A program made the position numbers and the translations under genes. Shown here one piece after another: positions 1-64,000 of a stretch of DNA of 64,000 nucleotides. The notes beneath the pieces were generated by a model, which was not told the origin of the DNA, searched no databases, and worked only from the letters and a program-made list of their open reading frames with translations. The DNA is from Chromatiales bacterium (GTDB lineage Bacteria > Pseudomonadota > Gammaproteobacteria > JAJPIJ01). The stretch covers positions 1,565 through 65,564 of the forward strand of contig JBQTIC010000003.1 of NCBI GenBank assembly GCA_052388435.1. Direction: 5' to 3'. Each line of letters begins with the position of its first letter. Within the stretch, counting starts at the first letter, position 1.

Positions 1-741
1 CTAGCGTTGGTCACCTGAACTTACACTGAATTGCGGACGAGGTTTATTTCATGAACGCTCGCGCAACGCACCGCTGACCGGACGGTACGGTGGCGATCCG
101 GTGGCCCAGACGCAGCCGCCAGTGCGGGAGCGGCGGCCAGAGCCCCATTCTGCACCCGCTGCGCGCTGGCGCAGACCGGTGCGCTCGAAAATCGCCGCCG
201 CCATATGCGCGACTACTGTCACGCCACGCCCGTCAGGCTCCGGGCACGCTTGTGCTGTCTCCTGCGCTCTTATCGGCCGGTGTGCCGCTTTGGACGCACG
301 TGGTTAGAGCGGTGTTTTACCATGTCGACTCATTCCTCGATAACAGTATTGGTCTGGCCGAGAATGACACGGACACTCTCCAGGATCACATCGTCTCGTT
401 GTCGGCCTGTGCTAACTGGACGCGGGTAGGGAATGGCCGCTGGAACGGGCGGCGCGCTGCGCCCTCCCCGGCGATTCTCAACGTCGCCGAGGCGAGGGAA
501 GTTGACGACGCGCTCAGCGAAAGGCCTCCCGGCGCAGTCCGGGTCGGTGATTACTGCAGGTGCGAGCGCATCGTTTACCGCCTCGATGCCGATACGCTGA
601 CCGGCGGGATCGGCTTGAACCTCACACTGTCACCGGGAGTCGCCGTAGATCTCTCCATGCTAGACTTGCTTGCTACGGGCAATGACAATGCTACACGGCC
701 TGCTGCTGTGTGCCAGCCTGGTCTACCTCTTCTAATCCGCC

Positions 742-945
742 ATGACCGCATCCCTTCCGCAGACCATCTTGCGCTTTGCCGCGCAGTTGCGTTTCCCGCA
801 GCTCTTTCTGCTCGCACTGGCCCTGTTTGTGATCGATGTGCTCGTGCCCGATGTCATACCGTTTGCGGACGAGATCCTGCTCGGCCTGCTGACCTTGATC
901 TTCGCAAGCCTTCGGCGGCGGAAGGGATCCGGAAATACACGGTAA
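742..945 (+). CDS. small membrane protein, about 67 aa. Hydrophobic, with a DVLVPDVIPFADEILLG motif reminiscent of DUF1232/YkvA-type small membrane proteins
   Basis: ORF in a different frame from the long, probably spurious 90..1127 ORF. One predicted TM helix. The motif is only a loose family match and no Shine-Dalgarno sequence is seen. Confidence 0.35.
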   Translation: MTASLPQTILRFAAQLRFPQLFLLALALFVIDVLVPDVIPFADEILLGLLTLIFASLRRRKGSGNTR

Positions 946-1036
946 CTGGCGTCGGTCGGCATCAAAGGCGACCGCAGGACGTGGGGTCCGCGTCACCGGC
1001 TGGGCCAAGGGCTTCGGACTACCAGGGGCTGCTCAC

Positions 1037-2362
1037 TTACTGGTTTGATCGCCGCCGCGCTGTGCGGGGCGGCTGCGGCAGGCGCGAGGCGCGATCGTGC
1101 ACGATGTTGCCCTCATACACGGTATAGCAGACGCGACCCTTGAAGGTCGCGCCCAGGAAGGGCGTATTCCGACCTTGGCTGAGCATGACCTGCTCGGTAA
1201 GTTGCCAGTGTTCCTCCGCATCGAAGACGCAAACGTCAGCCTGCGCCCCCTCGGTCAGAGTTCCCGCTTCGATGCCGAGAATGTCCGCCGGTCCGCAAGT
1301 CATGGCCGCGATGGCTGCAGGAAGATCGACCACACCCTCCTCCACCAAGCGCAGCGTCAGAGGCAACCAAGTCTCGAGAGCGGAGATGCCGGGGTCGGTG
1401 GCGTCGAATGGCAGACGCTTGGCGTCCTGGTCATGCGGCTGGTGATCCGAACAGATCGCGGTGATCACGCCCCTTTTGAGACCCTTGCGCAAACCCTCCC
1501 GGTCGCGGCGGCTTCGCAGTGGCGGGCGGACATGGCAAAAACTGTTGAAGGCATCAACATCCTCGTCGATCAGATGCAGGTGCTGGATGCTTACGTCCGC
1601 CGTGACCGGAAGTCCGCGACGGCGCGCTTCGCCAATCATAGCAACTGACCTCGCCGCGGACAGCCGACAAAAGTGGGCCCTCGCGCCGGTCTGCTCGATG
1701 AGAAGCAGCTCGCGGGCGACCGCCACAGTCTCCGCAGTCTCCGGGATACCCGGCAGACCCAGCCGCGTACTGAATGGTCCTTCATGCACGTGGCCCTGCC
1801 CCGCCAGCCAGGGATCCTCGGCGTGCAGGAACACCGTCACCCCCACGGTGGCTGCGTATTCCATCGCCCGACGCATTACCTCTGTGCTCGGCACCGGCAC
1901 GCGGGCGTTGCTTACCCCGACGCAACCCACCTGCTTAAGCCCGCTCATGCCCGCGAGCTGCTCGCTCTTCAGCTCCCGGGTCAAGGCACCGAGACACAGG
2001 ACGCGCGCGTGGCCGCTCGCCGTGGCGCGCTGGTGAATCAGTTCGACCACTGCGGGCGTGTCGATGACCGGCAACGTGTCGGGCGGCACGCACAATGTGG
2101 TGACGCCACCCGCCGCGGCGGCACGCGTTTCGCTCGCGATGGTCCCCTTTTGTGTGTAGCCTGGTTCCCCCAGCCTTGCGCTCAGCTCAACGAGACCGGG
2201 GCAGACGATGAGGCCCCTCGCCGCCAGCGTCCTGTCGGCCTTGAAGCTCCTTGGGGCGCGGCCTACGCCGCCTATGCGATCGCCCTCCACGAACACATCG
2301 GTCACGGCATCGATGTGATTCGCCGGATCGATGACATGCCCGCCCTGTATCACCAAGCGCAT
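1037..2362 (-). CDS. dihydroorotase-like protein, the non-catalytic PyrC' partner of aspartate carbamoyltransferase
   Basis: Amidohydrolase-fold ORF immediately downstream of pyrB, as in Pseudomonas PA0401. It lacks the N-terminal HxH metal-ligand motif. The start is taken at MRLVIQGG, 11 nt after the pyrB stop; the listed ORF start at 2395 is the alternative. Confidence 0.7.
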   Translation of the reverse strand: MRLVIQGGHVIDPANHIDAVTDVFVEGDRIGGVGRAPRSFKADRTLAARGLIVCPGLVELSARLGEPGYTQKGTIASETRAAAAGGVTTLCVPPDTLPVIDTPAVVELIHQRATASGHARVLCLGALTRELKSEQLAGMSGLKQVGCVGVSNARVPVPSTEVMRRAMEYAATVGVTVFLHAEDPWLAGQGHVHEGPFSTRLGLPGIPETAETVAVARELLLIEQTGARAHFCRLSAARSVAMIGEARRRGLPVTADVSIQHLHLIDEDVDAFNSFCHVRPPLRSRRDREGLRKGLKRGVITAICSDHQPHDQDAKRLPFDATDPGISALETWLPLTLRLVEEGVVDLPAAIAAMTCGPADILGIEAGTLTEGAQADVCVFDAEEHWQLTEQVMLSQGRNTPFLGATFKGRVCYTVYEGNIVHDRASRLPQPPRTARRRSNQ

Positions 2363-2372
2363 GGCGCCACCC

Positions 2373-3335
2373 TCATCCCGCCTTGCTGCCTGCAATCATC
2401 GCCATGATCGCCATGCGCACCGCGATCCCGTGACTGACTTGCTGGAGGATGACGGAGCGGCTGCCGTCGGCCACTGTCGAATCGATCTCAACGCCACGGT
2501 TGATCGGCCCTGGATGCATCACCATCACTTCGGGCCCGGCGTGCCGCAGCCGTTCCTCGGTGAGGCCGTAAAGACGGAAGAACTCGGCGGAACTCGGCAG
2601 TAACGCACTGCGCATGCGTTCCTGTTGCAGACGGAGCATCACCACGACGTCGACGTCACGCAGGCCTGCATCCAAATCATGAAAGACACGCACCCCCATC
2701 ATTTCCACGCCCGCGGGCATAAGCGTGCGCGGACCGACAACACGTATGTCAGGCACCCCCAGGATGCGCAGCGCGTGGATCTCTGATCGCGCGACCCGTG
2801 AATGCAGGATATCGCCAACGATAGCCACCGCAATGTTACTGAAGCCGCGCTTGTAACGGCGTATGGTGAAGACATCGAGCATCGCTTGCGTCGGGTGGGC
2901 GTGGCGCCCGTCGCCGGCATTGAGCACGCTGATGCGCGGCGCCACGTGGGTCGCAATAAAGTGGGCGGCGCCGCTTAAGGAGTGGCGCACCACGAACATG
3001 TCGCAGTGCATAGCCTCCAGCGTGTGCAAGGTATCGAGCAGGGACTCGCCCTTCTTCGCCGAGGAACTCTCAATGTTGAGATTGAGGATATCCGCCGACA
3101 GCCGGTTGGCCGCCAGTTCGAAGGTCATGCGCGTGCGCGTGCTGGGCTCGAAAAAGAGGTTGACGACCGTTTTGCCGCGCAACAGCGGAACCTTCTTGAC
3201 CGCCCGCCCCGTCACGCCGGCGAAGCCCTCCGCGCGATCGAGGATCTCGACCAGCAACTCGCGGGGGAGACCTTCGACGGTTAGAAAATGCTGCAGACGG
3301 CCATGTTCGTTGATTTGAATGTCACGCGCCGTCAT
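2373..3335 (-). CDS. pyrB: aspartate carbamoyltransferase catalytic subunit
   Basis: 320 aa with the STRTR and HPxQ motifs. The ATGA overlap with the pyrR stop indicates translational coupling. Confidence 0.9.
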
Positions 3336-3850
3336 GCCGTCGTCTGGAAGGTCAGCGCCAGTGGCTCTGCTCCTAGAAGTTTAACATGTTCACCCGGCCC
3401 CAGTGACATGTGCACGCCGACAACGTTCGCTTCGATGGGCAGCTCGCGACCACCGCGGTCCACCAGCACCACTAGCGTCACGCTTGCCGGTCTGCCGTAG
3501 TCGAAGATCTCGTTCAGCGCCGCGCGCACAGTGCGTCCCGTGTAGAGGATGTCATCGACCAGCACGACGTGGCGGTCTTCCACATCGAAGGGCAGGTCCG
3601 ACGGTTCAACCGTCGGGTGCAGGCCCTTACGCGCAAAGTCATCGCGATGATACGCAATGTTGAGAGAGCCGACGGGATCGCTCAGATTCAAATGCTGGCG
3701 CAGCGCCTCCGCCACCCATACCCCGCCGGTGCGGATCCCTATCAGGGCGACCGATTGGCGCTCCGAGGCGGCGAGGCGCTCGATGAGCTGCTCAGCCATG
3801 GTATCGAGCACGGCAGGGATATCGGTGCCATCATTACGTGCGGTTTTCAT
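3332..3850 (-). CDS. pyrR: bifunctional pyrimidine operon regulator / uracil phosphoribosyltransferase PyrR
   Basis: 172 aa with a PRTase fold ([12 protein letters not shown]). It sits directly upstream of pyrB. Confidence 0.85.
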
Positions 3851-4244
3851 TCAGCCAGGTCTCCAGGATGACTTGCGCCGCGACGGCATCCAGGTCGTCG
3901 CGCCCCCTGCGCAGCCTAGCGCCAGCCTCATGCGAGGACAACCGTTCATCGATCAGATGTACCGGTAAACTGTACCGCTGCCGCAGCTGATCGCGGAAAC
4001 GGTGCACGGGTCCTGCCAACCGATGAGTCGTTCCGTCGGTACTGACTGGCAGCCCGACCACAAAGAGCCGGGGCTCGAACTGGCGCACGAGGCGCGCGAT
4101 GGCTTCCCAGTCCGGTTCACGGTTGCTGACACGTATGGTCTGCAGCGGGCTGGCAGTATGCGTGATGGTCTGGCCTACGGCCACGCCGAGGCGCTTCTCA
4201 CCGTAATCGAAGCCGAGTACCGTCACCTGCCGGATTGCTGGCAT
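3834..4244 (-). CDS. ruvX: Holliday-junction resolvase-like nuclease RuvX/YqgF
   Basis: 136 aa. FDYGEKRLGVAVG and the RNase H-like YqgF signature are present. It lies in the conserved yqgE-yqgF pair. Confidence 0.85.
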   Translation of the reverse strand: MPAIRQVTVLGFDYGEKRLGVAVGQTITHTASPLQTIRVSNREPDWEAIARLVRQFEPRLFVVGLPVSTDGTTHRLAGPVHRFRDQLRQRYSLPVHLIDERLSSHEAGARLRRGRDDLDAVAAQVILETWLNENRT

Positions 4245-4347
4245 CCCGGCAGCCGTTCTTCAAAAAAGGATCCGAGGCTTCGAAGGTGCGGATGCGCCGC
4301 CGCGCACCGGGCGGCCATCGCCGCCTCGCGCTGAGGCACCGCCCCCA

Positions 4348-4899
4348 TCACGCGTGGCCCGCCTCGGGCGACATGGCATCGATGTTGATGCCCAGCAGCG
4401 CGGCGGCGCGACGCCAGCGATCCTGCGGCGGCACTTTGAAGAGGATCTGTTCATTGGCGGGGCTCGACAGCCACGCATTGTCGAGTATCTCCTGCTCCAG
4501 CTGACCTGCCGACCAGCCCGCATACCCCAGCGCCACCAGCGTGTCGCTCGGGCCTTCGCCACGCGAGATGGCTTCAAGGATATCCCGTGACGTCGCCACG
4601 CCGACCTCGCCCCCAACCTCCAGACTGGACCCCCACTGGGTATTCGGCCGGAAGAGAATAAAGCCACGATCCCGTTGCACCGGTCCGCCCTGGAATACCG
4701 GAATGTCATTGATGCGGGGATGCGTTGCCTGCATCTGCATCTGGCTCAACACCTCGCCAAGGCCGAAGCTCAGCGGACGGTTGATCACGATGCCCATTGC
4801 CCCCTCCTCGCTGTGCGCACACATATACGTGACCGTGTGCGAGAAATTGGGGTCCGCCAGGCTGGGCATGGCGATCAGGAAGTGGTTGGTGAGATTCAT
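4348..4899 (-). CDS. yqgE: YqgE/AlgH family protein (UPF0301)
   Basis: It aligns along its whole length to E. coli YqgE (MNLxxHFLIAMP...GYAGWSAGQLEQEILDNAWL). The start is chosen at MNLTNHFLIAMP. Confidence 0.8.
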   Translation of the reverse strand: MNLTNHFLIAMPSLADPNFSHTVTYMCAHSEEGAMGIVINRPLSFGLGEVLSQMQMQATHPRINDIPVFQGGPVQRDRGFILFRPNTQWGSSLEVGGEVGVATSRDILEAISRGEGPSDTLVALGYAGWSAGQLEQEILDNAWLSSPANEQILFKVPPQDRWRRAAALLGINIDAMSPEAGHA

Positions 4900-5137
4900 C
4901 GACCGCATAGAGATAAGTATCAGCACCCAACATTGAAGTTACAAGTCGACGGCGCGGTGGCTCCCGCCGAACAAGCTCATTGATGACAGCGACCAGCACG
5001 GTAAGGCCAGAATTGCGTCATCGCCGCTAGCATAGGAACAGGCCCCAGGCAGGCCTTTCGCGGTCACAAGTCTCCATCATCCATGACCGTGCTTGCAAAG
5101 CGGCACACGTCTAGCGCGGCGCAGAGTCAAGTAGCCG

Positions 5138-6199
5138 CTACTGGCTGGCGAAGCGCGCGCCGCTCTTGAATTGCCACGTACGGGTAATATGCAGGATGTC
5201 GACCTCCGTCGCGAAGGCCTCGGGAAAGGCAGCGTAAGGCGCAGCCAGCTCGACGATACGGATGGCGGCGTCATCAAGCACCGAGAACCCCGAGGGCCGG
5301 CGAACGGTAATTTCGCTGATGGAGCCGTCGGCATTGAGCGCGACGTCCAGTATGAGGCTCCCGGAGAGACGTTGCCGACGGGCCTCGTCCGGGTAATTGA
5401 GATTACCGATCCGCTCCACCTTCTGCCGCCACGCCTCCATGTAGGCGGCGTATTTGTATTCGGCGGTGGTCGCAGAGATGAACTTGCGCCGCGGGCGTTT
5501 CGCCTTGGCTTCCATGCGTTCGGCGATCTCCGCATCGAGACTCGCGATCTGAAAGGAGCGCGCGAGTAAGGCGGCACCGGACAGCGTTGGCGGGAGCGGC
5601 GGCGTCGTGGCCTCTCTCTCGGCTTTCGCCATCTCCGGCTCGCGATCTACGGCTGCCGCCGTTGATTCGCTGGTGGCGGCCTCTTCTTTCTTCACGTCGC
5701 GCGTGACCGGCGGTGTCTCGGCAATCGACTTCTCGGCCTCCGCCATGGATTGCGCGACGAGCTCCGGCGTGACGGTGGTCTCCTGCTCGACCTCCCGCGC
5801 GACCGTTGCGGGATCGGGCCGGGCAGTGTCGGGCGCAACTTCTGGCGGCGCCGGAGCAGGGAGATCAAAGGCAAGGGAAGGCGTGGGAGCCATCGGCACC
5901 GCGGACACGGCGGCCGGCACGGGGGTGGCCATTGGCGTCGCGGGACGCACGTCCTCCTCCTCCTCGCCGCCGCCAATCTGGTTGGCCTGCGCCAGAAGTT
6001 GCGCGTCCTTCGGCTTCTCCTCGCTGCGACTGTTCACCAGCACGATCTCGATTGTCTCGTAGCCCGGCAAGTCCGGCAGCGGCGGCACGAAACTTACGCC
6101 GAGGATGACGATGGCGTGAAGCAGGATGGCAAGGCACAGTGTCAACGCCAGCCGATCGCTCGGCGCGACGACTGCCGTGGCACTCAGTACTGCTGACAA
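5138..6199 (-). CDS. TonB family energy transducer: N-terminal TM anchor, Pro/Ala/Glu-rich spacer, C-terminal TonB domain
   Basis: The C-terminal domain (...LSGSLILDVALNADGSISEITVRRPSGFSVLDDAAIRIVE...) is TonB-like. Its position between gshB and yqgE matches the Pseudomonas PA0406 locus. Confidence 0.7.
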   Translation of the reverse strand: MSAVLSATAVVAPSDRLALTLCLAILLHAIVILGVSFVPPLPDLPGYETIEIVLVNSRSEEKPKDAQLLAQANQIGGGEEEEDVRPATPMATPVPAAVSAVPMAPTPSLAFDLPAPAPPEVAPDTARPDPATVAREVEQETTVTPELVAQSMAEAEKSIAETPPVTRDVKKEEAATSESTAAAVDREPEMAKAEREATTPPLPPTLSGAALLARSFQIASLDAEIAERMEAKAKRPRRKFISATTAEYKYAAYMEAWRQKVERIGNLNYPDEARRQRLSGSLILDVALNADGSISEITVRRPSGFSVLDDAAIRIVELAAPYAAFPEAFATEVDILHITRTWQFKSGARFASQ

Positions 6200-6263
6200 G
6201 GAATATGCACCCCTGGTTTGCTGACCAATCGCAGATTATAGCTGCAACAGCTGGTGAAGTAAG

Positions 6264-7217
6264 TCAGCGCTTCGGCAGCCGCTGCGCGATGGTATCGATA
6301 ACCTGCCCCTTGATGTCCAGGCCGTAAATGCCCTCCAGCTCGCGCACGCAGGTGGGACTGGTGACGTTGATCTCGGTGAGATAGTCGCCGATGACATCCA
6401 GCCCGACGAACAGCAAGCCGCGGTCGCGCAGCGCGGGACCTACCTGGGCACAGATCCACCGATCGCGCTCTGTCAGCGCGACCCCTTCACCGCGGCCGCC
6501 GGCGGCGAGATTGCCGCGCATTTCGCCTGGGGCCGGTATACGAGCCAACCCATAGGGCACCGGCTCACCGTCGACGAGAAGAATGCGCTTGTCACCATCT
6601 GCAATGGCGGACAGAAAGCGTTGCGCCATCACGAAGCGCCGCTCGTGCTTGGTCATGACCTCGATGATGACATTGACATTGGAGTCGCCGCTGCGCAAAC
6701 GGAAGATCGACGCGCCGCCCATGCCGTCAAGCGGCTTCACTACCACATCACCGTGCTCGCGGAGAAACTCGCGGATCTGCTGCGCGCTGCGCGTCACCAG
6801 CGTCGGCGGACAGCACTGCGGAAACCAGGCGGTGAATAGTTTCTCGTTGGCATCGCGCAGACTGGCGGGCCGGTTTACGACCAGCACGCCGACGCGGTCG
6901 GCCTGCTCCAGCAGATAGGTACTGTAGACATAGTCCATGTCGAAAGGCGGGTCCTTGCGCATCAGGATCACGTCGAGTTCGGCGAGTGGCGCCGTGCGGC
7001 TTTCGCGCAAGTTGTACCAGTCGCGCGGATCATCGTGTACCGCAAGCGCCCGCAGGTGGGCGTAAGGGATACCGTCGCGCAGGAGGAGATCGCCGAGCTC
7101 CATGTAATGCAGCGCCCATCCGCGTGCCTGCGCCGCGAGCAGCAGGGCAAACGTGGTGTCCTTCCTGATGTTGATCCCGGCGATGGGATCCATCACCACG
7201 CCCAGTTGCACAGTCAT
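6264..7217 (-). CDS. gshB: glutathione synthetase
   Basis: 317 aa with an ATP-grasp fold. N-terminal VVMDPIAGINIRKDTTFALLLAAQ is characteristic of GshB. Confidence 0.9.
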   Translation of the reverse strand: MTVQLGVVMDPIAGINIRKDTTFALLLAAQARGWALHYMELGDLLLRDGIPYAHLRALAVHDDPRDWYNLRESRTAPLAELDVILMRKDPPFDMDYVYSTYLLEQADRVGVLVVNRPASLRDANEKLFTAWFPQCCPPTLVTRSAQQIREFLREHGDVVVKPLDGMGGASIFRLRSGDSNVNVIIEVMTKHERRFVMAQRFLSAIADGDKRILLVDGEPVPYGLARIPAPGEMRGNLAAGGRGEGVALTERDRWICAQVGPALRDRGLLFVGLDVIGDYLTEINVTSPTCVRELEGIYGLDIKGQVIDTIAQRLPKR

Positions 7218-7409
7218 AGGCTTACTTGAGGGACGGGGGTGGGCGCCGGCTGGCGTTTGTGCCTGAGACGATCCACGGCTAGCATAGGTTCAAATCGGAG
7301 ACCTGTATACCATGAAACACGGGACGCTCCCCTGCGGATCTTGGCGGGTCGTTCGCGCACGGCACCCCGCGCGAACCGGCTGGTCACGGATCCATCGCCG
7401 GTAGCGAGC

Positions 7410-8348
7410 ATGAGCACTTCCCGCCGGCTGCTGCGCATCGCCACGCGCAAGAGCCCGCTCGCCTTGTGGCAGGCCCAGCACGTGAAGGAGAGGCTGTTCG
7501 CCCATCATCCCGAACTCGTGATCGAGCTTGTCGGGATCCAAACCCGCGGCGACAAGATTCTCGACAGCCCGCTAGCAAGCGTCGGAGGCAAGGGCCTCTT
7601 TATCAAGGAACTGGAGCACAGCCTGCGCGAGGGTCACACCGACATCGCCGTGCACTCCATGAAGGACGTCACCATCGATCTGCCGGCGGATCTTGCTCTT
7701 CCCGTGATCCTGGAGCGCGAGGATCCGCGCGACGCCTTCATCTCGGAGGCCTATCCTGCTCTGGACTCCCTGCCCGCTCACGCCCGCATCGGCACGTCCA
7801 GTTTGCGCCGCCAGTGTCAGTTGCGCGCACTCGGGCGCTCTTGGGTGATCCAGGATCTGCGCGGTAATATCGGCACGCGGTTGCGGCGACTCGATGAAGG
7901 ACACTTCGATGCCATCGTACTCGCCGTCGCCGGCCTGAAACGACTCGGCCTCCGAACGCGGGTGCGTCAATTTCTGGACACCGATGTGATGCTTCCCGCC
8001 ATCGGTCAGGGCGCGATAGGGATCGAGTGCCGAGCTGACGACCGCGCCGTGATCGATCTTATTGCGCCACTCTATCACGATGACACCGCGCGCTGTGTGC
8101 TCGCCGAGCGCGCCGTTAACCGCCGCCTGTACGGCGGCTGCCAGCTTCCCATCGCCGGCCATGCGTCCCTGCAGGGCGGGGAATTGCATTTGCGGGCGCT
8201 GGTAGGTCAGGTAGACGGCTCTATGATCCTGCGTGGCAGTATGAGCGGTCCTGCCGCCGACGGCGAGCGCCTGGGTCTGGAGCTCGCGGAAGACCTGCTC
8301 GCTCGCGGTGCGGCAGGCGTCCTCGTGAGCGTCACCGACCACCGCTAG
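7410..8348 (+). CDS. hemC: porphobilinogen deaminase (hydroxymethylbilane synthase)
   Basis: LRIATRKSPLALWQA...GGKGLFIKELE signature. The start is taken at the internal ATG at 7410 (MSTSRRLLRIATR); the listed ORF begins upstream at 7239. Confidence 0.9.
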   Translation: MSTSRRLLRIATRKSPLALWQAQHVKERLFAHHPELVIELVGIQTRGDKILDSPLASVGGKGLFIKELEHSLREGHTDIAVHSMKDVTIDLPADLALPVILEREDPRDAFISEAYPALDSLPAHARIGTSSLRRQCQLRALGRSWVIQDLRGNIGTRLRRLDEGHFDAIVLAVAGLKRLGLRTRVRQFLDTDVMLPAIGQGAIGIECRADDRAVIDLIAPLYHDDTARCVLAERAVNRRLYGGCQLPIAGHASLQGGELHLRALVGQVDGSMILRGSMSGPAADGERLGLELAEDLLARGAAGVLVSVTDHR

Positions 8349-8575
8349 GCGGAGGCGGCCCGCTTCGAACACTGTCGGGTAGACACGTTACTGGACGGAG
8401 CGCAACCTGACTATAATGAGAAACAAAGGAGCGCCTCTCGGATGGAATCGCTGCCTGCGGGGCGTGTGCCAGAAGCACGGGCTTGCCCCAATCGCATCGC
8501 TGGGCGCTCCAGAGGGCGTCTATGATCGATTTCACCTCCTCCGCGCACTCGGTGAGGTATAAGAAGAGGGCGGTC

Positions 8576-8782
8576 ATGGCAGAGGAAAGAACGAAATCCA
8601 TTCAGAAGCGGATAATGGAGTTGCAGATTGAGCACCGCGACCTGGATGAGATTGTGACCCGCCTGTCGCAGGATCCCCTGGTCGATCAGTTGCAGCTCAC
8701 CAGGCTCAAAAAGCGCAAGCTGCTGCTGAAGGACCAGATTTCGAGACTGAAAAGCCAACTCATACCGGATCTGGACGCCTAA
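8576..8782 (+). CDS. DUF465 / YdcH-like small coiled-coil protein
   Basis: 68 aa. MAEERTKSIQKRIMELQIEHRDLDEIVTRL... matches the YdcH family. A purine-rich RBS precedes it. Confidence 0.7.
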   Translation: MAEERTKSIQKRIMELQIEHRDLDEIVTRLSQDPLVDQLQLTRLKKRKLLLKDQISRLKSQLIPDLDA

Positions 8783-8841
8783 ACTTCCTTACCATTCTGC
8801 CGATTGATTTAGTTCATCTCCCCTCAGCGATCCCGATACGC

Positions 8842-11283
8842 ATGGACAAACAGGATCAAGACTTTCAACAGCTGGTGAGGTTGCTGATCCCGGTCAACGG
8901 CCTGGCCCCCACTTTCCAGGATCAAATCATCAAGGAATCCGAGATTCTCACGTTCCGCAAGCGCGACTACGTCTTCCACCAGGGCAGCCGCGACAGCTAC
9001 ACCTATTACTTGCTGGAAGGCACGCTGGAGTTGATCGCCAGCGATCAGATCATCAAGCAAATCGATGGCGGCACGGGTCCCGCGTTCTTCCCCGTCGCCC
9101 AGCTGCAGCCGCGGCAGATGTCGGCGAAGGCAACCACTCCGGTCACGGTGCTGCGCGTCAACCGCGTCCTGCTCGACAAGCTGCTCAGCCTTGCCAGCGA
9201 ACCCATCTCGCAGGACGGCAACAAGTCAGGCATCGAGGTGGAGGTGATCGACGGCGGCGATGCCGATTGGGTAGGTAGCCTCCTGCAGTCGGAGCTGTTC
9301 TCACGGGTGCCCGCCTCCAATATCTCCAAGCTGCTCTCGACCATCGAGTCGGTTGCCTACGTCTCCGGCGATGTGGTGGTGCGCCAGGGAGATGTTGGCG
9401 ACTACTATTACCTCATCCGGTCAGGCCGCTGCGAGGTGCTGCGCAACACCAGCAGCGGTCAGGAGATCCGCCTCGCCGAACTCGAGGCCGGCGACAGCTT
9501 CGGTGAAGAGGCGCTGGTCTCAGACTCCCGCCGCAATGCCACCATACGCATGTTGGCTGACGGCGCCCTGCTGCGGCTCACCAAGGACGACTTTATCAAC
9601 CTCATCAAGAACCCGCTCGTCCAGAGTGTCACCTACGAGCAGGGTCGGGAGCTGGCGAAAGGCGGCGCAATGTGGCTGGACGTGCGCTTCCGGGACGAGC
9701 ACGCACAGTCCAGCATCCCCGGCAGCCTGAACATGCCCCTCAACGCGCTGCGCACCCAGTATGACAAGCTCGACCCAGCCAAGCACTACATCGCCTACTG
9801 TGACACCGGCAGTCGCAGTTCGGTGGCCGCCTTCCTGCTTACCGAGCGCGGACGCGACGCCAGCTACCTCGACGGTGGTTACATCCGCTATCTCGCGCCG
9901 CCCGCTGCTCCATCAGTGGCGGAACCTGTCCCGCCCGCCCGTGAGAAGCCCAAGGCGGCGCCTCTGCTCGTGCCCGCCCGCGTGCCGACGGGCACGCCGA
10001 TCCCGACCACCTCCGTCGCTGACACCACTGAGGCGGAGGTACGCGTCTCGACACTGAAGGCCGAGCTGGCGCGGGCCAGTATGCAAATTGAGGAGGCGCG
10101 CCGTCTGCAGGCGGAAGCCGAGGCCGCCAAGGTCGCTGCGGAGAAGGCGATGGAGGAGCGCGTCCGTATCGAGCGCGAGAAGCTGGAGGCGGAAGCGCGC
10201 AAGGCAGCAGAGTTCCTCAGTGAAGCGAAAAGGTTGAAGACCGCTATCGAGAACCAGAAGCGCGCTGCCGAGCAGGAGGCCGAGCGCCAGCGGCGCCAGC
10301 AGGAGGAGCACTTGCAGCGGCTCAAGCGCGAGGCCGAGCAGCGCCTGGAGGCCCAAAAGCGGCGGCTTGAAGAGCTCTACCGCAAGAACGCCGAGGAGCT
10401 GGAGCGCATCCAGTCCATGAAGGCGCACGCCGAGGTCATGCTCGCCGCCGACCGCAAGAAGCTCGAAAGCGAGACCCGCAAGCAACTGGAAGCGGCCCGT
10501 GCCGTGCTCGCCGAACAACAGGAGCAGGAACGCAAAGCCCGCGAAGAGAATGAGGCGCGGCTGGCCGACGAGAGGCGCAAGATCGAGGTCGAGTTCGTGC
10601 GTAACACGGCCATGCTCGAGCTGGTGCAGCAGGAGAAGGCCGCGGCGGCGGCGGCACGGCGCGCCGCCGCCGAAGAGGCCGAGGAGATCATCGCCGAGTA
10701 CCGCAGCGAGCATGAACGTGCGCGTGCCCAGGAACAGGCCCGGCTGCAACAAGAGGTCCGGCAGCTGGAGGAGGAGCGCCAGCGATTGAAGGCCGCCACC
10801 GAGGACGCGCGTAAGGCCCGCGAGGAGGCCGAGTCGATGCAGCGCCGGGCACAGGCGCAGCTCATCGCCTTACGGCAGCTCGAGGAGGAGCGGGTCGACC
10901 GCGCGGCAAATCACATCCAGGTCGACATCCGTGCCGTGGAGGCGGAGGCAGCCGCCGCGGCCAAGCGTCTGCGCGACGCGGTGATGATTGAGGAACGCCT
11001 GGAGGAGGAACGCGCCACCAACGAAAAGCGCGTCGAGCAGACCTTCAATCAGCAGGTGCAGCTGCGCGCGCAGCTTGAACAGGACCTGGCAGAGTGGATC
11101 GCCGAGCAGGACCAGCAGACCGCACGCACGAGCAGGCGTCCCGGCCGCTCGAAGGCCTCGCAGGCGGATCGCATCAAGCGAAAGGCGCGGGAGGCGCGCA
11201 TCCGCACGCAGTTGCATGATCTGTACTTGCTCGAGGAGCTGGCGACGGCGATGAACCAGACACTGACCACCAAGGGCTCGTGA
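8842..11283 (+). CDS. 813-aa multidomain protein. Two cyclic-nucleotide-binding (CAP effector) domains, a rhodanese domain with a CxxGxR active-site cysteine, a Pro-rich linker, and a roughly 450-aa E/R/K/A-rich helical (single-alpha-helix or coiled-coil) tail
   Basis: Domain motifs read directly. cNMP domain 2 has GDSFGEEAL ... RRNATIRM. The rhodanese domain has HYIAYCDTGSRSS. The tail is a monotonous ER/K heptad-like sequence. Confidence 0.8.
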   Translation: MDKQDQDFQQLVRLLIPVNGLAPTFQDQIIKESEILTFRKRDYVFHQGSRDSYTYYLLEGTLELIASDQIIKQIDGGTGPAFFPVAQLQPRQMSAKATTPVTVLRVNRVLLDKLLSLASEPISQDGNKSGIEVEVIDGGDADWVGSLLQSELFSRVPASNISKLLSTIESVAYVSGDVVVRQGDVGDYYYLIRSGRCEVLRNTSSGQEIRLAELEAGDSFGEEALVSDSRRNATIRMLADGALLRLTKDDFINLIKNPLVQSVTYEQGRELAKGGAMWLDVRFRDEHAQSSIPGSLNMPLNALRTQYDKLDPAKHYIAYCDTGSRSSVAAFLLTERGRDASYLDGGYIRYLAPPAAPSVAEPVPPAREKPKAAPLLVPARVPTGTPIPTTSVADTTEAEVRVSTLKAELARASMQIEEARRLQAEAEAAKVAAEKAMEERVRIEREKLEAEARKAAEFLSEAKRLKTAIENQKRAAEQEAERQRRQQEEHLQRLKREAEQRLEAQKRRLEELYRKNAEELERIQSMKAHAEVMLAADRKKLESETRKQLEAARAVLAEQQEQERKAREENEARLADERRKIEVEFVRNTAMLELVQQEKAAAAAARRAAAEEAEEIIAEYRSEHERARAQEQARLQQEVRQLEEERQRLKAATEDARKAREEAESMQRRAQAQLIALRQLEEERVDRAANHIQVDIRAVEAEAAAAAKRLRDAVMIEERLEEERATNEKRVEQTFNQQVQLRAQLEQDLAEWIAEQDQQTARTSRRPGRSKASQADRIKRKAREARIRTQLHDLYLLEELATAMNQTLTTKGS

Positions 11284-11313
11284 TCTTGCACGGAGTGACT
11301 GCCTGCCTCTCTG

Positions 11314-12165
11314 TTACGCGCGGTTCACCTCCACGTGATCGATAAGACGGGTGCGCCCGATCCATGCGGCCGCCACAACCACCAGCCGGCTATCCGCGGC
11401 TGAGGGCAGCATCAGGTCCTCGGCGCGGCGCACGGAGAAATAATCCGGCCTGAAGCCGTTTTTCTCCAGTAGCGCCATCGCGTCTGCCTCGAGGGAGGCG
11501 ACATTCGCCTCGCCCCTTTGCAGTCTTTCGGCCGCCTGGCTGAGGGTCTTAAACAGTAGCGGGGCACGGCGGCGCTCGGCGCGCGTCAGGTACACGTTGC
11601 GCGAGGAGAATGCCAGTCCGTCCACGTCCCGCACCGTCGGCACCGCGGAGATGTCCACCGAGATGCAGAGATCGGCCACCAGGCGGCGTATCACCAGCAG
11701 CTGCTGATAATCCTTGTCGCCGAAGACGGCAATGTCGGGCTGAGTCAGGTTCAACAACTTGGTCACCACGGTGGCCACGCCGGTGAAATGGCCGGGCCGG
11801 AATTCGCCGCAGAGGATGCGGTCGAGCGTGGGCACTGTCACGCGGGTGGTGTGCTCAAGGCCGCCGTCATACAGATCTGCGGTATCCGGCAGGAAGGCCA
11901 GATCCACGCCGGCCGCCGAAAGCTGGAGCAGGTCTTGTTCGGGCGTCCGCGGATAGCTGTCAAAGTCCTCCCCTTTCACGAACTGCAGCGGGTTGACGAA
12001 GATGCTCACCACGGTGCGGTCGGCGACCTGCTGCGCGCGCTGGACCAGGGCTGCGTGACCGGCGTGAAGGTTGCCCATCGTCGGCACCAGTGCAACGCGC
12101 TTGCCCTCGCGACGCCACTGCGCAACCGCGCCTCTCAACGCCGTGACATCCATGACCTGCTGCAT
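11314..12165 (-). CDS. panC: pantoate--beta-alanine ligase
   Basis: PTMGNLHAGH and the HIGH-like motifs. The start is taken at MQQVMDV; the longer listed ORF extends into implausible upstream sequence. Confidence 0.85.
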   Translation of the reverse strand: MQQVMDVTALRGAVAQWRREGKRVALVPTMGNLHAGHAALVQRAQQVADRTVVSIFVNPLQFVKGEDFDSYPRTPEQDLLQLSAAGVDLAFLPDTADLYDGGLEHTTRVTVPTLDRILCGEFRPGHFTGVATVVTKLLNLTQPDIAVFGDKDYQQLLVIRRLVADLCISVDISAVPTVRDVDGLAFSSRNVYLTRAERRRAPLLFKTLSQAAERLQRGEANVASLEADAMALLEKNGFRPDYFSVRRAEDLMLPSAADSRLVVVAAAWIGRTRLIDHVEVNRA

Positions 12166-12194
12166 CTCCCGACCCCGCCTCCGCTTCGTGCTCG

Positions 12195-13004
12195 TCAGTC
12201 GAACCCGTGTTCCAGCGCCGGGAAACTCTTTGCCTTCACGGCCCGCACGTAATTTCCAATGGCCTCTGGAATGCTGCCGCTTCCAATCATGAAGTCGCGG
12301 GTGAACTTGTGCGCAAAGCCAATGCCCAGCATGTCGTGCAGCACCAGAATCTGCCCGTCGCAGTCCGCACCGGCACCAATGCCGATGACTGGAACGCTGA
12401 GGGTCCCTGATAACTCGGCGGCAAGGGCGCGCGGGACGCACTCCAAGATCAGCATGACCGCCCCGGCGGCCTCGAGCACATGGGCATCTTCCTTGATGGC
12501 CCGCGCGCTGTCGGTGTCGCGACCCTGCACACGGTACCCGCCAAGGCGGTGGATCGATTGCGGCTGCAGGCCGAGGTGTCCACAGACGGGGATGCCCCGC
12601 TCGGTGAGCAGACGCACGGTGTCGGCCACCCAGCCGCCACCCTCGAGCTTCACCATCTGGGCCCGACCTTCGCTCATCAGGCGGGCGGCCGTGCTGAGCG
12701 CCTGCTCGGGCGTGGCGTAGCTCATGTACGGCATGTCCGTCATCAGCATTGCCCGATCAACGCTTCGGCGGACGTTGGCGGCGTGATAAATCATGTCGGC
12801 CACGGTCACTGGCAGCGTGCTGTCGTGACCCTGCATCACCATGCCCAGTGAATCTCCGATCAGGATGACATCCACCCCGGCCTCGTCGAGGACGCGGCCG
12901 AAGGTCGCATCGTAGGCGGTCAGGCAGGCGATCTTCACTCCCGTCGCCTTCATGTCGCGCAGCCGGGTGATGGAAACCTTCTTTCTCACTGCATCCTGGC
13001 CCAT
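12195..13004 (-). CDS. panB: 3-methyl-2-oxobutanoate hydroxymethyltransferase
   Basis: 269 aa with the KIACLTAYD...IGDSLGMV...GHLGLTPQ family signature. Confidence 0.9.
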
Positions 13005-13325
13005 TGGTTGTCCTGCCCCCGTGTGACCCCGTCTGACCGCCCGCTCTTCAGACGTGGACGTTTACGTACTACCTGCGCACGGGGCGGTGGTGGATCGGTG
13101 AGCAGCGAGTCCGCCCCGCCATTCGCCACGTGCACGACCGCGGCGTTCGCCGAGCAGCAGCGCGTCGGCACAGTGCGAAGAGAACTCAACGTCGAGGCGA
13201 CCGTGGATTAGATTGTACAGCTTCAACTCTCATCCGAGAGACTCCATTGCGCGCACGGCCGGACCTCTCAGGGGATTTTGCCCGCTCCTGTCGGTCCTGC
13301 TACCACGACGTAGTGCGGCGACGGT

Positions 13326-13826
13326 TCACTCATCCACAGCGAGCCGTTCGAGCCCGCCCTGCGGGCAGGCCTGCAGCAGATGCTTGATGGGACCTTTTCC
13401 CGGGACGATCAGACCGGCGTCGAGTTCGGCGAGCGGATAGAGGACAAAGGCACGCTCGGCGATCCCGGGGTGCGGGACCGTCAGCCGCCCATCGCTGATT
13501 TGCCGCTCACCGTACAGGAGCAGATCGAGGTCGAGCGTGCGCGGTCCCCATCGCGTCGGGCCACGGACGCGACCGTGGGCGCGCTCGATTGCCAGCAGCG
13601 CATCCAGCAGTGCATGCGGCATCAAAGCGGTGTCCAGCGCGGCCGCCGCGTTGATGTAGTCGGGCTGATCAGGCGGTCCCATCGGGTCCGACCTGTAGAG
13701 CGAAGAGCGCGCCACTAACGCCGTTTGCGGTAGCGCCGCAAGCTCTTCCAGGGCGCGCCATACCTGCTCGCGCGGTGCCTCCAGATTGCTGCCCAGCCCG
13801 ATATAGGCGCGAACTGTGTCAACCAC
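13326..13826 (-). CDS. folK: 2-amino-4-hydroxy-6-hydroxymethyldihydropteridine pyrophosphokinase
   Basis: YIGLGSNL...RWGPRTLDLDLLLYG HPPK signature. The probable GTG start at 13826 overlaps the pcnB stop. The pcnB-folK synteny is conserved. Confidence 0.8.
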   Translation of the reverse strand: MVDTVRAYIGLGSNLEAPREQVWRALEELAALPQTALVARSSLYRSDPMGPPDQPDYINAAAALDTALMPHALLDALLAIERAHGRVRGPTRWGPRTLDLDLLLYGERQISDGRLTVPHPGIAERAFVLYPLAELDAGLIVPGKGPIKHLLQACPQGGLERLAVDE

Positions 13827-15162
13827 GCCGCGCGCCCGGGTCTCCTTCCCTGCTCTTTCGCCGGCGTCCACGCCGGCGGCCCTGACGCGGCAGCTCAGAT
13901 AGCATCTGCGCGCGGTTCTTCTCGCTCTCATCCTGAAAGCGCGTCCACCAATCGCCCGCCTCCGCGAGTGTCTCTCCGGCTTCCTGGCGCAGCAGCAGGA
14001 AGTCATAAGCGGCGCGGAAACGCGGATGTGCCAGCAGGCGCAATGCCGCCTTCGGCGAGGGTTGCTCGAGACGCCACTGCAACGACCAGATCTCCCGCGT
14101 CACCTGGGTGAAGCGTCGCGGCACCGCCACGCGCGCCGCCTGCCGCGAAATAACGTCGTCCTGGGCAAGCTCCATAGCCAGTGCCGTGGCGTGCCCCTGC
14201 GCGAGGTATTGCTGCATGCGTCGCCGCAGCGGTGCCCACAGCAGTGCCGCGAAGAGGAAGGCGGGGGTTACCGGCTTGTCCTCGGCGAGTCGCCGGTCCG
14301 TGTTCTCCAACGCGCGGATGAGCAGCATCTTGGGAAATCCCTGCATCTCCTCGGCGAGCGCATCTTCCACATCCGGAAACAGATGGCCGAAAAGACGGTA
14401 GTGGCGCAGCCGCTCGAAGGTGGCGAGGGCGAAACCGCCGAGGAACAGCTTCAGGACTTCCTCGAAGAGACGGGCCGAGGGGATCTGATCCAGTAGCTGC
14501 CCCATTTCGAGCAATGGCCTTTCGGTGTCCGCATGAATATTCAGCCCGAGCTTCACCGCGAAGCGCACGGCACGCAGCAGTCGCACCGGGTCCTCACGGA
14601 AACGAGCCATTGGGTCACCGATGAGCCGGAGCTGGCCTGCCTGGATGTCGGCCATGCCGCCGACATAGTCGACAACGGTGAAATCCGCGATGTTGTAGTA
14701 AAGCGCATTGATGGTGAAATCGCGCCGCCAGACGTCGTCCTCGACGCTGTGACCATAGACGTTGTCGCGCAGGATGCGACCACCCTCCGTTACCCGCTCG
14801 CCCCCCGAGCCTTCGTCGTCGCCCGCGCGGAAGGTAGCCACCTCGATGATCTCCTGGCCGAAGTGCACGTGCGCGAGGCGGAAGCGGCGGCCAATGAGGC
14901 GGCAGTTCCTGAACAGCTCGCGCACTTGTTCGGGGCGCGCGTTGGTCGCGACGTCGAAATCCTTCGGCTCCCTCCCGAGCAGCAAGTCGCGCACGCTGCC
15001 GCCGACCAGATACGCCTGGTAGCCGGCGTTATGCAGGCGGTAGAGCACCTTCAACGCATGCTCGGAAACGTTCGCGCGGGAGATGCAGTGATCCGCGCGC
15101 GGGATGATGCGCGGCGCAGTAGCGAGCCGGATGACTTTGGAGGCCGCCAGATTATCGGTCAT
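13819..15162 (-). CDS. pcnB: poly(A) polymerase I
   Basis: 447 aa. Nucleotidyltransferase GGSVRDLLLG...DFDV motif and the RNA-binding C-terminus are present. Confidence 0.9.
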   Translation of the reverse strand: MTDNLAASKVIRLATAPRIIPRADHCISRANVSEHALKVLYRLHNAGYQAYLVGGSVRDLLLGREPKDFDVATNARPEQVRELFRNCRLIGRRFRLAHVHFGQEIIEVATFRAGDDEGSGGERVTEGGRILRDNVYGHSVEDDVWRRDFTINALYYNIADFTVVDYVGGMADIQAGQLRLIGDPMARFREDPVRLLRAVRFAVKLGLNIHADTERPLLEMGQLLDQIPSARLFEEVLKLFLGGFALATFERLRHYRLFGHLFPDVEDALAEEMQGFPKMLLIRALENTDRRLAEDKPVTPAFLFAALLWAPLRRRMQQYLAQGHATALAMELAQDDVISRQAARVAVPRRFTQVTREIWSLQWRLEQPSPKAALRLLAHPRFRAAYDFLLLRQEAGETLAEAGDWWTRFQDESEKNRAQMLSELPRQGRRRGRRRKSREGDPGARRG

Positions 15163-15285
15163 CGGCCGGCGTATGGGTCAGGAGGGAAGGACACGATGTT
15201 TCATCAGAAAGATGACGCAACAAAACCGGACAGACGCTAAGAATGTTTATGATAACATCCTTGCCTCCTGCAGACCCTCCGTCAC

Positions 15286-15361
15286 GCTCCCTTCGTCTAG
15301 TGGCCCAGGACGTCGCCCTCTCACGGCGAAAACAGGGGTTCGACTCCCCTAGGGAGCGCCA
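15286..15361 (+). tRNA. tRNA-Glu (anticodon CUC)
   Basis: 76 nt with a 7-bp acceptor stem (GCTCCCT/AGGGAGC), a GTTCGACTCC T-arm and a CCA end. It is near-identical in architecture to E. coli tRNA-Glu. The anticodon loop CTCTCAC gives CUC. Confidence 0.85.
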
Positions 15362-15509
15362 TCGCTCCCCCGGTTTTCCAGTCCGACCGCGACCGCTGTT
15401 AGGTCGGACGCAGGCGCGCCAGCGCCGCGCTGTGCGTCCCGGCACGCCCCGCACCCAGGGTCGCTGCATGGCGGTTTCACGCCCGTGGGTTGATGCGGTG
15501 ATGAGACAA

Positions 15510-15529
15510 CCTCCGCCCGATGACGGAGG
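15510..15529 (+). promoter_or_regulatory. hairpin (CCTCCG / cccgatga / CGGAGG) whose 3' arm contains the ccmA Shine-Dalgarno sequence
   Basis: Perfect 6-bp inverted repeat read directly. The GGAGG lies 3 to 9 nt upstream of the two candidate ccmA ATGs. Confidence 0.4.
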
Positions 15530-15532
15530 GTA

Positions 15533-16180
15533 ATGCCCATGCTCGAAGGTCATGATCTTGAGTGCGCGCGCGGGGAGCGCCTGCTTTTCCGCGCGCTCAC
15601 GCTGCGCGTGGAAGCGGGCACGCTGCTGCGCGTGGCCGGACCAAACGGGAGCGGCAAGACGAGTCTGCTGCGCCTTCTGTGCGGGCTGTTGCAGCCGACG
15701 CACGGGCTGGTGCGCTGGCGCGGCAGTAACATCCGCGTACTCAGGGAAGACTATTGGCGCGAGATCGCCCATATCGGTCATCTGAACGGCATCAAGGACG
15801 ACCTCACCGCCTTGGAGAATCTGCGCACATCGGCCACCATCGCGGGCCTGACCTCGGATGAGGGGGCCGCGCGCGCAGCGCTCGCTGATCTTGGACTGGC
15901 CGGCTGCGAGCATACGCTCGCGCGCCGCCTCTCGTTGGGACAGCGGCGACGCATCGCGCTGGCACGGCTGTTTTTGAGCGGCAGCATCCCGCTGTGGATC
16001 CTCGATGAGCCCTTCACTGCCCTCGATGCGCGCGGCCTCGCAGCGCTCTGTGCGCGCATCGGCGAACATCTGGCGGCCAGCAATATCGTGTTGCTGACCA
16101 CCCATCTGGATGTGCCCATCAAGGCGCCAGCGACACGGCTCCTGACCCTTGGGGGCAACGGCAACTACGCGACATGCTGA
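15533..16180 (+). CDS. ccmA: heme exporter ATP-binding protein CcmA
   Basis: Aligns to E. coli CcmA (MGMLEARELLCERDERTLF...). Walker A GPNGSGKTS. The start may instead be the second ATG at 15539, which has better SD spacing. Confidence 0.85.
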   Translation: MPMLEGHDLECARGERLLFRALTLRVEAGTLLRVAGPNGSGKTSLLRLLCGLLQPTHGLVRWRGSNIRVLREDYWREIAHIGHLNGIKDDLTALENLRTSATIAGLTSDEGAARAALADLGLAGCEHTLARRLSLGQRRRIALARLFLSGSIPLWILDEPFTALDARGLAALCARIGEHLAASNIVLLTTHLDVPIKAPATRLLTLGGNGNYATC

Positions 16181-16842
16181 AGACGCTCGTAGCCGTCCTG
16201 CGCCGCGATCTCTTGCTCGCGGCGCGCCAGCGCGCGGATGTCCTGAACACATTCCTCTTTTTCGTCGTCGTCGTCACGATCGTGCCTCTCGGCGTCGGTC
16301 CTGACTCTGATTTGCTGCGCGCCATCGCTCCGGGCGTTGTGTGGGTGGCGGCGCTGCTCGCCGCGATTCTTTCGCTGCACCGGCTGTTCGCGGCGGACTT
16401 TGCCGACGGCACCCTCGAACAGATGCTGCTGTCCGCCGAGCCGCTGACGGTGATCGTCCTTGGCAAAACGGCGGCCCACTGGCTGGTCACCGGCCTGCCG
16501 GTTACGCTGATATCTTCCCTGCTCGGCGCCATGTTCGGTCTCGGCCCCGCAGCGATAACGACGCTGGTCGCCTCGCTGGCCCTAGGCACACCAGTACTGT
16601 CCCTTATCGGCGCCGTAGGGGCGGCCCTGACGCTATCGCTGCGAGGTGGTGGCGTGCTAATCTCGTTGCTTGTTCTGCCCCTGTACGTGCCCGTGCTGAT
16701 CCTCGGGTCGGGCGCGGTAGAGGCCACTGCGGCGGGGCTGGACGGTACACCCTACCTGCTCTTACTCACGGCGCTGACGCTGCTGGCGGTCGTTCTCACG
16801 CCCTGGGCCGTGTCGGCGGCGCTACGAATCTCCGTGGAGTAA
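16174..16842 (+). CDS. ccmB: heme exporter permease CcmB
   Basis: Aligns to CcmB along its length (ARIAPGVVWVAALLA..., GTPVLSLIGAVGAALT). It overlaps the ccmA stop. Confidence 0.9.
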   Translation: MLKTLVAVLRRDLLLAARQRADVLNTFLFFVVVVTIVPLGVGPDSDLLRAIAPGVVWVAALLAAILSLHRLFAADFADGTLEQMLLSAEPLTVIVLGKTAAHWLVTGLPVTLISSLLGAMFGLGPAAITTLVASLALGTPVLSLIGAVGAALTLSLRGGGVLISLLVLPLYVPVLILGSGAVEATAAGLDGTPYLLLLTALTLLAVVLTPWAVSAALRISVE

Positions 16843-16918
16843 ACCCGTCCAATGGACAGAGGTGGCGCCGGGTGCCGCGCACGCTAATGGCGCGGGTGGA
16901 GTCCTGGATGTGAAGTTG

Positions 16919-17677
16919 ATGTTGCAGACGAAAGCGCTCGCCGGCCCCGGCCGTATCAACTGGGTGCGGTACGCCGCACCGAACGCCTTCTATCCGCTTG
17001 CCGGCAGAATGATCCCGTGGTTCGCCTCGCTAGCGGCGATCTTCGCGGCGGCGGGACTGTATGCCGCATTTTTTATCGCGCCAACCGATCAACAACAGGG
17101 GGAGGCCTATCGTATCATCTTCATCCACGTTCCCGCCGCCTGGATGTCGATGTTCCTGTACGTGGTGATGGCGTTCTGGGCAGCGGTCGGGCTCATCCTC
17201 AACACACGCCTGTCGTCAATGATGGCTTCGGCGCTCGCCCCTACCGGTGCGATCATGACTTTCGTTGCACTGTGGACCGGTGCTCTGTGGGGGCGTCCGA
17301 CCTGGGGCACGTACTGGGTGTGGGACGCGCGGCTGACCTCCGAACTCCTCCTGCTCTTTCTCTATTTCGGATTTCTCGCCCTGCAGGCGGCGATCGACGA
17401 GCCGCGCCGCGCCGACAGGGCTTGTGCCGTGCTTGCGATCGTCGGGGTGGTCAACGTTCCCATCATCTACTTCTCGGTGCAGTGGTGGAACACGCTGCAT
17501 CAGGGCGCCTCGGTCAGCCTCACCAGGGCGCCTACCATGGCGACCACGATGCTAACCGGCGTGCTGCTGATGGGCCTTGCGTTCTGGATGTATTCCATCG
17601 CGGCCACACTCGCACGGGTCCGCAGCATCATACTGGAGCGCGAGCGGCGCTCTGAATGGGTACGAGAGGCTATCTGA
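16919..17677 (+). CDS. ccmC: heme exporter protein CcmC
   Basis: The WWD domain region and the conserved histidines are present. The start is taken at MLQTKAL by alignment with the CcmC N-terminus. Confidence 0.85.
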   Translation: MLQTKALAGPGRINWVRYAAPNAFYPLAGRMIPWFASLAAIFAAAGLYAAFFIAPTDQQQGEAYRIIFIHVPAAWMSMFLYVVMAFWAAVGLILNTRLSSMMASALAPTGAIMTFVALWTGALWGRPTWGTYWVWDARLTSELLLLFLYFGFLALQAAIDEPRRADRACAVLAIVGVVNVPIIYFSVQWWNTLHQGASVSLTRAPTMATTMLTGVLLMGLAFWMYSIAATLARVRSIILERERRSEWVREAI

Positions 17678-17819
17678 AGGTCTGAACAAATGACTCTTGT
17701 GCAAGATCCGCCGTTCCGGCGCAAGCCCGAACCCGGTAACAACAGTCTTCCACTGGATGCCGGCTTTTACGCACGCCATCCGTGGCGTACATTCCTTCGG
17801 GGTCGGTTGCGGTTGCGTC

Positions 17820-17842
17820 CCAATCCGCTCCCGGCGGATTGG
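17820..17842. repeat. perfect 9-bp inverted repeat (CCAATCCGC / tcccg / GCGGATTGG) in the ccmC-ccmD spacer
   Basis: Read directly from the sequence. Preceded by a GGTTGCGGTTGCG direct repeat. Confidence 0.6.
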
Positions 17843-17900
17843 TCGCTGGCATGACCACCGCTAGCTTGTCTCAACGTTTCCTGAAACAACCGCGGAGAGC

Positions 17901-18077
17901 ATGATGACATGGGGCGGTTGGGAGAACTTCTGGGCCATGGGCGGTTACGCGCCGTACGTCTGGGGCGCGTACGGTGTGACGCTGCTCATCCTGCTGCTGG
18001 AGTTGATGGTTGTGCGCGCGCGGCGCCGGCGCGCGCTGGCAGAGATTGAGCGCGTGTGCCGGCTTGGTGAGCAATGA
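17901..18077 (+). CDS. ccmD: heme exporter protein CcmD, 58 aa (MMTWGGWENFWAMGGYAPYVWGAYGVTLLILLLELMVVRARRRRALAEIERVCRLGEQ)
   Basis: Read directly from the sequence; it is below the ORF-track cutoff. It carries the conserved FxAMGGYAxxVW motif and one TM helix, and sits between ccmC and ccmE. Confidence 0.75.
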   Translation: MMTWGGWENFWAMGGYAPYVWGAYGVTLLILLLELMVVRARRRRALAEIERVCRLGEQ

Positions 18078-18080
18078 TCG

Positions 18081-18530
18081 ATGAAGACGCGGCATAAACG
18101 GGCACTGCTCATCGCATCGGCGCTGGGGCTCATCGCGATCGCGGCGGCACTGGTGCTGACGGCATTCCGCAGCAACCTCGTCTTCTTTTTCACCCCGTCA
18201 CAGGTGGTGGCGAAGGAGGCACCTGTGGGCAAGCCGTTCCGGATCGGGGGGATCGTCGTCGAGGGAAGCCTGCAGCGATCCGACGACGGACTGACTGTTC
18301 ACTTTACCGTCACCGACACTGCCACTTCGGTGCCCGTCGTCTACACCGGCATCCTCCCCGATCTGTTCCGGGAGGGTAAGGGCGTGGTGGCGCAGGGGAG
18401 GTTGGGAACGGACGGCGTATTCCACGCCGCCGAGGTCCTGGCCAAGCACGACGAGAACTACATGCCGCCGGAGGCCGCGCTTGCCGTCGAGCAGGCACAT
18501 CAAGCGCAAAAGACGCTGCAGACGAACTGA
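18081..18530 (+). CDS. ccmE: cytochrome c-type biogenesis heme chaperone CcmE
   Basis: Aligns to E. coli CcmE (LRSNIDLFYTP..., [12 protein letters not shown]). Confidence 0.9.
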
Positions 18531-18540
18531 CGCTGCCCGC

Positions 18541-20520
18541 ATGGTTCCCGAGATCGGACAGTTTGCCCTAATCCTCGCGCTCATCCTGGCCGCAGCGCAG
18601 GCAACGCTGCCGCTCATCGGCGCGCATAAGGGGGTCGCGCGCTGGATGGACCTCGCCCGGCCGCTAGCGCATGGGCTAGCCGTGTTCGTGGCGCTCGCTT
18701 TCGGCTGCCTTGCCTGGTCGTTTATGCAGAACGATTTCTCTGTGCTCAACGTCGCCAGCAACTCCCATTCACGGCTGCCTGCGTATTACCGCTTCGCGGC
18801 TACCTGGGGCTCGCACGAGGGATCGCTGCTGCTGTGGGTGCTAATGCTCAGCGTCTGGATGGTAGCGGTGGCCCTCTTCAGCCGGGCGCTGCCGCGCGAG
18901 CTGCTCGCACGCGTACTTGGCGTGATGGGCTTGGTGAGCGTGGGCTTCCTGCTGTTCATGCTGCTGACTTCCAATCCCTTCGAGCGCCTGCTGCCCGCGG
19001 CGGCAGAGGGACGCGACCTCAATCCGCTGCTGCAGGATCCGGGCATGGTGGTCCACCCGCCGATGCTATACATGGGCTACGTGGGCCTCTCGGTCGCGTT
19101 CGCCTTTGCCATCGCCGCCCTGCTCGGCGGCAGGCTCGACACCACGTGGGCGCGGTGGTCACGGCCGTGGACAACGGCCGCGTGGTGTTTTCTCACCCTC
19201 GGCATCATGATTGGCAGCTGGTGGGCCTACTATGAACTCGGCTGGGGCGGCTGGTGGTTCTGGGACCCGGTGGAGAACGCCTCCTTCATGCCCTGGCTCG
19301 CCGCCACGGCGCTCGTGCATTCGCTCGCGGTGACCGAGAAACGCGGCAGCTTCAAGCGCTGGACACTGCTGCTGGCGATCTGCGCCTTCTCACTGTCGCT
19401 GCTCGGAACGTTCCTCGTGCGCTCCGGAGTGCTCACCTCGGTACATGCCTTCGCCACGGATCCCGCGCGCGGTATCTTCATCCTCGCCTTCCTCACCCTC
19501 GTTATCGGCGGGGCGCTCACGCTGTTCGCCTTGCGTGCGCCGCAGGTCGGCGGCGGCGGCCGCTTCGACATCGTCTCGCGCGAGTCGATGCTGCTCGCGA
19601 ACAACGTGCTGCTGCTCGTCGCGGCCGCCTCGGTGCTGCTCGGTACCCTGTACCCGCTCTTTATCGAGGTGCTGAGCGGCGGCAGCACCAAGATCTCGGT
19701 GGGCCCGCCGTATTTCGAAGCCGTGTTCGTGCCGATCATGACGCCGCTCGTGTTCCTGATGGGCGTCGGCCCGCTGGCGCGCTGGAAGGGAGAGTCGCTG
19801 CCGGGGCTGTGGACACTGCTGCGGTGGGCGCTCGCTGTCAGTGTGCTGACAGCGCTGGTGCTGCCGCTCGTCGCCGGCAAGGGATCGTCCTTTGTGAGCT
19901 TCGGTCTGCTGCTCGCCATCTGGATCACGGCGGCCACGCTCCTCAGCGCACGCGAGCGGATACGCAACGGCGCCGGCGCGTTGCTCGCGCGCCTCGGCAG
20001 CCAGCCCCGTGCCTGGTGGGGCATGACCTTCGCGCATCTGGGTGTGGCAGTGTTCATCGCAGGGGTCACACTGGTGCGCGGCTACGAGACTGAGCGCGAC
20101 GTGCGCATGGATGTCGGCGATACGTTGAGCGTCGCCGGTTACACGTTCCGTTTCGGCGGCACGCGCGAGGTCACCGGTTCCAACTACCGCGCCGAACGCG
20201 GCACCGTGACCGTCAGTCGTGACGGCCGGGAGATCGGCACAATGCATCCGGAGAAGCGCGTCTACACCGCGCAGCAGATGGCGTTAACCGAGGCTGCGAT
20301 CGACTCCGGCCTGCTTGGCGATCTCTACGTGTCGCTCGGCGAGCCGGTCGGCGACGGCGCCTGGAGCGTGCGCATCTACCACAAGCCTTTCGTCACCTGG
20401 ATCTGGTCTGGCTGTATCCTGATGGCGCTCGGCGGTGCCATCGCACTGGCGGACCGACGCTACCGCATACGCGTCGCGCGGGAACGCGAAGCCGGCGCGC
20501 TCCCCGCGCCGGCCGCTTGA
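18541..20520 (+). CDS. ccmF: cytochrome c-type biogenesis protein CcmF (heme lyase component)
   Basis: About 660 aa polytopic membrane protein with the WWD domain. The start is taken at MVPEIGQF, just after the ccmE stop. Confidence 0.9.
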   Translation: MVPEIGQFALILALILAAAQATLPLIGAHKGVARWMDLARPLAHGLAVFVALAFGCLAWSFMQNDFSVLNVASNSHSRLPAYYRFAATWGSHEGSLLLWVLMLSVWMVAVALFSRALPRELLARVLGVMGLVSVGFLLFMLLTSNPFERLLPAAAEGRDLNPLLQDPGMVVHPPMLYMGYVGLSVAFAFAIAALLGGRLDTTWARWSRPWTTAAWCFLTLGIMIGSWWAYYELGWGGWWFWDPVENASFMPWLAATALVHSLAVTEKRGSFKRWTLLLAICAFSLSLLGTFLVRSGVLTSVHAFATDPARGIFILAFLTLVIGGALTLFALRAPQVGGGGRFDIVSRESMLLANNVLLLVAAASVLLGTLYPLFIEVLSGGSTKISVGPPYFEAVFVPIMTPLVFLMGVGPLARWKGESLPGLWTLLRWALAVSVLTALVLPLVAGKGSSFVSFGLLLAIWITAATLLSARERIRNGAGALLARLGSQPRAWWGMTFAHLGVAVFIAGVTLVRGYETERDVRMDVGDTLSVAGYTFRFGGTREVTGSNYRAERGTVTVSRDGREIGTMHPEKRVYTAQQMALTEAAIDSGLLGDLYVSLGEPVGDGAWSVRIYHKPFVTWIWSGCILMALGGAIALADRRYRIRVAREREAGALPAPAA

Positions 20521-20538
20521 AGCCCGCGGCAGGACATC

Positions 20539-21063
20539 ATGAACCGTTTCCTGCTGCCCGGCGTGTTCGTGGTCCTGGTGGCCTTTCTGTTCATCGGCCT
20601 CCAACTCAATCCGCGCCAAGTGCCCTCCCCGCTCATCGGCAAGGCCGCTCCCGCGTTCCAGCTCGCGCAACTGTATGCGCCGGAGCGCTCCTTCTCGCCA
20701 CGCGATATGCTCGGGGAGGTCTGGCTGCTCAACGTGTGGGCGTCGTGGTGCGTTTCCTGCCGCGACGAACACCCGCTGCTCGTCGAGTTCGCGCGGGCAA
20801 ACACGGTGGCACTCGTCGGCCTGAACTACAAGGACGAGCCGGAGGACGCGCAGGCGTGGCTGGCGCGCTTCGGCGATCCCTACCGCCTCTCGCTCACCGA
20901 CCTTGATGGGCGGGTGGGGATCGACTTCGGCGTCTACGGTGTGCCGGAGACTTTCGTGATCGACAAGGCCGGCGTGATCCGCTACAAGCACGTCGGGCCG
21001 CTCACGGCAGCGGCCTTGGCGGAGACGATCCTGCCGTTGGTGCGGGAGCTGCAAAAGGGATGA
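20539..21063 (+). CDS. ccmG: thiol:disulfide interchange protein CcmG/DsbE
   Basis: Thioredoxin fold with a WCxxC active site (WASWCVSCRDEHP). Confidence 0.9.
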   Translation: MNRFLLPGVFVVLVAFLFIGLQLNPRQVPSPLIGKAAPAFQLAQLYAPERSFSPRDMLGEVWLLNVWASWCVSCRDEHPLLVEFARANTVALVGLNYKDEPEDAQAWLARFGDPYRLSLTDLDGRVGIDFGVYGVPETFVIDKAGVIRYKHVGPLTAAALAETILPLVRELQKG

Positions 21064-21539
21064 CGCGCGTCGCCGTGCTGCTGCTGCTGCTGCTGATGAT
21101 GCCATCCATGGGATCGACAAGGGATGCCGTGCCGACGTCCGAGGACCCGCTCGCGGCGGCGCGTGCCGTGCGGATCGAGAAGAAGCTGCGCTGTCTGGTC
21201 TGCCAGAATCAGTCTATCGCCGAGTCCAATGCCGACTTGGCCGTGGATCTGCGTCGCGAGATCCACACCCAGATCGCGGCCGGCAGGAGCGATGGGGAGA
21301 TCATCGCTTTCATGGTCCAGCGCTACGGCGACTTCATCCTGTACCGGCCACCGTTCAAGCCGGCGACTGTGCTGCTCTGGCTGGGACCGGCACTGCTGTT
21401 CGCACTCGGCGTGTGGGTACTCCGGCGTGCGCTGCGCGCGCAGTCGCGGGCGACGGCAACCTCCCCGCTGTCGGCAGAGGAGCATGCTCTCGCCGAGCGT
21501 CTGCTCGCCGATGAGACTAACCGGGAGGGAAAATGGTGA
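21060..21539 (+). CDS. ccmH: cytochrome c-type biogenesis protein CcmH
   Basis: LRCxxCQNQ motif and the SNADLAVDLRREI...RYGDFILYRPP signature. Confidence 0.85.
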   Translation: MTRVAVLLLLLLMMPSMGSTRDAVPTSEDPLAAARAVRIEKKLRCLVCQNQSIAESNADLAVDLRREIHTQIAAGRSDGEIIAFMVQRYGDFILYRPPFKPATVLLWLGPALLFALGVWVLRRALRAQSRATATSPLSAEEHALAERLLADETNREGKW

Positions 21540-22747
21540 GTTTCATGCTGGTCGCAGCGGCGATGGTCGCCGCGACCGTCGCCGTGGTGGCGGTGCCGCT
21601 GCTGCGCTCACGCAGCGATGCCGCTGTCGATCGCACGCGCTCCAATCTCGCCCTCCTGCGGGATCAGCTGGCGGATCTCGACGCGGACCTCGCGCGCGGT
21701 GTGCTCTCCCCGGAACACTACCGCGACGCCAGGGAGGATCTGGAACGCCGCGTGCTCGATGAAGCGAACCGCGACACCGGAACGAGCACTATCGCGGCGC
21801 GTGGCTCACTGTGGATGGCGGCCATCCTTGCCGCGCTCATCCCCGCGGTCGCGGTGCTGTTGTATGTCGGCGTCGGCAACCCCGGCGCGCTGGTGGCAAA
21901 GGTGCAAGCACCGGCCGGCGGCGCACGAGAGGTCAGCACGGAGCAGTTGGAGCAACTGGTCAGCGAACTCGCGGCCCGTCTGGAGCGCAAGCCCGATGAC
22001 GTCGAGGGCTGGGAGATCCTGGCGAGGTCCTACCGCGCCATGCGCCGATTCGATGATGCTGCAAAGGCCTACGAGCGCGCAGTGCGTCTAGCGCCCAGCG
22101 ACCCCAACCTGCTCGCCGGTTACGCCGATGTGCTCGCCATGCGGCAGGAGGGTCGACTGTCCGGCAGACCGATCGAACTCATCGAGCGCGCGCTCGCCAT
22201 CGATCCGGATCACTTGAAGACGCTGGCGCTGGCTGGGCGTGAGGCCTTCGACCGTCAGGATTACACCGCCGCCATCGGCTACTGGGAGCAGCTCAGGACG
22301 AGGACGCCACCTGACTCCTCGGTCGTGCCAGCAATCGAAGCCGGCATTGCCGCGGCGCGCGCAAGGATCGGAAACGCCGGCAACGTGACGACACCGGCGG
22401 CGCCCGCCCGGGTGTCGGGAGTGATCACGTTGAGCCCCGACCTGACTGCCAGAGCTGCGCCCGGAGACACCGTATACGTCTTTGCACGCGCCGTCGGAGG
22501 GCCACCGCTGCCGCTCGCTGTCCTGCGCAAGCAGGTGAAGGACTTGCCGCTCCTCTTCACGCTCAATGACACCATGGCGATGACGCCGGACATGAAGCTC
22601 TCGCGCTTCGCGGAAGTCGTCGTCGGGGCGCGCGTATCCAAATCGGGCGCGGCTACTCCTCAGAGCGGCGATCTGCAGGGCATCTCCACGCCCGTGAAGG
22701 TCGGTGCATCCGATGTCGCCGTAGTCGTCAATCGCGTGCTGCCCTGA
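21533..22747 (+). CDS. ccmI: cytochrome c-type biogenesis protein CcmI/CycH (TPR repeats)
   Basis: N-terminal TM segments followed by a TPR-like region. It is the last gene of the ccm operon. Confidence 0.7.
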   Translation: MVSFMLVAAAMVAATVAVVAVPLLRSRSDAAVDRTRSNLALLRDQLADLDADLARGVLSPEHYRDAREDLERRVLDEANRDTGTSTIAARGSLWMAAILAALIPAVAVLLYVGVGNPGALVAKVQAPAGGAREVSTEQLEQLVSELAARLERKPDDVEGWEILARSYRAMRRFDDAAKAYERAVRLAPSDPNLLAGYADVLAMRQEGRLSGRPIELIERALAIDPDHLKTLALAGREAFDRQDYTAAIGYWEQLRTRTPPDSSVVPAIEAGIAAARARIGNAGNVTTPAAPARVSGVITLSPDLTARAAPGDTVYVFARAVGGPPLPLAVLRKQVKDLPLLFTLNDTMAMTPDMKLSRFAEVVVGARVSKSGAATPQSGDLQGISTPVKVGASDVAVVVNRVLP

Positions 22748-22785
22748 GTACTGCGCGCGGACATGCGGCCTGCGCCGCTGGCGCC

Positions 22786-23232
22786 TTAGCGAACCTCAAG
22801 CTTCCCGATCATTCCCTTATCGCGATGGCTCGGGAGGAAGGCGAGCTTCTTGTCGCAATAGAAGTCGAACATGCCGGCCTTGGTCGGCGTGAACTGGACC
22901 GTGGCCATTTCGCCCGGCTTGACCTTTTTCGTCACATACAGACCTGCTGCGGCGCTGTCGAGCTTGAAGCTGTGAGGCGCCAGGCTGGCGATGTTCTTCA
23001 GCGTGAGTTCCACCGGCTTGCCCGATTGCACCACGATGTGTGCAGGCGTAAAGGTGTAGCTCTCCAGCGTCACCAACAGCCGCTGCACACCATCCGCCCC
23101 CGTTTCCGCCGTGACAGCCGCGCCGCCAGCGGGCTGCGACTCTTGCGCGCGCGCGCTGGCCATGCTGAAAAACAGTAGTGCAAGCAGGATTCGAGCTCCG
23201 GCCTTGGAGAGTACGTCACGCTGGTACTGCAT
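22786..23232 (-). CDS. secreted cupredoxin-like (type 1 copper) protein
   Basis: Signal peptide (ARILLALLFFSMASARAQE). Candidate Cu ligands are His (PHSF), Cys (FYCDKK), His (PSHRD) and Met (KGMIG) in the C-terminal beta-sandwich region. It is the last gene on the same strand as the PKS operon. Confidence 0.5.
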   Translation of the reverse strand: MQYQRDVLSKAGARILLALLFFSMASARAQESQPAGGAAVTAETGADGVQRLLVTLESYTFTPAHIVVQSGKPVELTLKNIASLAPHSFKLDSAAAGLYVTKKVKPGEMATVQFTPTKAGMFDFYCDKKLAFLPSHRDKGMIGKLEVR

Positions 23233-23274
23233 GGTCACCTCCGCACAAAAGGGTGTCACGTACGTTCTTACATT

Positions 23275-24504
23275 CTAGAGCACCGCCGGCACAGTGGTTG
23301 TCTTGCCACTGGCACGTGCGCACCAGTTCAGTAACGGCGGTTGGCGCACGAGCAGCGCGGCCGACAGGCGAGCCAACGTCGGCCGCATGGCCAGTTGCGC
23401 ATAGAGTTCAGCTTGGCGCAGGCGCGGCAGGAACTGTCGCCGCCACAGGCATGTGTATTGGTGGGCGATCCGCGCGACATTGATGCGTCCTGCCTGATCG
23501 CGGGCTGCGATCAGCAGTTGCGCCAGCGTCCACGCCCCCTGCATCGCCATGCTGATCCCCTCGGCGATTATCGGATGCGCCTCACCGGCGCAATTGCCAA
23601 CTGTGAGCACGCCGTGCCGGCAGAGCCCGCGTGCACCCGGCCGGATCGGTCCCACCGACAGCCATTCGCCGCTTCGGTGAGCGCCGTCGAGCGTGTGCCG
23701 CGCCCCCCGGCAGTGCTCGAGGATGTGCGCCAGCACCGCCTCGCCGGCGCGCTGCGGGACGCCCGCGCGCCGATCCTGCAGCGTATCGCGCCGAATGCAA
23801 CAGGACAGGCTCACCTGTCCGCCGCTGCTGTGAACCAGACCGCCGTAACCCCCGGGAAAGGCAAGCAGCAGCATGGTATCCGCCGGCAGGTCACAGTCGC
23901 GAAAATGGGCCTTGAAGGCGAGGAGATCCCCCCGGGTGGCTTCAGCACGCGGCGGATTCGTCGACACCCCGCCCTGCTCCCAGGAACCATTGGCAGCAAT
24001 GACCACTCGCGCGCGCAAGCGGTAGCGTGCCTGGCGGGGTGAGACCGCCTCGCAGAGGAAGGCGTCATTCTCGCCGACGACGGCCAGAGCACGGCAGGGT
24101 TGGATGATTTCCGCCCCTGCACGACGCGCTCCATCGAGCAGCATGGTGTCCAGCCACTCCCGGGCCAACGCACGCCCCCACACTGCGCCGGGCCCGGCCG
24201 CCACAGGGGCGACTGTCACCGCTTCGTAGGCCTGTATGCCGATCCGCCGCACGGGCGGGCCGGCCAGATCGAGAAAGGCGTTCTCATGACCCAGCGCGCG
24301 CAGCAACGGCAGAGTCGCCGCCGAGACGAATTCGCCGCACACCTTGCGGCGCGGGAACAACGCCTTCTCCAGCACGAGCACTGACCAGCCGGACCGAGCC
24401 AGCAGCGTGGCCAGCGTGGCCCCCGCCGGCCCGCCACCGATGAGGAGAGCGTCAGCGTCCGCGTGCATGATGGCCACCACTGCGTCGTTGCGCCAGGAAG
24501 ACAT
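23275..24504 (-). CDS. FAD-dependent oxidoreductase / flavoprotein monooxygenase (SrsC-like)
   Basis: N-terminal Rossmann fold (LLIGGGPAGATLATLLARSGWSVLVLEK) with a PRRKVCGE motif. It is third in a type III PKS / methyltransferase / flavoprotein operon. Confidence 0.7.
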   Translation of the reverse strand: MSSWRNDAVVAIMHADADALLIGGGPAGATLATLLARSGWSVLVLEKALFPRRKVCGEFVSAATLPLLRALGHENAFLDLAGPPVRRIGIQAYEAVTVAPVAAGPGAVWGRALAREWLDTMLLDGARRAGAEIIQPCRALAVVGENDAFLCEAVSPRQARYRLRARVVIAANGSWEQGGVSTNPPRAEATRGDLLAFKAHFRDCDLPADTMLLLAFPGGYGGLVHSSGGQVSLSCCIRRDTLQDRRAGVPQRAGEAVLAHILEHCRGARHTLDGAHRSGEWLSVGPIRPGARGLCRHGVLTVGNCAGEAHPIIAEGISMAMQGAWTLAQLLIAARDQAGRINVARIAHQYTCLWRRQFLPRLRQAELYAQLAMRPTLARLSAALLVRQPPLLNWCARASGKTTTVPAVL

Positions 24505-25183
24505 GACTGAACAGGCCCGCAGGCCATTCGCTTACAATCCACCCCCCGCCGGCTGGCCAGAGTTGCGAAAGCTCGCTGCCAGCGAATCCTGCGCGGACGC
24601 TTGCGACGGCATCGTGACGAGTGACGCTGTTACAGCCGAGCAGGAAGAGCAGGTGACTCGACGCCAGGGCAAAGCGCGTTCGCCGCGGTTCGCACGCAAG
24701 GAAAGTCGTCGCCCGATCAGCCACGTGCTGAAACATGTCCGCCAGCCGGTGGTCCTCGAAGTGATGGAGGAATAGATTCGCCATCACCAGATCGACCTCC
24801 TCCTGGGCGGCACGCGCCAGCCATTCAAAGACATCTGCCACCGTCACTTCGGTTTGCCAGCCGAGTGCCTGTAGAGTTTCCAGCGTTCGTGTGTCGACAA
24901 CGCAAGATCGATCCACCAGTGTCAGGTGCACGCCCTGCCAGAGATTGTGCCAGCGCCGCGCGACGCGAAGTATCATGGCCCCGTCGCCGGCACCAAGGTC
25001 GACGATGCGCCGCGGCGACAGCGACGGCTGCAGGCGTCCCAGCGCCCGCGAGAGGATCGCCGCGTTCCCCATGAGCGCATTCACCCTGCGCAGGTCGCGC
25101 CGCGCGGAACGCGCTTGCGCTGCCTCCGGTGCCAGGCTGTCCAGAATTTCCGGCTCGATGTGGCGCGTCAGAGGCACAGGCAT
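24452..25183 (-). CDS. class I SAM-dependent methyltransferase (SrsB-like)
   Basis: SAM-binding motif I (VDLGAGDG). It is tightly linked to the upstream PKS gene, with a 13-nt gap, and overlaps the downstream flavoprotein gene. Confidence 0.7.
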   Translation of the reverse strand: MPVPLTRHIEPEILDSLAPEAAQARSARRDLRRVNALMGNAAILSRALGRLQPSLSPRRIVDLGAGDGAMILRVARRWHNLWQGVHLTLVDRSCVVDTRTLETLQALGWQTEVTVADVFEWLARAAQEEVDLVMANLFLHHFEDHRLADMFQHVADRATTFLACEPRRTRFALASSHLLFLLGCNSVTRHDAVASVRAGFAGSELSQLWPAGGGWIVSEWPAGLFSHVFLAQRRSGGHHARGR

Positions 25184-25198
25184 CGACCACGAGACGCT

Positions 25199-26278
25199 TC
25201 AGGCATCGACCCGCAGCAGCGCACCGTGGCTGGCGAACCCCGCGCCGAATGATGACATCCACCACCAGCCACCCGGGGCGCCGCCCTGCAGGGCATGCTG
25301 CAGCACGAAGAGCACGCTGGCGCTGCTTACGTTACCATACTCGCTCAAGACCTCGCGGCTCCAACGCGTCGCCTCGTCGTCCAGCCGCAATCGCTCGGCG
25401 AGCGCGCGCAGTACGTCGCGCCCGCCGGCGTGCCAAAGCCAGGTGCTCACCGAACGACGGTCCAGCTCGCGCTCGGCGAGCACACCCTGGAGCACGATCT
25501 CGGCGTATTCGGCGGCCAGTTGCGGCACCGGCGGGGTGAGTACATTGCGCAGCATTCCGCGGCGGTGCTCAAATCGCAGCAGTTCGCGACGCGCGGGGTC
25601 AACCTGCGAGCCGTAACCCGTCCACTCGATCCGGCGACGTGCAGGCTGCGGCGCCGAACTCAGCACCACGGCCGCCGCACCGTCACCGAACAGACACGCG
25701 CTGATGAGCACGCCCGGATCGTTGTCGAGGAAAAAGGCCGCGCTGCATATCTCCACACAGATCGACAGCACGCGTTCACATTGTCTGCTGTGCAATAAAG
25801 CGGCGGCGGTAGACATATTGGGCAACGCGGCGCTACACCCGTGCCCGACCAGATCCAGAGCGCAGACATCGGTGCGTAAACCCAGGTGCTCGATCGCGTA
25901 AGACGACAGGCCCGGGCACAGATATCCGGTACACGTGCTAACGATAACCGCATCGATTTCAGACACCGCCACAGCCGCATCATTGAGCGCGTTCCTCGCC
26001 GCGCGTGCTGCCAGCGCTGGAGCGTGGCGCTGGAATCGCCGGTGCATGGCGTCCGGGGTCATGTCATCGACCTGGGCAAGTGTCTCCAGCGCGAGGTGCC
26101 GCGTGCGGATCCCGTTGTCGCCGTTCAGGACCTTGCGCAAGATCGCCTGGGAGCGCGGACTGAGCGACGCGTGCACCGGTGTTGCCGCGAGCGCCTGCCA
26201 GCACTCGGCCTGCGTGTAGCGGCGCGAGGGCGTTGCGATGCCCAGCCCGTTTACAAACATCGAGTTCCCGTGCGCCAA
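25199..26278 (-). CDS. type III polyketide synthase (chalcone/stilbene synthase family; alkylresorcinol-type, SrsA-like)
   Basis: Thiolase fold with a candidate Cys (VSTCTGYLCPGL), His (WHAGGRDVL) and Asn (EYGNVSSASVLFVL) catalytic triad. Confidence 0.8.
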   Translation of the reverse strand: MAHGNSMFVNGLGIATPSRRYTQAECWQALAATPVHASLSPRSQAILRKVLNGDNGIRTRHLALETLAQVDDMTPDAMHRRFQRHAPALAARAARNALNDAAVAVSEIDAVIVSTCTGYLCPGLSSYAIEHLGLRTDVCALDLVGHGCSAALPNMSTAAALLHSRQCERVLSICVEICSAAFFLDNDPGVLISACLFGDGAAAVVLSSAPQPARRRIEWTGYGSQVDPARRELLRFEHRRGMLRNVLTPPVPQLAAEYAEIVLQGVLAERELDRRSVSTWLWHAGGRDVLRALAERLRLDDEATRWSREVLSEYGNVSSASVLFVLQHALQGGAPGGWWWMSSFGAGFASHGALLRVDA

Positions 26279-26579
26279 CCTGCAGCACGGGAGCTAGCGA
26301 GCTGCCAACTGGCGAAATGCAGCGGGCGGAATTCGCATATGAACAACGACCGTGCGGCAATGGTGAGGCAAAAACAATTCGACCGGACTTGGTGGCATTG
26401 GTTCAGGGTGCGTAACACGGGGACGGGACGGCCGCCGACTCGCGAATGCATGTCTAAGCCTAGAATGCCGTCGCGCAGGTTCAGCACCTACATCCATTAA
26501 GAATGGTTGTACTGTACTTCGGCGGCGGGCACCCCGCGTAAGCTGACAGACACAGCCCACGGCAGCGCCAGTTCGTGAG

Positions 26580-27422
26580 CTATTCGTTGGTAGCGATGGC
26601 CTTCTGGATGTCGCGCTGACGCTGGCGCTCCTGCCTGCTCATCACCACTCCGGCGACGAACACGGCCAGCGTCACTGCGGCGATGAGTATCGTCGCCAGC
26701 GCGTTGATCTCCGGGCTGACGCCGAGACGCACCTTGGAAAAGATGACCATCGGCAGCGTGGTTGAGCCTGGTCCGGAGGTGAAGCTCGCGATCACCAGAT
26801 CGTCCAGCGACAACGTGAATGCCAGCAGCCATCCGGCAATAAGCGCCGGAGCGATGATCGGAAGGGTGATGACGAAGAACACCTTGGCCGGCTCGGCGCC
26901 GAGATCCATCGCCGCTTCCTCGAGGGAGGTGTCCATCTGACTCAAACGCGACTGCACGATCACTGCGACATAGGCCATTGAAAAGGTGGTATGCGCAATG
27001 GTGATGGTGGTGACGCCACGGCCCTGCGGCCAGCCGATCCATTGCTCCAACGACACGAACAACAGCAGCAGTGACAAACCCGTGATCACCTCCGGCATGA
27101 CCAGCGGCGCCGTCGCCATCCCGGAGAACAACGCGCGTCCGCGGAACTTGCCGAAGCGGGTCAGCACCAGCGCCACCATCGTCCCGAGGATAACTGCCAA
27201 CGTCGCGTTCATGATCGCGATCTTCACGCTCAGCCATGCCGCGTCGAGGATCTGTGTGTTGGCGAGGAGCGAAGCATACCACTTGGTCGAGAACCCGCCC
27301 CACACCGTCACCAGCTTCGACTTGTTGAACGAGAAGACGATGAGCGAGAAGATCGGTACATAGAGGAAGGCAAACCCGAAGATAACGCAGCCCAGAAGAA
27401 ATATGGACCGACGTTGGTTCAT
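26580..27422 (-). CDS. polyamine ABC transporter permease (PotI/SpuH-like)
   Basis: PotC/PotI-family six-TM permease with an EAA-like loop. Confidence 0.85.
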   Translation of the reverse strand: MNQRRSIFLLGCVIFGFAFLYVPIFSLIVFSFNKSKLVTVWGGFSTKWYASLLANTQILDAAWLSVKIAIMNATLAVILGTMVALVLTRFGKFRGRALFSGMATAPLVMPEVITGLSLLLLFVSLEQWIGWPQGRGVTTITIAHTTFSMAYVAVIVQSRLSQMDTSLEEAAMDLGAEPAKVFFVITLPIIAPALIAGWLLAFTLSLDDLVIASFTSGPGSTTLPMVIFSKVRLGVSPEINALATILIAAVTLAVFVAGVVMSRQERQRQRDIQKAIATNE

Positions 27423-28423
27423 CGCGCCGCCGCCGCGTCTTTTGCCTGGAAGTGCTGGAAGATCATGATCGGCACCACCAGCAGCAACAGGATCGCGATC
27501 GCCACGGCGGAGGCCACCGGCCAGGCGCGATTGGCGAAGAATTCATCCCACAGCACCTTGCCGATCATCAGTGTGTTCGGTCCGCCCAGCAGCTCCGGGA
27601 TCACGAACTCACCGACTGCAGGAATGAACACCAGCATACAGCCGGCGATGATGCCCGGCAAAGACAGCGGCAGGGTGATCGTCAGGAAGGACTTGAACGG
27701 TCGGCAACCAAGGTCGTAGGCCGCCTCGAGCAGGGTCAGGTCCATCTTCTCCAGGGTCGCGTACAGCGGCATGACCATGAACGGCAGATAGGAGTAGACG
27801 ATGCCGACGTAGACCGCGAATGGCGTGTGCATCATCACGATCGGTTCATCGATGATGCCGAGTCCCATGAGCAGCTGATTGATGACGCCGTTGTTCTTGA
27901 GGATGCCGATCCACGCATACACGCGCAGCAGGAAGGAGGTCCAGAACGGCAGGAACACCAGCATCAGCAGCACATTGCGCCACGCCGGATGGGTGCGTGC
28001 GATGCCGTAGGCCATCGGGTAGCCGATCACCAGACACAGCAGCGTTGAGATAGCGGCGATCTTGACGGAGTTAAGGTAGGCCTTCCAATACAAGTCGTCG
28101 TTCACCAGGAACAGAATGTTCGAGACGTTGAGTTTCAGCGTCAGATACTTGCCCTCGGCCCAATCGACAAGCGGCGTGTAGGGCGGCTGCGCGAGCACCT
28201 GGTCGGCAAAGGCGATCTTCAGCACGATGGCGAACGGCACCAGAAAGAACAGCAGCAGCCAGATGTATGGCACCGCAGTGACGAGAGAGCGGCCCGAGAA
28301 GCCGAAACGTCCGATCTGTTCCAGCAGCCAGGGCAGCGGCGGGATGCGGACCAGTGTACGCGCCAGCGGCTCGAGCATTCGCGCGAGCTGCCGCCCCAGC
28401 GTGACGTAGCCGACGCGGGTCAT
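27419..28423 (-). CDS. polyamine ABC transporter permease (PotH/SpuG-like)
   Basis: PotB/PotH-family permease. It overlaps the neighbouring genes by 4 nt on each side. Confidence 0.85.
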   Translation of the reverse strand: MTRVGYVTLGRQLARMLEPLARTLVRIPPLPWLLEQIGRFGFSGRSLVTAVPYIWLLLFFLVPFAIVLKIAFADQVLAQPPYTPLVDWAEGKYLTLKLNVSNILFLVNDDLYWKAYLNSVKIAAISTLLCLVIGYPMAYGIARTHPAWRNVLLMLVFLPFWTSFLLRVYAWIGILKNNGVINQLLMGLGIIDEPIVMMHTPFAVYVGIVYSYLPFMVMPLYATLEKMDLTLLEAAYDLGCRPFKSFLTITLPLSLPGIIAGCMLVFIPAVGEFVIPELLGGPNTLMIGKVLWDEFFANRAWPVASAVAIAILLLLVVPIMIFQHFQAKDAAAAR

Positions 28424-29565
28424 GAGATCAAAACTATACCGCTGGCCGGATGCCAGTGCAGATATACCCGGTCATCCCAGGTGATGCGATCCTCGGCGTG
28501 ACGGATGAGATTCGGCTGCGTGACCTTGACCATCTTGCCGCTGTCGAGACGGACGTTGAACACGGAGATATCACCCATGTAGGCGATGTCCTGCACGAGT
28601 CCCCGTGTGCAGTTCTCGCGCGCATCGGCCGGCGCTTCACGGGTAACGTGGATCTTCTCCGGCCGGATGGCCACCCAGAGCGTTGCGTTGGGTGGCGCCG
28701 CCACCCCGTGGTTGATGAAAATCGTGCAGCCGGATTCCTCCGATCCGATGCGCACGAAGTCATTGTCCTCATCGACGATGCGGCCCTCGAACATGTTCAC
28801 GGAGCCGATGAAATCCGCGACGAAGCGGCTGATCGGGAACTCGTAGATCTCCGTGGGCGTACCGACCTGCACGATCTGCCCCTGGTTCATGACGCCGATG
28901 CGGGAGGCCAGCGTCATGGCCTCCTCCTGATCGTGCGTTACCACCATAAAAGTGACGCCGGTGCGCTCCTGGATATTCACCAGCTCGAATTGCGTCTGCT
29001 CGCGCAGTTTCTTGTCGAGCGCGCCGAGCGGCTCATCGAGCAGCAGCAACTTCGGCTGCTTGACCAGCGCACGCGCCAGCGCCACGCGCTGGCGCTGGCC
29101 GCCGGAGAGCTGGTGCGGCTTGCGTTTCGCGAAAGCACCGAGTTGCACCAGCGCCAGCATGTCACCGACCCGCCTGGCGATCTCGGCGCGCGGGAGGTGA
29201 TCCTGCTTGAGGCCAAAGGCGACGTTGTCCTCCACGCTCATGTGCGGGAACAGCGCGTAGGACTGGAACATCATATTGACCGGCCGGTGGTAGGGGGGAA
29301 TGTCGGCCATGTTGATGCCGTCAATGTAAAGCGCACCTGCGGTGAGCGGTTCGAAGCCGGCGAGCAGGCGCAGCAGGGTACTCTTGCCGCAGCCGGATCC
29401 ACCCAGCAGACAGAACAACTCGTTTTTGTAGACGTTGAGGGAAACGTTGTTGACGGCAACGAAATCGCCGAATTTCTTGGTGACGTTGTCGATGCGGATG
29501 TAGGGTTCCGCCTTGGGATCCGTCCAGGGCGGAACCTGTTTCTCGTTGCGTCGCGTCTCGTTCAT
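28420..29565 (-). CDS. putrescine ABC transporter ATP-binding protein (PotG/SpuF-like)
   Basis: Walker A GGSGCGKST, LSGGQRQRVALARAL and a C-terminal TOBE domain. Aligns to PotG. Confidence 0.9.
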   Translation of the reverse strand: MNETRRNEKQVPPWTDPKAEPYIRIDNVTKKFGDFVAVNNVSLNVYKNELFCLLGGSGCGKSTLLRLLAGFEPLTAGALYIDGINMADIPPYHRPVNMMFQSYALFPHMSVEDNVAFGLKQDHLPRAEIARRVGDMLALVQLGAFAKRKPHQLSGGQRQRVALARALVKQPKLLLLDEPLGALDKKLREQTQFELVNIQERTGVTFMVVTHDQEEAMTLASRIGVMNQGQIVQVGTPTEIYEFPISRFVADFIGSVNMFEGRIVDEDNDFVRIGSEESGCTIFINHGVAAPPNATLWVAIRPEKIHVTREAPADARENCTRGLVQDIAYMGDISVFNVRLDSGKMVKVTQPNLIRHAEDRITWDDRVYLHWHPASGIVLIS

Positions 29566-29641
29566 GCACTTTCACCCCGTTCACGCTGTTGGAGCGGCCC
29601 TGGCCGCGAACAGCGACGCGTTCGCGGGCTGGCGCCCGCTC

Positions 29642-30805
29642 CTACTGGCCCGTCTTGATCCTGGTCCACGAACGGGTGAGCAGGCGATCGTACTCGGCGG
29701 TGTGCACCGGGTTGGGGAAGAGCTTGGCCTTGACCTCCGGCGGCGGAAAGATCCCCGGGTCGTTCTTCACCTCATCGTTGATGAACTCCAGGGACGCCGC
29801 ATTGGCATTGGCATAGTTGACGTAGTTGCTGACGGCGGCGGTGATCTCCGGCCGCAGGAAGTAATCGAGGAACAGGTGCGCGTTCTTCGGATGCGGCGCA
29901 TCGACGGTGATCGCCAGCAGATCGAACCACACCTCAGCGCCTTCCTTGGGTATGAAATAGGCAAGCTCGATACCCTGGCCCGCCTCCTCGGCGCGGTCGC
30001 GGGCGATGAACACATCGCCGCTCCAGCCGACCACCAGACAGACTTCGCCGTTGGCGAGGTCATTAATGTATTGGGACGAATGGAAGTACTTGATGTGCGG
30101 CCGCGCCTGCATCAGCAACGCCTCGGCCGCCTCCAGATCCTTCGGGTCCTCGCTGTCCGGCTCCTTGCCGAGATAGCGCAATGCCGTCGCCATGATCTCG
30201 GTCGGCGCATCGAGCATGGTCACGCCACAGTCGGCAAACTTCGACAGCAGCTCGGGCTTGAAGATGAGCTCCCACGAATCCAGCGTTGCCTCGGGCATGC
30301 GCTCCTTGACCTTGGCGACGTTGTAGCCGATGCCGGTCGTTCCCCACATCCACGGAAAGGAATAGAGGTTGTCCGGATCGTACTTCGCCAGCGTCTGCAT
30401 GATCTCCGGATCGAGATTCTTGTAATTGGGGATCTGTGCCCGGTCGAGCTTCTGGAACACGCCAGCCTGTGCCTGTCTGGCGAGGAAGTTCGCGCCTGGG
30501 ACCACGATGTCATAGCCGGTCTTGCCGGCGAGCAGCTTGGCTTCGAGCACCTCGTTCGAGTCGAAGACGTCGTAGCGGACCTTGATGCCGGTCTCCTTCT
30601 CAAAATTGGGAACGGTGTCCTCGGCGATATAGTCCGACCAGTTGTAGATGTTGAGGATCTTTTCATCATCGCCACCTGCAACTGCGCCGGCGGTGGTTGT
30701 ATCTTTGGACACTGCGGGCGGGGCTTCTGCATTACCCTGTTTTTTCCCGCATCCGCCAAGAACCAAGACAAGTAGAACGAGGCTGAGCTTCTTCGTGTTC
30801 GGCAT
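29642..30805 (-). CDS. putrescine-binding periplasmic protein (PotF/SpuD-like)
   Basis: Aligns over its full length to E. coli PotF (YNWSDYIA.DTV.NFEKETGIKV.YDVFDSNEVLE...). The start is taken at MPNTKKLSLVLLVLVLGGCG, a lipoprotein-like signal. Confidence 0.85.
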   Translation of the reverse strand: MPNTKKLSLVLLVLVLGGCGKKQGNAEAPPAVSKDTTTAGAVAGGDDEKILNIYNWSDYIAEDTVPNFEKETGIKVRYDVFDSNEVLEAKLLAGKTGYDIVVPGANFLARQAQAGVFQKLDRAQIPNYKNLDPEIMQTLAKYDPDNLYSFPWMWGTTGIGYNVAKVKERMPEATLDSWELIFKPELLSKFADCGVTMLDAPTEIMATALRYLGKEPDSEDPKDLEAAEALLMQARPHIKYFHSSQYINDLANGEVCLVVGWSGDVFIARDRAEEAGQGIELAYFIPKEGAEVWFDLLAITVDAPHPKNAHLFLDYFLRPEITAAVSNYVNYANANAASLEFINDEVKNDPGIFPPPEVKAKLFPNPVHTAEYDRLLTRSWTRIKTGQ

Positions 30806-30976
30806 AACGTCATCTCCTGATGGGTGCAAATATCGATTAAGGCATCCCTGACGGAGCGTCCTGTACAAAACACAACCACCACTGCGTGCAGGCATGAGCC
30901 GGAGCGTGGCCTCACACCGATTCTCTCTCTGTCCTCCTTGGCATGTAAAGCTCGTTGTACTGTGACAACGCGCTGA

Positions 30977-32365
30977 TCAGTTAGTCTGCGCGGCAATTCC
31001 CAGGCGTGCGGCAGTCATGTCCAGGCTCTTCTTCGCTAGCAGCCACATCTCGTCGATGTCGGCTCGTGTCGAAATGAGCGGCGGCGCCAGTATCATCGTA
31101 TCGCGCACGGCGCGCATCACCAGGCCGTTGTCAAAGCAGAAATCGCGGCACAGGGTACCGACGTCGCCGATGGGCTCGAAGAAACGGCGAGCGGCCTTGT
31201 CCTGCACCAGCTCAATCGCGGCGAGCAGCCCGACACCCCGGACCTCCCCCACCAGCGGGTGATCGCTGAACTCCTGCCAGCGCTGCTGCAGATAGGGGCC
31301 GGTCGCGCGCTCGACGCGCTCTATGATGCCTTCGTTCCGCAATACCCGTATATTCGCACATCCGACCGCACAGGCCGCCGGGTGGCCGGAGTACGTGAAG
31401 CCGTGGTAGAACTCGCCGCCGCCCTCGATGATCGGTCTGGCGACACGGTCGCTCACCAGCACGCCGCCCAGCGGCAGGTAACCGCCGCTCACCCCCTTGG
31501 CAAACGGCATCAGGTCCGGCTCGATGCCGAAGTAGTCACTGCCGAACCACTTGCCCGTCCTGCCGAATGCGCAGATGACTTCGTCGGCGATGAGCAGGAC
31601 GCCGTGCTTCTTGCAGATGCGGTTCACTTCCGGCCAATAGGTGTCAGGGGGAATGATCATGCCGCCAGCGCCCTGGACAGGTTCGCCGATGAAGGCGGCG
31701 ACGTTTTCCGCGCCGAGCTCCAGGATCTTCTGCTCCAGCCAGCCGGCGGCCTGGCGCCCGAACTCCGGGGGTGAGAGACTCCCGCCGCTCCCGTACCAGT
31801 ACGGCGCGCCAATGTGCACTATACCGGGGATGGGCAGGTGCCCCTGTTCGTGCACCGGCTTCTGCCCGCCGAGGCTCGCCGCCGCGATAGTCGAGCCGTG
31901 AAAGGCGTTTTCACGCGAGATGATGATGCGTCGGGCAGGTTTGCCGACTACGTCCCAGTAGCGGCGCACCAGCCGGATCACGGTATCGTTGGCCTCGGAG
32001 CCCGAACCGGTGAAGAACACGTGGTTGAAACCCGGCGGCGCGACTTCCGCCAGCAGGCGCGCGAGTTCTATTGCCGGCGGATGGGCGGTCTTGAAGAAGC
32101 TGTTGTAGTAGGGCAGCTCGCGGAGCTGCTCGCAGGCTGCGTCGATGAGCTCGGCGCGCCCGTAGCCGAGATTGCAACACCAAAGGCCCGACATGCCATC
32201 GAGCAGGCGCCGATTATCGGAGTCCCAGAGGTAAATGCCTTCGGCGCGGGTGATGACGCGCGTACCCTCCTCGCGCAACGCCCTGGAGTCCGTGAAGGGA
32301 TGCAGGTAGTGGCGCCGGTCGATCTCCTGCCACTCCGCCGTGCTGTGCTTCGGTATCGCGTTCAT
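30977..32365 (-). CDS. class III aminotransferase, putrescine--pyruvate transaminase type (SpuC-like)
   Basis: 462 aa PLP fold-type I omega-aminotransferase with GSGSEANDT and LIADEV...FGRTG motifs. Its position between the GS-like gene and potF matches spuC. Confidence 0.8.
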   Translation of the reverse strand: MNAIPKHSTAEWQEIDRRHYLHPFTDSRALREEGTRVITRAEGIYLWDSDNRRLLDGMSGLWCCNLGYGRAELIDAACEQLRELPYYNSFFKTAHPPAIELARLLAEVAPPGFNHVFFTGSGSEANDTVIRLVRRYWDVVGKPARRIIISRENAFHGSTIAAASLGGQKPVHEQGHLPIPGIVHIGAPYWYGSGGSLSPPEFGRQAAGWLEQKILELGAENVAAFIGEPVQGAGGMIIPPDTYWPEVNRICKKHGVLLIADEVICAFGRTGKWFGSDYFGIEPDLMPFAKGVSGGYLPLGGVLVSDRVARPIIEGGGEFYHGFTYSGHPAACAVGCANIRVLRNEGIIERVERATGPYLQQRWQEFSDHPLVGEVRGVGLLAAIELVQDKAARRFFEPIGDVGTLCRDFCFDNGLVMRAVRDTMILAPPLISTRADIDEMWLLAKKSLDMTAARLGIAAQTN

Positions 32366-33696
32366 ACCTTGAGCAACAAGTGCTCGCGTTCCCAGGAGCT
32401 GATGACCTGGAAGAACGTCTCGTACTCCTGTTCCTTTACCGCTGCGTAAGCCTTCACGAATCGCGCCCCGAGGATCTCATGCAGGTGCTCACTGTCGGCG
32501 AGCAGCTTCAGCGCCGACTGCAGGTCGCGTGTGAGGCCGTAGGGCAGCTCATAGGCACTCGCGGCCAGTGGTTCCGTCGGGTGCAGCATCTCCTTCATGC
32601 CGAGAAAGCCGCAGGCAAGTGAAGCGGCGATGGCCAGATAGACGTTGGCATCCGCGCCTGGGACGCGGTTTTCCACACGCGTGTTCTCCGGCTCCGAGTT
32701 CGGCACCCGAAGTCCGACCGTGCGGTTGTCGTGCCCCCAATGCACGTTCGTGGGGGCCGAATGCCAAGGGGCAATGCGCCGGTAGGAATTCACGTTCGGC
32801 GCGAAGAACGGCATCGCCGCCGGCAGATAGGTCTGCAAGCCGGCGATATGGGCCAGGAACAGCCGTGAATGCCGCCCCTTCTTGTCGACGAAGATGTTCT
32901 TGCTCGTCTTCCTGTCGATGACGCTCTGGTGCAGGTGCATGGCGCTGCCGGGCTCATTCTGCAGCGGCTTGGCCATGAAGGTGGCGAAGATCTTGTGGCG
33001 GAACGCCGCCTCGCGCACGGTGCGTTTGAAGATGAAGATCTGGTCGGCAAGTTCCAGCGCATTGCCGTGCCGGAAATTGACCTCCATTTGCGCCGCGCCG
33101 TCTTCGTGGATGAGCGTGTCGATCTCGAGCTCTTGTTCCTCGCAGTAGTCGTAAATGTCCTCAAAAAGTGGATCGAACTCGTTCACCGCGTCGACGCTGT
33201 AGGGCTGGCGTCCGGTCTCCGCTCTCCCCGACCGGCCGACTGGCGGCTCGAGCGGGTAGTCCGCATCGATGTTCGGCTTCACCAGGTAGAACTCGATCTC
33301 CGGCGCCACGACGGGCTCCCAGCCTTTCGCCTCGTAGGTCTCGAGCACGCGGCGCAGGACATGGCGCGGAGAGATATCCACCGGGATACCGTTGCCATAG
33401 AAGCAGTCGTGGATGATCTGGGCCGTCGGCTCCGCCGCCCACGGTACCTTGCGGATTGTGTTCGGGTCGGGCAGCAGCACCATGTCGATCTCGGCGGGAT
33501 TCATGATCGCGGGATCATGGATGTATTCGCCGGTGACGGTCTGGACGAACAGGCCCTCGGGCAGGCGCATGCCCTCCTCTTCTGTGTACTTCTTGGCGGG
33601 CATGATCTTGCCGCGTGCGACCCCGGCCATGTCGGGAACCAGTGCCTCGACTTCGGTGATGCCGTTCTTTTCAAACCACTGCTTGATGACGGTCAT
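32362..33696 (-). CDS. glutamine synthetase family protein, gamma-glutamylpolyamine synthetase type (PauA/SpuB-like)
   Basis: GS catalytic-domain motifs are present. It is first in the spuBCDEFGH-like operon. Confidence 0.8.
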   Translation of the reverse strand: MTVIKQWFEKNGITEVEALVPDMAGVARGKIMPAKKYTEEEGMRLPEGLFVQTVTGEYIHDPAIMNPAEIDMVLLPDPNTIRKVPWAAEPTAQIIHDCFYGNGIPVDISPRHVLRRVLETYEAKGWEPVVAPEIEFYLVKPNIDADYPLEPPVGRSGRAETGRQPYSVDAVNEFDPLFEDIYDYCEEQELEIDTLIHEDGAAQMEVNFRHGNALELADQIFIFKRTVREAAFRHKIFATFMAKPLQNEPGSAMHLHQSVIDRKTSKNIFVDKKGRHSRLFLAHIAGLQTYLPAAMPFFAPNVNSYRRIAPWHSAPTNVHWGHDNRTVGLRVPNSEPENTRVENRVPGADANVYLAIAASLACGFLGMKEMLHPTEPLAASAYELPYGLTRDLQSALKLLADSEHLHEILGARFVKAYAAVKEQEYETFFQVISSWEREHLLLKV

Positions 33697-34333
33697 GGCA
33701 TGCCTTCACACACTTTGCAGCGTTACCCCGCCAGCTGTCCGCGGTGCTGCACCCCAGGGCGGTCCGTCACCAGCCACGGCTCGCTCGAGGCCAACGGCGC
33801 CACGCTCGCCAGCCCGGCGGGTGCCGCGATTCGACACTGGAGCCGCTACCCGTGAGTAGCACGCCGTACACCCGCTCCGGCGGGTCCCCTTTATCGAGGT
33901 TGCGCCCGAGCATTGGGATGAACAACTGGGCAGGCTGTCGGCGGCATCGTGTACCCACGCGGATATGTTTTGCGTAGACGGCGCAAAAGCGCTCGCCCCC
34001 GATCTCGTTGCGGTCGGCAGTCATACCGATGCCGGTTTTTCGCTGCCGCATGCCCATGGCCGGACGGCTCCCGAAGCGTGCTGGAGCCGTGTGTCGATTT
34101 TTTTAAACAATATCACGAGGCCGCCAGCCCCACAAGGCAAGCCTGTGGAGATGCTTGCTGTTGCGTCGCATTCCTGCGTCGCTGGATTTCGGAGCGGCGC
34201 ATTATCGTGGTTTTGTGCACCTGCACTATGGCCTTTGGCAGCATAGAATATGAAAATTGCCCCAGGGGAATCGGGTGGCCCGGAGAGTTCCGGCATGTCA
34301 CGAAGTACAAAAATATTAAACGGATAGCAAACG
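33697..34333. promoter_or_regulatory. 637-bp divergent intergenic control region between the spuB-like operon and puuA-puuB
   Basis: Unusually long non-coding gap with AT-rich tracts (tttttttaaacaatatcacgag; catagaatatgaaaattg; gtacaaaaatattaaacgg). No sigma-54 -24/-12 element could be matched. Confidence 0.4.
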
Positions 34334-35704
34334 ATGGCGCAAAAACGTGAGAGCGGCGAAGCGCGGCGTTTCCTCACCGCGCACCCAGCGGTCCAGTGCA
34401 TAGACCTCCTTATTGCGGACATCAACGGCTGCCAGCGTGGCAAGCGCGTGCGCCGCGACGCGCTCGCCAAGGTCTGGCGCGACGGGATCTGTCTGCCGGG
34501 CTCCCTCTATGGCTTGGACATCACCGGCACCACCGTGGAGGCGAGCGGACTGGGTTTCGCCATTGGCGACGCCGACTATGTTTGTCGACCGGTCCTAAAC
34601 CGCCTGACGACCTGTCCATGGCATGACCCGCCCACCGCACAGGTCCTGCTTGCCATGAGGGAGCGAGACGGCACGGGATTTTTCGCTGACCCGAGGGCGG
34701 TACTCACCGAGGTGGCGGAGCGCTTCCGCGCACTGCGCCTGCGTCCCGTGGTCGCCGTCGAACTGGAGTTCTATCTCGTTGACCGTCGGCGGACCCGTTC
34801 AGGCAAACCGCAGCCTCCGCTGTCCCCGGTCACCGGCGAGCGCGAGGCCAGCACGCAAGTCTACGGCATGAAGGAGATTGATGACTACGCGACATTCCTG
34901 GAAGACGTCCGGCGGGCCGCCGAGGCGCAGGGTCTGCCGGCCGATACCGCCGTGTCCGAATACGCCCCCGGCCAGTACGAGGTCAATCTGCGCCATCGTG
35001 CCGACCCGGTCGCCGCATGCGACGATGCGTTTCTACTCAAGCGATTATTGAAGGGCGTGGCCAACCGGCACGGCATGGAAGCGACTTTCATGGCCAAACC
35101 CTACGAGGAACTTGCAGGCAGCGGTCTGCATATCCACTTGAGCCTGGCCAATGCGCAGGGGCGCAATGCCTTCGCTGCCGAGCGACTCCTGCAGCAGCGC
35201 CTGCTGAGGCATGCCGTCGGCGGTCTCAAGGCGACGATGATCGACGCCACGGCGATCTTCGCCCCGACCGCCAATTCCTACCGCCGCTACCGCGCCGGCG
35301 CCTTCGTGCCAATGGCGCCCACCTGGGGGGTGAACAATCGCACCCTGGCACTGCGCATCCCCGCCGGGCAGCGGGCTACCACGCGCATCGAGCACCGCGT
35401 GTCCGGCGCGGATGCCAACCCCTACACCGTTATGGCCGCCGTGCTCGCCGGCGCGCATTATGGGATCGTCAACAGGCTCGATCCGGGTGTGCCCACCGAG
35501 GGCAACGCCTACACGCAGCATCCGCCGACGCTGCCGCGTTACTGGAGCGAGGCGTTGCGGACGTTCGAGAAGAGCAAGGTCATGCGTCACTATCTGGGCG
35601 AGCGGTTTTGTCGGGTCTACAGCGCCTGCCGCTGGCATGAATGCGAGGCCTTCAACGCGGCGGTGACCCCCCGTGAGTACGACTGGTATCTGCGCAGTGT
35701 CTGA
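34334..35704 (+). CDS. puuA: glutamate--putrescine ligase (gamma-glutamylputrescine synthetase)
   Basis: Aligns along its length to E. coli PuuA (DLNGC.RGKR..., VVAVELEFYL.D, ATFMAKPYEE.AGSG.HIH.S, RVEYRVAGADANPY, YLGERFC.VY.AC). Confidence 0.8.
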   Translation: MAQKRESGEARRFLTAHPAVQCIDLLIADINGCQRGKRVRRDALAKVWRDGICLPGSLYGLDITGTTVEASGLGFAIGDADYVCRPVLNRLTTCPWHDPPTAQVLLAMRERDGTGFFADPRAVLTEVAERFRALRLRPVVAVELEFYLVDRRRTRSGKPQPPLSPVTGEREASTQVYGMKEIDDYATFLEDVRRAAEAQGLPADTAVSEYAPGQYEVNLRHRADPVAACDDAFLLKRLLKGVANRHGMEATFMAKPYEELAGSGLHIHLSLANAQGRNAFAAERLLQQRLLRHAVGGLKATMIDATAIFAPTANSYRRYRAGAFVPMAPTWGVNNRTLALRIPAGQRATTRIEHRVSGADANPYTVMAAVLAGAHYGIVNRLDPGVPTEGNAYTQHPPTLPRYWSEALRTFEKSKVMRHYLGERFCRVYSACRWHECEAFNAAVTPREYDWYLRSV

Positions 35705-35760
35705 CTGCGTACAGCGCCGACGCTGGCCAGCCACTGCATTCGCGTGAGGGAACAACCTGC

Positions 35761-37041
35761 ATGAGCATCGACGGACACGCGAACTCCTATTACGCCGCGA
35801 GCGCCAACCCGGCGCCGGCGCAGCCTACGCTCGAGGAGGCGGTCGTCTGCGATGTGTGCGTGATCGGCGGCGGCATAACCGGCTGCTCGACGGCCCTCAA
35901 TCTCGCCGAGCGCGGCTATCGCGTCGTGCTGGTCGAAAGTCATTGCATCGGTTACGGCGGGTCGGGACGCAGTGGGGGCCAGATGATCGCGGGTTTCGCG
36001 CGCGACATGAGCGAGTACCGCCGCCTCGTGTCTCGCGAGGACGCGCAACGGCTGTGGGACATGTCCACGGAGGCGGTCCGCATTACCAAGAGTCGCATCG
36101 AACGGCATCACATCCAGTGTGATTTGGCGATGGGTCAGATGCATGTCGCGATCAAGCCACGGCAGCACCAAGAGTTAGTCGACGGAAAACGCGAGCTTGA
36201 AGAAGAGTACGGCTATGAGGGGCTGCGACTGCTGCAAGGCGCGAGCTTGCGTGAAATGCTGGACACTGACCGCTACATCTCGGGTCTGTTCGATACGCAC
36301 GGCGGCCATCTGCACCCCTTGAACTACACGCTGGGACTGGCGGCGGCTGCACGGGCCGCGGGCGCCCACATCTTCGAGCATTCGCCGGCGCTGAGCTTAG
36401 GTCTTGGGGATCCAGCAACTGTACGCACGCCACGCGGAGAAGTGCGGTGCAAGCATCTGGTGCTCGCTTGCGGCGCGTACATAGAGGAACTGGTGCCGAA
36501 ACTGCGGCGCAAGATCATGCCCGTCGGCACTTACATCACCGCCACCGAACCGCTGGGCGAAGAGAGGGCGCGCTCGCTCATCAGGAACAACATGGCGATC
36601 ACGGACATCAACTTCGTGCTTGATTACTTCCGCCTCTCAGCGGATCACCGCCTGTTGTTTGGCGGTCGGGTCAGCTACTCGACATTCGATCCCCCCGCTC
36701 TCGCCCTGACCCTGCGCCGACGGATGACGCGGGTCTTTCCGCAGCTCGTTAACATCAAGCAGGACTACACGTGGGGTGGCTTTGTCGACATCACCCTCAA
36801 TCGCTTTCCCCATTTCGGCCGTCTGCGGCCCGATGTGTACTTCGCGCACGGCTTCTCCGGGCATGGGATGGCGCTGACCGGTCTTGCCGGAGAATTGCTC
36901 GCCGAGGCGATCGCGGGCACTGCGCAGCGTTTTGATCTCTTTGCCAAGGTCAAGCATCATGACTTCCCGGGAGGCAAACTCATGCGCACGCCACTGCTGG
37001 TGCTGGCCATGCTTTACTTCCGCCTGCGCGATCTGCTCTGA
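35761..37041 (+). CDS. puuB: gamma-glutamylputrescine oxidoreductase (FAD-dependent)
   Basis: Aligns along its length to E. coli PuuB (SYYAASAN...CDVCV.GGG.TG.S.AL.LAE.G..VV.LE...). Confidence 0.85.
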   Translation: MSIDGHANSYYAASANPAPAQPTLEEAVVCDVCVIGGGITGCSTALNLAERGYRVVLVESHCIGYGGSGRSGGQMIAGFARDMSEYRRLVSREDAQRLWDMSTEAVRITKSRIERHHIQCDLAMGQMHVAIKPRQHQELVDGKRELEEEYGYEGLRLLQGASLREMLDTDRYISGLFDTHGGHLHPLNYTLGLAAAARAAGAHIFEHSPALSLGLGDPATVRTPRGEVRCKHLVLACGAYIEELVPKLRRKIMPVGTYITATEPLGEERARSLIRNNMAITDINFVLDYFRLSADHRLLFGGRVSYSTFDPPALALTLRRRMTRVFPQLVNIKQDYTWGGFVDITLNRFPHFGRLRPDVYFAHGFSGHGMALTGLAGELLAEAIAGTAQRFDLFAKVKHHDFPGGKLMRTPLLVLAMLYFRLRDLL

Positions 37042-37144
37042 CTTCGCCTTCTAACGCGCAGGGTTCCGTTCAACGTTGCAGTGGCGGGTGACCCGAACCC
37101 GCAGCAAGTGACCTTGACACGCACTGCTCGCATGCGAACACACG

Positions 37145-37535
37145 TTACCTGTTCAGCCACGCCACGATAATGCCCATCAGGATCACGGCGATGGAATCGA
37201 ACACGATCTGCTTGGCGACCGTGACGCCGGGCATGGGTTGTACGGAATAGTGAATGAGATAAGGGGTATCGTCATCAGTACCGCAATCGCCACGCCGTAG
37301 CTCATCCCCTGCATCAGAAACGGCTTTTCTTCCCTGCCCCTGAGATAGACCCGAAGGCGAACAACGCATGCGCGAGCAGCATGTAGGGGAAATAATTCGC
37401 CGCATCCTGCTCCGTGCGGAACAGACCGGCCAGCTTCGCGTAGTCCTGGTGCACTAGAACACCGTGCACCAGATAGCCGAGGCCCAAAGCCACGACGAAG
37501 ATAACGACGACCGAGATGAGGATTTTTTTGCTCAT
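37145..37535 (-). pseudogene. small membrane protein gene broken by two apparent frameshifts
   Basis: Three overlapping frames read on as one hydrophobic protein: MSKKILISVVVIFVVALGLGYLV...FAFGSISGAGK, then LMQGMSYGVAIAVLMTIPLISFTIPYNP, then MPGVTVAKQIVFDSIAVILMGIIVAWLNR. This is either a genuine pseudogene or indel errors. Confidence 0.4.
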
Positions 37536-37616
37536 ATCGCGCTCCGCTTGCCTGGCTCGACCCTGCGATCCGAATCGTACGTCAAATGCGGTGCAGATTG
37601 CACCTGACGGGCCCCA

Positions 37617-38942
37617 TCAGATCGCGTCCTGACCGTTCGCGTCCTGACCGTGCGGTTCCGCACGCGTAACGAGCGCCTTGTCGATCTTTGCCCCGTCCAT
37701 GTCGGCCACCTCGAAGCGGAAGCCATTCCACTCGAAGTGTTCCCCCGCGGCCGGGATTCTCTCCAGCTGCGCGAGCATGAACCCGGCGAGCGTATGGTAA
37801 TCGCCGCTCGCGGCCAGCTGCGGCAGACCCAGCATGTCCCGCGCGGCATCGAGGTGCAGTTCGCCGCCCATGAGCCACGAACCATCACGGCGCTGGACTG
37901 CCTGCGGACCCGCCCCCTCTTCGGCGCCGGGGAAGCCGCCTACGATCGCCTTCAGAATGTCAAACGTCGTCAACACGCCGTCCACGGTGGCGCTCTCGTC
38001 GAGCACGACCGCCATATGTACGGGGGAGCGCTTGAACAGCTCCAATACCCGCAGGGCCGAGGTGTAATTGTCCACATAGATCGGATCACGGATCGCGGCG
38101 CGGATTTCAAACGGCTGGCCGGCGAGCATCTGCGAGAGCAGGTCTTTTGTATGCACGATGCCAAGTGGCCGATTAAGTCCGCCACGCGCCACCACCAGCC
38201 GCGAGAACACCGATGCCAGCAGCCGTCGCCGCTGCTCTGATTCGTCGGCGTCGAGATCCAGCCACTCCACATGGATCGCGGGGGTCTTGATCGCCCGAAC
38301 CTTCCAGTCCGCGAGCCGCATGACGCCGCTGATCATCTCCTTCTCCTGTGGGGCCAGCACACCCTGCCGCACCCCATCGGCAACGAGCGCCTTGACTTCC
38401 TCCTCGATGATCTGCGGCCGGCGCCGGCCACGGGCACCGAACACGGCAAGCAATGCGCGCGAGGATACCTCCAGTACGAAGACGATTGGCACCGCCAGCC
38501 TGGCCAACAGGGCTATCGCCGGGGCAACCAGCACGGCGATGCGCTCGGCGTGACGTATGGCCAGTTGCTTGGGAACGAGTTCGCCGATGACGATCGAGGC
38601 GTAGGTGATGCCGGACACCACGGCGGCGATCGCCAACCCCTCGGCGTGCGGCGCGAAGGCGGGAAAGCCCGCCAAATAACGCTCCAGAGGAGGGGCCAAC
38701 TGCTCGCCGCCAAAGACCCCGGCGAAGATGCCCACGCCAGTGATGCCGACCTGGACGGTGGACAGGAACCGCGCCGGCTCCTGGTTCATGGCGAGGGCGG
38801 CGGCCGCCCCCCGGATGCGCTTGTGCACCATCGCCCGCAGCCGTGTCCGCCGCGCCGATACCACGGCGAGTTCGGCCATGGCGAAGAAGCCGTTCAACAG
38901 TATCAGGGCCAGGATGAATAGCATATCGGGACCATAGGGCAT
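37617..38942 (-). CDS. CNNM/DUF21 - CBS pair - CorC_HlyC domain membrane protein (hemolysin/TlyC family, putative divalent-cation efflux)
   Basis: N-terminal DUF21 TM region, tandem CBS domains and a C-terminal transporter-associated domain are read from the sequence. Confidence 0.8.
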   Translation of the reverse strand: MPYGPDMLFILALILLNGFFAMAELAVVSARRTRLRAMVHKRIRGAAAALAMNQEPARFLSTVQVGITGVGIFAGVFGGEQLAPPLERYLAGFPAFAPHAEGLAIAAVVSGITYASIVIGELVPKQLAIRHAERIAVLVAPAIALLARLAVPIVFVLEVSSRALLAVFGARGRRRPQIIEEEVKALVADGVRQGVLAPQEKEMISGVMRLADWKVRAIKTPAIHVEWLDLDADESEQRRRLLASVFSRLVVARGGLNRPLGIVHTKDLLSQMLAGQPFEIRAAIRDPIYVDNYTSALRVLELFKRSPVHMAVVLDESATVDGVLTTFDILKAIVGGFPGAEEGAGPQAVQRRDGSWLMGGELHLDAARDMLGLPQLAASGDYHTLAGFMLAQLERIPAAGEHFEWNGFRFEVADMDGAKIDKALVTRAEPHGQDANGQDAI

Positions 38943-39084
38943 GGTAATTTCTCACGCGTCGGAGGACTTGACCCCTAGCATACCGGATGGGTGAGGCCGG
39001 AGCCGGGCGAGACTGTAGCGCAAGCTCTGGGGGCGGCCGCTATGGAACCCTTCGCCCGAGGAACCGCGGGCAGGCGCGAGGGCG

Positions 39085-39711
39085 CTAAGGGCGTGGCGGC
39101 ACCGACCTGTCAGAAAGCCCGAGCAGCACCCCGCGGATAAGCGGCCCGATGATCGCCGAGGGCCGCGTGCGGCGCAACCCGACGGTGAACTCGAGCTGCA
39201 CACCGCGCCCGCGACGACCGCGATTGCAGATGTTCCCGGGATCGTGGGCGGGAAAGGGATGGCCGTCGAGTCGCCCGTCCACACCGTGCGCCACCAGCGC
39301 CGAGGCGATGCGTGCTTTCAGCGCATGATCCAGCCCGCCAATGTAGACGCGCTCGTCCAGGCCCACACAGCCATGCACAGTGATGACGGTCTCGGCGCGC
39401 GCGACGAGCGCCATGCAGCGTGGCTCGTCAAATCGGCGGCTGGTGATGTGAAGGATGTCGAAGTTCTTACGGGGCTTCAACCCTTCAAACAGATAAAGAT
39501 TGAACCGCTGACCGGCGATGGCGCTGGCGATCTGCGAGGTGCCGCGCTCGATGCCGCCACCGTGCGGCGCGACAATCGCGATGGGCGAGTCGGGCACTTC
39601 CCGGATGGTCACTCGGAAATCATGGCCCTCGCGCTCGCCGCGCGACAATTCCTCGTAGTTGCGGTAGGTGTCGACCCGCGCATGGTAAAGCAGTGGAAAG
39701 GGCTGATGCAT
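39085..39711 (-). CDS. poly-gamma-glutamate hydrolase family protein (PghP-like zinc gamma-glutamyl hydrolase; DUF867)
   Basis: IAIVAPHGGGIERGTSQIA and ITVHGC motifs are typical of the YjqB/PghP family. The size (about 208 aa) fits that family. Confidence 0.55.
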   Translation of the reverse strand: MHQPFPLLYHARVDTYRNYEELSRGEREGHDFRVTIREVPDSPIAIVAPHGGGIERGTSQIASAIAGQRFNLYLFEGLKPRKNFDILHITSRRFDEPRCMALVARAETVITVHGCVGLDERVYIGGLDHALKARIASALVAHGVDGRLDGHPFPAHDPGNICNRGRRGRGVQLEFTVGLRRTRPSAIIGPLIRGVLLGLSDRSVPPRP

Positions 39712-39903
39712 CAGGCAGGCGTCCTGGGATAAGCCACGGCCCATCCGCCATCGGAGGACTCATCACCCGACGTTCCCCGGTGGCGCCCTGCGATGGAGTT
39801 CGATAGGGCGGAACCGCCAGCGCAGCGCCGGGTCAGAACGGCACGTTTCAGGTTGCCGCTGGCGGCCGCTTGCCTGTGCTCTTGCCGCGCGCTCCGTGGC
39901 ACG

Positions 39904-40470
39904 TCACCCGCCCATAATGGTGTAACGATTCGCGCGCAGCCACGCAATCACGTCATCAACGTTCCTGTCCGGTGGGTATACCGGATAGAACACCTTCTCA
40001 ATGACGCTATCCCTGGCGATGAGCGTCAGCCGCTTGATGAGCGTCCTACCATCAGCCTCGAAGGTCGGCAGGCGCAGGCTCTGCGCAAAGCGCAATTCCG
40101 TGTCGCTCAGCAGCTCGAACGCCAGGCGCAGCCGCTCGACGGTTTCATGCTGCTCGCCGGTGTCCTGCGTGCTCACCCCGAATACCTCCGCGCCCAGGTG
40201 CTGCAAATCGTCGTAGCGGTCACGGAAGGAGCAGGCTTGGGGCGTACATCCTCTGGCGCCCGGGATCTTATCCCAACCGGCTGGAAGCGGGCGATCCGGC
40301 CCCGCCGTCATCGGATAGCAATACACCACGACGATGCCGGGGCGATGACTCAGATCGACTTCTGTGCCAGCGGTTGACGGCAGAGAAAGCGCCGGCAGCC
40401 GCTGGCCGGGCAAATGCTTGCAGGCGCCGTCGTCTTCAGGGACGGGCAAGTCCGGAGGCAGCGCGCTCAC
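39904..40470 (-). CDS. peroxiredoxin, Bcp/PrxQ-like (AhpC/TSA family)
   Basis: Peroxidatic Cys motif GCTPQACSF, analogous to Bcp PGCTxQAC, in a thioredoxin fold. Confidence 0.7.
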   Translation of the reverse strand: MSALPPDLPVPEDDGACKHLPGQRLPALSLPSTAGTEVDLSHRPGIVVVYCYPMTAGPDRPLPAGWDKIPGARGCTPQACSFRDRYDDLQHLGAEVFGVSTQDTGEQHETVERLRLAFELLSDTELRFAQSLRLPTFEADGRTLIKRLTLIARDSVIEKVFYPVYPPDRNVDDVIAWLRANRYTIMGG

Positions 40471-40488
40471 GTCCGCAGATCAGGATCG

Positions 40489-40986
40489 CTACTGCGCAAG
40501 GCCGAGCTGTTTGTAGAAGCCGTACGCATCGTAGTAGTCGCCCTGCCAGACGATCCGGCCGTTGTGGAACCGCATCAATGTCGCGCCGGAGAATTTGAAC
40601 GGCTTGCCGGTCGCGGCGGTGCCGTCGCTGCAGGCGCCGGTATTGGTCCCGCTGAACGTCCACTGGAACGCGACCGCGTCGTGACCGACTATCGGCTCGC
40701 CCTCACGCGTCCACACGCAATCAGGCGCGGCGGTCATGAACGCCTGAATCACCTTTTCCTGCGCATTGGCACGGCCCTTCTGCGGTTCGCCCACGCTGGC
40801 GTCGTAATACTCGCCGTCCTCGGCGAAGAACGCCGCCGCCTTCGCCGCATCGTGTTCGTTCCAGGCTGCCATATAGGCATCGACGACTGTCACCGGATCG
40901 GCAGCCAGCGCCCAAGCAGACATTGACAGCGAGACGGCACAGAAAGAGCGCATCAACCAGGACCGCAAATTCAGTAGTATTTTCAT
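40489..40986 (-). CDS. secreted SnoaL-like / NTF2-fold protein (ester cyclase-like)
   Basis: Signal peptide followed by a SnoaL-like polyketide-cyclase fold signature (AYMAAWNEHDAAKAAAFFAEDGEYYD). Confidence 0.55.
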   Translation of the reverse strand: MKILLNLRSWLMRSFCAVSLSMSAWALAADPVTVVDAYMAAWNEHDAAKAAAFFAEDGEYYDASVGEPQKGRANAQEKVIQAFMTAAPDCVWTREGEPIVGHDAVAFQWTFSGTNTGACSDGTAATGKPFKFSGATLMRFHNGRIVWQGDYYDAYGFYKQLGLAQ

Positions 40987-41038
40987 GTTGACCTCCGCGA
41001 TCAAATGGGCCGACCGCGTCGCCAGACGCAGCGCCCGC

Positions 41039-42463
41039 TTACAGCCTGACCATCACATGCCGCACTGTGGTGTAGTCCTCCAGCGCATACATCGACAGAT
41101 CCTTGCCGTAACCGGATTGCTTGTAGCCGCCATGCGGCATCTCCGCGCACAGCATGAAGTGGGTATTGATCCACGTGCAGCCGTACTGGAGATGCGCGGC
41201 AACCTGCATCGCCTTGCCGATGTCCTTGCTCCAGACTGACGAGGCAAGCCCGTAGTCGGAATCGTTGGCCCAGGCAACGGCCTGCCCCGCGTCATCGAAG
41301 CGCGTGACGGATACCACCGGGCCGAAGACCTCCTTGCGCACGATCTCGTCCTCCTGCCGCGCACCGGCAATGACTGTGGGCTCGTAGAAGAACCCGCCGC
41401 CCGCAACCACCTTGCCGCCAGTGACGACCTCTACGTGCTTCATCGCCGCCGCGCGCTCGACGAAACCCGCGACCCTTTCGCGCTGCCTGCTACTTATGAG
41501 TGGACCGATATCCACGTCCTCCTCCTCCGGCTGCCCGAATCTAATTCCCTTGGCTGCTGCGCCCAGATCGGCCACCAGCTTCTCGTAGATCCTGTTGCCG
41601 GCATAGATGCGGCAGGCCGCGGTACAGTCCTGGCCAGCATTGTAGTAGCCGAAAACGCGAACGCCCTGGACGACCTCCTGCAGGTCCGCGTCGTCGAAGA
41701 CAATGACCGGCGCCTTACCACCCAACTCAAGATGCGTGCGCTTGATGCTCTTCGAGGCTGCCTCCAGGACCTTCTGGCCGGTCGCGATGCTGCCGGTGAG
41801 CGAGATCATTTTCACGCCCGGATGGTTGATGAGGGTGGTGCCGACAGAATCGCCGATGCCCGTGACCACATTCAGCACGCCTGGCGGCAGGATGTCGCTG
41901 GCCAGCTCGGCGAGCTTCAGCGTCGTGAGGGGCGTCTGCTCCGAGGGTTTAAGCACGATCGTGTTGCCGGCGCCGATGGCGGGCGCCATTTTCCACGCCG
42001 CCATCATGAGCGGGTAGTTCCACGGCGCTATGGAACCCACGACCCCGATGGGGTCGCGGCGGATCATGCTGGTGAGCCCCGGCAGGTACTCGTCGGCGGC
42101 GCTGCCGGTCATGCAGCGCACTGCGCCGGCGAAGTAGCGGAATACATCGACGATGGCCGGTATCTCGTCGCCCAGTGCTTTGGCATAGGGCTTGCCGCAG
42201 TTCTGCGACTCCAGGCGCGCGAAGGCCTCGCCCTGCGCCTCAATGGCATCCGCAAGCTTGAGCAGCATGAGCGAGCGCTCCTGCGGCGTTGTGCGCGACC
42301 AAGTCAGGAACGCTCGTGCCGCGGCCGCAACTGCCTGATCGATCTGCGCGCCGCTTGCCTGCGGCACCTTCACGAGCACATCCCCGCGTGCAGGATTGAG
42401 CACCTCGTAGTCCGCGCCCGCCCCTTTCACCATCTTGCCGTCAACCAGCATTTGCGTGTTCAT
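41039..42463 (-). CDS. patD: gamma-aminobutyraldehyde dehydrogenase
   Basis: Near full-length alignment to E. coli PatD/YdcW (ESRNCGKP...[63 protein letters not shown]). The start is taken at MNTQMLVDG. Confidence 0.85.
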
Positions 42464-42501
42464 CGCGTCTCTCTCCTGGGTTTCAATGTCAAGTCGCTCG
42501 A

Positions 42502-43317
42502 TCATTTGCCGGCGCCCGCGACCGATTCGGTTCCGCGGGTCAGGTAGAAGGCGAGCAGGATGGGCACGAACGTCACCGCGATCACGAACACCGCGACGAC
42601 GTTGGTGACCGGCCGCTGCCGCGGCCGCACCAGTTCCTCGAGCATCCAGATCGGCAGTGTCGCGTTCTGCCCCGCCGTGAACGTCGTGACGATCACCTCA
42701 TCAAAGGATAGCGCGAAGGCGAGCATTCCGCCTGCGAGCAGGGCGGTAGCGATGTTGGGTAGCACGACGTAGCGGAAGGTCTGGAACCCGTCGGCACCGA
42801 GGTCCATCGATGCCTCTACGAGCGACGCCGAGGTGCGGCGGAAGCGGGCGATGACATTGTTGTACACCACCACGACACAGAAAGTGGCATGGCCAAGGAT
42901 GATGGTCCAGATGCTGAAGGGGACTCCCAAGAGATTGAACGCCGAGCGCAGCGAGATGCCGGTGACAATGCCGGGCAGCGCGATGGGCAGGATGAGCAGC
43001 AGGGAGATAGTTTCGCGGCCGAAGAATCGGCCGCGATACACTGCGGCCGCCGCCAGCGTCCCCAGCACCAGCGCGACGCCGGTTGCCACAGCGGCAACCC
43101 GCAGCGACAGCGTGAGCGCCTGCCAGACATCCGCGCGCTGCCAGGTGACGGCAAACCAACTAAGCGTTAACCCTGGCGGTGGGAAGACGTAGGACTTGTC
43201 TTCGGTGGTAAAGGCATATAGCAGTATGAGCATGAGCGGCAGGTGCAGAAACAACAGGCCGGCAACGGCGGTGAGCTTCAGTCCATAGGTGGCGCCGGCC
43301 GCAGCCTTAGAGCGCAC
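42502..43317 (-). CDS. polyamine-type ABC transporter permease (PotC-like)
   Basis: Six-TM ABC permease of the PotC family. It overlaps patD and the potB-like gene. Confidence 0.85.
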
Positions 43318-44242
43318 TGAAGGCCCCCAGCCGCCTGGCGACGGTGAGATAAATCCCCATGATCACTATCGGCACGACGGAGAACGCCGCCGCCAGCGGG
43401 ATATTGCCGGCGGTGCCTTGGTGCAAATAAACCGCCTGACCGATGTAGAAGCGCGAGGAACCGACGATCTGCGGAATGATGTAGTCGCCCAGCGTCAGCG
43501 AGAATGTGAAGATTGATCCCGCGACGACGCCGGGAAACGCCAACGGCAGGATCACATGCCGAAATGTCTGCCGCGGTCGTGCCCCGAGGTCGCCCGAGGC
43601 TTCGAGCAGAGAAGGGGGCACCCGCTCCAGCGCCGCCTGGACAGGCAAAATCATGAACGGCAACCAGACATAGCAAAAGACGACATAGGTGCCGAGATAC
43701 GAGGTCGACAACGAATTGCCGCCGATGACCGGCATGCCCAGCAGCGCGTCGAGCAGCCAGGTGAGATGGCCCTGCGCAAGCAGCCAGCTGATGATCCCTT
43801 CTTTCGCCAGGATGAGCTTCCAGGCGTACACCTTGACCAGATAGCTGGACCAGAGCGGCAGCATCACTCCCAGGTAGAATAGCGCGCGCACTCGCCCCGT
43901 GGCGTAGCGGGCGACGTAATAGGCGATCGGGAAGGCGATGAGCGCGTCGGTCAGCGTGACGGCGACAGCCATCAGCGAGGTGCGCAGGATGATGTCGACG
44001 TTCGCCTTGCTCAACAGCTGCGTGTAGGTGCGCAGCGTGAACTCGCGCACCACACGGCCGGAGAAATCATCGATGTAGAAAAAGCTCTGCGCGAGGAGGG
44101 CCAGTAACGACCCAAGGTAAACGACGCCGAGCCACAACAGAGGCGGCGCCAGCAACAGGATCAGGAGCAGCCGCGGCCGCTGGTGGAGCGTGATCGAGGC
44201 GGCCCGAAGCCACCCGGGTTCACCCGTTGCCGTCGCTGCCAT
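43307..44242 (-). CDS. polyamine-type ABC transporter permease (PotB-like)
   Basis: PotB-family permease. Confidence 0.85.
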
Positions 44243-44276
44243 ATAATTTTGCCCCTACTTCTTGCAGGCCATACCC

Positions 44277-44657
44277 ATGGACCGACTCATGCTGCATTCC
44301 AAGCTGCACCGCGTATCGGTCACGCATTGCGAACTGCATTACGAGGGCTCCTGCGCGATCGATGAGGACCTGCTCGACGCCGCCGACATCCGTGAATTCC
44401 AGCAACTGGACATCTACAACATCAACAACGGCGCGCGGTTCACCACCTATGCCATGCGCGCTCGGCGCGGTTCGGGGGTCATCTCACTCAACGGCGCCGC
44501 CGCGCGCAAGGCTGCCGTGGGCGATCGGCTCATCATCGCCACCTACGGGCTCTGCCGTGAGGCCGAACTTGCCCGCCATCGTCCCATCATCGTTCACCTC
44601 GACGGCGCTAACCGCGTGGTCGGCCAGACCCATTCCATCCCCGCGCAGACAACCTGA
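44277..44657 (+). CDS. panD: aspartate 1-decarboxylase (pyruvoyl-dependent zymogen)
   Basis: Aligns to E. coli PanD ([27 protein letters not shown]...) and includes the Gly-Ser self-cleavage site. It is antisense to, and wedged between, the ABC transporter genes. Confidence 0.85.
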
Positions 44658-44689
44658 TCCGCCTTGACAGCGTTGCGGGGCGGGCGGGC

Positions 44690-45724
44690 TCATGAGTTGG
44701 CCGTGTGCCCCAGCACCTGCATGTCGGCACGCCGCCACACGAGCCGGGCCGAGTCACCAATCCGGATCGGGGCGCGCACGCCGCGGCTCGGGTTGTGGCT
44801 GGCGACGGTCAGTTCGCCGCCGCCTTCCAGGGCCACGCCGTAGCGCGTACTGGCGCCGAGGTATTCGATGTTCAGCACGGTGCCCTTCGCCGTGCACTCC
44901 GCGTCACATACATCTTCGCTGCCGGCGACGATGACGATCCTCTCGGGGCGGATGGAAACAACGTCATTGACGCCGGTCAGGTGCACGGCAAGCTCCGAAG
45001 GCAGGATATTCGATACACCCACAAAGCCGGCGACGAATTCCGTCATCGGTCGATCATAGACCTCGTCGGGAACGCCGAGTTGCTCAATACGGCCGTTGTT
45101 GAACACCGCCAGCCGATCGCTCATGCTGAGCGCCTCCTCCTGATCGTGCGTCACGTAAACGAAAGTGATGCCGATGCGCCGCTGTAGCGCCTTCAGTTCC
45201 ATGCGCATCTGTTCGCGCAGTTTGAGATCCAGGGCCCCAAGCGGCTCGTCGAGGAGCAGCACGCGAGGATGATTAATGAGAGCGCGCGCCAGCGCCACCC
45301 GCTGGCGCTGGCCACCTGAAAGTTGCGTCGGTCTGCGTCCACCCATCCCGCCCAGGCGCACCAGTTCCAGCGCCTCCTCGGCCCGGCGACCGCGCTCACG
45401 CTTATCCACCTGGCGCACCATCAATCCGTAGGCGACGTTCTCGATGACGTTCAAGTTAGGAAAGAGCGCATAGTCCTGGAAGACGGTGTTCACGTCGCGC
45501 TCGTACGGCGGCACGCCGGCCATGTCCAGACCGTGGATGCAGAGGCGGCCGCGGTCAGGCTGCTCGAAGCCGGCAACGAGACGCAGACAAGTGGTCTTGC
45601 CCGACCCGGACGGGCCGAGGATGGAGAAGAACTCGCCGTCGCGGATCTCCAGGTTGACCTGATCGACGGCGCGCACCTCTCCGAAGTGACGGGACACTCC
45701 TTCGAACGCGACCGCTGCGGTCAT
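44690..45724 (-). CDS. polyamine-type ABC transporter ATP-binding protein (PotA-like)
   Basis: Walker A GPSGSGKTT, LSGGQRQRVALARAL, Walker B LLLDEPLGALD and a TOBE C-terminus. Confidence 0.9.
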   Translation of the reverse strand: MTAAVAFEGVSRHFGEVRAVDQVNLEIRDGEFFSILGPSGSGKTTCLRLVAGFEQPDRGRLCIHGLDMAGVPPYERDVNTVFQDYALFPNLNVIENVAYGLMVRQVDKRERGRRAEEALELVRLGGMGGRRPTQLSGGQRQRVALARALINHPRVLLLDEPLGALDLKLREQMRMELKALQRRIGITFVYVTHDQEEALSMSDRLAVFNNGRIEQLGVPDEVYDRPMTEFVAGFVGVSNILPSELAVHLTGVNDVVSIRPERIVIVAGSEDVCDAECTAKGTVLNIEYLGASTRYGVALEGGGELTVASHNPSRGVRAPIRIGDSARLVWRRADMQVLGHTANS

Positions 45725-45795
45725 GTTTAGTGGTTCGTTGAGACCGATGCGGACGGCGGACCGTTCGCACCGGTCTTTCGCGCTGTGTCAATCCT

Positions 45796-46959
45796 CTAGC
45801 GGCCGCCGATGACGGCGATGTAGTCTGTCACCCAGCGATAATACGGCACACACTCACCCTGCGAGCACTTGGCGGTGGGTGTACGCCAGAAGTGAATCTT
45901 GTCGAAGTTCTCCATGCCGTTGACCTTGCAGCCCTCCTCGCCAAGCAACTCGTTACCTTTGCACGCCTCGGGCACCACCGGCACTGAGCCAAACCAGGCG
46001 GCGAGATTGCCCTGCAGCTTCTTGTTGAGCGAGTGCTCGAGCCACAGATAGGCGCAGGTCGGATGCGCGGCGTTGGCGTGCATCATCGTCGTGTCCGCCC
46101 AGCCCGTCGCCCCTTCCGCGGGGATCGTGCTGCCCACCGGCTGGTCCTTGGACTTGAGCAGATTGACCTGGAACGGCCAGCTTGAGGAGGCGACCACGCC
46201 CTCGTTGGTGAAGTCGTCGATCTGGATGAAGGCATCATGCCAGTAGCGGGAGACAAGTTTGCGTTGACCGCGGAGCAGATCCAGCGCCGCCTTGTACTGG
46301 TCCTCGTTCAGCTCGTACGGATCCTTGATCCCCAGTTCCGGCTTGTGGTGCATGAGATACATCGCCGCATCGGCGATGTAGATGGCGCCGTCGTAGGCTT
46401 GCACGCGACCCTTGTTCGGTTTGCCATCCGGCAGCGGCGTCTCTTCGAACACCACCTTCCAGCTCGTCGGCGCCTCGGGGAACACCTTGTTGTTGTACAT
46501 GAGGACATTCGGACCCCACTGGTACGGAACGCCGTAGTGCTTCCCATCGACCGTATGCCACGGCGCGTTCTGCAGCCGCGAATCGACGCTGCTCCACCTT
46601 GGTATTTTGGTGACATCCACTTCCTGTACCCGGCCGCCGGCGATGAGACGCAGACTCGCGTCGCCCGACGCGGTAACCAGGTCAAAGCCACCCTCGTTCA
46701 TGAGCGCCACCATCTCATCGGAGGTGTTGGCCGTCTTCACGCGCACCTGGCAGCCCGTCTCCTTCTCGAAGTCGGTGACCCAGTCGTAGGCCTTGTCGGT
46801 CTCGCCGCGCTCGATGTAGCCCGGCCAGGCGACGATGTCCACGAATCCCTCGCCCTTGCCCCCGGCCAACGCGCCGGGCGCTCCGATCGCCAAAACGACT
46901 GCCGCGGCAGCGGTCACTAACCGGAACCTGTCTGTACTCAGCTTAACAAAGCCGCTCAT
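45796..46959 (-). CDS. ABC transporter periplasmic substrate-binding protein (spermidine/putrescine-binding family) with a Cys-rich C-terminus
   Basis: Signal peptide and PotD/PotF-type fold. The start is taken at MSGFVKL, preceded by GAGGAGG. Confidence 0.75.
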   Translation of the reverse strand: MSGFVKLSTDRFRLVTAAAAVVLAIGAPGALAGGKGEGFVDIVAWPGYIERGETDKAYDWVTDFEKETGCQVRVKTANTSDEMVALMNEGGFDLVTASGDASLRLIAGGRVQEVDVTKIPRWSSVDSRLQNAPWHTVDGKHYGVPYQWGPNVLMYNNKVFPEAPTSWKVVFEETPLPDGKPNKGRVQAYDGAIYIADAAMYLMHHKPELGIKDPYELNEDQYKAALDLLRGQRKLVSRYWHDAFIQIDDFTNEGVVASSSWPFQVNLLKSKDQPVGSTIPAEGATGWADTTMMHANAAHPTCAYLWLEHSLNKKLQGNLAAWFGSVPVVPEACKGNELLGEEGCKVNGMENFDKIHFWRTPTAKCSQGECVPYYRWVTDYIAVIGGR

Positions 46960-47077
46960 GTACCCTCCTCGTGATCGCGACTCGCCGGTAACCCGGTAAC
47001 GGAGGAGTCGCTCGCCGCTACAGCTTGTCATGGGGAAGTTCAGCCGACGGCGTGACTTAGCCCCCTCTCCCCTGCCC

Positions 47078-48577
47078 TTAATGGGTCAGATTGACCCACG
47101 TGGTCTTGAGCTCCACGTACTTGTCGATAGCGTGCAGCCACTTGTCGCGGCCGAAGCCCGGCTGCTTGTCGCCGCCGAACGGCACTGTCATGTCGCCCTC
47201 ATCGAGACAGTTGATCCACACCGTGCCAGCCCGTAGCCGCCGCGCCATTTCGTGCGCGGTGCGAAGGTTGCCCGTCCATACCGCCGCCGCAAGACCGTAA
47301 ATGGTGTCGTTGGCGATCGCCACGGCTTCCTCGAGGTCGGTGAAGGTCAGCGTAGACAAGACCGGACCGGAAATCTCCTCGCGGGCTATGGTCATGGCTG
47401 GTTTGACCTCGTCGAACACGGTCGGGGCGACGTAGTAACCGCCGGTATCCTGCCGCACACGCTTGCCGCCGAGGCGCAGGCGCGCGCCTTCACCCTTGCC
47501 GGATTTCACGTAGCGCAGGATGGTGTTCATCTGGGCATCATCGACGATGGCGCCAAGCCGCGACTCTGGATCTAGGGGGTCGCCAGGCTGAAGCCGCCTG
47601 CCCGCCGCCAGCACCTTCTCCACAAACTGATCCTTGATTCGCGTCTGCACCAACAGACGCGAATCCGCTGAACACATCTCGCCCTGATTGAAGAACATGG
47701 CCCAGGCGGCCTGCGCGGCGACGTCGAGGTTAGGGCAGTCGGCGAGCACGATGTTCGGCGTCTTGCCGCCGCATTCAAGCCACACCCGCTTCATGTTCGA
47801 TTGGCCGGCGTACTGCAGCATCAGACGCCCCACACGTGTCGAGCCAGTGAACGCAACGCAATCGACATCGTCATGAAGACCGAGTGCCTTGCCAGCGGTA
47901 TCACCAAATCCAGGCACCACGTTGAACACCCCTTCTGGCATCCCGGCCTCGGCGGCCAGTTCGGCGACGCGTACGGCGGTGAGCGGTGACTTCTCCGAGG
48001 GCTTCAGCACCACGCTGTTGCCGACTGCCAGCGCCGGACCAATCTTCAATGCCGCCATCAGCAGCGGGAAATTCCAAGGCACGATGGCGGCGACCACGCC
48101 GAGCGGTTCGCGCGTGATCAGTCCCAGGGACTCCGGCCCCGTCGGGGCAAGTTCGCCTGGAAGTTTGTCGAGGGACTCGCCGTACCAGTTGATGCAGTGG
48201 GCGGCGCCCGGTATGTCGACGGTAGCGCTGTCGGCGATGGGCTTGCCCATATCCAGTGTCTCCAGCAACGCCAGCTCATCGATATGGGCGCGGATATTCT
48301 CGGCCAAACGGATGAGAGTCTGTTTGCGCTGCGCGGGCGGCATCCGCGACCAGACCCCCGCCTTGAAGCTGCGCCGCGCTGCGGCCACCGCGCGATCGAC
48401 GTCTTCCGCCTCGCAGGCCGCGACGGTCGTGAGCACCTGTCCGTCGATAGGGCTGATGCAGTCGAACACCTTGCCGGAGGCGGATGCGACGTACCTGCCA
48501 TCGATGAACGCCGGCCCGTGGAAGTGCATCGTCTCGCGCAGCTTGGTCCAGTATTCGTGCGGCTTGGGGTGTGACAT
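47078..48577 (-). CDS. puuC: gamma-glutamyl-gamma-aminobutyraldehyde dehydrogenase
   Basis: Aligns along its length to E. coli PuuC (LALLETLD.GKPI, VPWNFPLL, VLKPSEKSPL, NMKRVWLE.GGK, DMTVPFGG.KQSG.GRDK). Confidence 0.85.
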   Translation of the reverse strand: MSHPKPHEYWTKLRETMHFHGPAFIDGRYVASASGKVFDCISPIDGQVLTTVAACEAEDVDRAVAAARRSFKAGVWSRMPPAQRKQTLIRLAENIRAHIDELALLETLDMGKPIADSATVDIPGAAHCINWYGESLDKLPGELAPTGPESLGLITREPLGVVAAIVPWNFPLLMAALKIGPALAVGNSVVLKPSEKSPLTAVRVAELAAEAGMPEGVFNVVPGFGDTAGKALGLHDDVDCVAFTGSTRVGRLMLQYAGQSNMKRVWLECGGKTPNIVLADCPNLDVAAQAAWAMFFNQGEMCSADSRLLVQTRIKDQFVEKVLAAGRRLQPGDPLDPESRLGAIVDDAQMNTILRYVKSGKGEGARLRLGGKRVRQDTGGYYVAPTVFDEVKPAMTIAREEISGPVLSTLTFTDLEEAVAIANDTIYGLAAAVWTGNLRTAHEMARRLRAGTVWINCLDEGDMTVPFGGDKQPGFGRDKWLHAIDKYVELKTTWVNLTH

Positions 48578-48601
48578 GGCGGGTCGATGAGGGGTGGCTG
48601 C

Positions 48602-49180
48602 TCAGAAGCTCGGCGGGGAGTTGGCGCTGATAATCTCGCACACCTCCTCGCCCACATTACGGAAGCGGTGCGGCAGCCGGCTCTCGAAATAGTAAGCGTC
48701 GCCCTGCCCCAGCATGCGTTTCTGCCCCCCCACCGTCAGTTCGATGGCGCCACGCACGACCACGCCGCCTTCCTCGCCCGCATGGCTCAGCATCTCCTCG
48801 CCGGTATCGGCACCCGGGTCGTAGCGCTCGTGCAGGATCGACATCGCCCGCTTGTGGCGATTGAAGCCGATCAGTCGAAACGAGATGCGGCCGCTGCCGA
48901 GGTCAGGCAGCTCGTCGCTCTCATAGAAGATCTGCGAGGTCTCGTTCAGGTCGAGGGTGAAGAAGTCCGCCAGCGACATTGGCACCCCATTGAGCACCTT
49001 CTTCAACGAGCTGATCGAAGGACTGACGCGGTTCTGCTCGATGAGCGAGATCATGCCGTTGGTCACTCCCGCACGCTTGGCCAACTCGCGCTGGGACAGG
49101 CCGGCCATCTTGCGGATGACATGCAGGCGCGCTCCGATATCCTCTCCCTCGATCTTGCCTCGGGTCTTTCTAACTTTCAT
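48602..49180 (-). CDS. puuR: HTH-type transcriptional repressor PuuR (XRE-family HTH plus cupin domain)
   Basis: HTH (LSQRELAKRAGVTNGMISLIEQNRVSPSISSLKKVL) plus a cupin C-terminus. Aligns to E. coli PuuR. Confidence 0.8.
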   Translation of the reverse strand: MKVRKTRGKIEGEDIGARLHVIRKMAGLSQRELAKRAGVTNGMISLIEQNRVSPSISSLKKVLNGVPMSLADFFTLDLNETSQIFYESDELPDLGSGRISFRLIGFNRHKRAMSILHERYDPGADTGEEMLSHAGEEGGVVVRGAIELTVGGQKRMLGQGDAYYFESRLPHRFRNVGEEVCEIISANSPPSF

Positions 49181-49332
49181 TATAGTGACAAAATACTAAA
49201 CACCAGAGCGAGTATAGCGCACAATCCAGCGGCTTTCCGGCCTGCGTTGTCTATTATCTTTATCATGCTATGATACTTTTATCGTCACACACACATCCCG
49301 TCCGGGCACCCGAGGCCCATCGCCGAGACTCT
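49181..49332. promoter_or_regulatory. AT-rich divergent control region between puuR and the bauA-like operon, with candidate PuuR operator half-sites
   Basis: Local AT-rich sequence (tatagtgacaaaatactaaacacc ... atgctatgatacttttatcgtcacac) with an imperfect inverted repeat GTGACAAAATAC / GATACTTTTATCGTCAC. Confidence 0.4.
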
Positions 49333-50649
49333 ATGACCGCCCCCGACCTCGACGCCTTCTGGATGCCCTTCACCGCCAACCGCCAGTTCAAGAGCCGCCC
49401 GCGCCTGCTGGTGTCAGCAAAGGGTATGCATTTCACCGCTGCGGATGGCCGCTCCATCCTCGACGGCACGGCGGGACTCTGGTGCGTGAACCTTGGCCAC
49501 AGCCGGGACGCCATCACCGCGGCGGTTGCCGAGCAGGTGCACAAGCTGGAATTCGCCCCCACCTTCCAGATGGGTCATCCGCTGCCCTTCGAGCTGGCGA
49601 GCCGGCTGGTCAGGCACACACCCGGGGATATCAAACACGTTTTCTTCACCAATTCCGGCTCCGAAGCCGTCGACACCGCCCTGAAGATCGCGCTCGCCTA
49701 CCATCGCGCCCGAGGCGAGGGTACACGCACGCGGCTCATCGGTCGCGAGAAGGGTTACCACGGTGTGGGCTTCGGCGGTATCTCGGTCGGTGGCATCCCG
49801 AACAACCGCAAGGCCTTCGGACCGTTGCTCCCGGGTGTGGATCATCTGCCGCATACCCTGGACCTCGAGCACAACGCCTTCTCGCGTGGCGTACCGAAGT
49901 GGGGCGCGCACCTCGCCAATGCGCTGGAGCACATTATCGGCCTGCATGATCCGTCGACCATTGCTGCGGTCATCGTAGAGCCCGTGCAAGGCTCGGCGGG
50001 CGTGATACTGCCACCTCAGGGCTATCTGCAGCGACTGCGCGAGATCTGCACTCGGCACGGCATCCTGCTCATCTTCGATGAGGTCATCACCGGCTTCGGG
50101 CGGCTGGGCGCCCCCTTCGGCGCCCATTACTTCGGGGTGCAGCCCGATATCATTACCACTGCCAAGGGCATCACCAATGGCGCCATACCCATGGGCGCGG
50201 TGTTCGTGCGCCAGGGCATCTACGACGCCTTCATGGACGCCGATGCGCCGGAGCACCTCATCGAGCTGTTCCACGGCTATACCTATTCCGGCCACCCGGT
50301 GGCCTGCGCCGCCGCACTCGCCGCGCTCGATATTTACGAGTCGGAGGGCCTGTTCACGCGCGCGATCCAGTTGGCGCAGCTTTGGGAGGACCGCGCGCAC
50401 GCGCTGCGCGGCCTGCCCAATGTGATCGACATCCGCAACATCGGCCTGGTGGCGGCAGTCGAGCTGGCGCCGCGGCCGGAGCGGCCGGGCGTCCGTGCCT
50501 ACGACGTCTTCACGCACTGTTTCGAGCACGGCGTGTTGGTGCGGCAGACTGGCGACGTGATCGCGCTGTCACCGCCCCTGATCGTGGAAAAAGCGCATAT
50601 CGACCAGATCTTCGAGACTGTCGCGGAGGCAGTCCGGGAAGCAGGCTAG
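49333..50649 (+). CDS. beta-alanine--pyruvate aminotransferase (omega-amino acid transaminase, BauA-like)
   Basis: Strong alignment to P. aeruginosa BauA (WMPF.ANR.F...GLW..N.GH.R..I..AV..Q...L...P.FQ.GHPL.F.LA, DHLPHTL, FGRLG..FGA.YFGV.PD). The start is taken at MTAPDLDAFWMPF. Confidence 0.8.
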   Translation: MTAPDLDAFWMPFTANRQFKSRPRLLVSAKGMHFTAADGRSILDGTAGLWCVNLGHSRDAITAAVAEQVHKLEFAPTFQMGHPLPFELASRLVRHTPGDIKHVFFTNSGSEAVDTALKIALAYHRARGEGTRTRLIGREKGYHGVGFGGISVGGIPNNRKAFGPLLPGVDHLPHTLDLEHNAFSRGVPKWGAHLANALEHIIGLHDPSTIAAVIVEPVQGSAGVILPPQGYLQRLREICTRHGILLIFDEVITGFGRLGAPFGAHYFGVQPDIITTAKGITNGAIPMGAVFVRQGIYDAFMDADAPEHLIELFHGYTYSGHPVACAAALAALDIYESEGLFTRAIQLAQLWEDRAHALRGLPNVIDIRNIGLVAAVELAPRPERPGVRAYDVFTHCFEHGVLVRQTGDVIALSPPLIVEKAHIDQIFETVAEAVREAG

Positions 50650-50715
50650 AGTGGGCCCGGGCGAAACACCGACCACCCCCGAGCGTCAGCGCGCCGCTTC
50701 GAGAGGAGGCAGGAA

Positions 50716-51837
50716 ATGTTGATCGGCGTCCCCGCAGAGATCAAGACTCATGAATATCGTGTTGGCCTCGTGCCAGCGAGCGTCCGCGAGCTGGTCCACC
50801 ATGGTCACAAGGTGTTGATCGAGAGTGGTGCCGGACTGGGCATTGGTGTCGATGACAAGACATACAAGAGCGCCGGTGCCATGATCGCCAAGACGACGGC
50901 GGAGGTGTTCAACAGGGCGGAGATGATCGTGAAGGTGAAGGAACCTCAGCCGGCGGAATGCAGGATGCTGGGCGGGGGTCAGGTGCTGTTCACGTACCTC
51001 CATCTCGCTCCGGATCGAGAACAAACCGAGGCGCTGTTGAAATCCTGCTGTACCGCGATAGCCTACGAGACGGTCACCAGTGCGCGTGGCGGACTGCCGC
51101 TGCTGTCGCCGATGAGTGAGGTAGCCGGACGCATGTCGGTGCAAGTGGGGGCACACTGCCTTGAGAAAGAGCGCGGCGGTTCCGGAGTTCTCCTTAGCGG
51201 CGTGCCAGGGCTGCACCCCGCGAAGGTGGTCGTCCTGGGCGGAGGCGTCGCCGGCACCAACGCTGCGCGCATGGCGATGGGCCTGGAGGCGTATGTCACA
51301 GTGGTCGATAAGGCGCTCGATCGCCTGAAGCAGCTCGACGAGCAGTTTGGCGCCAAGCTCTTTACCGCTTATGCGACCATGGACACCATCGAGAGCCTGG
51401 TGATCGACGCCGATCTGGTCATCGGCGCGGTGTTGGTGCCCGGCGCGGCATCCCCGAAGCTCGTCACGCGCAGAATGCTCAAGAAAATGCGTCCAGGCTC
51501 GGTGTTGGTGGATATCTCCATTGACCAGGGCGGTTGTTTCGAGACCAGCAGACCCACAACGCATGCCGATCCGACGTACGTGGTAGATGGCATCGTGCAC
51601 TACTGCGTCGCCAACATGCCGGGTGCCGTGGCGCGCACCTCAACGTTTGCGTTGAACAACGCCACGCTGCCTTTCGCCATTGCCCTGGCCGACAAAGGCT
51701 TTCGCAAGGCCTGTGTGGAGGACCCGCACCTCGCCAGCGGCCTCAACATCCACAACGGTCGGGTCACCTACGAGGCGGTGGCCAGGGAGCATGGTTACCG
51801 CTATGTGCCGGCCTCGGAAGCGATCAGGCATTACTAG
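50716..51837 (+). CDS. ald: alanine dehydrogenase
   Basis: 373 aa with AlaDH/PNT N- and C-domains. MLIGVPAEIKTHEYRVGL and VVVLGGGVAGTNAA NAD-binding motifs are present. Confidence 0.9.
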   Translation: MLIGVPAEIKTHEYRVGLVPASVRELVHHGHKVLIESGAGLGIGVDDKTYKSAGAMIAKTTAEVFNRAEMIVKVKEPQPAECRMLGGGQVLFTYLHLAPDREQTEALLKSCCTAIAYETVTSARGGLPLLSPMSEVAGRMSVQVGAHCLEKERGGSGVLLSGVPGLHPAKVVVLGGGVAGTNAARMAMGLEAYVTVVDKALDRLKQLDEQFGAKLFTAYATMDTIESLVIDADLVIGAVLVPGAASPKLVTRRMLKKMRPGSVLVDISIDQGGCFETSRPTTHADPTYVVDGIVHYCVANMPGAVARTSTFALNNATLPFAIALADKGFRKACVEDPHLASGLNIHNGRVTYEAVAREHGYRYVPASEAIRHY

Positions 51838-52014
51838 AAAGTGATGCAAACCCGACTACGCACAGCCGGGCGGTTACGGGGCACCTCAGTGGCGCGCAGC
51901 ATGGGGATGGGCGAGCACGCCACATTGATAGGGAGAGGTACAGGGAGGTACTGTGCTGCGGTGGCCGCAGCGGTTCGGATCGCGCGTTAGTACAAGTAGT
52001 TTGGAATTGACGTC

Positions 52015-53508
52015 ATGAAGCAGCTTGGACATTACATCGGCGGGGTACCCGTCGCCGGGACGGGAGGCCGCTCGGCCAATGTCTACAATCCCGCCACCGG
52101 CGAAGTCGCGGGGCAGTTGGCATTGGCCAGCGCGGCCGAGACAGAAGCGGCGATTGTCGCGGCCGCAGCCGCCCTGCCGGCTTGGGCGGAGACTACACCG
52201 CTGGCGCGCGCGCGCATCCTGTTCCGGCTCAAGACGCTCATCGAAGAGCACGCCGAGGAGTTGACCGCCCTCATCACCGCCGAGCACGGCAAGATCTTAA
52301 GTGATGCGCGCGGGGAGCTGACACGGGGCCTGGAGGTCGTGGAGTTCGCCTGTGGCATTCCGCATCTGCTCAAAGGCGAGTTTTCCGAAAGCGTAGGAAC
52401 CGACGTCAACAGCTGGTCCATCCGCCAGCCGGTGGGCGTCTGCGCCGGAATTACTCCCTTCAACTTCCCGTGCATGGTGCCCATGTGGATGTTCCCCGTC
52501 GCCATCGCCTGCGGCAACACCTTCGTGTTGAAGCCTTCCGAGCGCGACCCTTCACCGTCGCTGCGGCTCGCGCAGCTGCTGACGGAGGCAGGCTTGCCGG
52601 ATGGCGTGTTCAACGTGATCAACGGCGACAAGGAGGCGGTCGACACGCTCCTGCGTGACCCGCGTGTCGCGGCCGTGAGCTTCGTGGGTTCCACCCCAGT
52701 TGCCGAATACATCTATGCGGAGGGCTGCCGGAATGGCAAGCGCGTGCAGGCACTTGGGGGCGCGAAGAACCACATGGTCATCATGCCGGACGCCGATCTG
52801 GAGCTTGCCGTCAATGCCTTGATGGGCGCGGCGTACGGATCAGCAGGCGAGCGCTGCATGGCGATCTCCGTCGGGGTGGCGGTCGGCGAGGCGGCCAACC
52901 GCCTCATCGATAAGCTGGCGCCGCGCGTGCGCGCTCTCCAGCTCGGCTCCGGGATCGACGCCGGCGCGGAGATGGGACCCTTGGTGACGGGGGAGCACCG
53001 CGACAAGGTCGCCCGGTATGTCGACAGCGGCGTCAAGGAGGGCGCAACACTGGTGGTGGACGGGCGTGGCGTAAAGGTACCGGGTCATGAACAGGGTTTC
53101 TTCCTCGGCGGCTGCCTGTTCGATCACGTCACGCCGCAGATGCGCATCTACCGCGACGAGATCTTTGGACCGGTGCTGTCCATTGTGCGGGTGCCCGATC
53201 TCGGAGCAGCCGTCGACCTGGTGAACCGCCATGAGTACGGCAACGGCACTGCCATCTTTACGCGCGACGGCGACTGTGCCCGCCGTTACACCCAGCGCAT
53301 TGAAGCTGGGATGGTGGGAGTGAATGTGCCGATCCCGGTGCCAATGGCGTTCCACAGCTTCGGGGGCTGGAAGCGATCACTGTTTGGCCCGCTGCATGTG
53401 CACGGGCCGGACGGCGTGCGTTTCTACACGCGGCTGAAGACGGTGACATCGCGCTGGCCCCGCAGCGCAGGCCAGCGCGCTGATTTCTCCATGCCAACGA
53501 TGAAGTAG
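52015..53508 (+). CDS. mmsA: CoA-acylating methylmalonate/malonate-semialdehyde dehydrogenase
   Basis: 497 aa ALDH fold with the MmsA N-terminus (NPATGEV...) and FTGST..G, GERCMA motifs. Confidence 0.9.
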
Positions 53509-53528
53509 AGCTGCTGCGGAAGTAGCGC

Positions 53529-54761
53529 TTACTGCGCGAAACTGACCCGCTGAAGGTACGGCACCCGCTGATCGCCGGGCGCGGCTGTCCAGGCAACGTG
53601 ACCTGCTTGCCTGGGAAGCGTGGCGGCAATTTGTACGCTCGGCTCGAAGAAATACTCCTCGGGAGCGCTGTGCAGTCGGTCCGAGCGCCATGTGGCGCCA
53701 TCGAAGGCGAGCCAGGTTGAAGGCGCGTTGATGGCCGGCTCGGATGTGGCGGCCGGGGCGCGCGTGAAGTCCAGCACCATGGTCACGGCGTCGACGACCA
53801 GTTGCGGCTGATCCAGATGCACGTGATGACCACTCGCGTTGGCGATGAGGTGCGCGGAGCGAGCACCCTTCTCTGCGAGTTCATCCTGCAGCGTAAGCCA
53901 CAACGCCTCAGCGAGGCGGCCGTGTTCGGTGGCCGTGTCGCGTTCGGCGACGCCGCGACTGATGACGACCAGCGGAACGGAGGGAAACGCACCACCCTCA
54001 CGCACCGCCGCGGCACTCTCGCGGAAATACAGGTACTCTTCGGCCAACGTACTCCGCGTCTTGCGCAGCGACATCAGCATCATCGCGGCGGTCCGCGCAT
54101 CTTCCGGCATGTGCGCGGGCAGCAGCGGCGGGCCGGGCATAAGCATGACGGCCGAGGTCTCTCTGCTCGGTGCCGTGTTCATATTGAGCGGCGGAGCGAG
54201 GAAGCGCTCGATCTGATCAGGGTGCGAAGAGTCAACGAGCACCACGCCCGCAGTCAAGTTCGCATAGCGCTCGGCGAATAGCTGCGCGTTGTAGCCGCCA
54301 AAGGAGTGACCGACCAGGATGTACGGACCCCGCACCTGGGCGTTGTGCAGGAGCTGGAACAGTTCATCCACCATCAGGGAGCTGGTGCGCGGCTCCGGTC
54401 CCGGGTCGCTCCATCCGTAGCCCGCGCGGTCGTAGCTGCAGGTCTTGGCGTAGTGCTTAAGAAAGCCTTGCACGCGCAGCCATTCGAGCGACAGTCCGCC
54501 AAGACCGGCATCCATGACGACAGCGGGTGAACCCTCGCCCTCGCAATGGATGTGCAGCCTGTAGCCGCCTCTATCCACCAGTTGTCCGGGCGGGTTCAGC
54601 ACGTCCAGTTCGATGTTCGCGCCGTCAGACTCGGCGCAGAAGGGGGAGGATGACACGGCGAGCATCAGTATGGCCAAAGACACTCCGCACACACTCCGCG
54701 GAGTGCTTGCAAGCGCCCTTAAGTTCAGTCGCTGCATCATCGTGCTCGCCCCTGATGCCAA
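53529..54761 (-). CDS. secreted alpha/beta-hydrolase fold protein (GHSFGG nucleophile elbow) with a roughly 130-aa C-terminal extension
   Basis: N-terminal signal/TM segment, a GxSxG serine hydrolase core, and acid and His residues later in the sequence. Confidence 0.7.
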   Translation of the reverse strand: MASGASTMMQRLNLRALASTPRSVCGVSLAILMLAVSSSPFCAESDGANIELDVLNPPGQLVDRGGYRLHIHCEGEGSPAVVMDAGLGGLSLEWLRVQGFLKHYAKTCSYDRAGYGWSDPGPEPRTSSLMVDELFQLLHNAQVRGPYILVGHSFGGYNAQLFAERYANLTAGVVLVDSSHPDQIERFLAPPLNMNTAPSRETSAVMLMPGPPLLPAHMPEDARTAAMMLMSLRKTRSTLAEEYLYFRESAAAVREGGAFPSVPLVVISRGVAERDTATEHGRLAEALWLTLQDELAEKGARSAHLIANASGHHVHLDQPQLVVDAVTMVLDFTRAPAATSEPAINAPSTWLAFDGATWRSDRLHSAPEEYFFEPSVQIAATLPRQAGHVAWTAAPGDQRVPYLQRVSFAQ

Positions 54762-54786
54762 AAACTACTTGCCTTAATCCAGTAGC

Positions 54787-54808
54787 GGCCGTCCCAGGAC
54801 GGCCTTTA
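54787..54808 (+). terminator. GC-rich hairpin (GGCCGTCC / cag / GGACGGCC) followed by TTT, between the two hydrolase paralogs
   Basis: Perfect 8-bp stem read directly. The T-run is short, and as a terminator it faces the plus strand, whereas the flanking genes are on the minus strand. Confidence 0.35.
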
Positions 54809-55118
54809 GGCTGAGAGCACGCAAGTACTATGCCAGTGGCTGGCATGAAACATAGATCCATATAAATCAACAGCCTGCGAACGCCATTGGTGAGCTCCGC
54901 CACAAACCGCAGCGGCCCTTGGCCACCAAACTTGCACTGTAGTGCACTGTGTACAGGCTGGTCAGAAGCTGGTCGCACCATTGGAACGCGCGCCCGTTGT
55001 CGATGGGATCGCATTGCCGCAAGCTGCGGGGCAGCAATGCCGGCGGGCCGTCATCTGCGATGAGGGGGCGCCTGGGTGTCGAAGTTAAGAGGCCGCCGTC
55101 GCGACGTGCAAGTCGCCG

Positions 55119-56363
55119 CTAAGGGACAGATCCGGCGATGGGCGGATCCTCGGTCGTGCGTGGCTGCTCGGCGTAGGTAACGCGCTGCCACGAGGGACGC
55201 CCCGTGCCGGCGACATGCCCGGAGCGGCGAATAACATGGGCCAGCCAGTGGTCGTCGCACCCGAACGGACACACATCGACCGTGGTGTGCAGCCGATCGC
55301 TCAACCAGATTCCGCCCGCGAACGGCAACCAGGTGGTCGCCCGTCCCTCCGCGTCGCTCAGAGTACCGCTACGCTCCGCATCCTCGGCACGCGCGAAGTC
55401 GAGCACCATGGACACGGCGTCTGCGACAAGCTCAGGCTGTTCCATGTGTATCGAATGGCCACTGCGTTCGGCCACGATATGCGCGCTCCGCGGCACGGCA
55501 TTGGCGAGCGCCATCTGCAGAGAGCTCCATGCGTCCTCGTTGGCATCGCTCCAGTCGATCTTTTCCTGGCTCGGACCGGGACCGCGCGACAGCACGACGA
55601 GTGGCACGTCGGGCAGATGCCCCGCGTTGCGCCCGACTTGGCGCGCGCTTGCCTTGAAGTTGAGGTATTCGTTCGCCACCGTGCGCATCGTGTAGGTTCG
55701 TGACATCATCAGCAGCCCCAGCAGGGCCGGCCCTTCCTCGAGACCGGCCGGCGCAACCGGTCTGGCGACGAAATCAGTGGTCGCCACCCCGCCTTGATAG
55801 GTGGCGCGGATGCCGTCCATGCTCCGGAGCAAGGGGACCTGCATTCGGTCTATCTGTTCGGCATTGGAGGAATCCACCAGCACCAGGCCTGCGACCAGGT
55901 AAGGATAGCGGCGGGCAAACAATTGCATGTTCATGCCGCCATAAGAATGACCGACCAGCACGTACGGGCCGCGCACATCAGCCCGCCGCAGCAACGCGTA
56001 GAGTTCGTTCACGATGCGGGAACTCGACCGAGGCAGTTCGCCGAAGTCGCTCCAGCCATAGCCAGCGCGATCATACAGACAGACCCGCGTGTAATGCCGC
56101 AGACGCTGCTGAACGGCGAACCACTCGAGCGCCGGTTCTCCCAGTCCGGTATCGACTACCACCGTTGGCGATCCTTCGCCCTCGCAATACACGTGCAGCC
56201 GGGTCGTGCCGATGTGTACTATGCGGCCGGGGGGAGCAAACTCGCTGTCCTCCGCCGTGGACAACGCCGGGGCGAAGATAAGAATCAGAGACGCCACTAC
56301 GGTGGTCAGGCGGAGGTTCGGTGGCAGAGTCGGAATATCGCAGCGGTGATTACGGAGACTCAT
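55119..56363 (-). CDS. secreted alpha/beta-hydrolase, paralog of 53529..54761 (GHSYGG elbow)
   Basis: Co-linear similarity with the neighbouring hydrolase throughout (LH.YCEGEGSP.VV.D.GLG...EW..VQ..L..Y...C.YDRAGYGWSD). Confidence 0.7.
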   Translation of the reverse strand: MSLRNHRCDIPTLPPNLRLTTVVASLILIFAPALSTAEDSEFAPPGRIVHIGTTRLHVYCEGEGSPTVVVDTGLGEPALEWFAVQQRLRHYTRVCLYDRAGYGWSDFGELPRSSSRIVNELYALLRRADVRGPYVLVGHSYGGMNMQLFARRYPYLVAGLVLVDSSNAEQIDRMQVPLLRSMDGIRATYQGGVATTDFVARPVAPAGLEEGPALLGLLMMSRTYTMRTVANEYLNFKASARQVGRNAGHLPDVPLVVLSRGPGPSQEKIDWSDANEDAWSSLQMALANAVPRSAHIVAERSGHSIHMEQPELVADAVSMVLDFARAEDAERSGTLSDAEGRATTWLPFAGGIWLSDRLHTTVDVCPFGCDDHWLAHVIRRSGHVAGTGRPSWQRVTYAEQPRTTEDPPIAGSVP

Positions 56364-56408
56364 GGCAGATTCGGTCGAACCTGGTCCCTAAACCCAACCT
56401 CAGGTTAG

Positions 56409-56880
56409 ATGGCGCTCACAATCAAGTTCCATGATCCCTTAGGCGCGATGAGTCCGCAATCACCCGATCAGACTACCGGAGGGGTCAGGCCCACAGGCGC
56501 GTGGGCGCGACGCTCTACGACGGGGTGCTGCTCGCGGCGTTATGGTGGACGATTGCGCTGGTGGCCGTGGCCTCAATGGTGGCGAAGAGGCCAGGCCGCC
56601 ACGTAACCGCGCGCTTACCGCAGCGCTGCTCTTTTCTGGTGTGTCTACGTCGTATGGCCGTGGGTGCACCGCGGGCAAACACCCGGCATGAACACATGGC
56701 GCATTACGCTGCGCCAGAGCGACGGCGGGCCCCTGTCATGGTGGCGCGCGAGTGTGCGTTTCGTGGCGGCGCTGCTGTCCTGGCTGCCGCTGGGCATGGG
56801 TTTCCTGAGCCCTCCTTGATCGCGAAGAGCTGACCTGGCACGACCGTCTCTCCCGCACGCGCCCTGCGTGCACGCCTCGG
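56409..56880 (+). pseudogene. RDD-family membrane protein gene with multiple apparent frameshifts
   Basis: RDD-like segments appear in three different frames: ...PTGAWARR, then ATLYDGVLLAALWWTIALVAV, then LFWCVYVVWPWVHRGQTPGMNTWRITL...SWLPLGMGFLS, then EELTWHDRLSRT. No single frame gives an intact protein. Confidence 0.4.
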
Positions 56881-56899
56881 GTCGCAACGCCAGCCATCT

Positions 56900-57964
56900 C
56901 TAACTGACGCGCCGGAGCAGTACCAGACCGGCGATGAACACCAGCAGCGTCGGCGCCAGCACGCTGACCACAGGGCTGAGATTGAACACCACACCGAGAT
57001 GCCCTGCCGCCTGATTGAGTATATGAAAGGTGACGCCCACGAGCGAGCCGATGACGATCCGCCCCCCAACGCTGGTGACCCTGGCGGAGGCGAACACCAG
57101 GGGGACGGCGAGAAACACCATGGCTCCCGTGGCCAGTGGGTAGACGATCTTGCTCCACAGCGCCTGCTCGTAGCGCAACGTATTCTGGCTGTTCTCGCGG
57201 AGGTAACCGATGTAGCTCATCAGGTTCCACATCGACAGGTTATTCGGGTTGATGATGACCAGTCCGATGAGCTCCGGGCGCAGCAGTGACTCCCACGCCG
57301 CTCGCGCGATGTGCTGGACGCGGATGCTGTCATCGCCGAAGCTCGTCTGCTTGATGTCCGTCAGCAGCCACTGATTGCTGGTGTACTGGGCTGCCTTGGC
57401 GTAGGTGCTGACCCGCAGCCTGCTGTCCTTGTCGAACTCGTAGATGTAAATGTCCTCGACCCGGTCGCCCGGGAGCACAGTGCGGATGTTGATGAAGCTG
57501 TTACCGTCCCGGGCCCAGAAGCCGTTGCGCGTCTTCAGCGCGATCTGATCGGTCAGCGCCAGGGAGCGCAGACTGCGCGCCATCTGCTCTGAACGCGGAG
57601 CAAGGAACTCGCCGATGAGGATGGCAATCACCACCAGCACGAATCCCGCCTTCATCACCGCCAGGATGGTCTGCCCGAGCGACACACCGGCGGCACGTAC
57701 CGCCACCATCTCGCTGTTGGCCACCAGCGTCCCGAGCCCGAGCAGGGCACCGATAAGCGCCGCAACCGGAAAGAGCTGATAGGTCAGCGCCGGGATCCGC
57801 AGCAAGACGAACTGCAGGGCGACGAGGACGCTGTATCCGCCCCGCCCGACGTCGCTCAGTTCCTCGAGGAAGCTGAAGAAGGTGAACGCCGCCACCAGAA
57901 AAACAATCACCGTCGCGACCGCGCCGGTGATTGTTCTGCCGAGATAACTGTCGAGGATGCGCAC
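56900..57964 (-). CDS. lptG: LPS export ABC transporter permease LptG
   Basis: Aligns to E. coli LptG (LDRY.G.TI, GQG.Y, FP.AALLGALLGLG.L...SE.VVM.A.G, GEW.AP..EQMAR..R, GLWAKDGNNF). Confidence 0.8.
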   Translation of the reverse strand: MRILDSYLGRTITGAVATVIVFLVAAFTFFSFLEELSDVGRGGYSVLVALQFVLLRIPALTYQLFPVAALIGALLGLGTLVANSEMVAVRAAGVSLGQTILAVMKAGFVLVVIAILIGEFLAPRSEQMARSLRSLALTDQIALKTRNGFWARDGNSFINIRTVLPGDRVEDIYIYEFDKDSRLRVSTYAKAAQYTSNQWLLTDIKQTSFGDDSIRVQHIARAAWESLLRPELIGLVIINPNNLSMWNLMSYIGYLRENSQNTLRYEQALWSKIVYPLATGAMVFLAVPLVFASARVTSVGGRIVIGSLVGVTFHILNQAAGHLGVVFNLSPVVSVLAPTLLVFIAGLVLLRRVS

Positions 57965-58070
57965 GGACTTATGGCGTTTTGCGCGCTCTGCTGAAAAGGA
58001 TATAGACTGTCTCGAATCATCATAACATCAGCGAACGAAGCGACATCCGACCATAACCATCGCGACCTCT

Positions 58071-59585
58071 ATGGGTAGCACCATCGTCTTCAGCATCAAG
58101 CACGCCACCCCCGCAAGGCAGCGTTGCGCCTGCGCCATCATCGGCATCTACGAGAACGGCAAGCTCTCCGACGCGGGGGCGGACATCGATCGAGCCTCGC
58201 GCGGACAGCTGCGCACAATCCTGCGGCGCGGTGATATCGAAGGCAAGGTGGCCCAAACGCTGCTGCTGCATAACGTTCCGGGTGTCGCCGCAGAACGGGT
58301 ACTGCTGGTCGGTTGCGGGCAAGAGCGCGAGCTCGATGACGCCAGGTACCGCAAGGTCGTGGTGGCGGCGGCGGCCCGGATATACGAGACCGGCGCGGCG
58401 GACGCGGTGAGTCACCTCGTGGAACTGCCGTTGAAGGGTCGCGACATTTACTGGAAGGTGCGGCAAGGTGTCGAGATCGTGCGCGACAGCGGCTACCGCT
58501 TCGAGCGCCTGAAGACCAAGAAAAACTCGCGGCGGCGTACATTCAAACGGATGACGTTTAACCTGCGCGGGCGTCGGGAGATACCGACCGGAGAGGAGGC
58601 GGTGCGCGACGGCACGGCCATCGCCAACGGCGTGGAGCTGGCCAAGGATCTCGGCAACCTGCCGCCCAACATTTGCACGCCCACCTATCTCGCCGAGCAG
58701 GCGCGCGAACTGTCGCGTCGGCATCGGACGCTCAAAGTCACGGTCATCGATAAGGCGGCAATGGAGAAACTAGGCATGGGCGCGCTGCTGGCTGTCGCAC
58801 GCGGCAGTCATCAACCACCCAAGCTCATCCTCATCGAGTACCGCGGTGGCAAGGTTAACGGCAAGCCTATCGCGCTGGTCGGCAAAGGCGTCACCTTCGA
58901 CTCCGGCGGCATCTCCATCAAACCGGCCGCCAACATGGATGAGATGAAGTTCGACATGTGCGGCGCCGCGAGCGTGCTCGGCACCCTGGGCGCGGCAGCG
59001 GAGCTCAAGCTGCCGCTCCATCTCGTGGGGGCGATCCCGGCGACCGAGAACTTGCCGGGCGGCAGCGCCACCAAGCCCGCTGATGTCGTCACCAGCCTGT
59101 CCGGGCAGACCATTGAGATCCTGAATACCGACGCCGAGGGACGGCTGATCCTCTGCGACGCCATCACCTACACCGACAAGCACTACGAACCGGCGGTGCT
59201 TATCGACATCGCCACGCTGACCGGTGCCTGCGTGATCGCGCTGGGCAACCATGCGACTGGGCTGTTCAGCAACCATGAACCGCTCGCCAGCGCCCTGCTC
59301 GCGGCAGGGCAGTTCACCGGCGACCAGGCCTGGCGGCTGCCGCTGTGGGAGGAGTATCAGTCGCAACTCGACAGCCCGTTCGCCGATATGGCCAACATCG
59401 GCGGCCGCGAGGGCGGTGCCATCACCGCCGCCTGCTTCCTGTCGCGCTTCACCGGCAAACTGCACTGGGCGCATCTCGATATCGCCGGCACGGCATGGCG
59501 CACCGGCAAACAGAAGGGCGCCACCGGCCGTCCCGTGCCGCTGCTGGTGCAGTATCTGCTCAACGCCAGCGCCACGGGCGACTAG
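58071..59585 (+). CDS. pepA: leucyl aminopeptidase
   Basis: M17 peptidase signature NTDAEGRL and near full-length alignment to E. coli PepA. Confidence 0.9.
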   Translation: MGSTIVFSIKHATPARQRCACAIIGIYENGKLSDAGADIDRASRGQLRTILRRGDIEGKVAQTLLLHNVPGVAAERVLLVGCGQERELDDARYRKVVVAAAARIYETGAADAVSHLVELPLKGRDIYWKVRQGVEIVRDSGYRFERLKTKKNSRRRTFKRMTFNLRGRREIPTGEEAVRDGTAIANGVELAKDLGNLPPNICTPTYLAEQARELSRRHRTLKVTVIDKAAMEKLGMGALLAVARGSHQPPKLILIEYRGGKVNGKPIALVGKGVTFDSGGISIKPAANMDEMKFDMCGAASVLGTLGAAAELKLPLHLVGAIPATENLPGGSATKPADVVTSLSGQTIEILNTDAEGRLILCDAITYTDKHYEPAVLIDIATLTGACVIALGNHATGLFSNHEPLASALLAAGQFTGDQAWRLPLWEEYQSQLDSPFADMANIGGREGGAITAACFLSRFTGKLHWAHLDIAGTAWRTGKQKGATGRPVPLLVQYLLNASATGD

Positions 59586-59594
59586 ACCGGGAAG

Positions 59595-60032
59595 ATGACC
59601 CGCATCGACTTTCACGTCCTGCCGGCCACGGGTGACATTGAAACCGATCGCTGGGCGTGCAAGCTGACCGCCAAGGCCTCGCGACAGGGCCATCGCGTAT
59701 ATATCCAGGCGACCTCCGAGGCGCAGGCGCGGCGCCTGGACGAGCTGCTGTGGACCTTCCGCGACGTCAGCTTTCTTCCACACGGCCTGATCGGGGAGGG
59801 GAACGAGGGCGTGACAATTCTTGTCGGCCACGGCGACACGCCGCCTCCGGAGAACGAGGTCATGATCAACCTCGCGCATCCCGTGCCCTCCTTCTTCAGT
59901 CGCTTTGAGCGGGTCGTCGAGATCGTAGCGGCCGACGAGGAGGGCCGTGCCCGGGCCCGTGAGCGCTATCGCTTCTATCAGGAACGCGGCTATTCGCTCA
60001 CCTCGCACAATATCAACGGCGATGACGACTGA
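59595..60032 (+). CDS. holC: DNA polymerase III subunit chi
   Basis: 145 aa. MTRIDFHVL...ELLWTF....F.PH pattern. The pepA-holC-valS synteny is conserved. Confidence 0.85.
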   Translation: MTRIDFHVLPATGDIETDRWACKLTAKASRQGHRVYIQATSEAQARRLDELLWTFRDVSFLPHGLIGEGNEGVTILVGHGDTPPPENEVMINLAHPVPSFFSRFERVVEIVAADEEGRARARERYRFYQERGYSLTSHNINGDDD

Positions 60033-60756
60033 GCCGCCCGACGCGCAGCCGCCGCCGAGTGAGGACAGCGCACAGCGCGACCTCGTCCAGTCGGTCGAAC
60101 TGCTTAGTCAGCTGATCGAGGACAAGCGCGCGGATGCGCGGCTGTGCCAGGCAGCTGGCGGACCGGCGGATACGGACGCATACGGCTCGGCCGCGCTGCC
60201 CGGCGCGGAGGCACAGCAGAGCTTCTACGATCTCTTCGACACGCCCGCAGAGCACGTCTGGCACGACGAGGAATTGCTCGCGGACAGTCGTTTCGCACCG
60301 CCGGACAGCGAAGCGTTGAAGCAAGAGATGCTGGCGGAACTCACCGCACTGATCGACGGCGCCCTGCGGCGGGTCGCGGAAACCGCACGTCAGGCGCTGG
60401 CCCACGAGCTTACCGCGGCGCCGGGCGCGCAAGATCCCAGGGCTGCTCAGTTCCAAGCCGCACCGCTCGCCGGCTCCCCCCGCTCGCTCGCGCACGAAGT
60501 GGGCGCGACCCTGAGCCGCTTTGGGCTCGCGGACGCGCACGATTGCGATCTCTACAGCGAGCTGGAGACCGAAGTGAGCGCCATCCTCACGGAAGGTCTC
60601 GAGCAAATCCGGCGCAATCTCGAATCCGCCGTCGAAAATCTGCTGGCGGCCAGCGCTGATGCGCGCCTGCAGGAGCCCGCGACAAAGTTGCCGACAGGCA
60701 CGAGCGAGGTGGAAACGCCCTTCACAAAAGGCGATAATCCCGAAGGAATTCCATAA
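60022..60756 (+). CDS. hypothetical acidic protein (244 aa, Glu/Asp/Ala-rich, predicted largely helical)
   Basis: Strong GC3 periodicity on the plus strand. Its ATG is embedded in the holC stop (ATGACGACTGA). No recognisable domain. The competing minus-strand ORF lacks codon bias. Confidence 0.5.
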   Translation: MTTEPPDAQPPPSEDSAQRDLVQSVELLSQLIEDKRADARLCQAAGGPADTDAYGSAALPGAEAQQSFYDLFDTPAEHVWHDEELLADSRFAPPDSEALKQEMLAELTALIDGALRRVAETARQALAHELTAAPGAQDPRAAQFQAAPLAGSPRSLAHEVGATLSRFGLADAHDCDLYSELETEVSAILTEGLEQIRRNLESAVENLLAASADARLQEPATKLPTGTSEVETPFTKGDNPEGIP

Positions 60757-61035
60757 CCGGGAACGTCGGCAACAACCAACACGCTTCGGATTCGCTTGCC
60801 ACGGTCGCGCGGCTATCACCGGTGGCCGCTATCATTGAATGGTCACGGGCAGCTTTGCCGGATTGATGCACATCATTCAGGGACGTCACTTCCTCAACAA
60901 CACCGTGCCTGCGCTATTCCTCGTTTACGCGACTACCGCCGTAACCTCCAGTGTGGTTTAGCGCACGGGCTTGCTGCCCGCCATCGCCAGGTATAAACCA
61001 GGCGCTGGCCGAAGGCTGAGTGGGCCCCTTAATCT

Positions 61036-63960
<2,925 letters not shown>

Positions 63961-64000
63961 CCCAGGACCGGCGGTTCGGTTTGCTCATTCGCCGACGAGG

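Follow-up and report, generated by a model that had tools for sequence, protein, structure and literature searches.

The window, a stretch of 64,000 nucleotides from a Chromatiales bacterium, carries a complete reading frame for an 813-residue protein in which two cyclic-nucleotide-binding domains (CNB1 and CNB2) and a rhodanese domain precede a long helical stalk (Table 1). The source of the window is a metagenome-assembled genome. The public annotation of this protein, P0001, is 100% identical to the product of the reading frame and uses a start that gives 802 residues; the ATG at 8842 is preferred, as P0002, P0003 and P0005 all conserve the 11 residues with which the longer product begins. 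Searches around the gene returned no sigma-70-like promoters, no plus-strand terminators and no Rfam families, and no terminator-like site lies on the plus strand between the gene and the DUF465 gene upstream of it (Pfam PF04325, E 2.3e-14, 53.5 bits against a gathering threshold of 25). The DUF465 gene itself scores 21.6 against a cut-off of 91 for the E. coli-type equivalog PRK11415.

Table 1. Positions in the window of the gene, the parts of its product and the adjoining features
Feature	Position	Strand	Basis or remark
DUF465 (YdcH-family) gene, 68 aa, 59 nt upstream, co-directional	8576..8782	+	Pfam PF04325
Complete ORF, 813 aa: CNB1, CNB2, rhodanese, Pro-rich linker, helical stalk	8842..11283	+	ATG start
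CNB1, aa 15-118: CNB fold, cassette divergent but highly conserved	8884..9195	+	AF2, hhalign, Foldseek
CNB1 pseudo-phosphate-binding cassette, aa 81-95, AFFPVAQLQPRQMSA	9082..9126	+	Conservation in 255 members
CNB1-CNB2 linker, aa 119-140, disordered, poorly conserved	9196..9261	+	pLDDT, conservation
CNB2, aa 141-259, canonical cyclic-nucleotide-binding domain	9262..9618	+	Pfam, PDB phmmer, conservation
CNB2 phosphate-binding cassette, aa 220-234, FGEEALVSDSRRNAT	9499..9543	+	Conservation in 255 members
Rhodanese domain, aa 260-350, directly after the CNB2 C-terminal helix	9619..9891	+	Pfam PF00581, PDB, pLDDT
Rhodanese active-site loop, C320-D-T-G-S-R325-S326	9799..9819	+	Conservation in 255 members
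Pro/Ala-rich disordered linker, aa 351-395	9892..10026	+	pLDDT 35-52
Longest antisense ORF, 279 aa, within the stalk-coding region	9913..10752	-	Considered non-coding
Helical stalk, aa 396-813 (418 aa), five predicted helices	10027..11280	+	AF2 DSSP
Conserved stalk block a, aa 396-433, EAEVRVSTLKAELARA..QIEEARRL	10027..10140	+	Conservation
Repeat-type unit, ~100 aa, aa 441-541	10162..10464	+	Block HMM
Conserved single-copy stalk block b, aa 570-625, ERRKIEVEFVRNTAMLE...AAEEAEEIIAEY	10549..10716	+	Conservation
C-terminal conserved helix, aa 769-811, RIKRKAREA...HDLYLLEELA	11146..11274	+	Candidate anchor or docking element

Only two Pfam families are matched in the 813 residues, cNMP_binding (PF00027), which scores 107.8 bits over two stretches (cut-off 27.5; E 2.7e-31), and Rhodanese (PF00581), which scores 55.7 bits at aa 270-347 (cut-off 22.2; E 7.1e-15). 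This bears out both domain assignments of an earlier note on this DNA, and the domain order and motifs that it quoted are likewise confirmed, the motifs being almost invariant among 255 homologues. That two or more genes were joined here by a frameshift or misassembly is suggested by nothing beyond the unusual architecture and the metagenomic origin of the window, and has a negligible chance of being correct, since the full-length architecture is found in the best 120 of 120 homologues, the CNB-CNB-rhodanese arrangement recurs in at least 554 species genomes and, on grouping at 50% identity, in about 1,355 clusters, and it is also present in long-read chromosomes. Conservation across hundreds of genomes therefore indicates that the gene is real and not the fusion artefact that the note had allowed for.

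The note also warned of long antisense reading frames produced by repetitive DNA. Such frames do exist (up to 279 residues as listed, with stop-free runs reaching 318 codons), but the coding DNA lacks tandem repeats and is not repetitive, its direct matches spanning only 15-31 nt and arising at the codon level. The antisense frames are instead a consequence of the bias towards GAG, GCC, CAG and CGC codons in a sense frame with a GC3 of 0.84, and homology backs the sense frame only.

The CNB-CNB-rhodanese head

CNB1 is modelled as a beta-sandwich with a pLDDT of about 90 (AF2), and hhalign aligns it with CNB2 at a probability of 95.5% (E 1.5e-8). The alignment pairs R91 with R231 and places A81-x where CNB2 has G221-E222. 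The divergent cassette of CNB1 is itself strongly conserved (P90 and R91 each 253/255, S/T94 249/255, A95 240/255), so that of the Gly-Glu, Arg and Ser/Thr elements that mark a binding cassette CNB1 lacks the first but keeps R91 and S/T94. Judged from its sequence, CNB1 is a true but, as the earlier note had said, degenerate CNB homologue that has retained the phosphate-binding Arg and lost the Gly-Glu pair. Because the Arg is kept without the ribose-binding Gly-Glu, CNB1 is probably a docking or regulatory domain, or else the binder of a different ligand. The linker that follows has a pLDDT below 50 at residues 121-138 and a mean top-residue frequency of 0.34.

CNB2, in contrast, was taken to be canonical, and this stands: it contains the best cNMP_binding stretch (172-256), and its cassette has all three elements, with F220 and G221 in 255/255 members, E222 in 254, R231 in 247, N232 and A233 in 251 each and T/S234 in 240. 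W143 in its N-terminal helix, described as invariant, is found in 253/255. No residue required for binding of a 3',5'-cyclic nucleotide is missing from CNB2. Among PDB sequences it matches PKG (6.7e-30) and PKA-R (~1e-16) in phmmer searches, and Foldseek aligns the tandem CNB-A/B of PKA-R and PKG to both domains (E ~1e-19 to 1e-17 over 260-290 columns); a search with the full-length model returned the same CNB matches and nothing further. A CRP/FNR-type transcription factor was rejected as an identity, as Pfam detects no HTH_Crp or other DNA-binding family at E<=1 and the NCBIfam CRP equivalog, whose cut-off is 266, reaches 39.9 bits, confined to the CNB region.

The C-terminal helix of CNB2 (248-259) leads at once into the first rhodanese strand (261-263; pLDDT 84-98). 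With next to no spacer after the hinge helix, the rhodanese domain occupies the place usually taken by the CNB 'lid', although the relative orientation of the domains in the models is uncertain (pTM 0.57 for the head and 0.32 for the full-length protein). The rhodanese domain itself is modelled with a pLDDT of 93-98 and matches, in the PDB, the rhodanese domains of the CoA-persulfide reductase 8a56 (1.7e-11) and of CoADR 3icr. It has the sequence characteristics of a catalytic rhodanese, namely a six-residue loop that begins with Cys and ends with Arg (C320 249/255, D321 239, G323 250, R325 245, followed by S326 244) and an upstream D-x-R (D280 and R282, both 255/255). The six remaining members are natural C320S variants that retain the rest of the architecture. 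C320 and C197 of CNB2 (229/255) are the only two cysteines in the protein, and both are conserved; across the 255 members the functional residues are under strong purifying selection. Named rhodanese equivalogs all fall below their NCBIfam cut-offs (PspE 23.7 against 102, GlpE 14.4 against 102, ThiI_C 31 against 70, MoeB 31.1 against 449).

The linker and helical stalk

The Pro/Ala-rich linker (top-residue frequency 0.29) varies in length among homologues. Beyond it, AF2 predicts helices at 396-433, 441-541, 549-683, 689-764 and 769-811 (pLDDT ~75-87). The earlier note had described a roughly 450-residue ER/K-rich helical tail, of which the helicity stands at a length nearer 420 residues. 'ER/K-rich' is an overstatement, because E+K+R make up 40% of the stalk and Ala plus hydrophobic residues 38% (A 18.9%, E 18.9%, R 14.6%, Q 9.5%, L 8.6%, K 6.2%; LIVMFYW 19%). 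Hydrophobic residues recur with a period of 3.6 residues (power 9.8 against 2.8+-1.2 in shuffled sequences, with 0/500 shuffles reaching it), and the five amphipathic helices of 38-135 residues have the sequence characteristics of a coiled coil or helical bundle.

A stable single alpha-helix (SAH) of the ER/K type, or a rigid spacer resembling TolA domain II, had been proposed for this region. The high Glu/Arg/Lys/Ala content and the all-helical prediction agree with such a reading, as do stretches around residues 479-520 that are 54-57% charged with many opposite-charge pairs at i/i+4. SAH predictors, however, typically look for an E/K/R content well over 60% and the absence of a hydrophobic seam, whereas the stalk combines its 40% E+K+R with 19% large hydrophobic residues, 19% Ala, a coherent periodicity, four helix breaks and conserved sequence-specific blocks. 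It contains no transmembrane segment (KD19 maximum 1.01), and neither a TolA-related Pfam or NCBIfam family nor any other Pfam family is matched in it. Both forms of the proposal are consequently disfavoured and very improbable. Among PDB sequences the stalk has no relative at E<=0.1, and a tail-only query of a word index of 5.8 billion proteins gave a single match, with candidates crowded by compositionally similar sequences.

Two stalk blocks match the globular domains in conservation. Block a reaches a top-residue frequency of 0.71 at 401-420, with L405, A412 and A419 invariant, and block b 0.69-0.79, with R578, A609 and I617 invariant; the latter occurs once in 193/211 family members of 701-1000 residues. 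Such sequence-specific conservation suggests specific docking and not a neutral spacer. In the C-terminal helix R777 is invariant and I778, A782, A785 and L796 are nearly so, and most tailed homologues share the ending 'RIK..A....HD..LL.E'. The unit at 441-541 is duplicated 2-8 times in longer paralogues, where the extra copies score 14-49 bits against a shuffle maximum of 5.6; within the stalk described here, extra copies remain at background (5-6 bits against the same maximum). These repeats were judged with block HMMs and a shuffle control, which replaced a BLAST self-comparison of the tail that was discarded because shuffled tails score ~85 bits without composition correction.

Family, alternative C-termini and gene neighbourhood

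The protein belongs to a large uncharacterised family of Gammaproteobacteria. Its carriers are mostly from sulfur-oxidiser lineages (among them Chromatiales, Ectothiorhodospiraceae, Thiohalomonadaceae, Thiogranum, Sedimenticola and a tubeworm symbiont) and mostly uncultured environmental Gammaproteobacteria, many of sulfur-cycling lineages, which may explain why the family has not been studied. In agreement with the earlier note, no characterised protein with this organisation was found in the full-text literature, where the architecture is not described, or in public annotations, which offer 'cyclic nucleotide-binding domain-containing protein' or 'CRP-like cAMP-binding protein' and nothing more.

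The head is N-terminal in 255/255 members. It also occurs alone, in proteins of ~340-360 residues, and on quite different stalks. Sister proteins of 1,100-1,800 residues combine an N-terminal head, with nearly identical Pfam matches at nearly identical positions, with a long region that contains none of the stalk blocks described above, one TM-like peak and, 130-250 residues further on, a C-terminal FGE-sulfatase domain (PF03781; E ~1e-53 to 1e-56). The head is thus a reused cassette, found without any C-terminal extension, with a helical stalk, or with a stalk that includes a TM segment and FGE-sulfatase. Many genomes encode head-to-head pairs of paralogues, and in paralogues the stalk grows by duplication of its repeat. 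The paralogue pairs, the occurrence of the head alone or on a membrane-anchored FGE-sulfatase stalk, and the linkage to DUF465 are new here.

A DUF465 homologue (54-81% identity) lies 8-235 nt upstream and co-directional in 19/78 loci and divergent in two more, giving linkage in 21/78 loci and in three distinct genomic contexts; 17 positions are invariant among 18 DUF465 sequences. The DUF465 gene is therefore a candidate operon partner, and its product the leading candidate for a protein partner, although linkage in only 21/78 loci means that it cannot be a universal one. The literature on DUF465 yielded nothing functional. A resemblance between DUF465 and part of the stalk, both of which contain 'LDEI..L', was considered and rejected (hhalign probability 0.1%). 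Other neighbours are housekeeping genes that differ by subclade, and recurrent ones reflect subclade synteny (MoxR/VWA, PilZ and YajQ in the paired clade; tatD-pilZ-holB-tmk beside stand-alone heads). Clustering of the neighbourhoods revealed no consistently linked sulfur-relay, cyclase or phosphodiesterase gene, and TusA, DsrE and desulfurase were not found among the conserved neighbours.

Possible functions and comparison with known systems

The most likely function, which we propose tentatively from the domain content and conserved residues, is that of a cyclic-nucleotide-gated rhodanese head on an anchored or oligomerising stalk. The protein would be a soluble cytoplasmic cyclic-nucleotide receptor with a tandem CNB head like that of PKA-R and PKG, in which binding of a 3',5'-cyclic nucleotide to CNB2 would reposition the rhodanese domain at the CNB2 hinge and thereby control whether Cys320 forms a persulfide or passes it on. 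The stalk probably forms oligomers, as a coiled coil or a bundle of helices, either with copies of itself or, where there is one, with the paralogue. Its two docking blocks and C-terminal helix would keep the head at a particular partner or location, the small helical DUF465 protein being the leading candidate for such a partner. The sister proteins, in which the head precedes a TM-like peak, are in keeping with a head on an anchored stalk.

Rhodanese domains with an intact cysteine can be redox or sulfane-sulfur sensors instead of transferases. It is possible, if rather unlikely, that the protein is a two-input sensor scaffold in which Cys320, perhaps together with Cys197, acts as a thiol switch responsive to sulfane sulfur, sulfide or the redox state and, combined with the cyclic-nucleotide level, controls stalk assembly, localisation or partner binding. 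The conservation of the only two cysteines is consistent with this, as are the sulfur-oxidiser lineages of most carriers and the lack of TusA, DsrE and desulfurase genes among the conserved neighbours; the lineage bias, however, may be mere phylogeny, and the complete CxxGxR[ST] loop and D280/R282 are kept as in catalytic rhodaneses. The six C320S variants are predicted neither by a thiol switch nor by a gated persulfide carrier.

Less probable still is a cytoskeletal or polar-organising protein of the coiled-coil-rich type (crescentin, FilP, CCRP-like), in which self-assembly of the stalk would be the main activity and the head a regulatory cap. A long amphipathic helical stretch whose repeat unit has multiplied in paralogues would suit such a protein, and the head-to-head paralogue pairs suggest hetero-oligomers. 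CbpA, reportedly described by Endoh and Engel in 2009 as having one degenerate and one canonical CNB/CAP domain, is also said to localise to the cell pole in a cAMP-dependent manner. The head, however, is the most conserved part of the protein, and its occurrence alone and on varied stalks indicates that it is the conserved functional unit.

Returning to the gated rhodanese head, it is conceivable, though on balance doubtful, that the family forms a new effector class, in which a persulfide carrier gated by cAMP or cGMP is mounted on an anchored helical stalk. Together with DUF465 as its partner and, in genomes that have one, a paralogue as second subunit, such a carrier would tie the level of the second messenger to the supply or sensing of sulfane sulfur at a local site, in Gammaproteobacteria that oxidise sulfur and in related ones; the membrane-anchored, FGE-sulfatase-ended relatives would be a transmembrane version. 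To our knowledge, few bacterial cAMP or cGMP effectors other than CRP-type transcription factors have been reported. If the proposed function is correct, cyclic nucleotides would act widely at the post-translational level through this family, which would be the first of their outputs to use sulfur-transfer or thiol chemistry; the family may thus link second-messenger signalling with sulfur chemistry. Candidate partnership with a CNB-CNB-rhodanese stalk protein also offers a first functional lead for DUF465, and the alternative C-termini are natural experiments on the function of the head.

The regulatory subunits of PKA, together with PKG (PDB 1cx4, 4z07, 5j3u, 5dyk), provide the best sequence and structure matches, with tandem CNBs of the same fold in the same order and a canonical FGE...R.AT cassette in CNB2. 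Identity is only 14-21%, and the bacterial protein differs in having no inhibitor sequence, no kinase partner, no Gly-Glu in CNB1, and a rhodanese domain and stalk downstream; assignment as a PKA-R/PKG regulatory module was rejected since, although the tandem fold fits, CNB and rhodanese are the only Pfam domains and a kinase domain is absent. Long, charged, Ala-rich helical spacers or scaffolds are known from TolA domain II, ER/K SAHs and bacterial coiled-coil-rich proteins; the stalk differs from TolA in lacking a TM anchor and the TolA C-terminal domain, and from SAHs in composition and hydrophobic periodicity. The rhodanese domain shares its fold, C-x-x-G-x-R loop and D-x-R with GlpE, PspE and the rhodanese domains of CoA-persulfide and CoA-disulfide reductases (8a56, 3icr), whereas single-domain GlpE and PspE, besides the low scores noted above, lack its position between a CNB and a stalk.

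CbpA (PA4704) of Pseudomonas aeruginosa is a non-transcriptional cAMP-binding protein (PMC11139211). The likeness, drawn from its description, is that of a bacterial cAMP effector that is no transcription factor and reportedly pairs a degenerate with a canonical CNB; CbpA is small and has neither rhodanese nor stalk. Family 2B encapsulin shell proteins carry a cNMP-binding insertion and are related to desulfurase encapsulins that store sulfur (PMC10836720). The similarity here is limited to the CNB (NCBIfam encap_f2b, 6.2e-9, 35.5 bits against a cut-off of 400), with neither an HK97 shell fold nor a nearby desulfurase, but these encapsulins are a precedent for a cNMP-binding domain in a sulfur-handling system with co-encoded rhodaneses (PMC10836720).

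The recurrent head of the target protein

A Pfam scan of the target ORF, whose position matches that in an earlier note exactly, revealed two stretches of PF00027 (cNMP_binding, E 2.7e-31; best at aa 172-256) and a single rhodanese domain (PF00581, aa 270-347, E 7.1e-15), thus confirming the two cNMP-binding domains and the rhodanese domain proposed there. The last 450 residues gave no Pfam match even at E<=1. Likeness to named families is at the domain level only: the NCBIfam equivalogs CRP, Pat, encapsulin 2B, PspE, GlpE, ThiI-C and MoeB all scored far below cut-off. A publicly annotated protein that is 100% identical to the target (P0001, 'MAG: Chromatiales bacterium') has 802 aa and starts 11 codons downstream of 8842. 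The 813-aa form with the ATG at 8842 is favoured because the N-terminal 11 residues (window 8842-8874) are kept in homologues at 59-82% identity.

The surroundings are ordinary core chromosome (gshB, hemC, panC, panB, folK, pcnB, a TonB-like gene, ccmF, valS and pepA), and nothing in the window points to a mobile element. PF00027 and PF00581 occur together in 120 of the 120 top homologues (466-1,183 aa). At least 554 relatives were confirmed when one genome per GTDB species was scanned. The head (the two cyclic-nucleotide-binding domains CNB1 and CNB2 plus the rhodanese, aa 1-372), used as query in an exhaustive HMMER search, matched 1,355 clusters at 50% identity (E<=1e-30). Carriers among the relatives are nearly all uncultured Gammaproteobacteria, including Chromatiales, Ectothiorhodospiraceae, Thiohalomonadaceae, Thiogranum, Thiohalobacter, Sedimenticola, Granulosicoccaceae and a Lamellibrachia symbiont. 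Because the architecture recurs on this scale and the head begins within the first 30 residues in all 255 members with a complete head, an erroneous fusion of genes in assembly or annotation, a possibility raised in the earlier note, is excluded for all practical purposes and the gene is real. No account of a CNB-CNB-rhodanese protein came up in a literature search, in agreement with the claim that no characterised protein has this organization. In the target, signalling and sulfur-carrier domains of known kinds are joined in an architecture that is widespread yet uncharacterised and is accompanied by a small, conserved candidate partner.

The AlphaFold2 model of the head, built on a 69-sequence alignment (mean pLDDT 88.2), comprises a pair of CNB beta-sandwiches with a disordered linker between them (aa 121-138), followed by an alpha/beta rhodanese domain. 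Among solved structures, sequence and fold alike place the tandem CNB-A/B modules of PKG and PKA regulatory subunits closest to the head, whose rhodanese part is matched by the corresponding domains of CoA-persulfide and CoA-disulfide reductases. In the model, the C-terminal helix of CNB2 (248-259) runs directly into the first rhodanese strand (261-263) through a junction of high confidence, from which we infer that the rhodanese sits at the CNB lid position, the usual route of CNB allostery.

Conservation was counted across the 255 members. The canonical CNB2 cassette and the intact rhodanese cysteine loop, both recognized earlier, proved near-invariant. In the CNB2 cassette, F220 and G221 are found in 255 members, E222 in 254, R231 in 247, and N232 and A233 in 251 each; in the rhodanese, D280 and R282 are found in 255, G323 in 250, R325 in 245 and S326 in 244. 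C320 is Cys in 249 members and Ser in the other six (P0094, P0158, P0196, P0212, P0198 and P0231), which retain the full architecture; these natural 'C320S' members could help to choose between catalytic and structural roles. Profile comparison with CNB2 identifies CNB1 as a true homologue of CNB domains (hhalign probability 95.5%, E 1.5e-8). R91 and S94 of CNB1 are the counterparts of R231 and T234 in CNB2, and Gly-Glu becomes Ala-x, so that the description of CNB1 as degenerate holds as regards cNMP binding. The motif LAQLQPRQ.SA is almost invariant although Gly-Glu is lost (P90 and R91 in 253/255), which clearly points to selection on the CNB1 site for some role other than cNMP binding.

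The helical stalk and alternative C-termini

The linker (aa 351-395) is Pro/Ala-rich, weakly conserved and disordered in the model. The 418 residues after it are predicted to form five helices (pLDDT about 75-87) with short breaks between them. This stalk consists of 18.9% A, 18.9% E, 14.6% R, 9.5% Q, 8.6% L and 6.2% K, with 19% large hydrophobic residues and a net charge of -2, and it has no sequence relative in the PDB. Its hydrophobic residues recur with a period of 3.6 residues (power 9.8 vs 2.8+-1.2 in shuffles; reached by 0/500). On these grounds the stalk is an amphipathic, segmented helical region, that is, a predicted coiled coil or helical bundle. The earlier reading of its composition as that of an ER/K single alpha-helix (SAH) or TolA-like spacer is very improbable, given an E+K+R content of 40%, the coherent periodicity and the helix breaks on the one hand and the absence of a TM segment on the other. 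Conservation further indicates that the stalk is not a neutral spacer, because two blocks (aa 401-420 and 581-620) equal the globular domains in this respect. Of the 211 family members that are 701-1000 aa long, 193 have exactly one copy of a segment around the second block (block b, aa 570-625); W752, R578 and R777 are invariant in an alignment of 33 sequences (39-83% identity), and the C-terminal helix has a recurrent ending, 'RIK..A....HD..LL.E'.

Family members with the query-type tail reach about 1,350 aa, the length variation being due to duplication of a unit of ~50-100 aa equivalent to aa 441-541. The query has one clear copy, and long paralogues have 2-8 copies at 14-49 bits, vs a shuffle ceiling of 5.6 bits. 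Alignment insertions coincide with the predicted helix breaks, which would fit growth at hairpin tips. At the DNA level the stalk-coding region contains no tandem repeats, only codon-level matches of 15-31 nt, and its description as repetitive was not borne out. The antisense ORFs reported earlier do exist, with stop-free runs of up to 318 codons, and could mislead gene callers; they originate from GAG/GCC/CAG/CGC codon bias (sense-frame GC3 0.84) rather than from DNA repeats.

Coordinates of features in the window, the target protein and homologous loci
Feature	Position	Strand	Details
Target ORF	8842..11283	+	ATG start, 813 aa
DUF465/YdcH gene	8576..8782	+	68 aa; PF04325, E 2.3e-14
Antisense ORF	9913-10752	-	279 aa; inside stalk-coding region
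Antisense ORF	10377-10865	-	162 aa; inside stalk-coding region
Antisense ORF	9888-10325	-	145 aa; inside stalk-coding region
Antisense ORF	10870-11217	-	115 aa; inside stalk-coding region
Stalk helices	aa 396-433, 441-541, 549-683, 689-764, 769-811	+	predicted model
pcnB-like gene	13819-15162	-	
366-aa ORF	15152-16252	-	overlaps start of pcnB-like gene by 11 nt
Aldehyde dehydrogenase	41039-42505	-	PF00171
Aldehyde dehydrogenase	47078-48577	-	PF00171
Aldehyde dehydrogenase	52015-53508	+	PF00171
FGE-ended members	L041:9974-14788, L060:4494-9917, L065:9956-13270		also L037, L042, L043, L059, L061
About 1,900-aa protein with head	L074:9968-15682		gamma proteobacterium endosymbiont of Lamellibrachia

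The majority of heads carry the query-type stalk, and some carry other long tails. Stand-alone heads of about 339-359 aa, without a stalk, occur at about 20 loci (e.g. L050, L055, L058, L068 and L076), where they adjoin a convergent tatD-pilZ-holB-tmk block (gene names read from sequence). The head is also found in proteins of 1,100-1,800 aa in which 500-1,200 aa separate it from a C-terminal, SUMF1-like FGE-sulfatase domain (PF03781, E about 1e-53 to 1e-56). In 8/9 of these FGE-ended members a single TM-like peak lies 130-250 aa ahead of the FGE domain (L061 has none), so that this form would be anchored in the membrane, with its FGE domain putatively in the periplasm. This class suggests a common design of cytoplasmic head, long stalk and C-terminal anchor. 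Proteins of about 1,900 aa with the head are encoded at L074 and in a Chromatiales MAG (L075); their tails of about 1,500 aa gave no Pfam match and have the terminal sequence '...GKRRYSLGGLFKKK'. A further Pfam-unmatched form of 1,593 aa (L072) has one TM-like peak.

Genomic neighbourhood and paralogue pairs

The YdcH-family gene, hereafter DUF465, lies 59 nt upstream of the target, and no terminator-like site was found between the two. Of 78 loci, 19 have a DUF465 homologue immediately upstream in the same orientation and 2 have a divergent one (21/78 in total); these homologues are at 54-81% identity, with 17 invariant positions. Because the linkage persists in three different contexts (hemC...panC as in the window, between head-to-head paralogues, and beside a lone B-type paralogue), it argues for a functional link between DUF465 and the target within the target's subclade. 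To our knowledge DUF465 has no known function, and this linkage is a possible first functional lead.

Head-to-head paralogue pairs occur in 14 of the 78 loci and on two long-read chromosomes (pairs at L004-L007, L011-L013, L015-L017, L020-L022, L029 and L079-L081). The longer B-type copy is followed by a spacer of about 450 bp and then by DUF465 and the A-type copy, divergent from B; the window has the A-type copy only. Such pairing suggests that the two copies form hetero-oligomers and share a divergent control region. The other recurrent neighbours are subclade-specific and comprise, besides the tatD-pilZ-holB-tmk block beside the stand-alone heads, MoxR-type AAA+ and VWA_CoxE, PilZ, YajQ, DUF3301 and M16 peptidase genes (some names read from sequence). 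At L079, L080 and L081 the flanks of the paired unit hold a YajQ-family gene, a PilZ-domain gene and a MoxR-type AAA+/VWA_CoxE pair. YajQ and PilZ are nucleotide or c-di-GMP-binding families; the arrangement may mark a neighbourhood of second-messenger genes or simply be synteny. No cyclase, phosphodiesterase or sulfur-relay gene was consistently linked to the family loci in the neighbourhood comparison.

Elsewhere in the window, three full-length aldehyde dehydrogenase paralogues lie within about 12 kb. For the 366-aa ORF beside the pcnB-like gene Pfam gave no match at E<=1e-5; the ORF is partly conserved in two homologous loci (L001 and L002).

Possible function and comparison with known systems

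A plausible overall function can be proposed from sequence. CNB2 would bind a 3',5'-cyclic nucleotide, probably cAMP in bacteria, but N232, kept in 251/255 members, differs from both the Ala of PKA-type and the Thr of PKG-type domains, so that the specificity may be another one. The hinge would move on nucleotide binding, shift the fused rhodanese and so gate persulfide formation or transfer at C320, while the stalk would oligomerize and dock through block a (aa 396-433), block b and the C-terminal helix onto partners that may include DUF465. This gated carrier on a stalk is the most likely of the readings, although its probability is somewhat short of even. The main rival is a two-input sensor. 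The target has just two cysteines, C320 and C197 in CNB2 (229/255), and C320, with or without C197, could be a thiol or sulfane-sulfur sensor rather than a carrier; we consider this unlikely. A mainly structural, cytoskeletal protein whose role resides in the stalk is more doubtful still, being weakened by the existence of stand-alone heads.

The target belongs to the CNB and rhodanese domain superfamilies. Lacking an HTH, it is no CRP/FNR regulator, and lacking a kinase or inhibitor element, it is no orthologue of PKA-R or PKG; the named rhodanese equivalogs were rejected on scores far below the NCBIfam cut-offs, and TolA and SAH because their defining features are absent. The nearest functional analogy may be CbpA of P. 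aeruginosa, reportedly a cAMP-binding protein that is not a transcription factor and has two CNBs, the one degenerate and the other canonical. A precedent for the pairing of CNB and sulfur chemistry is offered by the Family 2B encapsulins, in which a CNB domain is part of a sulfur-handling system with co-encoded rhodaneses (PMC10836720).

Follow-up and report, generated by a model that had tools for sequence, protein, structure and literature searches.

The window, the whole stretch of 64,000 nucleotides analysed from a contig of a Chromatiales bacterium, presented four tightly packed open reading frames on the minus strand, coding in this order for a type III polyketide synthase (PKS), a class I SAM-dependent methyltransferase, a flavoprotein and a cupredoxin. 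The families were assigned by matches above the gathering score of Pfam, and the four co-directional genes of the initial annotation were all present with the identities given there. Fifteen nucleotides separate the PKS stop from the methyltransferase start, and the flavoprotein gene begins within the methyltransferase gene, with an overlap of 17 or 53 nt according to which flavoprotein start is taken. The flavoprotein gene ends in TAG (23277-23275), and after a junction of 42 nt (23233..23274, minus strand) the cupredoxin gene starts with ATG at 23232, which is preceded by a GGAGG ribosome-binding site (23242-23238). A terminator-like site was present at none of the gene junctions. Judged from this spacing, the ribosome-binding site and the uninterrupted junctions, the four genes (22786-26278) are predicted to be one operon. 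Upstream, a non-coding region of 319 nt (26261..26579, minus strand) lies between the stop of a potI-like permease gene (26580) and the PKS start in the open reading frame map and the sequence. It is presumed to hold the promoter or regulatory region of the operon; a minus-strand match to the sigma-70 consensus was not found in it, nor an Rfam match within 22000-27000.

The PKS gene (25199..26260, minus strand) codes for 353 amino acids from ATG 26260, with an alternative TTG start at 26278; the 353-residue form has exactly the sequence deposited as P0001/MGQ0656569.1 ('MAG: Chromatiales bacterium'). The candidate catalytic triad proposed earlier was confirmed by alignment: Cys142, His277 and Asn310 (353-residue numbering; codons 25837-25835, 25432-25430 and 25333-25331, minus strand) were invariant across 21 homologues (alignment A1) and aligned with the catalytic residues of Mycobacterium tuberculosis Pks11, including the position changed in the Cys-to-Ser entry 4jat. 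A FabH-type KAS III that starts fatty acid synthesis, with which the cluster would be no polyketide pathway, is suggested by matches to Pfam ACP_syn_III and ACP_syn_III_C (about 42 bits each) and by the name 'ACP synthase III C-terminal domain-containing protein' that NCBI gives to plasmid orthologues. These matches were, however, outscored by Chal_sti_synt_N (54.4 bits), Chal_sti_synt_C (50.6 bits) and FAE1_CUT1_RppA (65.6 bits). Among the NCBIfam models DpgA reached 164 bits, the FabH models only 95 and 83 bits against cut-offs of 249 and 292. All 60 best PDB matches listed were type III PKSs, headed by Pks11, Steely1, THNS and CHS, and none was a FabH. The FabH assignment, which the initial annotation had also set against its own, is thus extremely improbable.

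The methyltransferase (24452..25183, minus strand, 243 amino acids) matched Methyltransf_25 (33.6 bits) as well as Methyltransf_23, _12, _31 and _11 and, weakly, the NCBIfam model PRK06202; ICMT or PEMT matches were absent from its Pfam results. The FAD-dependent, geranylgeranyl-reductase-like oxidoreductase (23275..24504, minus strand; FAD_binding_3, 60.9 bits) has 409 amino acids from ATG 24504 or 397 from ATG 24468, both starts lying inside the methyltransferase gene near its 3' end. The latter is probably the true start, since the alignments of orthologues begin near residue 15-18. The NCBIfam models GG-red-SF (85.7 bits) and QhpG (66.6 bits) stayed under their cut-offs, and weak PDB matches were to halogenases and digeranylgeranylglycerophospholipid reductase. 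The halogenase motif WxWxIP was not seen on reading the flavoprotein sequence. Orthologues with 45-57 % identity follow the methyltransferase gene in proteobacterial and nitrospirotal loci, and the protein is presumed to be a ring hydroxylase.

The fourth gene (22786..23232, minus strand) codes from ATG 23232 for a single-domain cupredoxin of 148 amino acids (Cupredoxin_1, 51.7 bits); the deposited annotation starts at GTG 23259, giving 157 amino acids. The N-terminus reads as a signal-peptide-like segment, MQYQRDVLSKAGARILLALLFFSMASA/RA, followed by a low-complexity linker. The putative Sec-type signal peptide covers about residues 1-27/29 (23146..23232, minus strand) and ends in an A-S-A/R-A cleavage motif, the structure model has a helix at residues 8-26 and a low-confidence linker to about residue 45, and all PKS-linked homologues have equivalent signal-type N-termini. 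The product is predicted to be a Sec-exported cupredoxin. His87, Cys126, His136 and Met141, in the pattern His...Cys-x9-His-x4-Met, were invariant across 27 homologues and aligned with the type 1 copper sites of nitrite reductases; their codons, at 22974-22972, 22857-22855, 22827-22825 and 22812-22810 on the minus strand, specify the putative copper ligands. The Cys-His loop has nine residues, about five more than the type 1 sites with which it was aligned. Because classical blue copper proteins have a shorter spacing, it is uncertain to which spectroscopic type the site belongs. Among its nearest neighbours in structure are the copper chaperone CupA and FtrB, a protein of iron uptake, so that a role in metal handling is possible. 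This subfamily accounted for 953 clusters in a search of 5.8 billion.

Genes one to three belong to a very common bacterial cassette. Of 80 related genome loci, which belong to Proteobacteria, Nitrospirota and Verrucomicrobiota, almost all contain the trio of PKS, methyltransferase and flavoprotein; a methyltransferase orthologue lies immediately 3' of the PKS in 76 of the 80, and a flavoprotein of the same family is encoded in 66 of 81 clustered loci. In the window and on ten further contigs of the same gammaproteobacterial clade, two from an unbiased PKS-based scan (L008, L016) and eight others (L001, L002, L090, L091, L170-L173), the cupredoxin gene comes after that of the flavoprotein. The genes beyond the cupredoxin vary among these contigs, and the flavoprotein-cupredoxin junction measures 33-40 nt in L001, L171 and L172. 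In a separate Burkholderiales clade (L011, L012, L014, L017) a divergent cupredoxin of the same subfamily, with 35-36 % identity, is encoded upstream of the PKS gene and on its strand. In neighbour-joining trees without support values, the PKSs of the two arrangements formed separate clades with cupredoxin-less loci as nearest neighbours, and the cupredoxins were deeply split into a downstream and an upstream type. That the gene sits at different positions in the two clades speaks for a functional link with the cassette. The cupredoxin was missing from 13 of the 18 complete proteobacterial or nitrospirotal trios and from every Verrucomicrobiota-type locus, hence it is dispensable for the pathway. 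The synteny survey proposed in the initial annotation therefore supported an extension of the trio by a cupredoxin in two clades, but not as a general feature. From these sequence comparisons we regard the cupredoxin as a lineage-specific, optional accessory of the cassette.

The trio had been likened to srsABC of Streptomyces griseus, where the order of PKS, methyltransferase and flavoprotein genes is the same and the pathway is outlined as leading from an alkylresorcinol via its methyl ether to an alkylquinone (PMC9927152, PMC10896814). This likeness holds for the architecture, but not for the enzyme class: methyltransferases of the SrsB type are members of the isoprenylcysteine carboxyl methyltransferase family (PMC6669644), whereas the one encoded in the window is of the class I Rossmann type, so that the trio is not a strict member of srsABC. 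Compared by enzyme class rather than by sequence, the trio is closest to hidABC, the hierridin cluster of Cyanobium, and to planctomycetal operons, which likewise combine, in three genes, a type III PKS, a SAM-dependent methyltransferase and an FAD oxidoreductase (PMC6836626, PMC10896814); the gene order of the window is also found in cyanobacteria. The products of those clusters are methylated long-chain alkylresorcinols, hydroxylated in the case of HidB (PMC6836626, PMC8086630, PMC10896814). The window-type cassette differs in its hosts, which are Proteobacteria, Nitrospirota and Verrucomicrobiota. The pkqABC genes of Mycobacterium smegmatis and Streptomyces sp. MNU77, by description a similar three-gene type III PKS operon, yield an alkyl-benzoquinone that offers an alternative carrier of electrons in the membrane when oxygen is limiting or the cells are dormant (PMC9927152), a precedent for a respiratory reading of the window operon. 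They are, however, actinobacterial and lack a gene for a dedicated electron acceptor protein.

As the initial annotation had held, the cupredoxin lies outside the srs paradigm. The srs genes have no fourth member, a cupredoxin or other metalloprotein is not reported for the hid and planctomycetal clusters, and the literature searched contained no described type III PKS operon with a cupredoxin. The Cupredoxin_1 relatives compared (Bacillus anthracis 4hcf, CupA, nitrosocyanin, the N-terminal domain of FtrB/EfeO and the type 1 domains of copper nitrite reductases) are not linked to polyketide genes, and the ligand sets of CupA and nitrosocyanin differ from that of the window protein. A small electron-transfer partner is also found in a cyanobacterial type III PKS lineage of a different clade, consistently linked to genes for cytochrome b5 (PMC8086630), but it carries haem instead of copper.

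By analogy to srs, pkq and hid, the PKS would form an alkylresorcinol or alkylresorcylic acid by condensing malonyl-CoA with a long-chain acyl starter, the methyltransferase would methylate the ring, and hydroxylation by the flavoprotein would yield an alkyl-methoxy-hydroquinone or -benzoquinone lipid in the inner membrane. Alkylquinone products and a function as electron carriers have precedents (PMC9927152, PMC10896814). A hydroxyquinol or quinone end product is an assumption, because the co-expressed methyltransferase led to C-methylation in planctomycetes and the role of the flavoprotein was left unresolved there (PMC10896814). For the cupredoxin the most likely role, and a plausible one, would be that of a periplasmic partner that exchanges single electrons with the alkyl-methoxy-quinol lipid, its type 1 copper centre facing the phenolic or quinol head group on the outer face of the inner membrane. 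It may oxidise the quinol in the manner of the laccase T1 site acting on methoxy-hydroquinones, and the electron could pass to a periplasmic or membrane acceptor. Known routes from quinols to cupredoxins are the oxidation of menaquinol by auracyanin via Alternative Complex III and that of hydroquinones at the T1 site of laccases; they depend on a complex that oxidises the quinol or on a trinuclear copper cluster, and the window operon encodes neither. A lone type 1 copper protein needs an acceptor for turnover, and none is encoded in the operon. For the whole reading, a four-gene operon for a methoxy-quinol lipid with the cupredoxin as an optional redox accessory rather than a core biosynthetic enzyme, we consider the chances even.

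A respiratory role had also been deduced from the adjoining cytochrome c maturation genes, ccmEFGHI (18081-22747, plus strand), which end 38 nt from the cupredoxin stop. A joint respiratory or periplasmic redox module of both operons is very improbable despite this proximity, as the genes are convergent and not co-transcribed, and a tblastn survey of 167 related loci, with CcmE/F/G/H/I and PotF/H/I as queries, brought up no orthologue. Nothing but distant matches to PotG-like ABC ATPases (28-35 % identity) was obtained. The cupredoxin operon is unrelated to the neighbouring ccm genes. Possible, though doubtful, is a CopI/CupA-type copper-handling or envelope-stress protein that is merely co-regulated, lipid and protein both protecting against copper or oxidative stress without electron transfer between them. 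Alkylresorcinols are known antioxidants, a methionine-sulfoxide reductase (SelR) gene follows the cupredoxin in L001, and in Nitrospirota the subfamily is encoded divergently to an M48 protease and an AhpC/glutathione-peroxidase gene. The match to NCBIfam CopI that speaks for this reading is weak, however: it reached 31.7 bits against a cut-off of 280 and spans residues 28-104 only. The protein lacks the CupA-type Cys...Cys-x-Met-x-Met and any His/Met-rich copper-binding tract, its invariant set being the electron-transfer-type His-Cys-His-Met, and cop or cus genes do not adjoin the PKS-linked cupredoxins in the loci examined.

We consider it unlikely that the cupredoxin is a passenger gene, vertically inherited beside the cassette in two shallow clades without functional meaning. 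Such linkage would agree with the majority of trios lacking the gene, including L025 and L039, the nearest relatives of L001, and with the origin of all linked examples from uncultured metagenome assemblies. Moreover, the dominant context of the subfamily is a different one, a squalene-synthase-like (SQS_PSY) gene in Nitrospirota (64 of 80 metagenome loci). Against it stand the two insertion points in two separate PKS clades with cupredoxins only about 35 % identical, the junction held at 33-42 nt in the window, L001, L171 and L172 though the genes beyond differ, and the rarity of the subfamily, which makes repeated chance adjacency to one cassette unlikely. For the redox accessory, the recurring pairing in relatives hints at an undescribed redox link. 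One Burkholderiales locus carries an additional second FAD monooxygenase and a UbiD-like decarboxylase, which supports a quinone-type product in the family.

On the minus strand, an ORF map placed four co-directional ORFs at 22786-26278, each matching one protein family above the Pfam gathering score, in the order type III polyketide synthase (PKS), methyltransferase, flavoprotein and exported cupredoxin. The start of the PKS gene was refined to the ATG at 26260, resulting in a protein of 353 aa. The flavoprotein gene probably begins with the ATG at 24468, as alignments with orthologues start near residue 15-18, and the cupredoxin gene begins with the ATG at 23232 (148 aa), five bases behind a GGAGG motif at 23242-23238. 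The PKS and methyltransferase genes are separated by 15 nt, the flavoprotein gene begins 17 or 53 nt before the end of the methyltransferase gene, and 42 nt lie between the flavoprotein stop codon and the cupredoxin ATG. The terminator scan revealed no terminator-like site at any operon junction. The four-gene operon noted in the initial annotation was confirmed. A non-coding stretch of 319 nt (26261-26579) lies between the operon and upstream pot-like ABC transporter genes; the promoter scan detected no consensus match on its minus strand. For 22000-27000, an Rfam scan was without match, and promoter and terminator scans were uninformative. The GC content of the operon is similar to that of its surroundings. 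The PKS is identical to the deposited protein MGQ0656569.1 of a 'Chromatiales bacterium' MAG, and the cupredoxin to MGQ0656566.1 on the same deposited contig. An exact-sequence look-up of the 157-aa and 148-aa forms of the cupredoxin yielded no record; nevertheless, the 157-aa protein was present in the homology database.

Judged by its sequence, the first gene codes for a type III PKS and not for FabH. Pfam scores were 54.4 bits for Chal_sti_synt_N, 50.6 bits for Chal_sti_synt_C and 65.6 bits for FAE1_CUT1_RppA, with weaker ACP_syn_III domains (about 42 bits). The residues Cys142, His277 and Asn310 were invariant in an alignment with 21 homologues and align with the catalytic residues of Pks11 of M. 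tuberculosis, including the position altered in the Cys-to-Ser entry 4jat. Since FabH has the same Cys-His-Asn triad, the triad alone cannot separate the two families. A FabH-type enzyme had been named in the initial annotation as the alternative that would speak against a PKS. However, all 60 PDB matches listed were type III PKSs (best match Pks11, 105.8 bits), and among the NCBIfam models DpgA reached 164 bits, itself below cut-off, whereas the two FabH models gave 95.3 and 82.8 bits, with cut-offs of 249 and 292, respectively. With scores far under the FabH cut-offs and higher scores for the chalcone/stilbene domains, the FabH or KAS III reading is effectively excluded. Matches to this PKS on Streptomyces plasmids were mostly DpgA. 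The names given to homologues by their sources include 'alkylresorcinol/alkylpyrone synthase' and are the sole pointer to an alkylresorcinol rather than a pyrone cyclisation.

The matches of the methyltransferase in Pfam were limited to Rossmann-type class I families, with Methyltransf_25 as the best (33.6 bits); no match to the ICMT or PEMT families was obtained at E<=0.01. The flavoprotein scored 60.9 bits on FAD_binding_3 and, in NCBIfam, 85.7 bits on GG-red-SF and 66.6 bits on QhpG, both under cut-off. It resembles the geranylgeranyl-reductase/QhpG/LodB group, in which QhpG and LodB are ring-hydroxylating members. Its best PDB matches were flavin halogenases, mostly over the FAD-binding N-terminus; with this limited coverage and with the WxWxIP motif missing from the sequence, a function as halogenase was rejected. 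Searches of plasmids by tblastn with the methyltransferase and the flavoprotein yielded four records, proteobacterial only (Caballeronia, Burkholderia, Mesorhizobium), and no actinobacterial srs or pkq homologues.

Three-gene type III PKS operons are known as srsABC in Streptomyces, pkqABC in mycobacteria and Streptomyces, hidABC and a planctomycetal type (PMC9927152, PMC6836626, PMC8086630, PMC10896814). The polyketide quinones of pkqABC are alternative electron carriers (PMC9927152), and the cyanobacterial hidABC clusters include the order hidC>hidA>hidB. Cyanobacterial and planctomycetal hid-like members share 48-55 % identity. The cassette of PKS, methyltransferase and flavoprotein, here called the trio, matches the known three-gene operons in enzyme classes and order and is an ordinary member of a known, very common kind. 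The label srsABC-like, given in the initial annotation, holds for the gene order PKS, methyltransferase, flavoprotein within one operon. It does not hold for the methyltransferase: the srsB homologue of an actinobacterial srs-like cluster is annotated as ICMT-family (PMC6669644), whereas the enzyme of the window belongs to class I, and the cassette therefore fails one defining feature of srsABC. Compared by enzyme class alone, the trio fits the hid/planctomycetal type, a three-gene cassette of type III PKS, SAM-dependent methyltransferase and FAD-dependent oxidoreductase (PMC6836626, PMC10896814).

The product of the fourth gene was assigned to Cupredoxin_1 (PF13473) by a domain score of 51.7 bits, above the gathering threshold, and by a cupredoxin beta-sandwich fold. 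The N-terminal segment (MQYQRDVLSKAGARILLALLFFSMASA/RA) has the features of a Sec signal peptide and lacks a conserved lipobox; behind it come a low-complexity linker and a domain of about 100 residues. An AlphaFold2 model based on 27 homologues had a mean pLDDT of 85.7, with values above 90 in the domain. The putative ligands His87, Cys126, His136 and Met141 were invariant in 27 sequences and stand in the canonical type 1 order. The family profile matched copper nitrite reductases in their type 1 copper domains, where Cys, the second His and Met fall into the same alignment columns. Every member has a Cys-x9-His-x4-Met loop in place of the short Cys-x(2-4)-His-x(2-4)-Met loop of type 1 proteins, and the nitrite reductases 6tfd and 2dv6 have five residues fewer than the window protein between Cys and His in their aligned N-terminal cupredoxin domain. 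The ligands are thus those of electron-transfer blue copper proteins, placed in a loop that is atypical. The CopI model scored 31.7 bits against a cut-off of 280. As the domain has a single conserved Cys, the Cys/Cys/Met/Met Cu(I) site of CupA is missing. The structural neighbours include metal-handling proteins. The subfamily is rare; the homology search found 953 clusters.

The frequency of the cupredoxin extension was determined in loci selected by the PKS alignment, one genome per species, and hence unbiased with respect to the cupredoxin. The 80 loci, with PKS identities of 56-65 %, derived from MAGs labelled mainly as Gammaproteobacteria, Burkholderiales, Nitrospirota and Verrucomicrobiota (related loci from other genomes, MAGs or plasmids carry the handles L001-L174). 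The methyltransferase gene directly follows the PKS gene in 76 of them; of the other four, L035 and L082 end just past the PKS, L050 has the methyltransferase about 2.6 kb off, and L046 lacks it. In 66 of 81 clustered loci a flavoprotein of the same family was present, with 45-57 % identity to the window protein in Proteobacteria and Nitrospirota and about 26 % in Verrucomicrobiota. The family HMM detected a cupredoxin in just six of the loci from the PKS scan: in L008 and L016 its gene lies downstream of that for the flavoprotein, and in L011, L012, L014 and L017 it lies upstream of the PKS gene on the same strand. Among the 18 proteobacterial or nitrospirotal loci with complete flanks five carried it, and none of the Verrucomicrobiota-type loci. 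In a neighbour-joining tree, the window PKS grouped with those of L016, L008 and the truncated loci L009 and L010. The locus L001, with a downstream cupredoxin, had nearest neighbours without one (L025, L039), and the four upstream-type loci, of a Burkholderiales clade, formed a tight, distant clade with neighbours likewise devoid of the gene. Clustering of the neighbouring genes in cupredoxin-less loci revealed no universal fourth partner. The neighbours were housekeeping genes (ThiE-, phosphofructokinase- and enolase-like by reading) and ORFs without Pfam matches, next to the lineage-specific additions of acyl carrier protein plus ketosynthase or of a second monooxygenase plus UbiD.

Starting from the cupredoxin, the closest homologues (60-72 % identity) all come after a flavoprotein orthologue, in the loci L001/L002, L090/L091 and L170-L173. 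The genes behind the cupredoxin differ: L001 has SelR and a GGDEF protein, L170 a Gly-zipper/peptidoglycan-binding protein, L171 an HI0933-like flavoprotein and L172 small ORFs, and in the window the convergent ccmI comes next. The conserved unit is the flavoprotein-cupredoxin junction. Synteny of cupredoxin and trio in relatives, on which the initial annotation had staked its proposal, was observed in the downstream type in L001, L002, L008, L016, L090, L091 and L170-L173 and in the upstream type in four loci. The upstream-type cupredoxins are 35-36 % identical to the window protein and form a deep separate branch in the cupredoxin tree, and all four ligands are kept in both PKS-linked types. 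All cupredoxin-carrying organisms are uncultured. In the literature searched, no report connected cupredoxins with type III PKS clusters of bacteria, the papers found being irrelevant ones on plants and fungi; the recurrent extension is new in this sense. A lineage of cyanobacterial type III PKSs that is associated with cytochrome b5 genes comes closest to it (PMC8086630).

Neither flank of the operon is conserved beside the cluster in relatives. By reading of the translations only, ccmE/F/G/H/I-like genes lie at 18081-22747 on the plus strand, convergent with the operon, and potF/G/H/I-like ABC transporter genes with a class III aminotransferase-like ORF lie upstream on the minus strand within 26580-32365. 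In 167 related loci, tblastn detected no orthologues of CcmE/F/G/H/I or PotF/H/I; distant PotG-like ABC ATPases were the sole matches. The position next to ccm is peculiar to this genome and carries no information on function. With convergent genes and no conserved synteny, a common module with ccm is effectively excluded, and the support for a respiratory or periplasmic role that the initial annotation had drawn from this neighbourhood failed. Its overall interpretation is supported in part: the gene identities stand and the linkage of the cupredoxin recurs in relatives, but the ccm argument fails and the label srsABC applies to the architecture only.

Gene content, packing, catalytic and ligand residues, fold and recurrent linkage are established for the operon. 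By analogy to characterised systems, the PKS would form an alkylresorcinol, the methyltransferase would methylate it and the flavoprotein would hydroxylate the ring; the predicted product is an alkyl-methoxy-hydroquinone/benzoquinone lipid of the inner membrane. At the periplasmic face, the type 1 copper centre of the exported protein would take part in one-electron exchange with the head group of this lipid and hand the electrons onward. Thermodynamically, a type 1 copper site can reasonably be expected to oxidise quinols, as the T1 sites of laccases do. Weak points of this mechanism are an operon without acceptor, a cupredoxin dispensable in most lineages, the atypical loop, metal-handling proteins among the structural neighbours and a predicted product. 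As the main rival explanation, the cupredoxin would serve in copper or oxidative stress and share no more than its regulation with an antioxidant lipid. The metal-handling proteins among the structural neighbours of the cupredoxin agree with such a function, whereas the score far below the CopI cut-off and the lack of the CupA ligand set oppose it. That the cupredoxin gene is a mere passenger is less likely. It belongs to a rare subfamily and occurs at two positions, in two clades of the PKS and in two divergent lineages of its own, which makes a chance adjacency unlikely and argues for a functional link between cupredoxin and cassette. Its frequent absence marks the cupredoxin as an accessory, not a core component.

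The operon may provide Gram-negative bacteria with a minimal electron-transfer branch in which an alkyl-methoxy-quinol, made by the type III PKS and located in the inner membrane, directly reduces its own dedicated blue-copper protein in the periplasm. This branch may operate without bc1 or a quinol oxidase of the Alternative Complex III type, the cupredoxin feeding periplasmic acceptors. The Cys-x9-His-x4-Met subfamily as a whole may consist of periplasmic copper proteins that have specialised membrane lipids as substrates or partners: polyketide quinol lipids in Proteobacteria, and the product of a squalene-synthase-like enzyme in Nitrospirota. The joint reading, a self-contained branch from quinol to cupredoxin and, more broadly, a cupredoxin class tied to specialised membrane lipids, appears rather improbable to us at present. 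Cassettes of type III PKS, methyltransferase and flavoprotein are very widespread, yet few organisms are known in which their physiological role is settled; the roles proposed include antibiotic tolerance, the formation of cyst lipids and, in actinobacteria, that of alternative respiratory quinones. Two clades have recruited a putative type 1 copper protein for export, each at a different position of the cassette, and this is the first hint from genomes that these lipids have a protein partner in the periplasm. It offers a testable handle on the question whether polyketide quinols are electron carriers outside actinobacteria.

Most members of the cupredoxin subfamily originate from Nitrospirota, where the gene lies directly before a gene of the squalene/phytoene synthase family (SQS_PSY) in 64 of 80 metagenome loci (L090-L169). 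With this pairing the subfamily is associated for a second time with a gene of membrane-lipid synthesis, which widens the question to a possible general link between a copper-protein family and specialised membrane lipids. In Nitrospira japonica (LT828648) the pair is located at 8001-9484 of locus L006; on the squalene synthase model, the SQS_PSY copy of this organism stayed below cut-off with 83 bits. The same pair was also present in L003-L005 and L174, with gaps of few to about 20 nt in most loci. It is divergent to genes for an M48 protease and an AhpC/glutathione-peroxidase, and its other side is occupied by a small gene of the ferredoxin-like type and by three ORFs without family matches, about 116-138 aa long. 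A third context was observed in metagenome locus L095, with a cupredoxin linked neither to a PKS nor to SQS_PSY: a 1033-aa ORF without Pfam match (2756-5854) lies directly upstream, and a Cache-HAMP-SpoIIE phosphatase gene is convergent on the cupredoxin gene.

Fourteen Verrucomicrobiota-type loci (L022, L027, L028, L030, L044, L048, L054, L058, L061, L064, L066, L069, L070, L085) have a gene reading as ThiE-like, a thiamine-phosphate synthase, directly after the divergent, about 26 %-identical flavoprotein gene; this is probably a conserved local gene order rather than a pathway member. Five 'binchicken' MAG records that contain the cassette (L027, L032, L034, L039, L047) are titled Bifidobacteriaceae, Streptomycetaceae, Streptomyces or Enterobacteriaceae. 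Their PKSs sit among Verrucomicrobiota- or Proteobacteria-labelled loci in the neighbour-joining tree, and these taxonomic labels look unreliable. In the Burkholderiales MAG locus L071, four same-strand genes follow the trio (11073-15685), coding for two ORFs without Pfam matches, a second FAD_binding_3 monooxygenase and a UbiD-like decarboxylase. These additions suggest a ubiquinone-style tailoring of the polyketide ring, and the monooxygenase and decarboxylase would fit a quinone-like end product in this cassette family. The trio is extended by an acyl carrier protein and a beta-ketoacyl synthase, which probably supply the acyl starter, on plasmid pSBC2-3 of Caballeronia sp. SBC2 (L088, 6001-10708), on plasmid 1 of Burkholderia sp. 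PAMC 28687 (L089) and in the related locus L079 (4235-8747). The two cultured Burkholderiaceae carry the trio on large plasmids without a cupredoxin and are usable experimental hosts for it.

What the first reader, a model, noticed from the sequence alone, without database searches (positions are those of the whole stretch)
39085..39711. PghP-like zinc gamma-glutamyl hydrolase inside a puu/spu island that lacks a PuuD/SpuA-type gamma-glutamyl-GABA hydrolase
The island encodes the rest of the gamma-glutamylation route: two GS-like ligases (a PuuA ortholog and a SpuB-like copy), the PuuB oxidase, PuuC, PatD, the repressor PuuR and polyamine importers. No class-I glutamine-amidotransferase-like hydrolase (PuuD/SpuA/PauD) is present anywhere in the 64 kb. 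The only predicted gamma-glutamyl-bond hydrolase is this YjqB/PghP-family protein. A non-orthologous displacement, with a PghP-fold enzyme releasing GABA or beta-alanine from gamma-glutamyl-GABA, is a testable hypothesis.
Basis: inference. Interest (0 to 1): 0.65.

Follow-up and report, generated by a model that had tools for sequence, protein, structure and literature searches.

The report
PghP-like hydrolase beside decayed spuA gene
The gene is a real, intact zinc gamma-glutamyl hydrolase of the phage PghP family lying inside a polyamine-breakdown gene island. The island's usual hydrolase gene (spuA/puuD) survives only as a broken remnant, and comparison with related genomes gives little support for the idea that the PghP-like enzyme took over its job.

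Summary
Window 39085-39711(-) encodes an intact PghP/PghL-family (PF05908) zinc hydrolase. All catalytic and substrate-binding residues are present, and the predicted fold matches PghP (TM 0.84). The surrounding island has PuuA/SpuI-, SpuB-, PuuB-, PuuC-, PatD-, PuuR- and SpuC-like genes and polyamine ABC importers, but no intact Peptidase_C26 gene.

New result: the slot where spuA sits in relatives holds a 96-codon relic (33767-34057, -). It matches only the first ~84 residues of a relative's C26 hydrolase, so the part that would carry the catalytic residues is missing. The island therefore lost its hydrolase secondarily.

The displacement idea is weakly supported:
- Relatives with 63-65% identical PghP have the same Aldedh-Prx-PghP arrangement together with an intact C26 gene.
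- Other orthologs (60-64%) sit next to an alpha/beta-hydrolase near mnmE/dnaA with no gamma-glutamylation genes nearby.
- None of about 160 more distant homolog loci has GS-like or DAO genes within the fetched flanks (at most 10 kb each side).
- The recurring partner in this lineage is a peroxiredoxin-like gene, also found outside puu contexts.
- The characterised member PghL is an endo-hydrolase that leaves gamma-Glu-Glu uncleaved.

Most likely this is a passenger Prx-PghP module, with the PuuD step supplied by a paralog elsewhere. Displacement remains possible (~0.12).

The parts
39085..39711 (-). PghP/PghL-family (PF05908, MEROPS M86) zinc gamma-glutamyl hydrolase, 208 aa. An alternative upstream ATG at 39744 gives 219 aa. 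There is no signal peptide or TM segment.
   Evidence: Pfam 176.5 bits. PDB YndL E = 2.6e-32 and PghP E = 2.4e-25. H50, E55, H88, T90, S91, H113, E174 and R180 are invariant in 62 homologs and correspond to PghL H41, E46, H77, T79, S80, H102, E165 and R171 (PMC6506827). AF2 pLDDT 89.4. Foldseek TM 0.84 to 3a9l. Maximum 19-aa hydropathy 1.33.
39904..40470 (-). BCP/PrxQ-like redoxin (AhpC/TSA family), the recurring upstream partner of the PghP gene in this lineage
   Evidence: Pfam Redoxin and AhpC-TSA, with weak NCBIfam thiol-peroxidase hits. A homolog lies directly upstream of PghP in L001/L002, L091-93, L095 and L011 and, as a contig-end fragment, in L089. The two genes are 8-bp overlapping to 26-bp spaced in four of these (L091, L089, L001, L011). 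L010 (gene truncated at the contig end) and L094 (short unannotated upstream ORF) show tblastn matches only.
33767..34057 (-). Truncated relic of the island's own spuA/puuD (Peptidase_C26) gene. Only about the first 84 codons are recognisable, so the region expected to carry the Cys-His-Glu catalytic residues is deleted.
   Evidence: tblastn with the relative's C26 protein (L091:9022-9855; Pfam C26 241.8 bits; 42% identical to EcPuuD): E = 6e-8, Met1 aligned to Met1, 35% identity over 85 aa. Shuffle z = 17.6, 0 of 2000 shuffles reach the score. The relic lies in the syntenic slot immediately upstream of the SpuB-like GS and divergent from the PuuA-like GS. The relic/GS junction is identical in an independent Logan assembly, L176. 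The Pfam HMM itself does not detect the relic.
32362..33696 (-). SpuB/PauA-like gamma-glutamylpolyamine synthetase (GS-like)
   Evidence: Pfam Gln-synt_C. 35.6% identical to EcPuuA. 93% identical to the L001 ortholog and 87% to the L091 ortholog.
34334..35704 (+). PuuA/SpuI-like gamma-glutamylputrescine synthetase
   Evidence: 44.5% identical to EcPuuA over 447 aa. Pfam Gln-synt_C.
35761..37041 (+). PuuB/PauB-like FAD oxidase
   Evidence: 42.5% identical to EcPuuB. Pfam DAO.
47078..48577 (-). PuuC/PauC-like aldehyde dehydrogenase
   Evidence: 51% identical to EcPuuC. The best NCBIfam hit is PuuC at 625 bits, below its equivalog cutoff of 850.
41039..42505 (-). PatD-type aminobutyraldehyde dehydrogenase. 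In relatives it directly precedes Prx-PghP; in the window the SnoaL gene lies between it and Prx.
   Evidence: NCBIfam aminobutyraldehyde dehydrogenase 804.8 bits against a cutoff of 615. Synteny.
48602..49180 (-). PuuR-like HTH-cupin repressor
   Evidence: 40% identical to EcPuuR. Pfam HTH_3 and Cupin_2.
26580..32365 (-). SpuC-like aminotransferase followed by a SpuD-H-like polyamine ABC importer
   Evidence: Pfam Aminotran_3, SBP_bac_8, ABC_tran+TOBE_2 and 2x BPD_transp_1.
37617..38942 (-). CNNM/CorC-type transporter gene directly downstream of PghP. It is unrelated to amine catabolism and absent at this position in relatives.
   Evidence: Pfam CNNM, CBS and CorC_HlyC. Relatives carry DUF1761 or nothing at this position.
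40489..41004 (-). SnoaL-like protein, inserted between PatD and Prx in this genome only
   Evidence: Pfam SnoaL. Absent at this position in L001 and L091.
55119..56363 (-). Alpha/beta-hydrolase, ortholog of the gene that directly precedes PghP in the sister clade. A diverged paralog lies at 53529-54761(-).
   Evidence: Pfam Abhydrolase_6/1. 52-54% identical to the hydrolase upstream of PghP in L003-L007/L009.

Best explanation
**Shown.**
- The gene encodes an intact, probably cytoplasmic zinc amidohydrolase of the PghP/PghL family, with the full catalytic apparatus for cleaving a gamma-glutamyl amide bond.
- In this gammaproteobacterial lineage it travels as a two-gene module with a BCP/PrxQ-like redoxin.
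- The module sits at the 3' end of a PotF-type ABC / PatD operon, at the convergent junction with the PuuB/PuuA-like operon. Unrelated genes differ at this junction from genome to genome: SnoaL and CorC here, DUF1761 in L001.
- The island is a canonical spuI | spuA-spuB-spuC-spuD..H arrangement whose own spuA (Peptidase_C26) was truncated to an inactive ~84-codon relic.

**Inferred.**
- The PghP-like gene is a neighbour of the gamma-glutamylation pathway, not an established member of it.
- The gamma-glutamyl-GABA hydrolase step is most probably supplied in trans by a second C26 paralog elsewhere in the genome, as in pseudomonads.
- The native substrate of the PghP-like enzyme is unknown. Because it keeps PghL's carboxylate-anchoring residues, it is more likely an oligo- or poly-gamma-glutamyl-type substrate than gamma-Glu-GABA.
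For: **Family and active site.**, plus PMC6506827.

**spuA relic.**

**PghP and intact C26 coexist.** Both occur in the same arrangement in L091-L095.

**Orthologs outside the island.** Orthologs at 60-64% identity lie beside an alpha/beta-hydrolase in a backbone of valS-holC-pepA-lptF on one side and mnmE-yidC-dnaA on the other (L004; the other loci show parts of it), with no puu genes. The window keeps the same valS-holC-pepA-lptF-hydrolase backbone.

**Tree.** An NJ tree places an abh-linked clade sister to a Prx-linked clade. One relocation event could therefore explain the association with the puu genes.

**Prx-PghP without puu genes.** Seen in L089 and in the Burkholderiales MAG L011, and probably L010, where only a contig-end tblastn match was seen.

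**Wider family.**
- 0 of 80 species-representative loci and 0 of 80 metagenome loci have GS-like or DAO genes in the fetched flanks (at most 10 kb each side; many metagenome contigs are only 1-6 kb).
- 127 immediate neighbours fall into 123 Pfam families, and none of the 25 most frequent is a polyamine family.

**Regulation.** A putative operator-like AT-rich motif occurs only at the two divergent puu promoters and not upstream of PghP. This is weak, because the pattern was derived from those two sites.

**Precedents.** P. aeruginosa has two pauD genes (PMC9397018). The P. putida spuBCDEFGH operon lacks spuA, which sits in another cluster (PMC10606097).
Against: - The rest of this MAG could not be searched, so a second C26 gene is assumed rather than shown.
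- The other gamma-glutamylation genes are intact and well conserved (GS 93% identical to L001), so some hydrolase must serve the pathway.
- PghP is the only gamma-glutamyl-bond hydrolase visible on the contig.
- It is co-directional and, in relatives, tightly spaced or overlapping with the ABC-PatD-Prx genes. Co-expression with amine catabolism is therefore plausible in three lineages.
- gamma-Glu-GABA is chemically a decarboxylated gamma-Glu-Glu.
Confidence: 0.6

Rival explanations
1. One reading: non-orthologous displacement. After spuA decayed, the PghP-like zinc hydrolase releases GABA or beta-alanine from gamma-glutamyl-GABA or gamma-glutamyl-beta-alanine and so completes the puu/spu pathway.
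For: - The island's own C26 gene is a dead relic, while both GS-like ligases, PuuB and PuuC are intact.
- PghP is the only gamma-glutamyl hydrolase on the contig.
- PghP was already present in the island in the relatives that still have C26, so a pre-existing enzyme was available to take over.
- The closest relative, L001, also lacks C26 and keeps Prx-PghP.
- The chemistry, a gamma-glutamyl amide bond, is of the right type.
Against: - There is no anti-correlation between PghP and C26: both are present in L091-L095.
- The association is confined to one clade and is explicable by a single event.
- Orthologs persist without any gamma-glutamylation genes nearby.
- No active-site change distinguishes the C26-less lineages: all PghL substrate-binding residues, including R171, are invariant.
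- PghL is an endo-enzyme that accumulates gamma-Glu-Glu and releases no free Glu (PMC6506827).
- Multiple unlinked C26 paralogs are common in polyamine-degrading gammaproteobacteria (PMC9397018, PMC10606097).
Confidence: 0.12
2. The Prx-PghP pair is an accessory module of amine catabolism that works alongside C26 rather than replacing it. The redoxin would remove H2O2 made by the PuuB-type oxidase. PghP would hydrolyse some other gamma-glutamyl amide, for example de-glutamylating mis-made gamma-glutamyl amines or cleaving gamma-glutamyl oligomers.
For: - In three lineages the pair is the last two genes of the SBP-ABC-PatD operon and faces the PuuB gene. Prx and PghP overlap by 8 bp or are separated by 15 bp.
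- An FAD oxidase that produces H2O2 (general knowledge for PuuB) gives a rationale for a peroxiredoxin.
Against: - The pair also occurs in unrelated contexts: L089, and L011 with Na/Ca exchanger, globin, BNR and Rieske genes.
- In the window the pair is separated from PatD by a SnoaL gene, and Prx and PghP are 160-190 bp apart.
- No shared regulatory motif was found.
Confidence: 0.15
3. It is a true poly-gamma-glutamate depolymerase, either a prophage remnant or a nutritional or anti-capsule enzyme acting on gamma-PGA made by other organisms. It would then have nothing to do with small gamma-glutamyl amides.
For: - All characterised family members are gamma-PGA endo-hydrolases (PMC4497714, PMC6506827).
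- All PghL substrate-contact residues are conserved.
- 4 of 127 neighbours of homologs are PGA_cap/CapA proteins.
Against: - There is no signal peptide and there are no phage genes in the neighbourhood.
- The gene is vertically inherited at about the same divergence as housekeeping neighbours: PghP 60-64% against PepA and LptF 63-67%.
- No pgs genes lie in the window.
Confidence: 0.1

Closest known systems
PghP (phage PhiNIT1) / PghL = YndL (B. subtilis) poly-gamma-glutamate hydrolases; Pfam PF05908, MEROPS M86; PDB 3a9l, 5onj, 21dc
   Same: - Full-length homology (E = 1e-25 to 1e-32).
- Same fold (TM 0.79-0.84).
- Identical Zn ligands (H-x4-E...H), catalytic Glu, the H-x-T-S substrate motif and the Arg equivalent to PghL R171.
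- No signal peptide.
   Different: - Only 29-34% identical.
- Chromosomal and vertically inherited in a Gram-negative MAG with no phage context and no visible gamma-PGA genes.
- Paired with a peroxiredoxin-like gene.
- Substrate untested.
PuuD (E. coli) / SpuA = PauD1 and PauD2 (Pseudomonas): gamma-glutamyl-GABA hydrolases; Peptidase_C26, class-I glutamine-amidotransferase fold
   Same: - Both families hydrolyse a gamma-glutamyl amide bond.
- The focal gene lies in an island that otherwise matches spuI | spuABCDEFGH plus puuB, puuC and puuR.
   Different: - Unrelated fold and mechanism: a Zn metallo-hydrolase, against the Cys-His-Glu triad known for the C26 family.
- The focal protein has no similarity to C26.
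- The true C26 homolog of this island is the truncated relic at 33767-34057.
- Relatives carry both an intact C26 gene and PghP.
P. aeruginosa spuI-spuABCDEFGH and P. putida spuBCDEFGH (spuA relocated)
   Same: - Gene order matches: a GS-like gene divergent from [C26]-GS-aminotransferase-SBP-ABC.
- The P. putida case shows that an spu operon can lack spuA when the gene sits elsewhere (PMC10606097).
   Different: - Here spuA was not relocated cleanly but decayed in situ, leaving a relic.
- A PuuB-like oxidase lies immediately downstream of the spuI-like gene, in the same orientation.

Membership tests
PghP/PghL gamma-PGA hydrolase family (PF05908 / MEROPS M86) | Match to the family HMM above the curated threshold over the whole domain | tested here: met
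   176.5 bits against a cutoff of 22; profile positions 1-166 of 191.
PghP/PghL gamma-PGA hydrolase family (PF05908 / MEROPS M86) | Zn ligands His-x4-Glu and a distal His (PghL H41, E46, H102) | tested here: met
   H50, E55 and H113 are present and invariant in 62 homologs (PMC6506827).
PghP/PghL gamma-PGA hydrolase family (PF05908 / MEROPS M86) | Catalytic Glu (PghL E165) and substrate-binding H77, T79, S80 and R171 | tested here: met
   E174, H88, T90, S91 and R180 are invariant.
PghP/PghL gamma-PGA hydrolase family (PF05908 / MEROPS M86) | Carboxypeptidase-A-like open alpha/beta fold of PghP | tested here: met
   AF2 model pLDDT 89.4. Foldseek: 3a9l TM 0.84, rmsd 1.8 A; 21dc TM 0.81; 5onj TM 0.79.
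PghP/PghL gamma-PGA hydrolase family (PF05908 / MEROPS M86) | Endo-hydrolysis of poly-gamma-glutamate | not testable with these tools
   Needs an enzyme assay.
PuuD/SpuA/PauD gamma-glutamyl-GABA hydrolase (Peptidase_C26) | Class-I GATase fold / C26 HMM match, with the Cys-His-Glu triad known for that family | tested here: not met
   The focal protein hits only PF05908, and its fold search returns PghP-type structures. The only C26-derived sequence in the window is the relic at 33767-34057, which aligns to residues 1-84 only.
PuuD/SpuA/PauD gamma-glutamyl-GABA hydrolase (Peptidase_C26) | Hydrolysis of gamma-Glu-GABA to Glu and GABA (functional analogy, not homology) | not testable with these tools
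   Needs an enzyme assay or complementation. Indirect evidence is negative: PghL does not cleave gamma-Glu-Glu dimers (PMC6506827).
Member of the puu/spu gamma-glutamylation gene set (functional linkage by genome context) | Co-location with GS-like/PuuB genes recurring independently across lineages | tested here: not met
   Co-location is seen only in one clade (window, L001/2, L091-95). None of ~160 other homolog loci shows it. No polyamine family is among the 25 most frequent neighbour families.
Member of the puu/spu gamma-glutamylation gene set (functional linkage by genome context) | Presence complementary to (anti-correlated with) Peptidase_C26 in the island | tested here: not met
   L091-L095 carry both PghP and an intact C26 gene.
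Member of the puu/spu gamma-glutamylation gene set (functional linkage by genome context) | Co-transcription or co-regulation with puu genes | tested here: inconclusive
   The genes are co-directional with ABC-PatD(-SnoaL)-Prx, and no terminator-like site was found in the intergenic gaps between them. The putative operator motif occurs only at 34308 and 49188, not near PghP. No expression data are available.

The most novel reading that the evidence does not exclude
After in-situ decay of spuA, a PghP-fold zinc hydrolase already resident in the island became the gamma-glutamyl-GABA / gamma-glutamyl-beta-alanine hydrolase of the polyamine gamma-glutamylation pathway. This would be the first small-molecule substrate and first metabolic role for the PF05908 family, and a non-orthologous displacement of Peptidase_C26.
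Probability: 0.12. Interest if true: 0.6.

Novelty: new member of a known kind. Interest (0 to 1): 0.3.

Why it matters
PF05908 proteins are widespread in bacteria that neither make gamma-PGA nor carry the relevant phages (PMC4497714), and no physiological role is known for them there. If this enzyme did act on gamma-glutamyl amines, it would give that large family a first metabolic function and add a new enzyme type to polyamine catabolism.

The evidence here makes that unlikely. The finding is better read as an ordinary family member in a lineage-specific neighbourhood.

Two concrete results remain useful:
- The spuA pseudogene relic documents loss of the island's own hydrolase gene.
- The recurring Prx-PghP pairing is a better lead to the protein's real role than the puu genes.

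Tried and rejected
- **Looking up the source MAG to search its other contigs for C26.** The focal protein is not in the contig index. The neighbouring GS protein is found only on a 3.4-kb Logan contig. The genome-contig scan did not return the source genome. The decisive whole-genome test could therefore not be run.
- **Metagenome scan for closer relatives.** These were useful only as extra wider-family loci.
- **Pfam on the relic ORF.** No hit even at E <= 1. The relic is recognisable only with the close relative's C26 protein, and its similarity to EcPuuD alone is not significant (z = 1.1).
- **Relic in the sister locus L001/L002.** None was found; the 330-bp gap is clean.
- **Promoter and terminator scan of 37400-42700.** No sigma-70-like sites were found, and only two terminator-like sites, both inside coding regions and fewer than the 3.0 expected by chance.
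- **Shared k-mers or palindromes between puu promoters and the PghP upstream region.** Nothing convincing. The AT-rich motif search is circular, because the pattern was derived from its own two hits.
- **All-against-all clustering of raw neighbour ORFs.** It was dominated by spurious antisense ORFs and was replaced by the Pfam scan of selected neighbours.
- **Primary P. aeruginosa papers.** Lu 2002 and Yao 2011 are not held. The statement that P. aeruginosa has two pauD genes is cited from a review (PMC9397018).
- **Prophage origin of this copy.** Considered and rejected: there are no phage genes nearby, and its divergence matches that of housekeeping neighbours.
Full report
**1. Observation**

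The finding's coordinates hold a real gene. ORF 39085-39744(-) is 219 aa. The internal ATG at 39711 gives the 208-aa product that NCBI annotates as 'poly-gamma-glutamate hydrolase family protein [MAG: Chromatiales bacterium]' (P0001, 100% identical, contig 67.8 kb). GC3 is 0.79, typical of genes in this window.

Evidence for family membership:
- Pfam PF05908 (Gamma_PGA_hydro): 176.5 bits against a cutoff of 22.
- Solved structures: YndL/PghL E = 2.6e-32, phage PM1 hydrolase 21dc E = 2.5e-27, PghP 3a9l E = 2.4e-25, each over essentially the full length.
- An AlphaFold model built on 62 homologs has pLDDT 89.4.
- Foldseek returns only the three PghP-type structures as strong hits, with TM 0.79-0.84 and rmsd 1.8-3.0 A.
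- H50, E55 and H113 (Zn ligands), E174 (catalytic Glu), and H88, T90, S91 and R180 (substrate contacts) correspond to PghL H41, E46, H102, E165, H77, T79, S80 and R171. All are invariant in the 62-sequence alignment (residue roles from PMC6506827).
- There is no signal peptide or TM segment.

The enzyme looks fully competent.

**2. The island**

tblastn of the E. coli Puu proteins against the window, with Pfam and NCBIfam, gives these assignments:

| Window coordinates | Assignment | Evidence |
|---|---|---|
| 34334-35704(+) | PuuA ortholog | 44.5% to EcPuuA |
| 32362-33696(-) | second GS-like ligase | 35.6% to EcPuuA |
| 35761-37041(+) | PuuB | 42.5% |
| 47078-48577(-) | PuuC | 51% |
| 48602-49180(-) | PuuR | 40% |
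| 41039-42505(-) | PatD-type aminobutyraldehyde dehydrogenase | NCBIfam 805 bits |
| 30977-32365(-) | SpuC-like aminotransferase | Pfam, NCBIfam |
| 49270-50649(+) | omega-aminotransferase | Pfam, NCBIfam |
| 50716-51837(+) | alanine dehydrogenase | Pfam |
| 52015-53508(+) | methylmalonate/malonate-semialdehyde dehydrogenase | NCBIfam |

Two PotF-type ABC importers are also present.

EcPuuD finds nothing in any frame (best E = 0.93). Pfam scans of essentially all substantial ORFs in the 64 kb found no Peptidase_C26 or GATase domain.

**3. New: the island's own spuA is a relic**

Relatives (section 4) carry an intact Peptidase_C26 gene immediately upstream of the SpuB-like ligase. An example is L091:9022-9855, which scores 241.8 bits against Pfam C26 and is 42% identical to EcPuuD.

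Searching the window with that protein gives one significant hit, at 34057-33803 on the minus strand: E = 6e-8, 35% identity, Met1 aligned to Met1, covering residues 1-84 only. The score lies 17.6 SD above shuffled controls, and 0 of 2000 shuffles reach it.

The hit is a 96-codon ORF (33767-34057) in the 637-bp gap between the two divergent GS-like genes. It ends 70 bp before the SpuB-like start codon. This is the spuA position in the P. aeruginosa spuI | spuABCDEFGH arrangement (arrangement as cited in PMC10606097).

Everything beyond residue ~84 is gone, including the region expected to carry the nucleophilic Cys and the His/Glu (family knowledge). The relic is only 35% identical to the relative's protein, whereas the adjacent ligase is 87% identical, which indicates long neutral decay.

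The relic/ligase junction is 100% identical in an independent Logan assembly, L176, so it is not a binning artefact. The nearest relative, L001/L002, has a clean 330-bp gap with no remnant.

The absence of PuuD/SpuA is therefore a secondary loss.

**4. Is PghP tied to the pathway?**

Context of orthologs and homologs:

| Loci | PghP identity | Context |
|---|---|---|
| L001/L002 | 69-72% | ...ABC-PatD-Prx-PghP-DUF1761 \| PuuB-PuuA-like \| SpuB-SpuC-SBP...; no C26 |
| L091-L095 | 63-65% | SBP-ABC-PatD-Prx-PghP (Prx and PghP overlap by 8 bp in L091) \| PuuB \| intact C26-SpuB-SpuC-SBP |
| L089 | 67% | Prx-PghP followed by unrelated genes |
| L004-L007, L009 | 60-63% | lptF-RDD-alpha/beta-hydrolase-PghP \| mnmE-yidC-dnaA; no polyamine genes |
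| L003 | 64% | hydrolase-PghP followed by AlaDH-aminotransferase-PuuR-ABC-PatD |
| L011 (Burkholderiales MAG; probably also L010) | 53-54% | Prx-PghP among Na/Ca-exchanger, globin, BNR and Rieske genes |
| 80 species-representative and 80 metagenome loci | 40-63% | no GS-like or PuuB-like gene in the fetched flanks (at most 10 kb; many metagenome contigs are short) |

Further points:
- The window retains the valS-holC-pepA-lptF-hydrolase backbone at 53.5-64 kb. PghP (60-64%) is about as diverged as LptF and PepA (63-67%), which is consistent with vertical orthology.
- An NJ tree makes the hydrolase-linked clade sister to the Prx-linked clade. A single relocation can therefore account for the puu association.
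- A Pfam scan of 127 immediate neighbours from about 65 loci gave 123 different families. The most frequent were MFS_1 (5), PGA_cap (4), KAP_NTPase (4) and AhpC/Redoxin (4). No Gln-synt_C, DAO or C26 was among the 25 most frequent.
- The genes immediately around PghP differ between close relatives: SnoaL and CorC in the window, DUF1761 in L001, neither in L091. The convergent junction between the two operons therefore looks permissive for insertions.

**5. Weighing the displacement hypothesis**

For:
- The pathway's other genes are intact and conserved.
- The island's own hydrolase gene is dead.
- A gamma-glutamyl-bond hydrolase is co-directional with, and in relatives tightly packed behind, the ABC-PatD genes.
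- gamma-Glu-GABA resembles gamma-Glu-Glu.

Against:
- PghP and intact C26 coexist in the same arrangement, so there is no complementary distribution.
- The linkage is confined to one lineage.
- Orthologs persist without gamma-glutamylation neighbours.
- The partner that recurs beyond the island is the redoxin.
- The C26-less lineages show no active-site differences.
- PghL is an endo-enzyme whose end products are gamma-Glu-Glu and the trimer, with no free Glu (PMC6506827). The closest small-substrate analogue is therefore not cleaved by the characterised enzyme.
- Unlinked C26 paralogs are normal. P. aeruginosa has two pauD genes (PMC9397018), and the P. putida spuBCDEFGH operon lacks spuA, which lies in a second cluster (PMC10606097).
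- No paper in the searchable library links DUF867/PF05908 to polyamines.

The decisive test, a C26 search of the whole genome, could not be done because the MAG is not in the accessible indexes.

**6. Verdict**

Estimated probabilities:

| Explanation | Probability |
|---|---|
| Ordinary, catalytically intact PghP-family member carried as a Prx-PghP module at an operon junction of a polyamine island, with the PuuD step supplied in trans | ~0.6 |
| Accessory role alongside C26 | ~0.15 |
| Displacement of PuuD | ~0.12 |
| Genuine PGA depolymerase | ~0.1 |

Novelty: a new member of a known family with unknown physiological substrate. Interest is modest, at 0.3. The hypothesis is cheap to test, and the relic makes the question sharper, but present evidence points to coincidence of location.

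Noticed in passing
window 44262-44657 (+): An aspartate 1-decarboxylase (PanD, Pfam E = 2e-45) lies antisense between the ATPase and permease genes of a minus-strand PotF-type ABC operon. The same antisense insertion is conserved in relative L001 (5700-6080). panB and panC lie elsewhere in the window (11314-13004). PanD makes beta-alanine, and the neighbouring genes look like beta-alanine catabolism.
   Followed up: partly
window 34308-34321 and 49188-49201 (+): An AT-rich motif, ACAAAAWAYTAAAC, occurs only in the two divergent puu promoter regions: upstream of the PuuA-like gene and between PuuR and the aminotransferase. 0.06 matches are expected by chance. It is a candidate PuuR operator, but the pattern was derived from these two sites, so the test is circular.
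   Followed up: partly
window 53529-54761 (-) and 55119-56363 (-): Two tandem ~410-aa alpha/beta-hydrolase paralogs lie next to lptF. The second is the ortholog (52-54%) of the hydrolase that directly precedes PghP in the sister clade (L003-L007). This may be an ancestral hydrolase-PghP operon, now split by about 14 kb of amine-catabolism genes. Function unknown.
   Followed up: partly
L014, L015, L017-L020, L032 (PghP homologs ~50-52% identical): Loci from taxonomically unrelated bacteria (Thauera, Sulfuriferula, Comamonas, Methylococcaceae, Hyphomicrobium, Nitrosomonadales) share related ORFs at similar spacings around their PghP homologs. KAP-family NTPase is among the more frequent neighbour families overall. 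This suggests a horizontally mobile element carrying a PghP-like gene.
   Followed up: no
loci scanned (members not listed individually): 4 of 127 immediate neighbours of PghP homologs are PGA_cap (CapA-like) proteins. Some family members outside Bacillales may therefore sit next to capsule or poly-gamma-glutamate-type genes.
   Followed up: no
window 23275-26278 (-): A type III polyketide synthase (25199-26278) lies next to an FAD-dependent monooxygenase (23275-24504) and a cupredoxin-like protein (22786-23259), directly upstream of the polyamine island. This may be a small secondary-metabolite cluster.
   Followed up: no
window 8842-11283 (+): An 813-aa protein has two cyclic-nucleotide-binding domains and a rhodanese domain. 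The C-terminal ~460 residues have no Pfam match.
   Followed up: no
window 39904-40470 (-): The redoxin partner has a ~14-residue insertion before its C-T-P-Q-A-C motif. By my reading of the sequence it lacks the Thr of the canonical peroxiredoxin PxxxTxxC motif, so it may not be a standard peroxidase.
   Followed up: no
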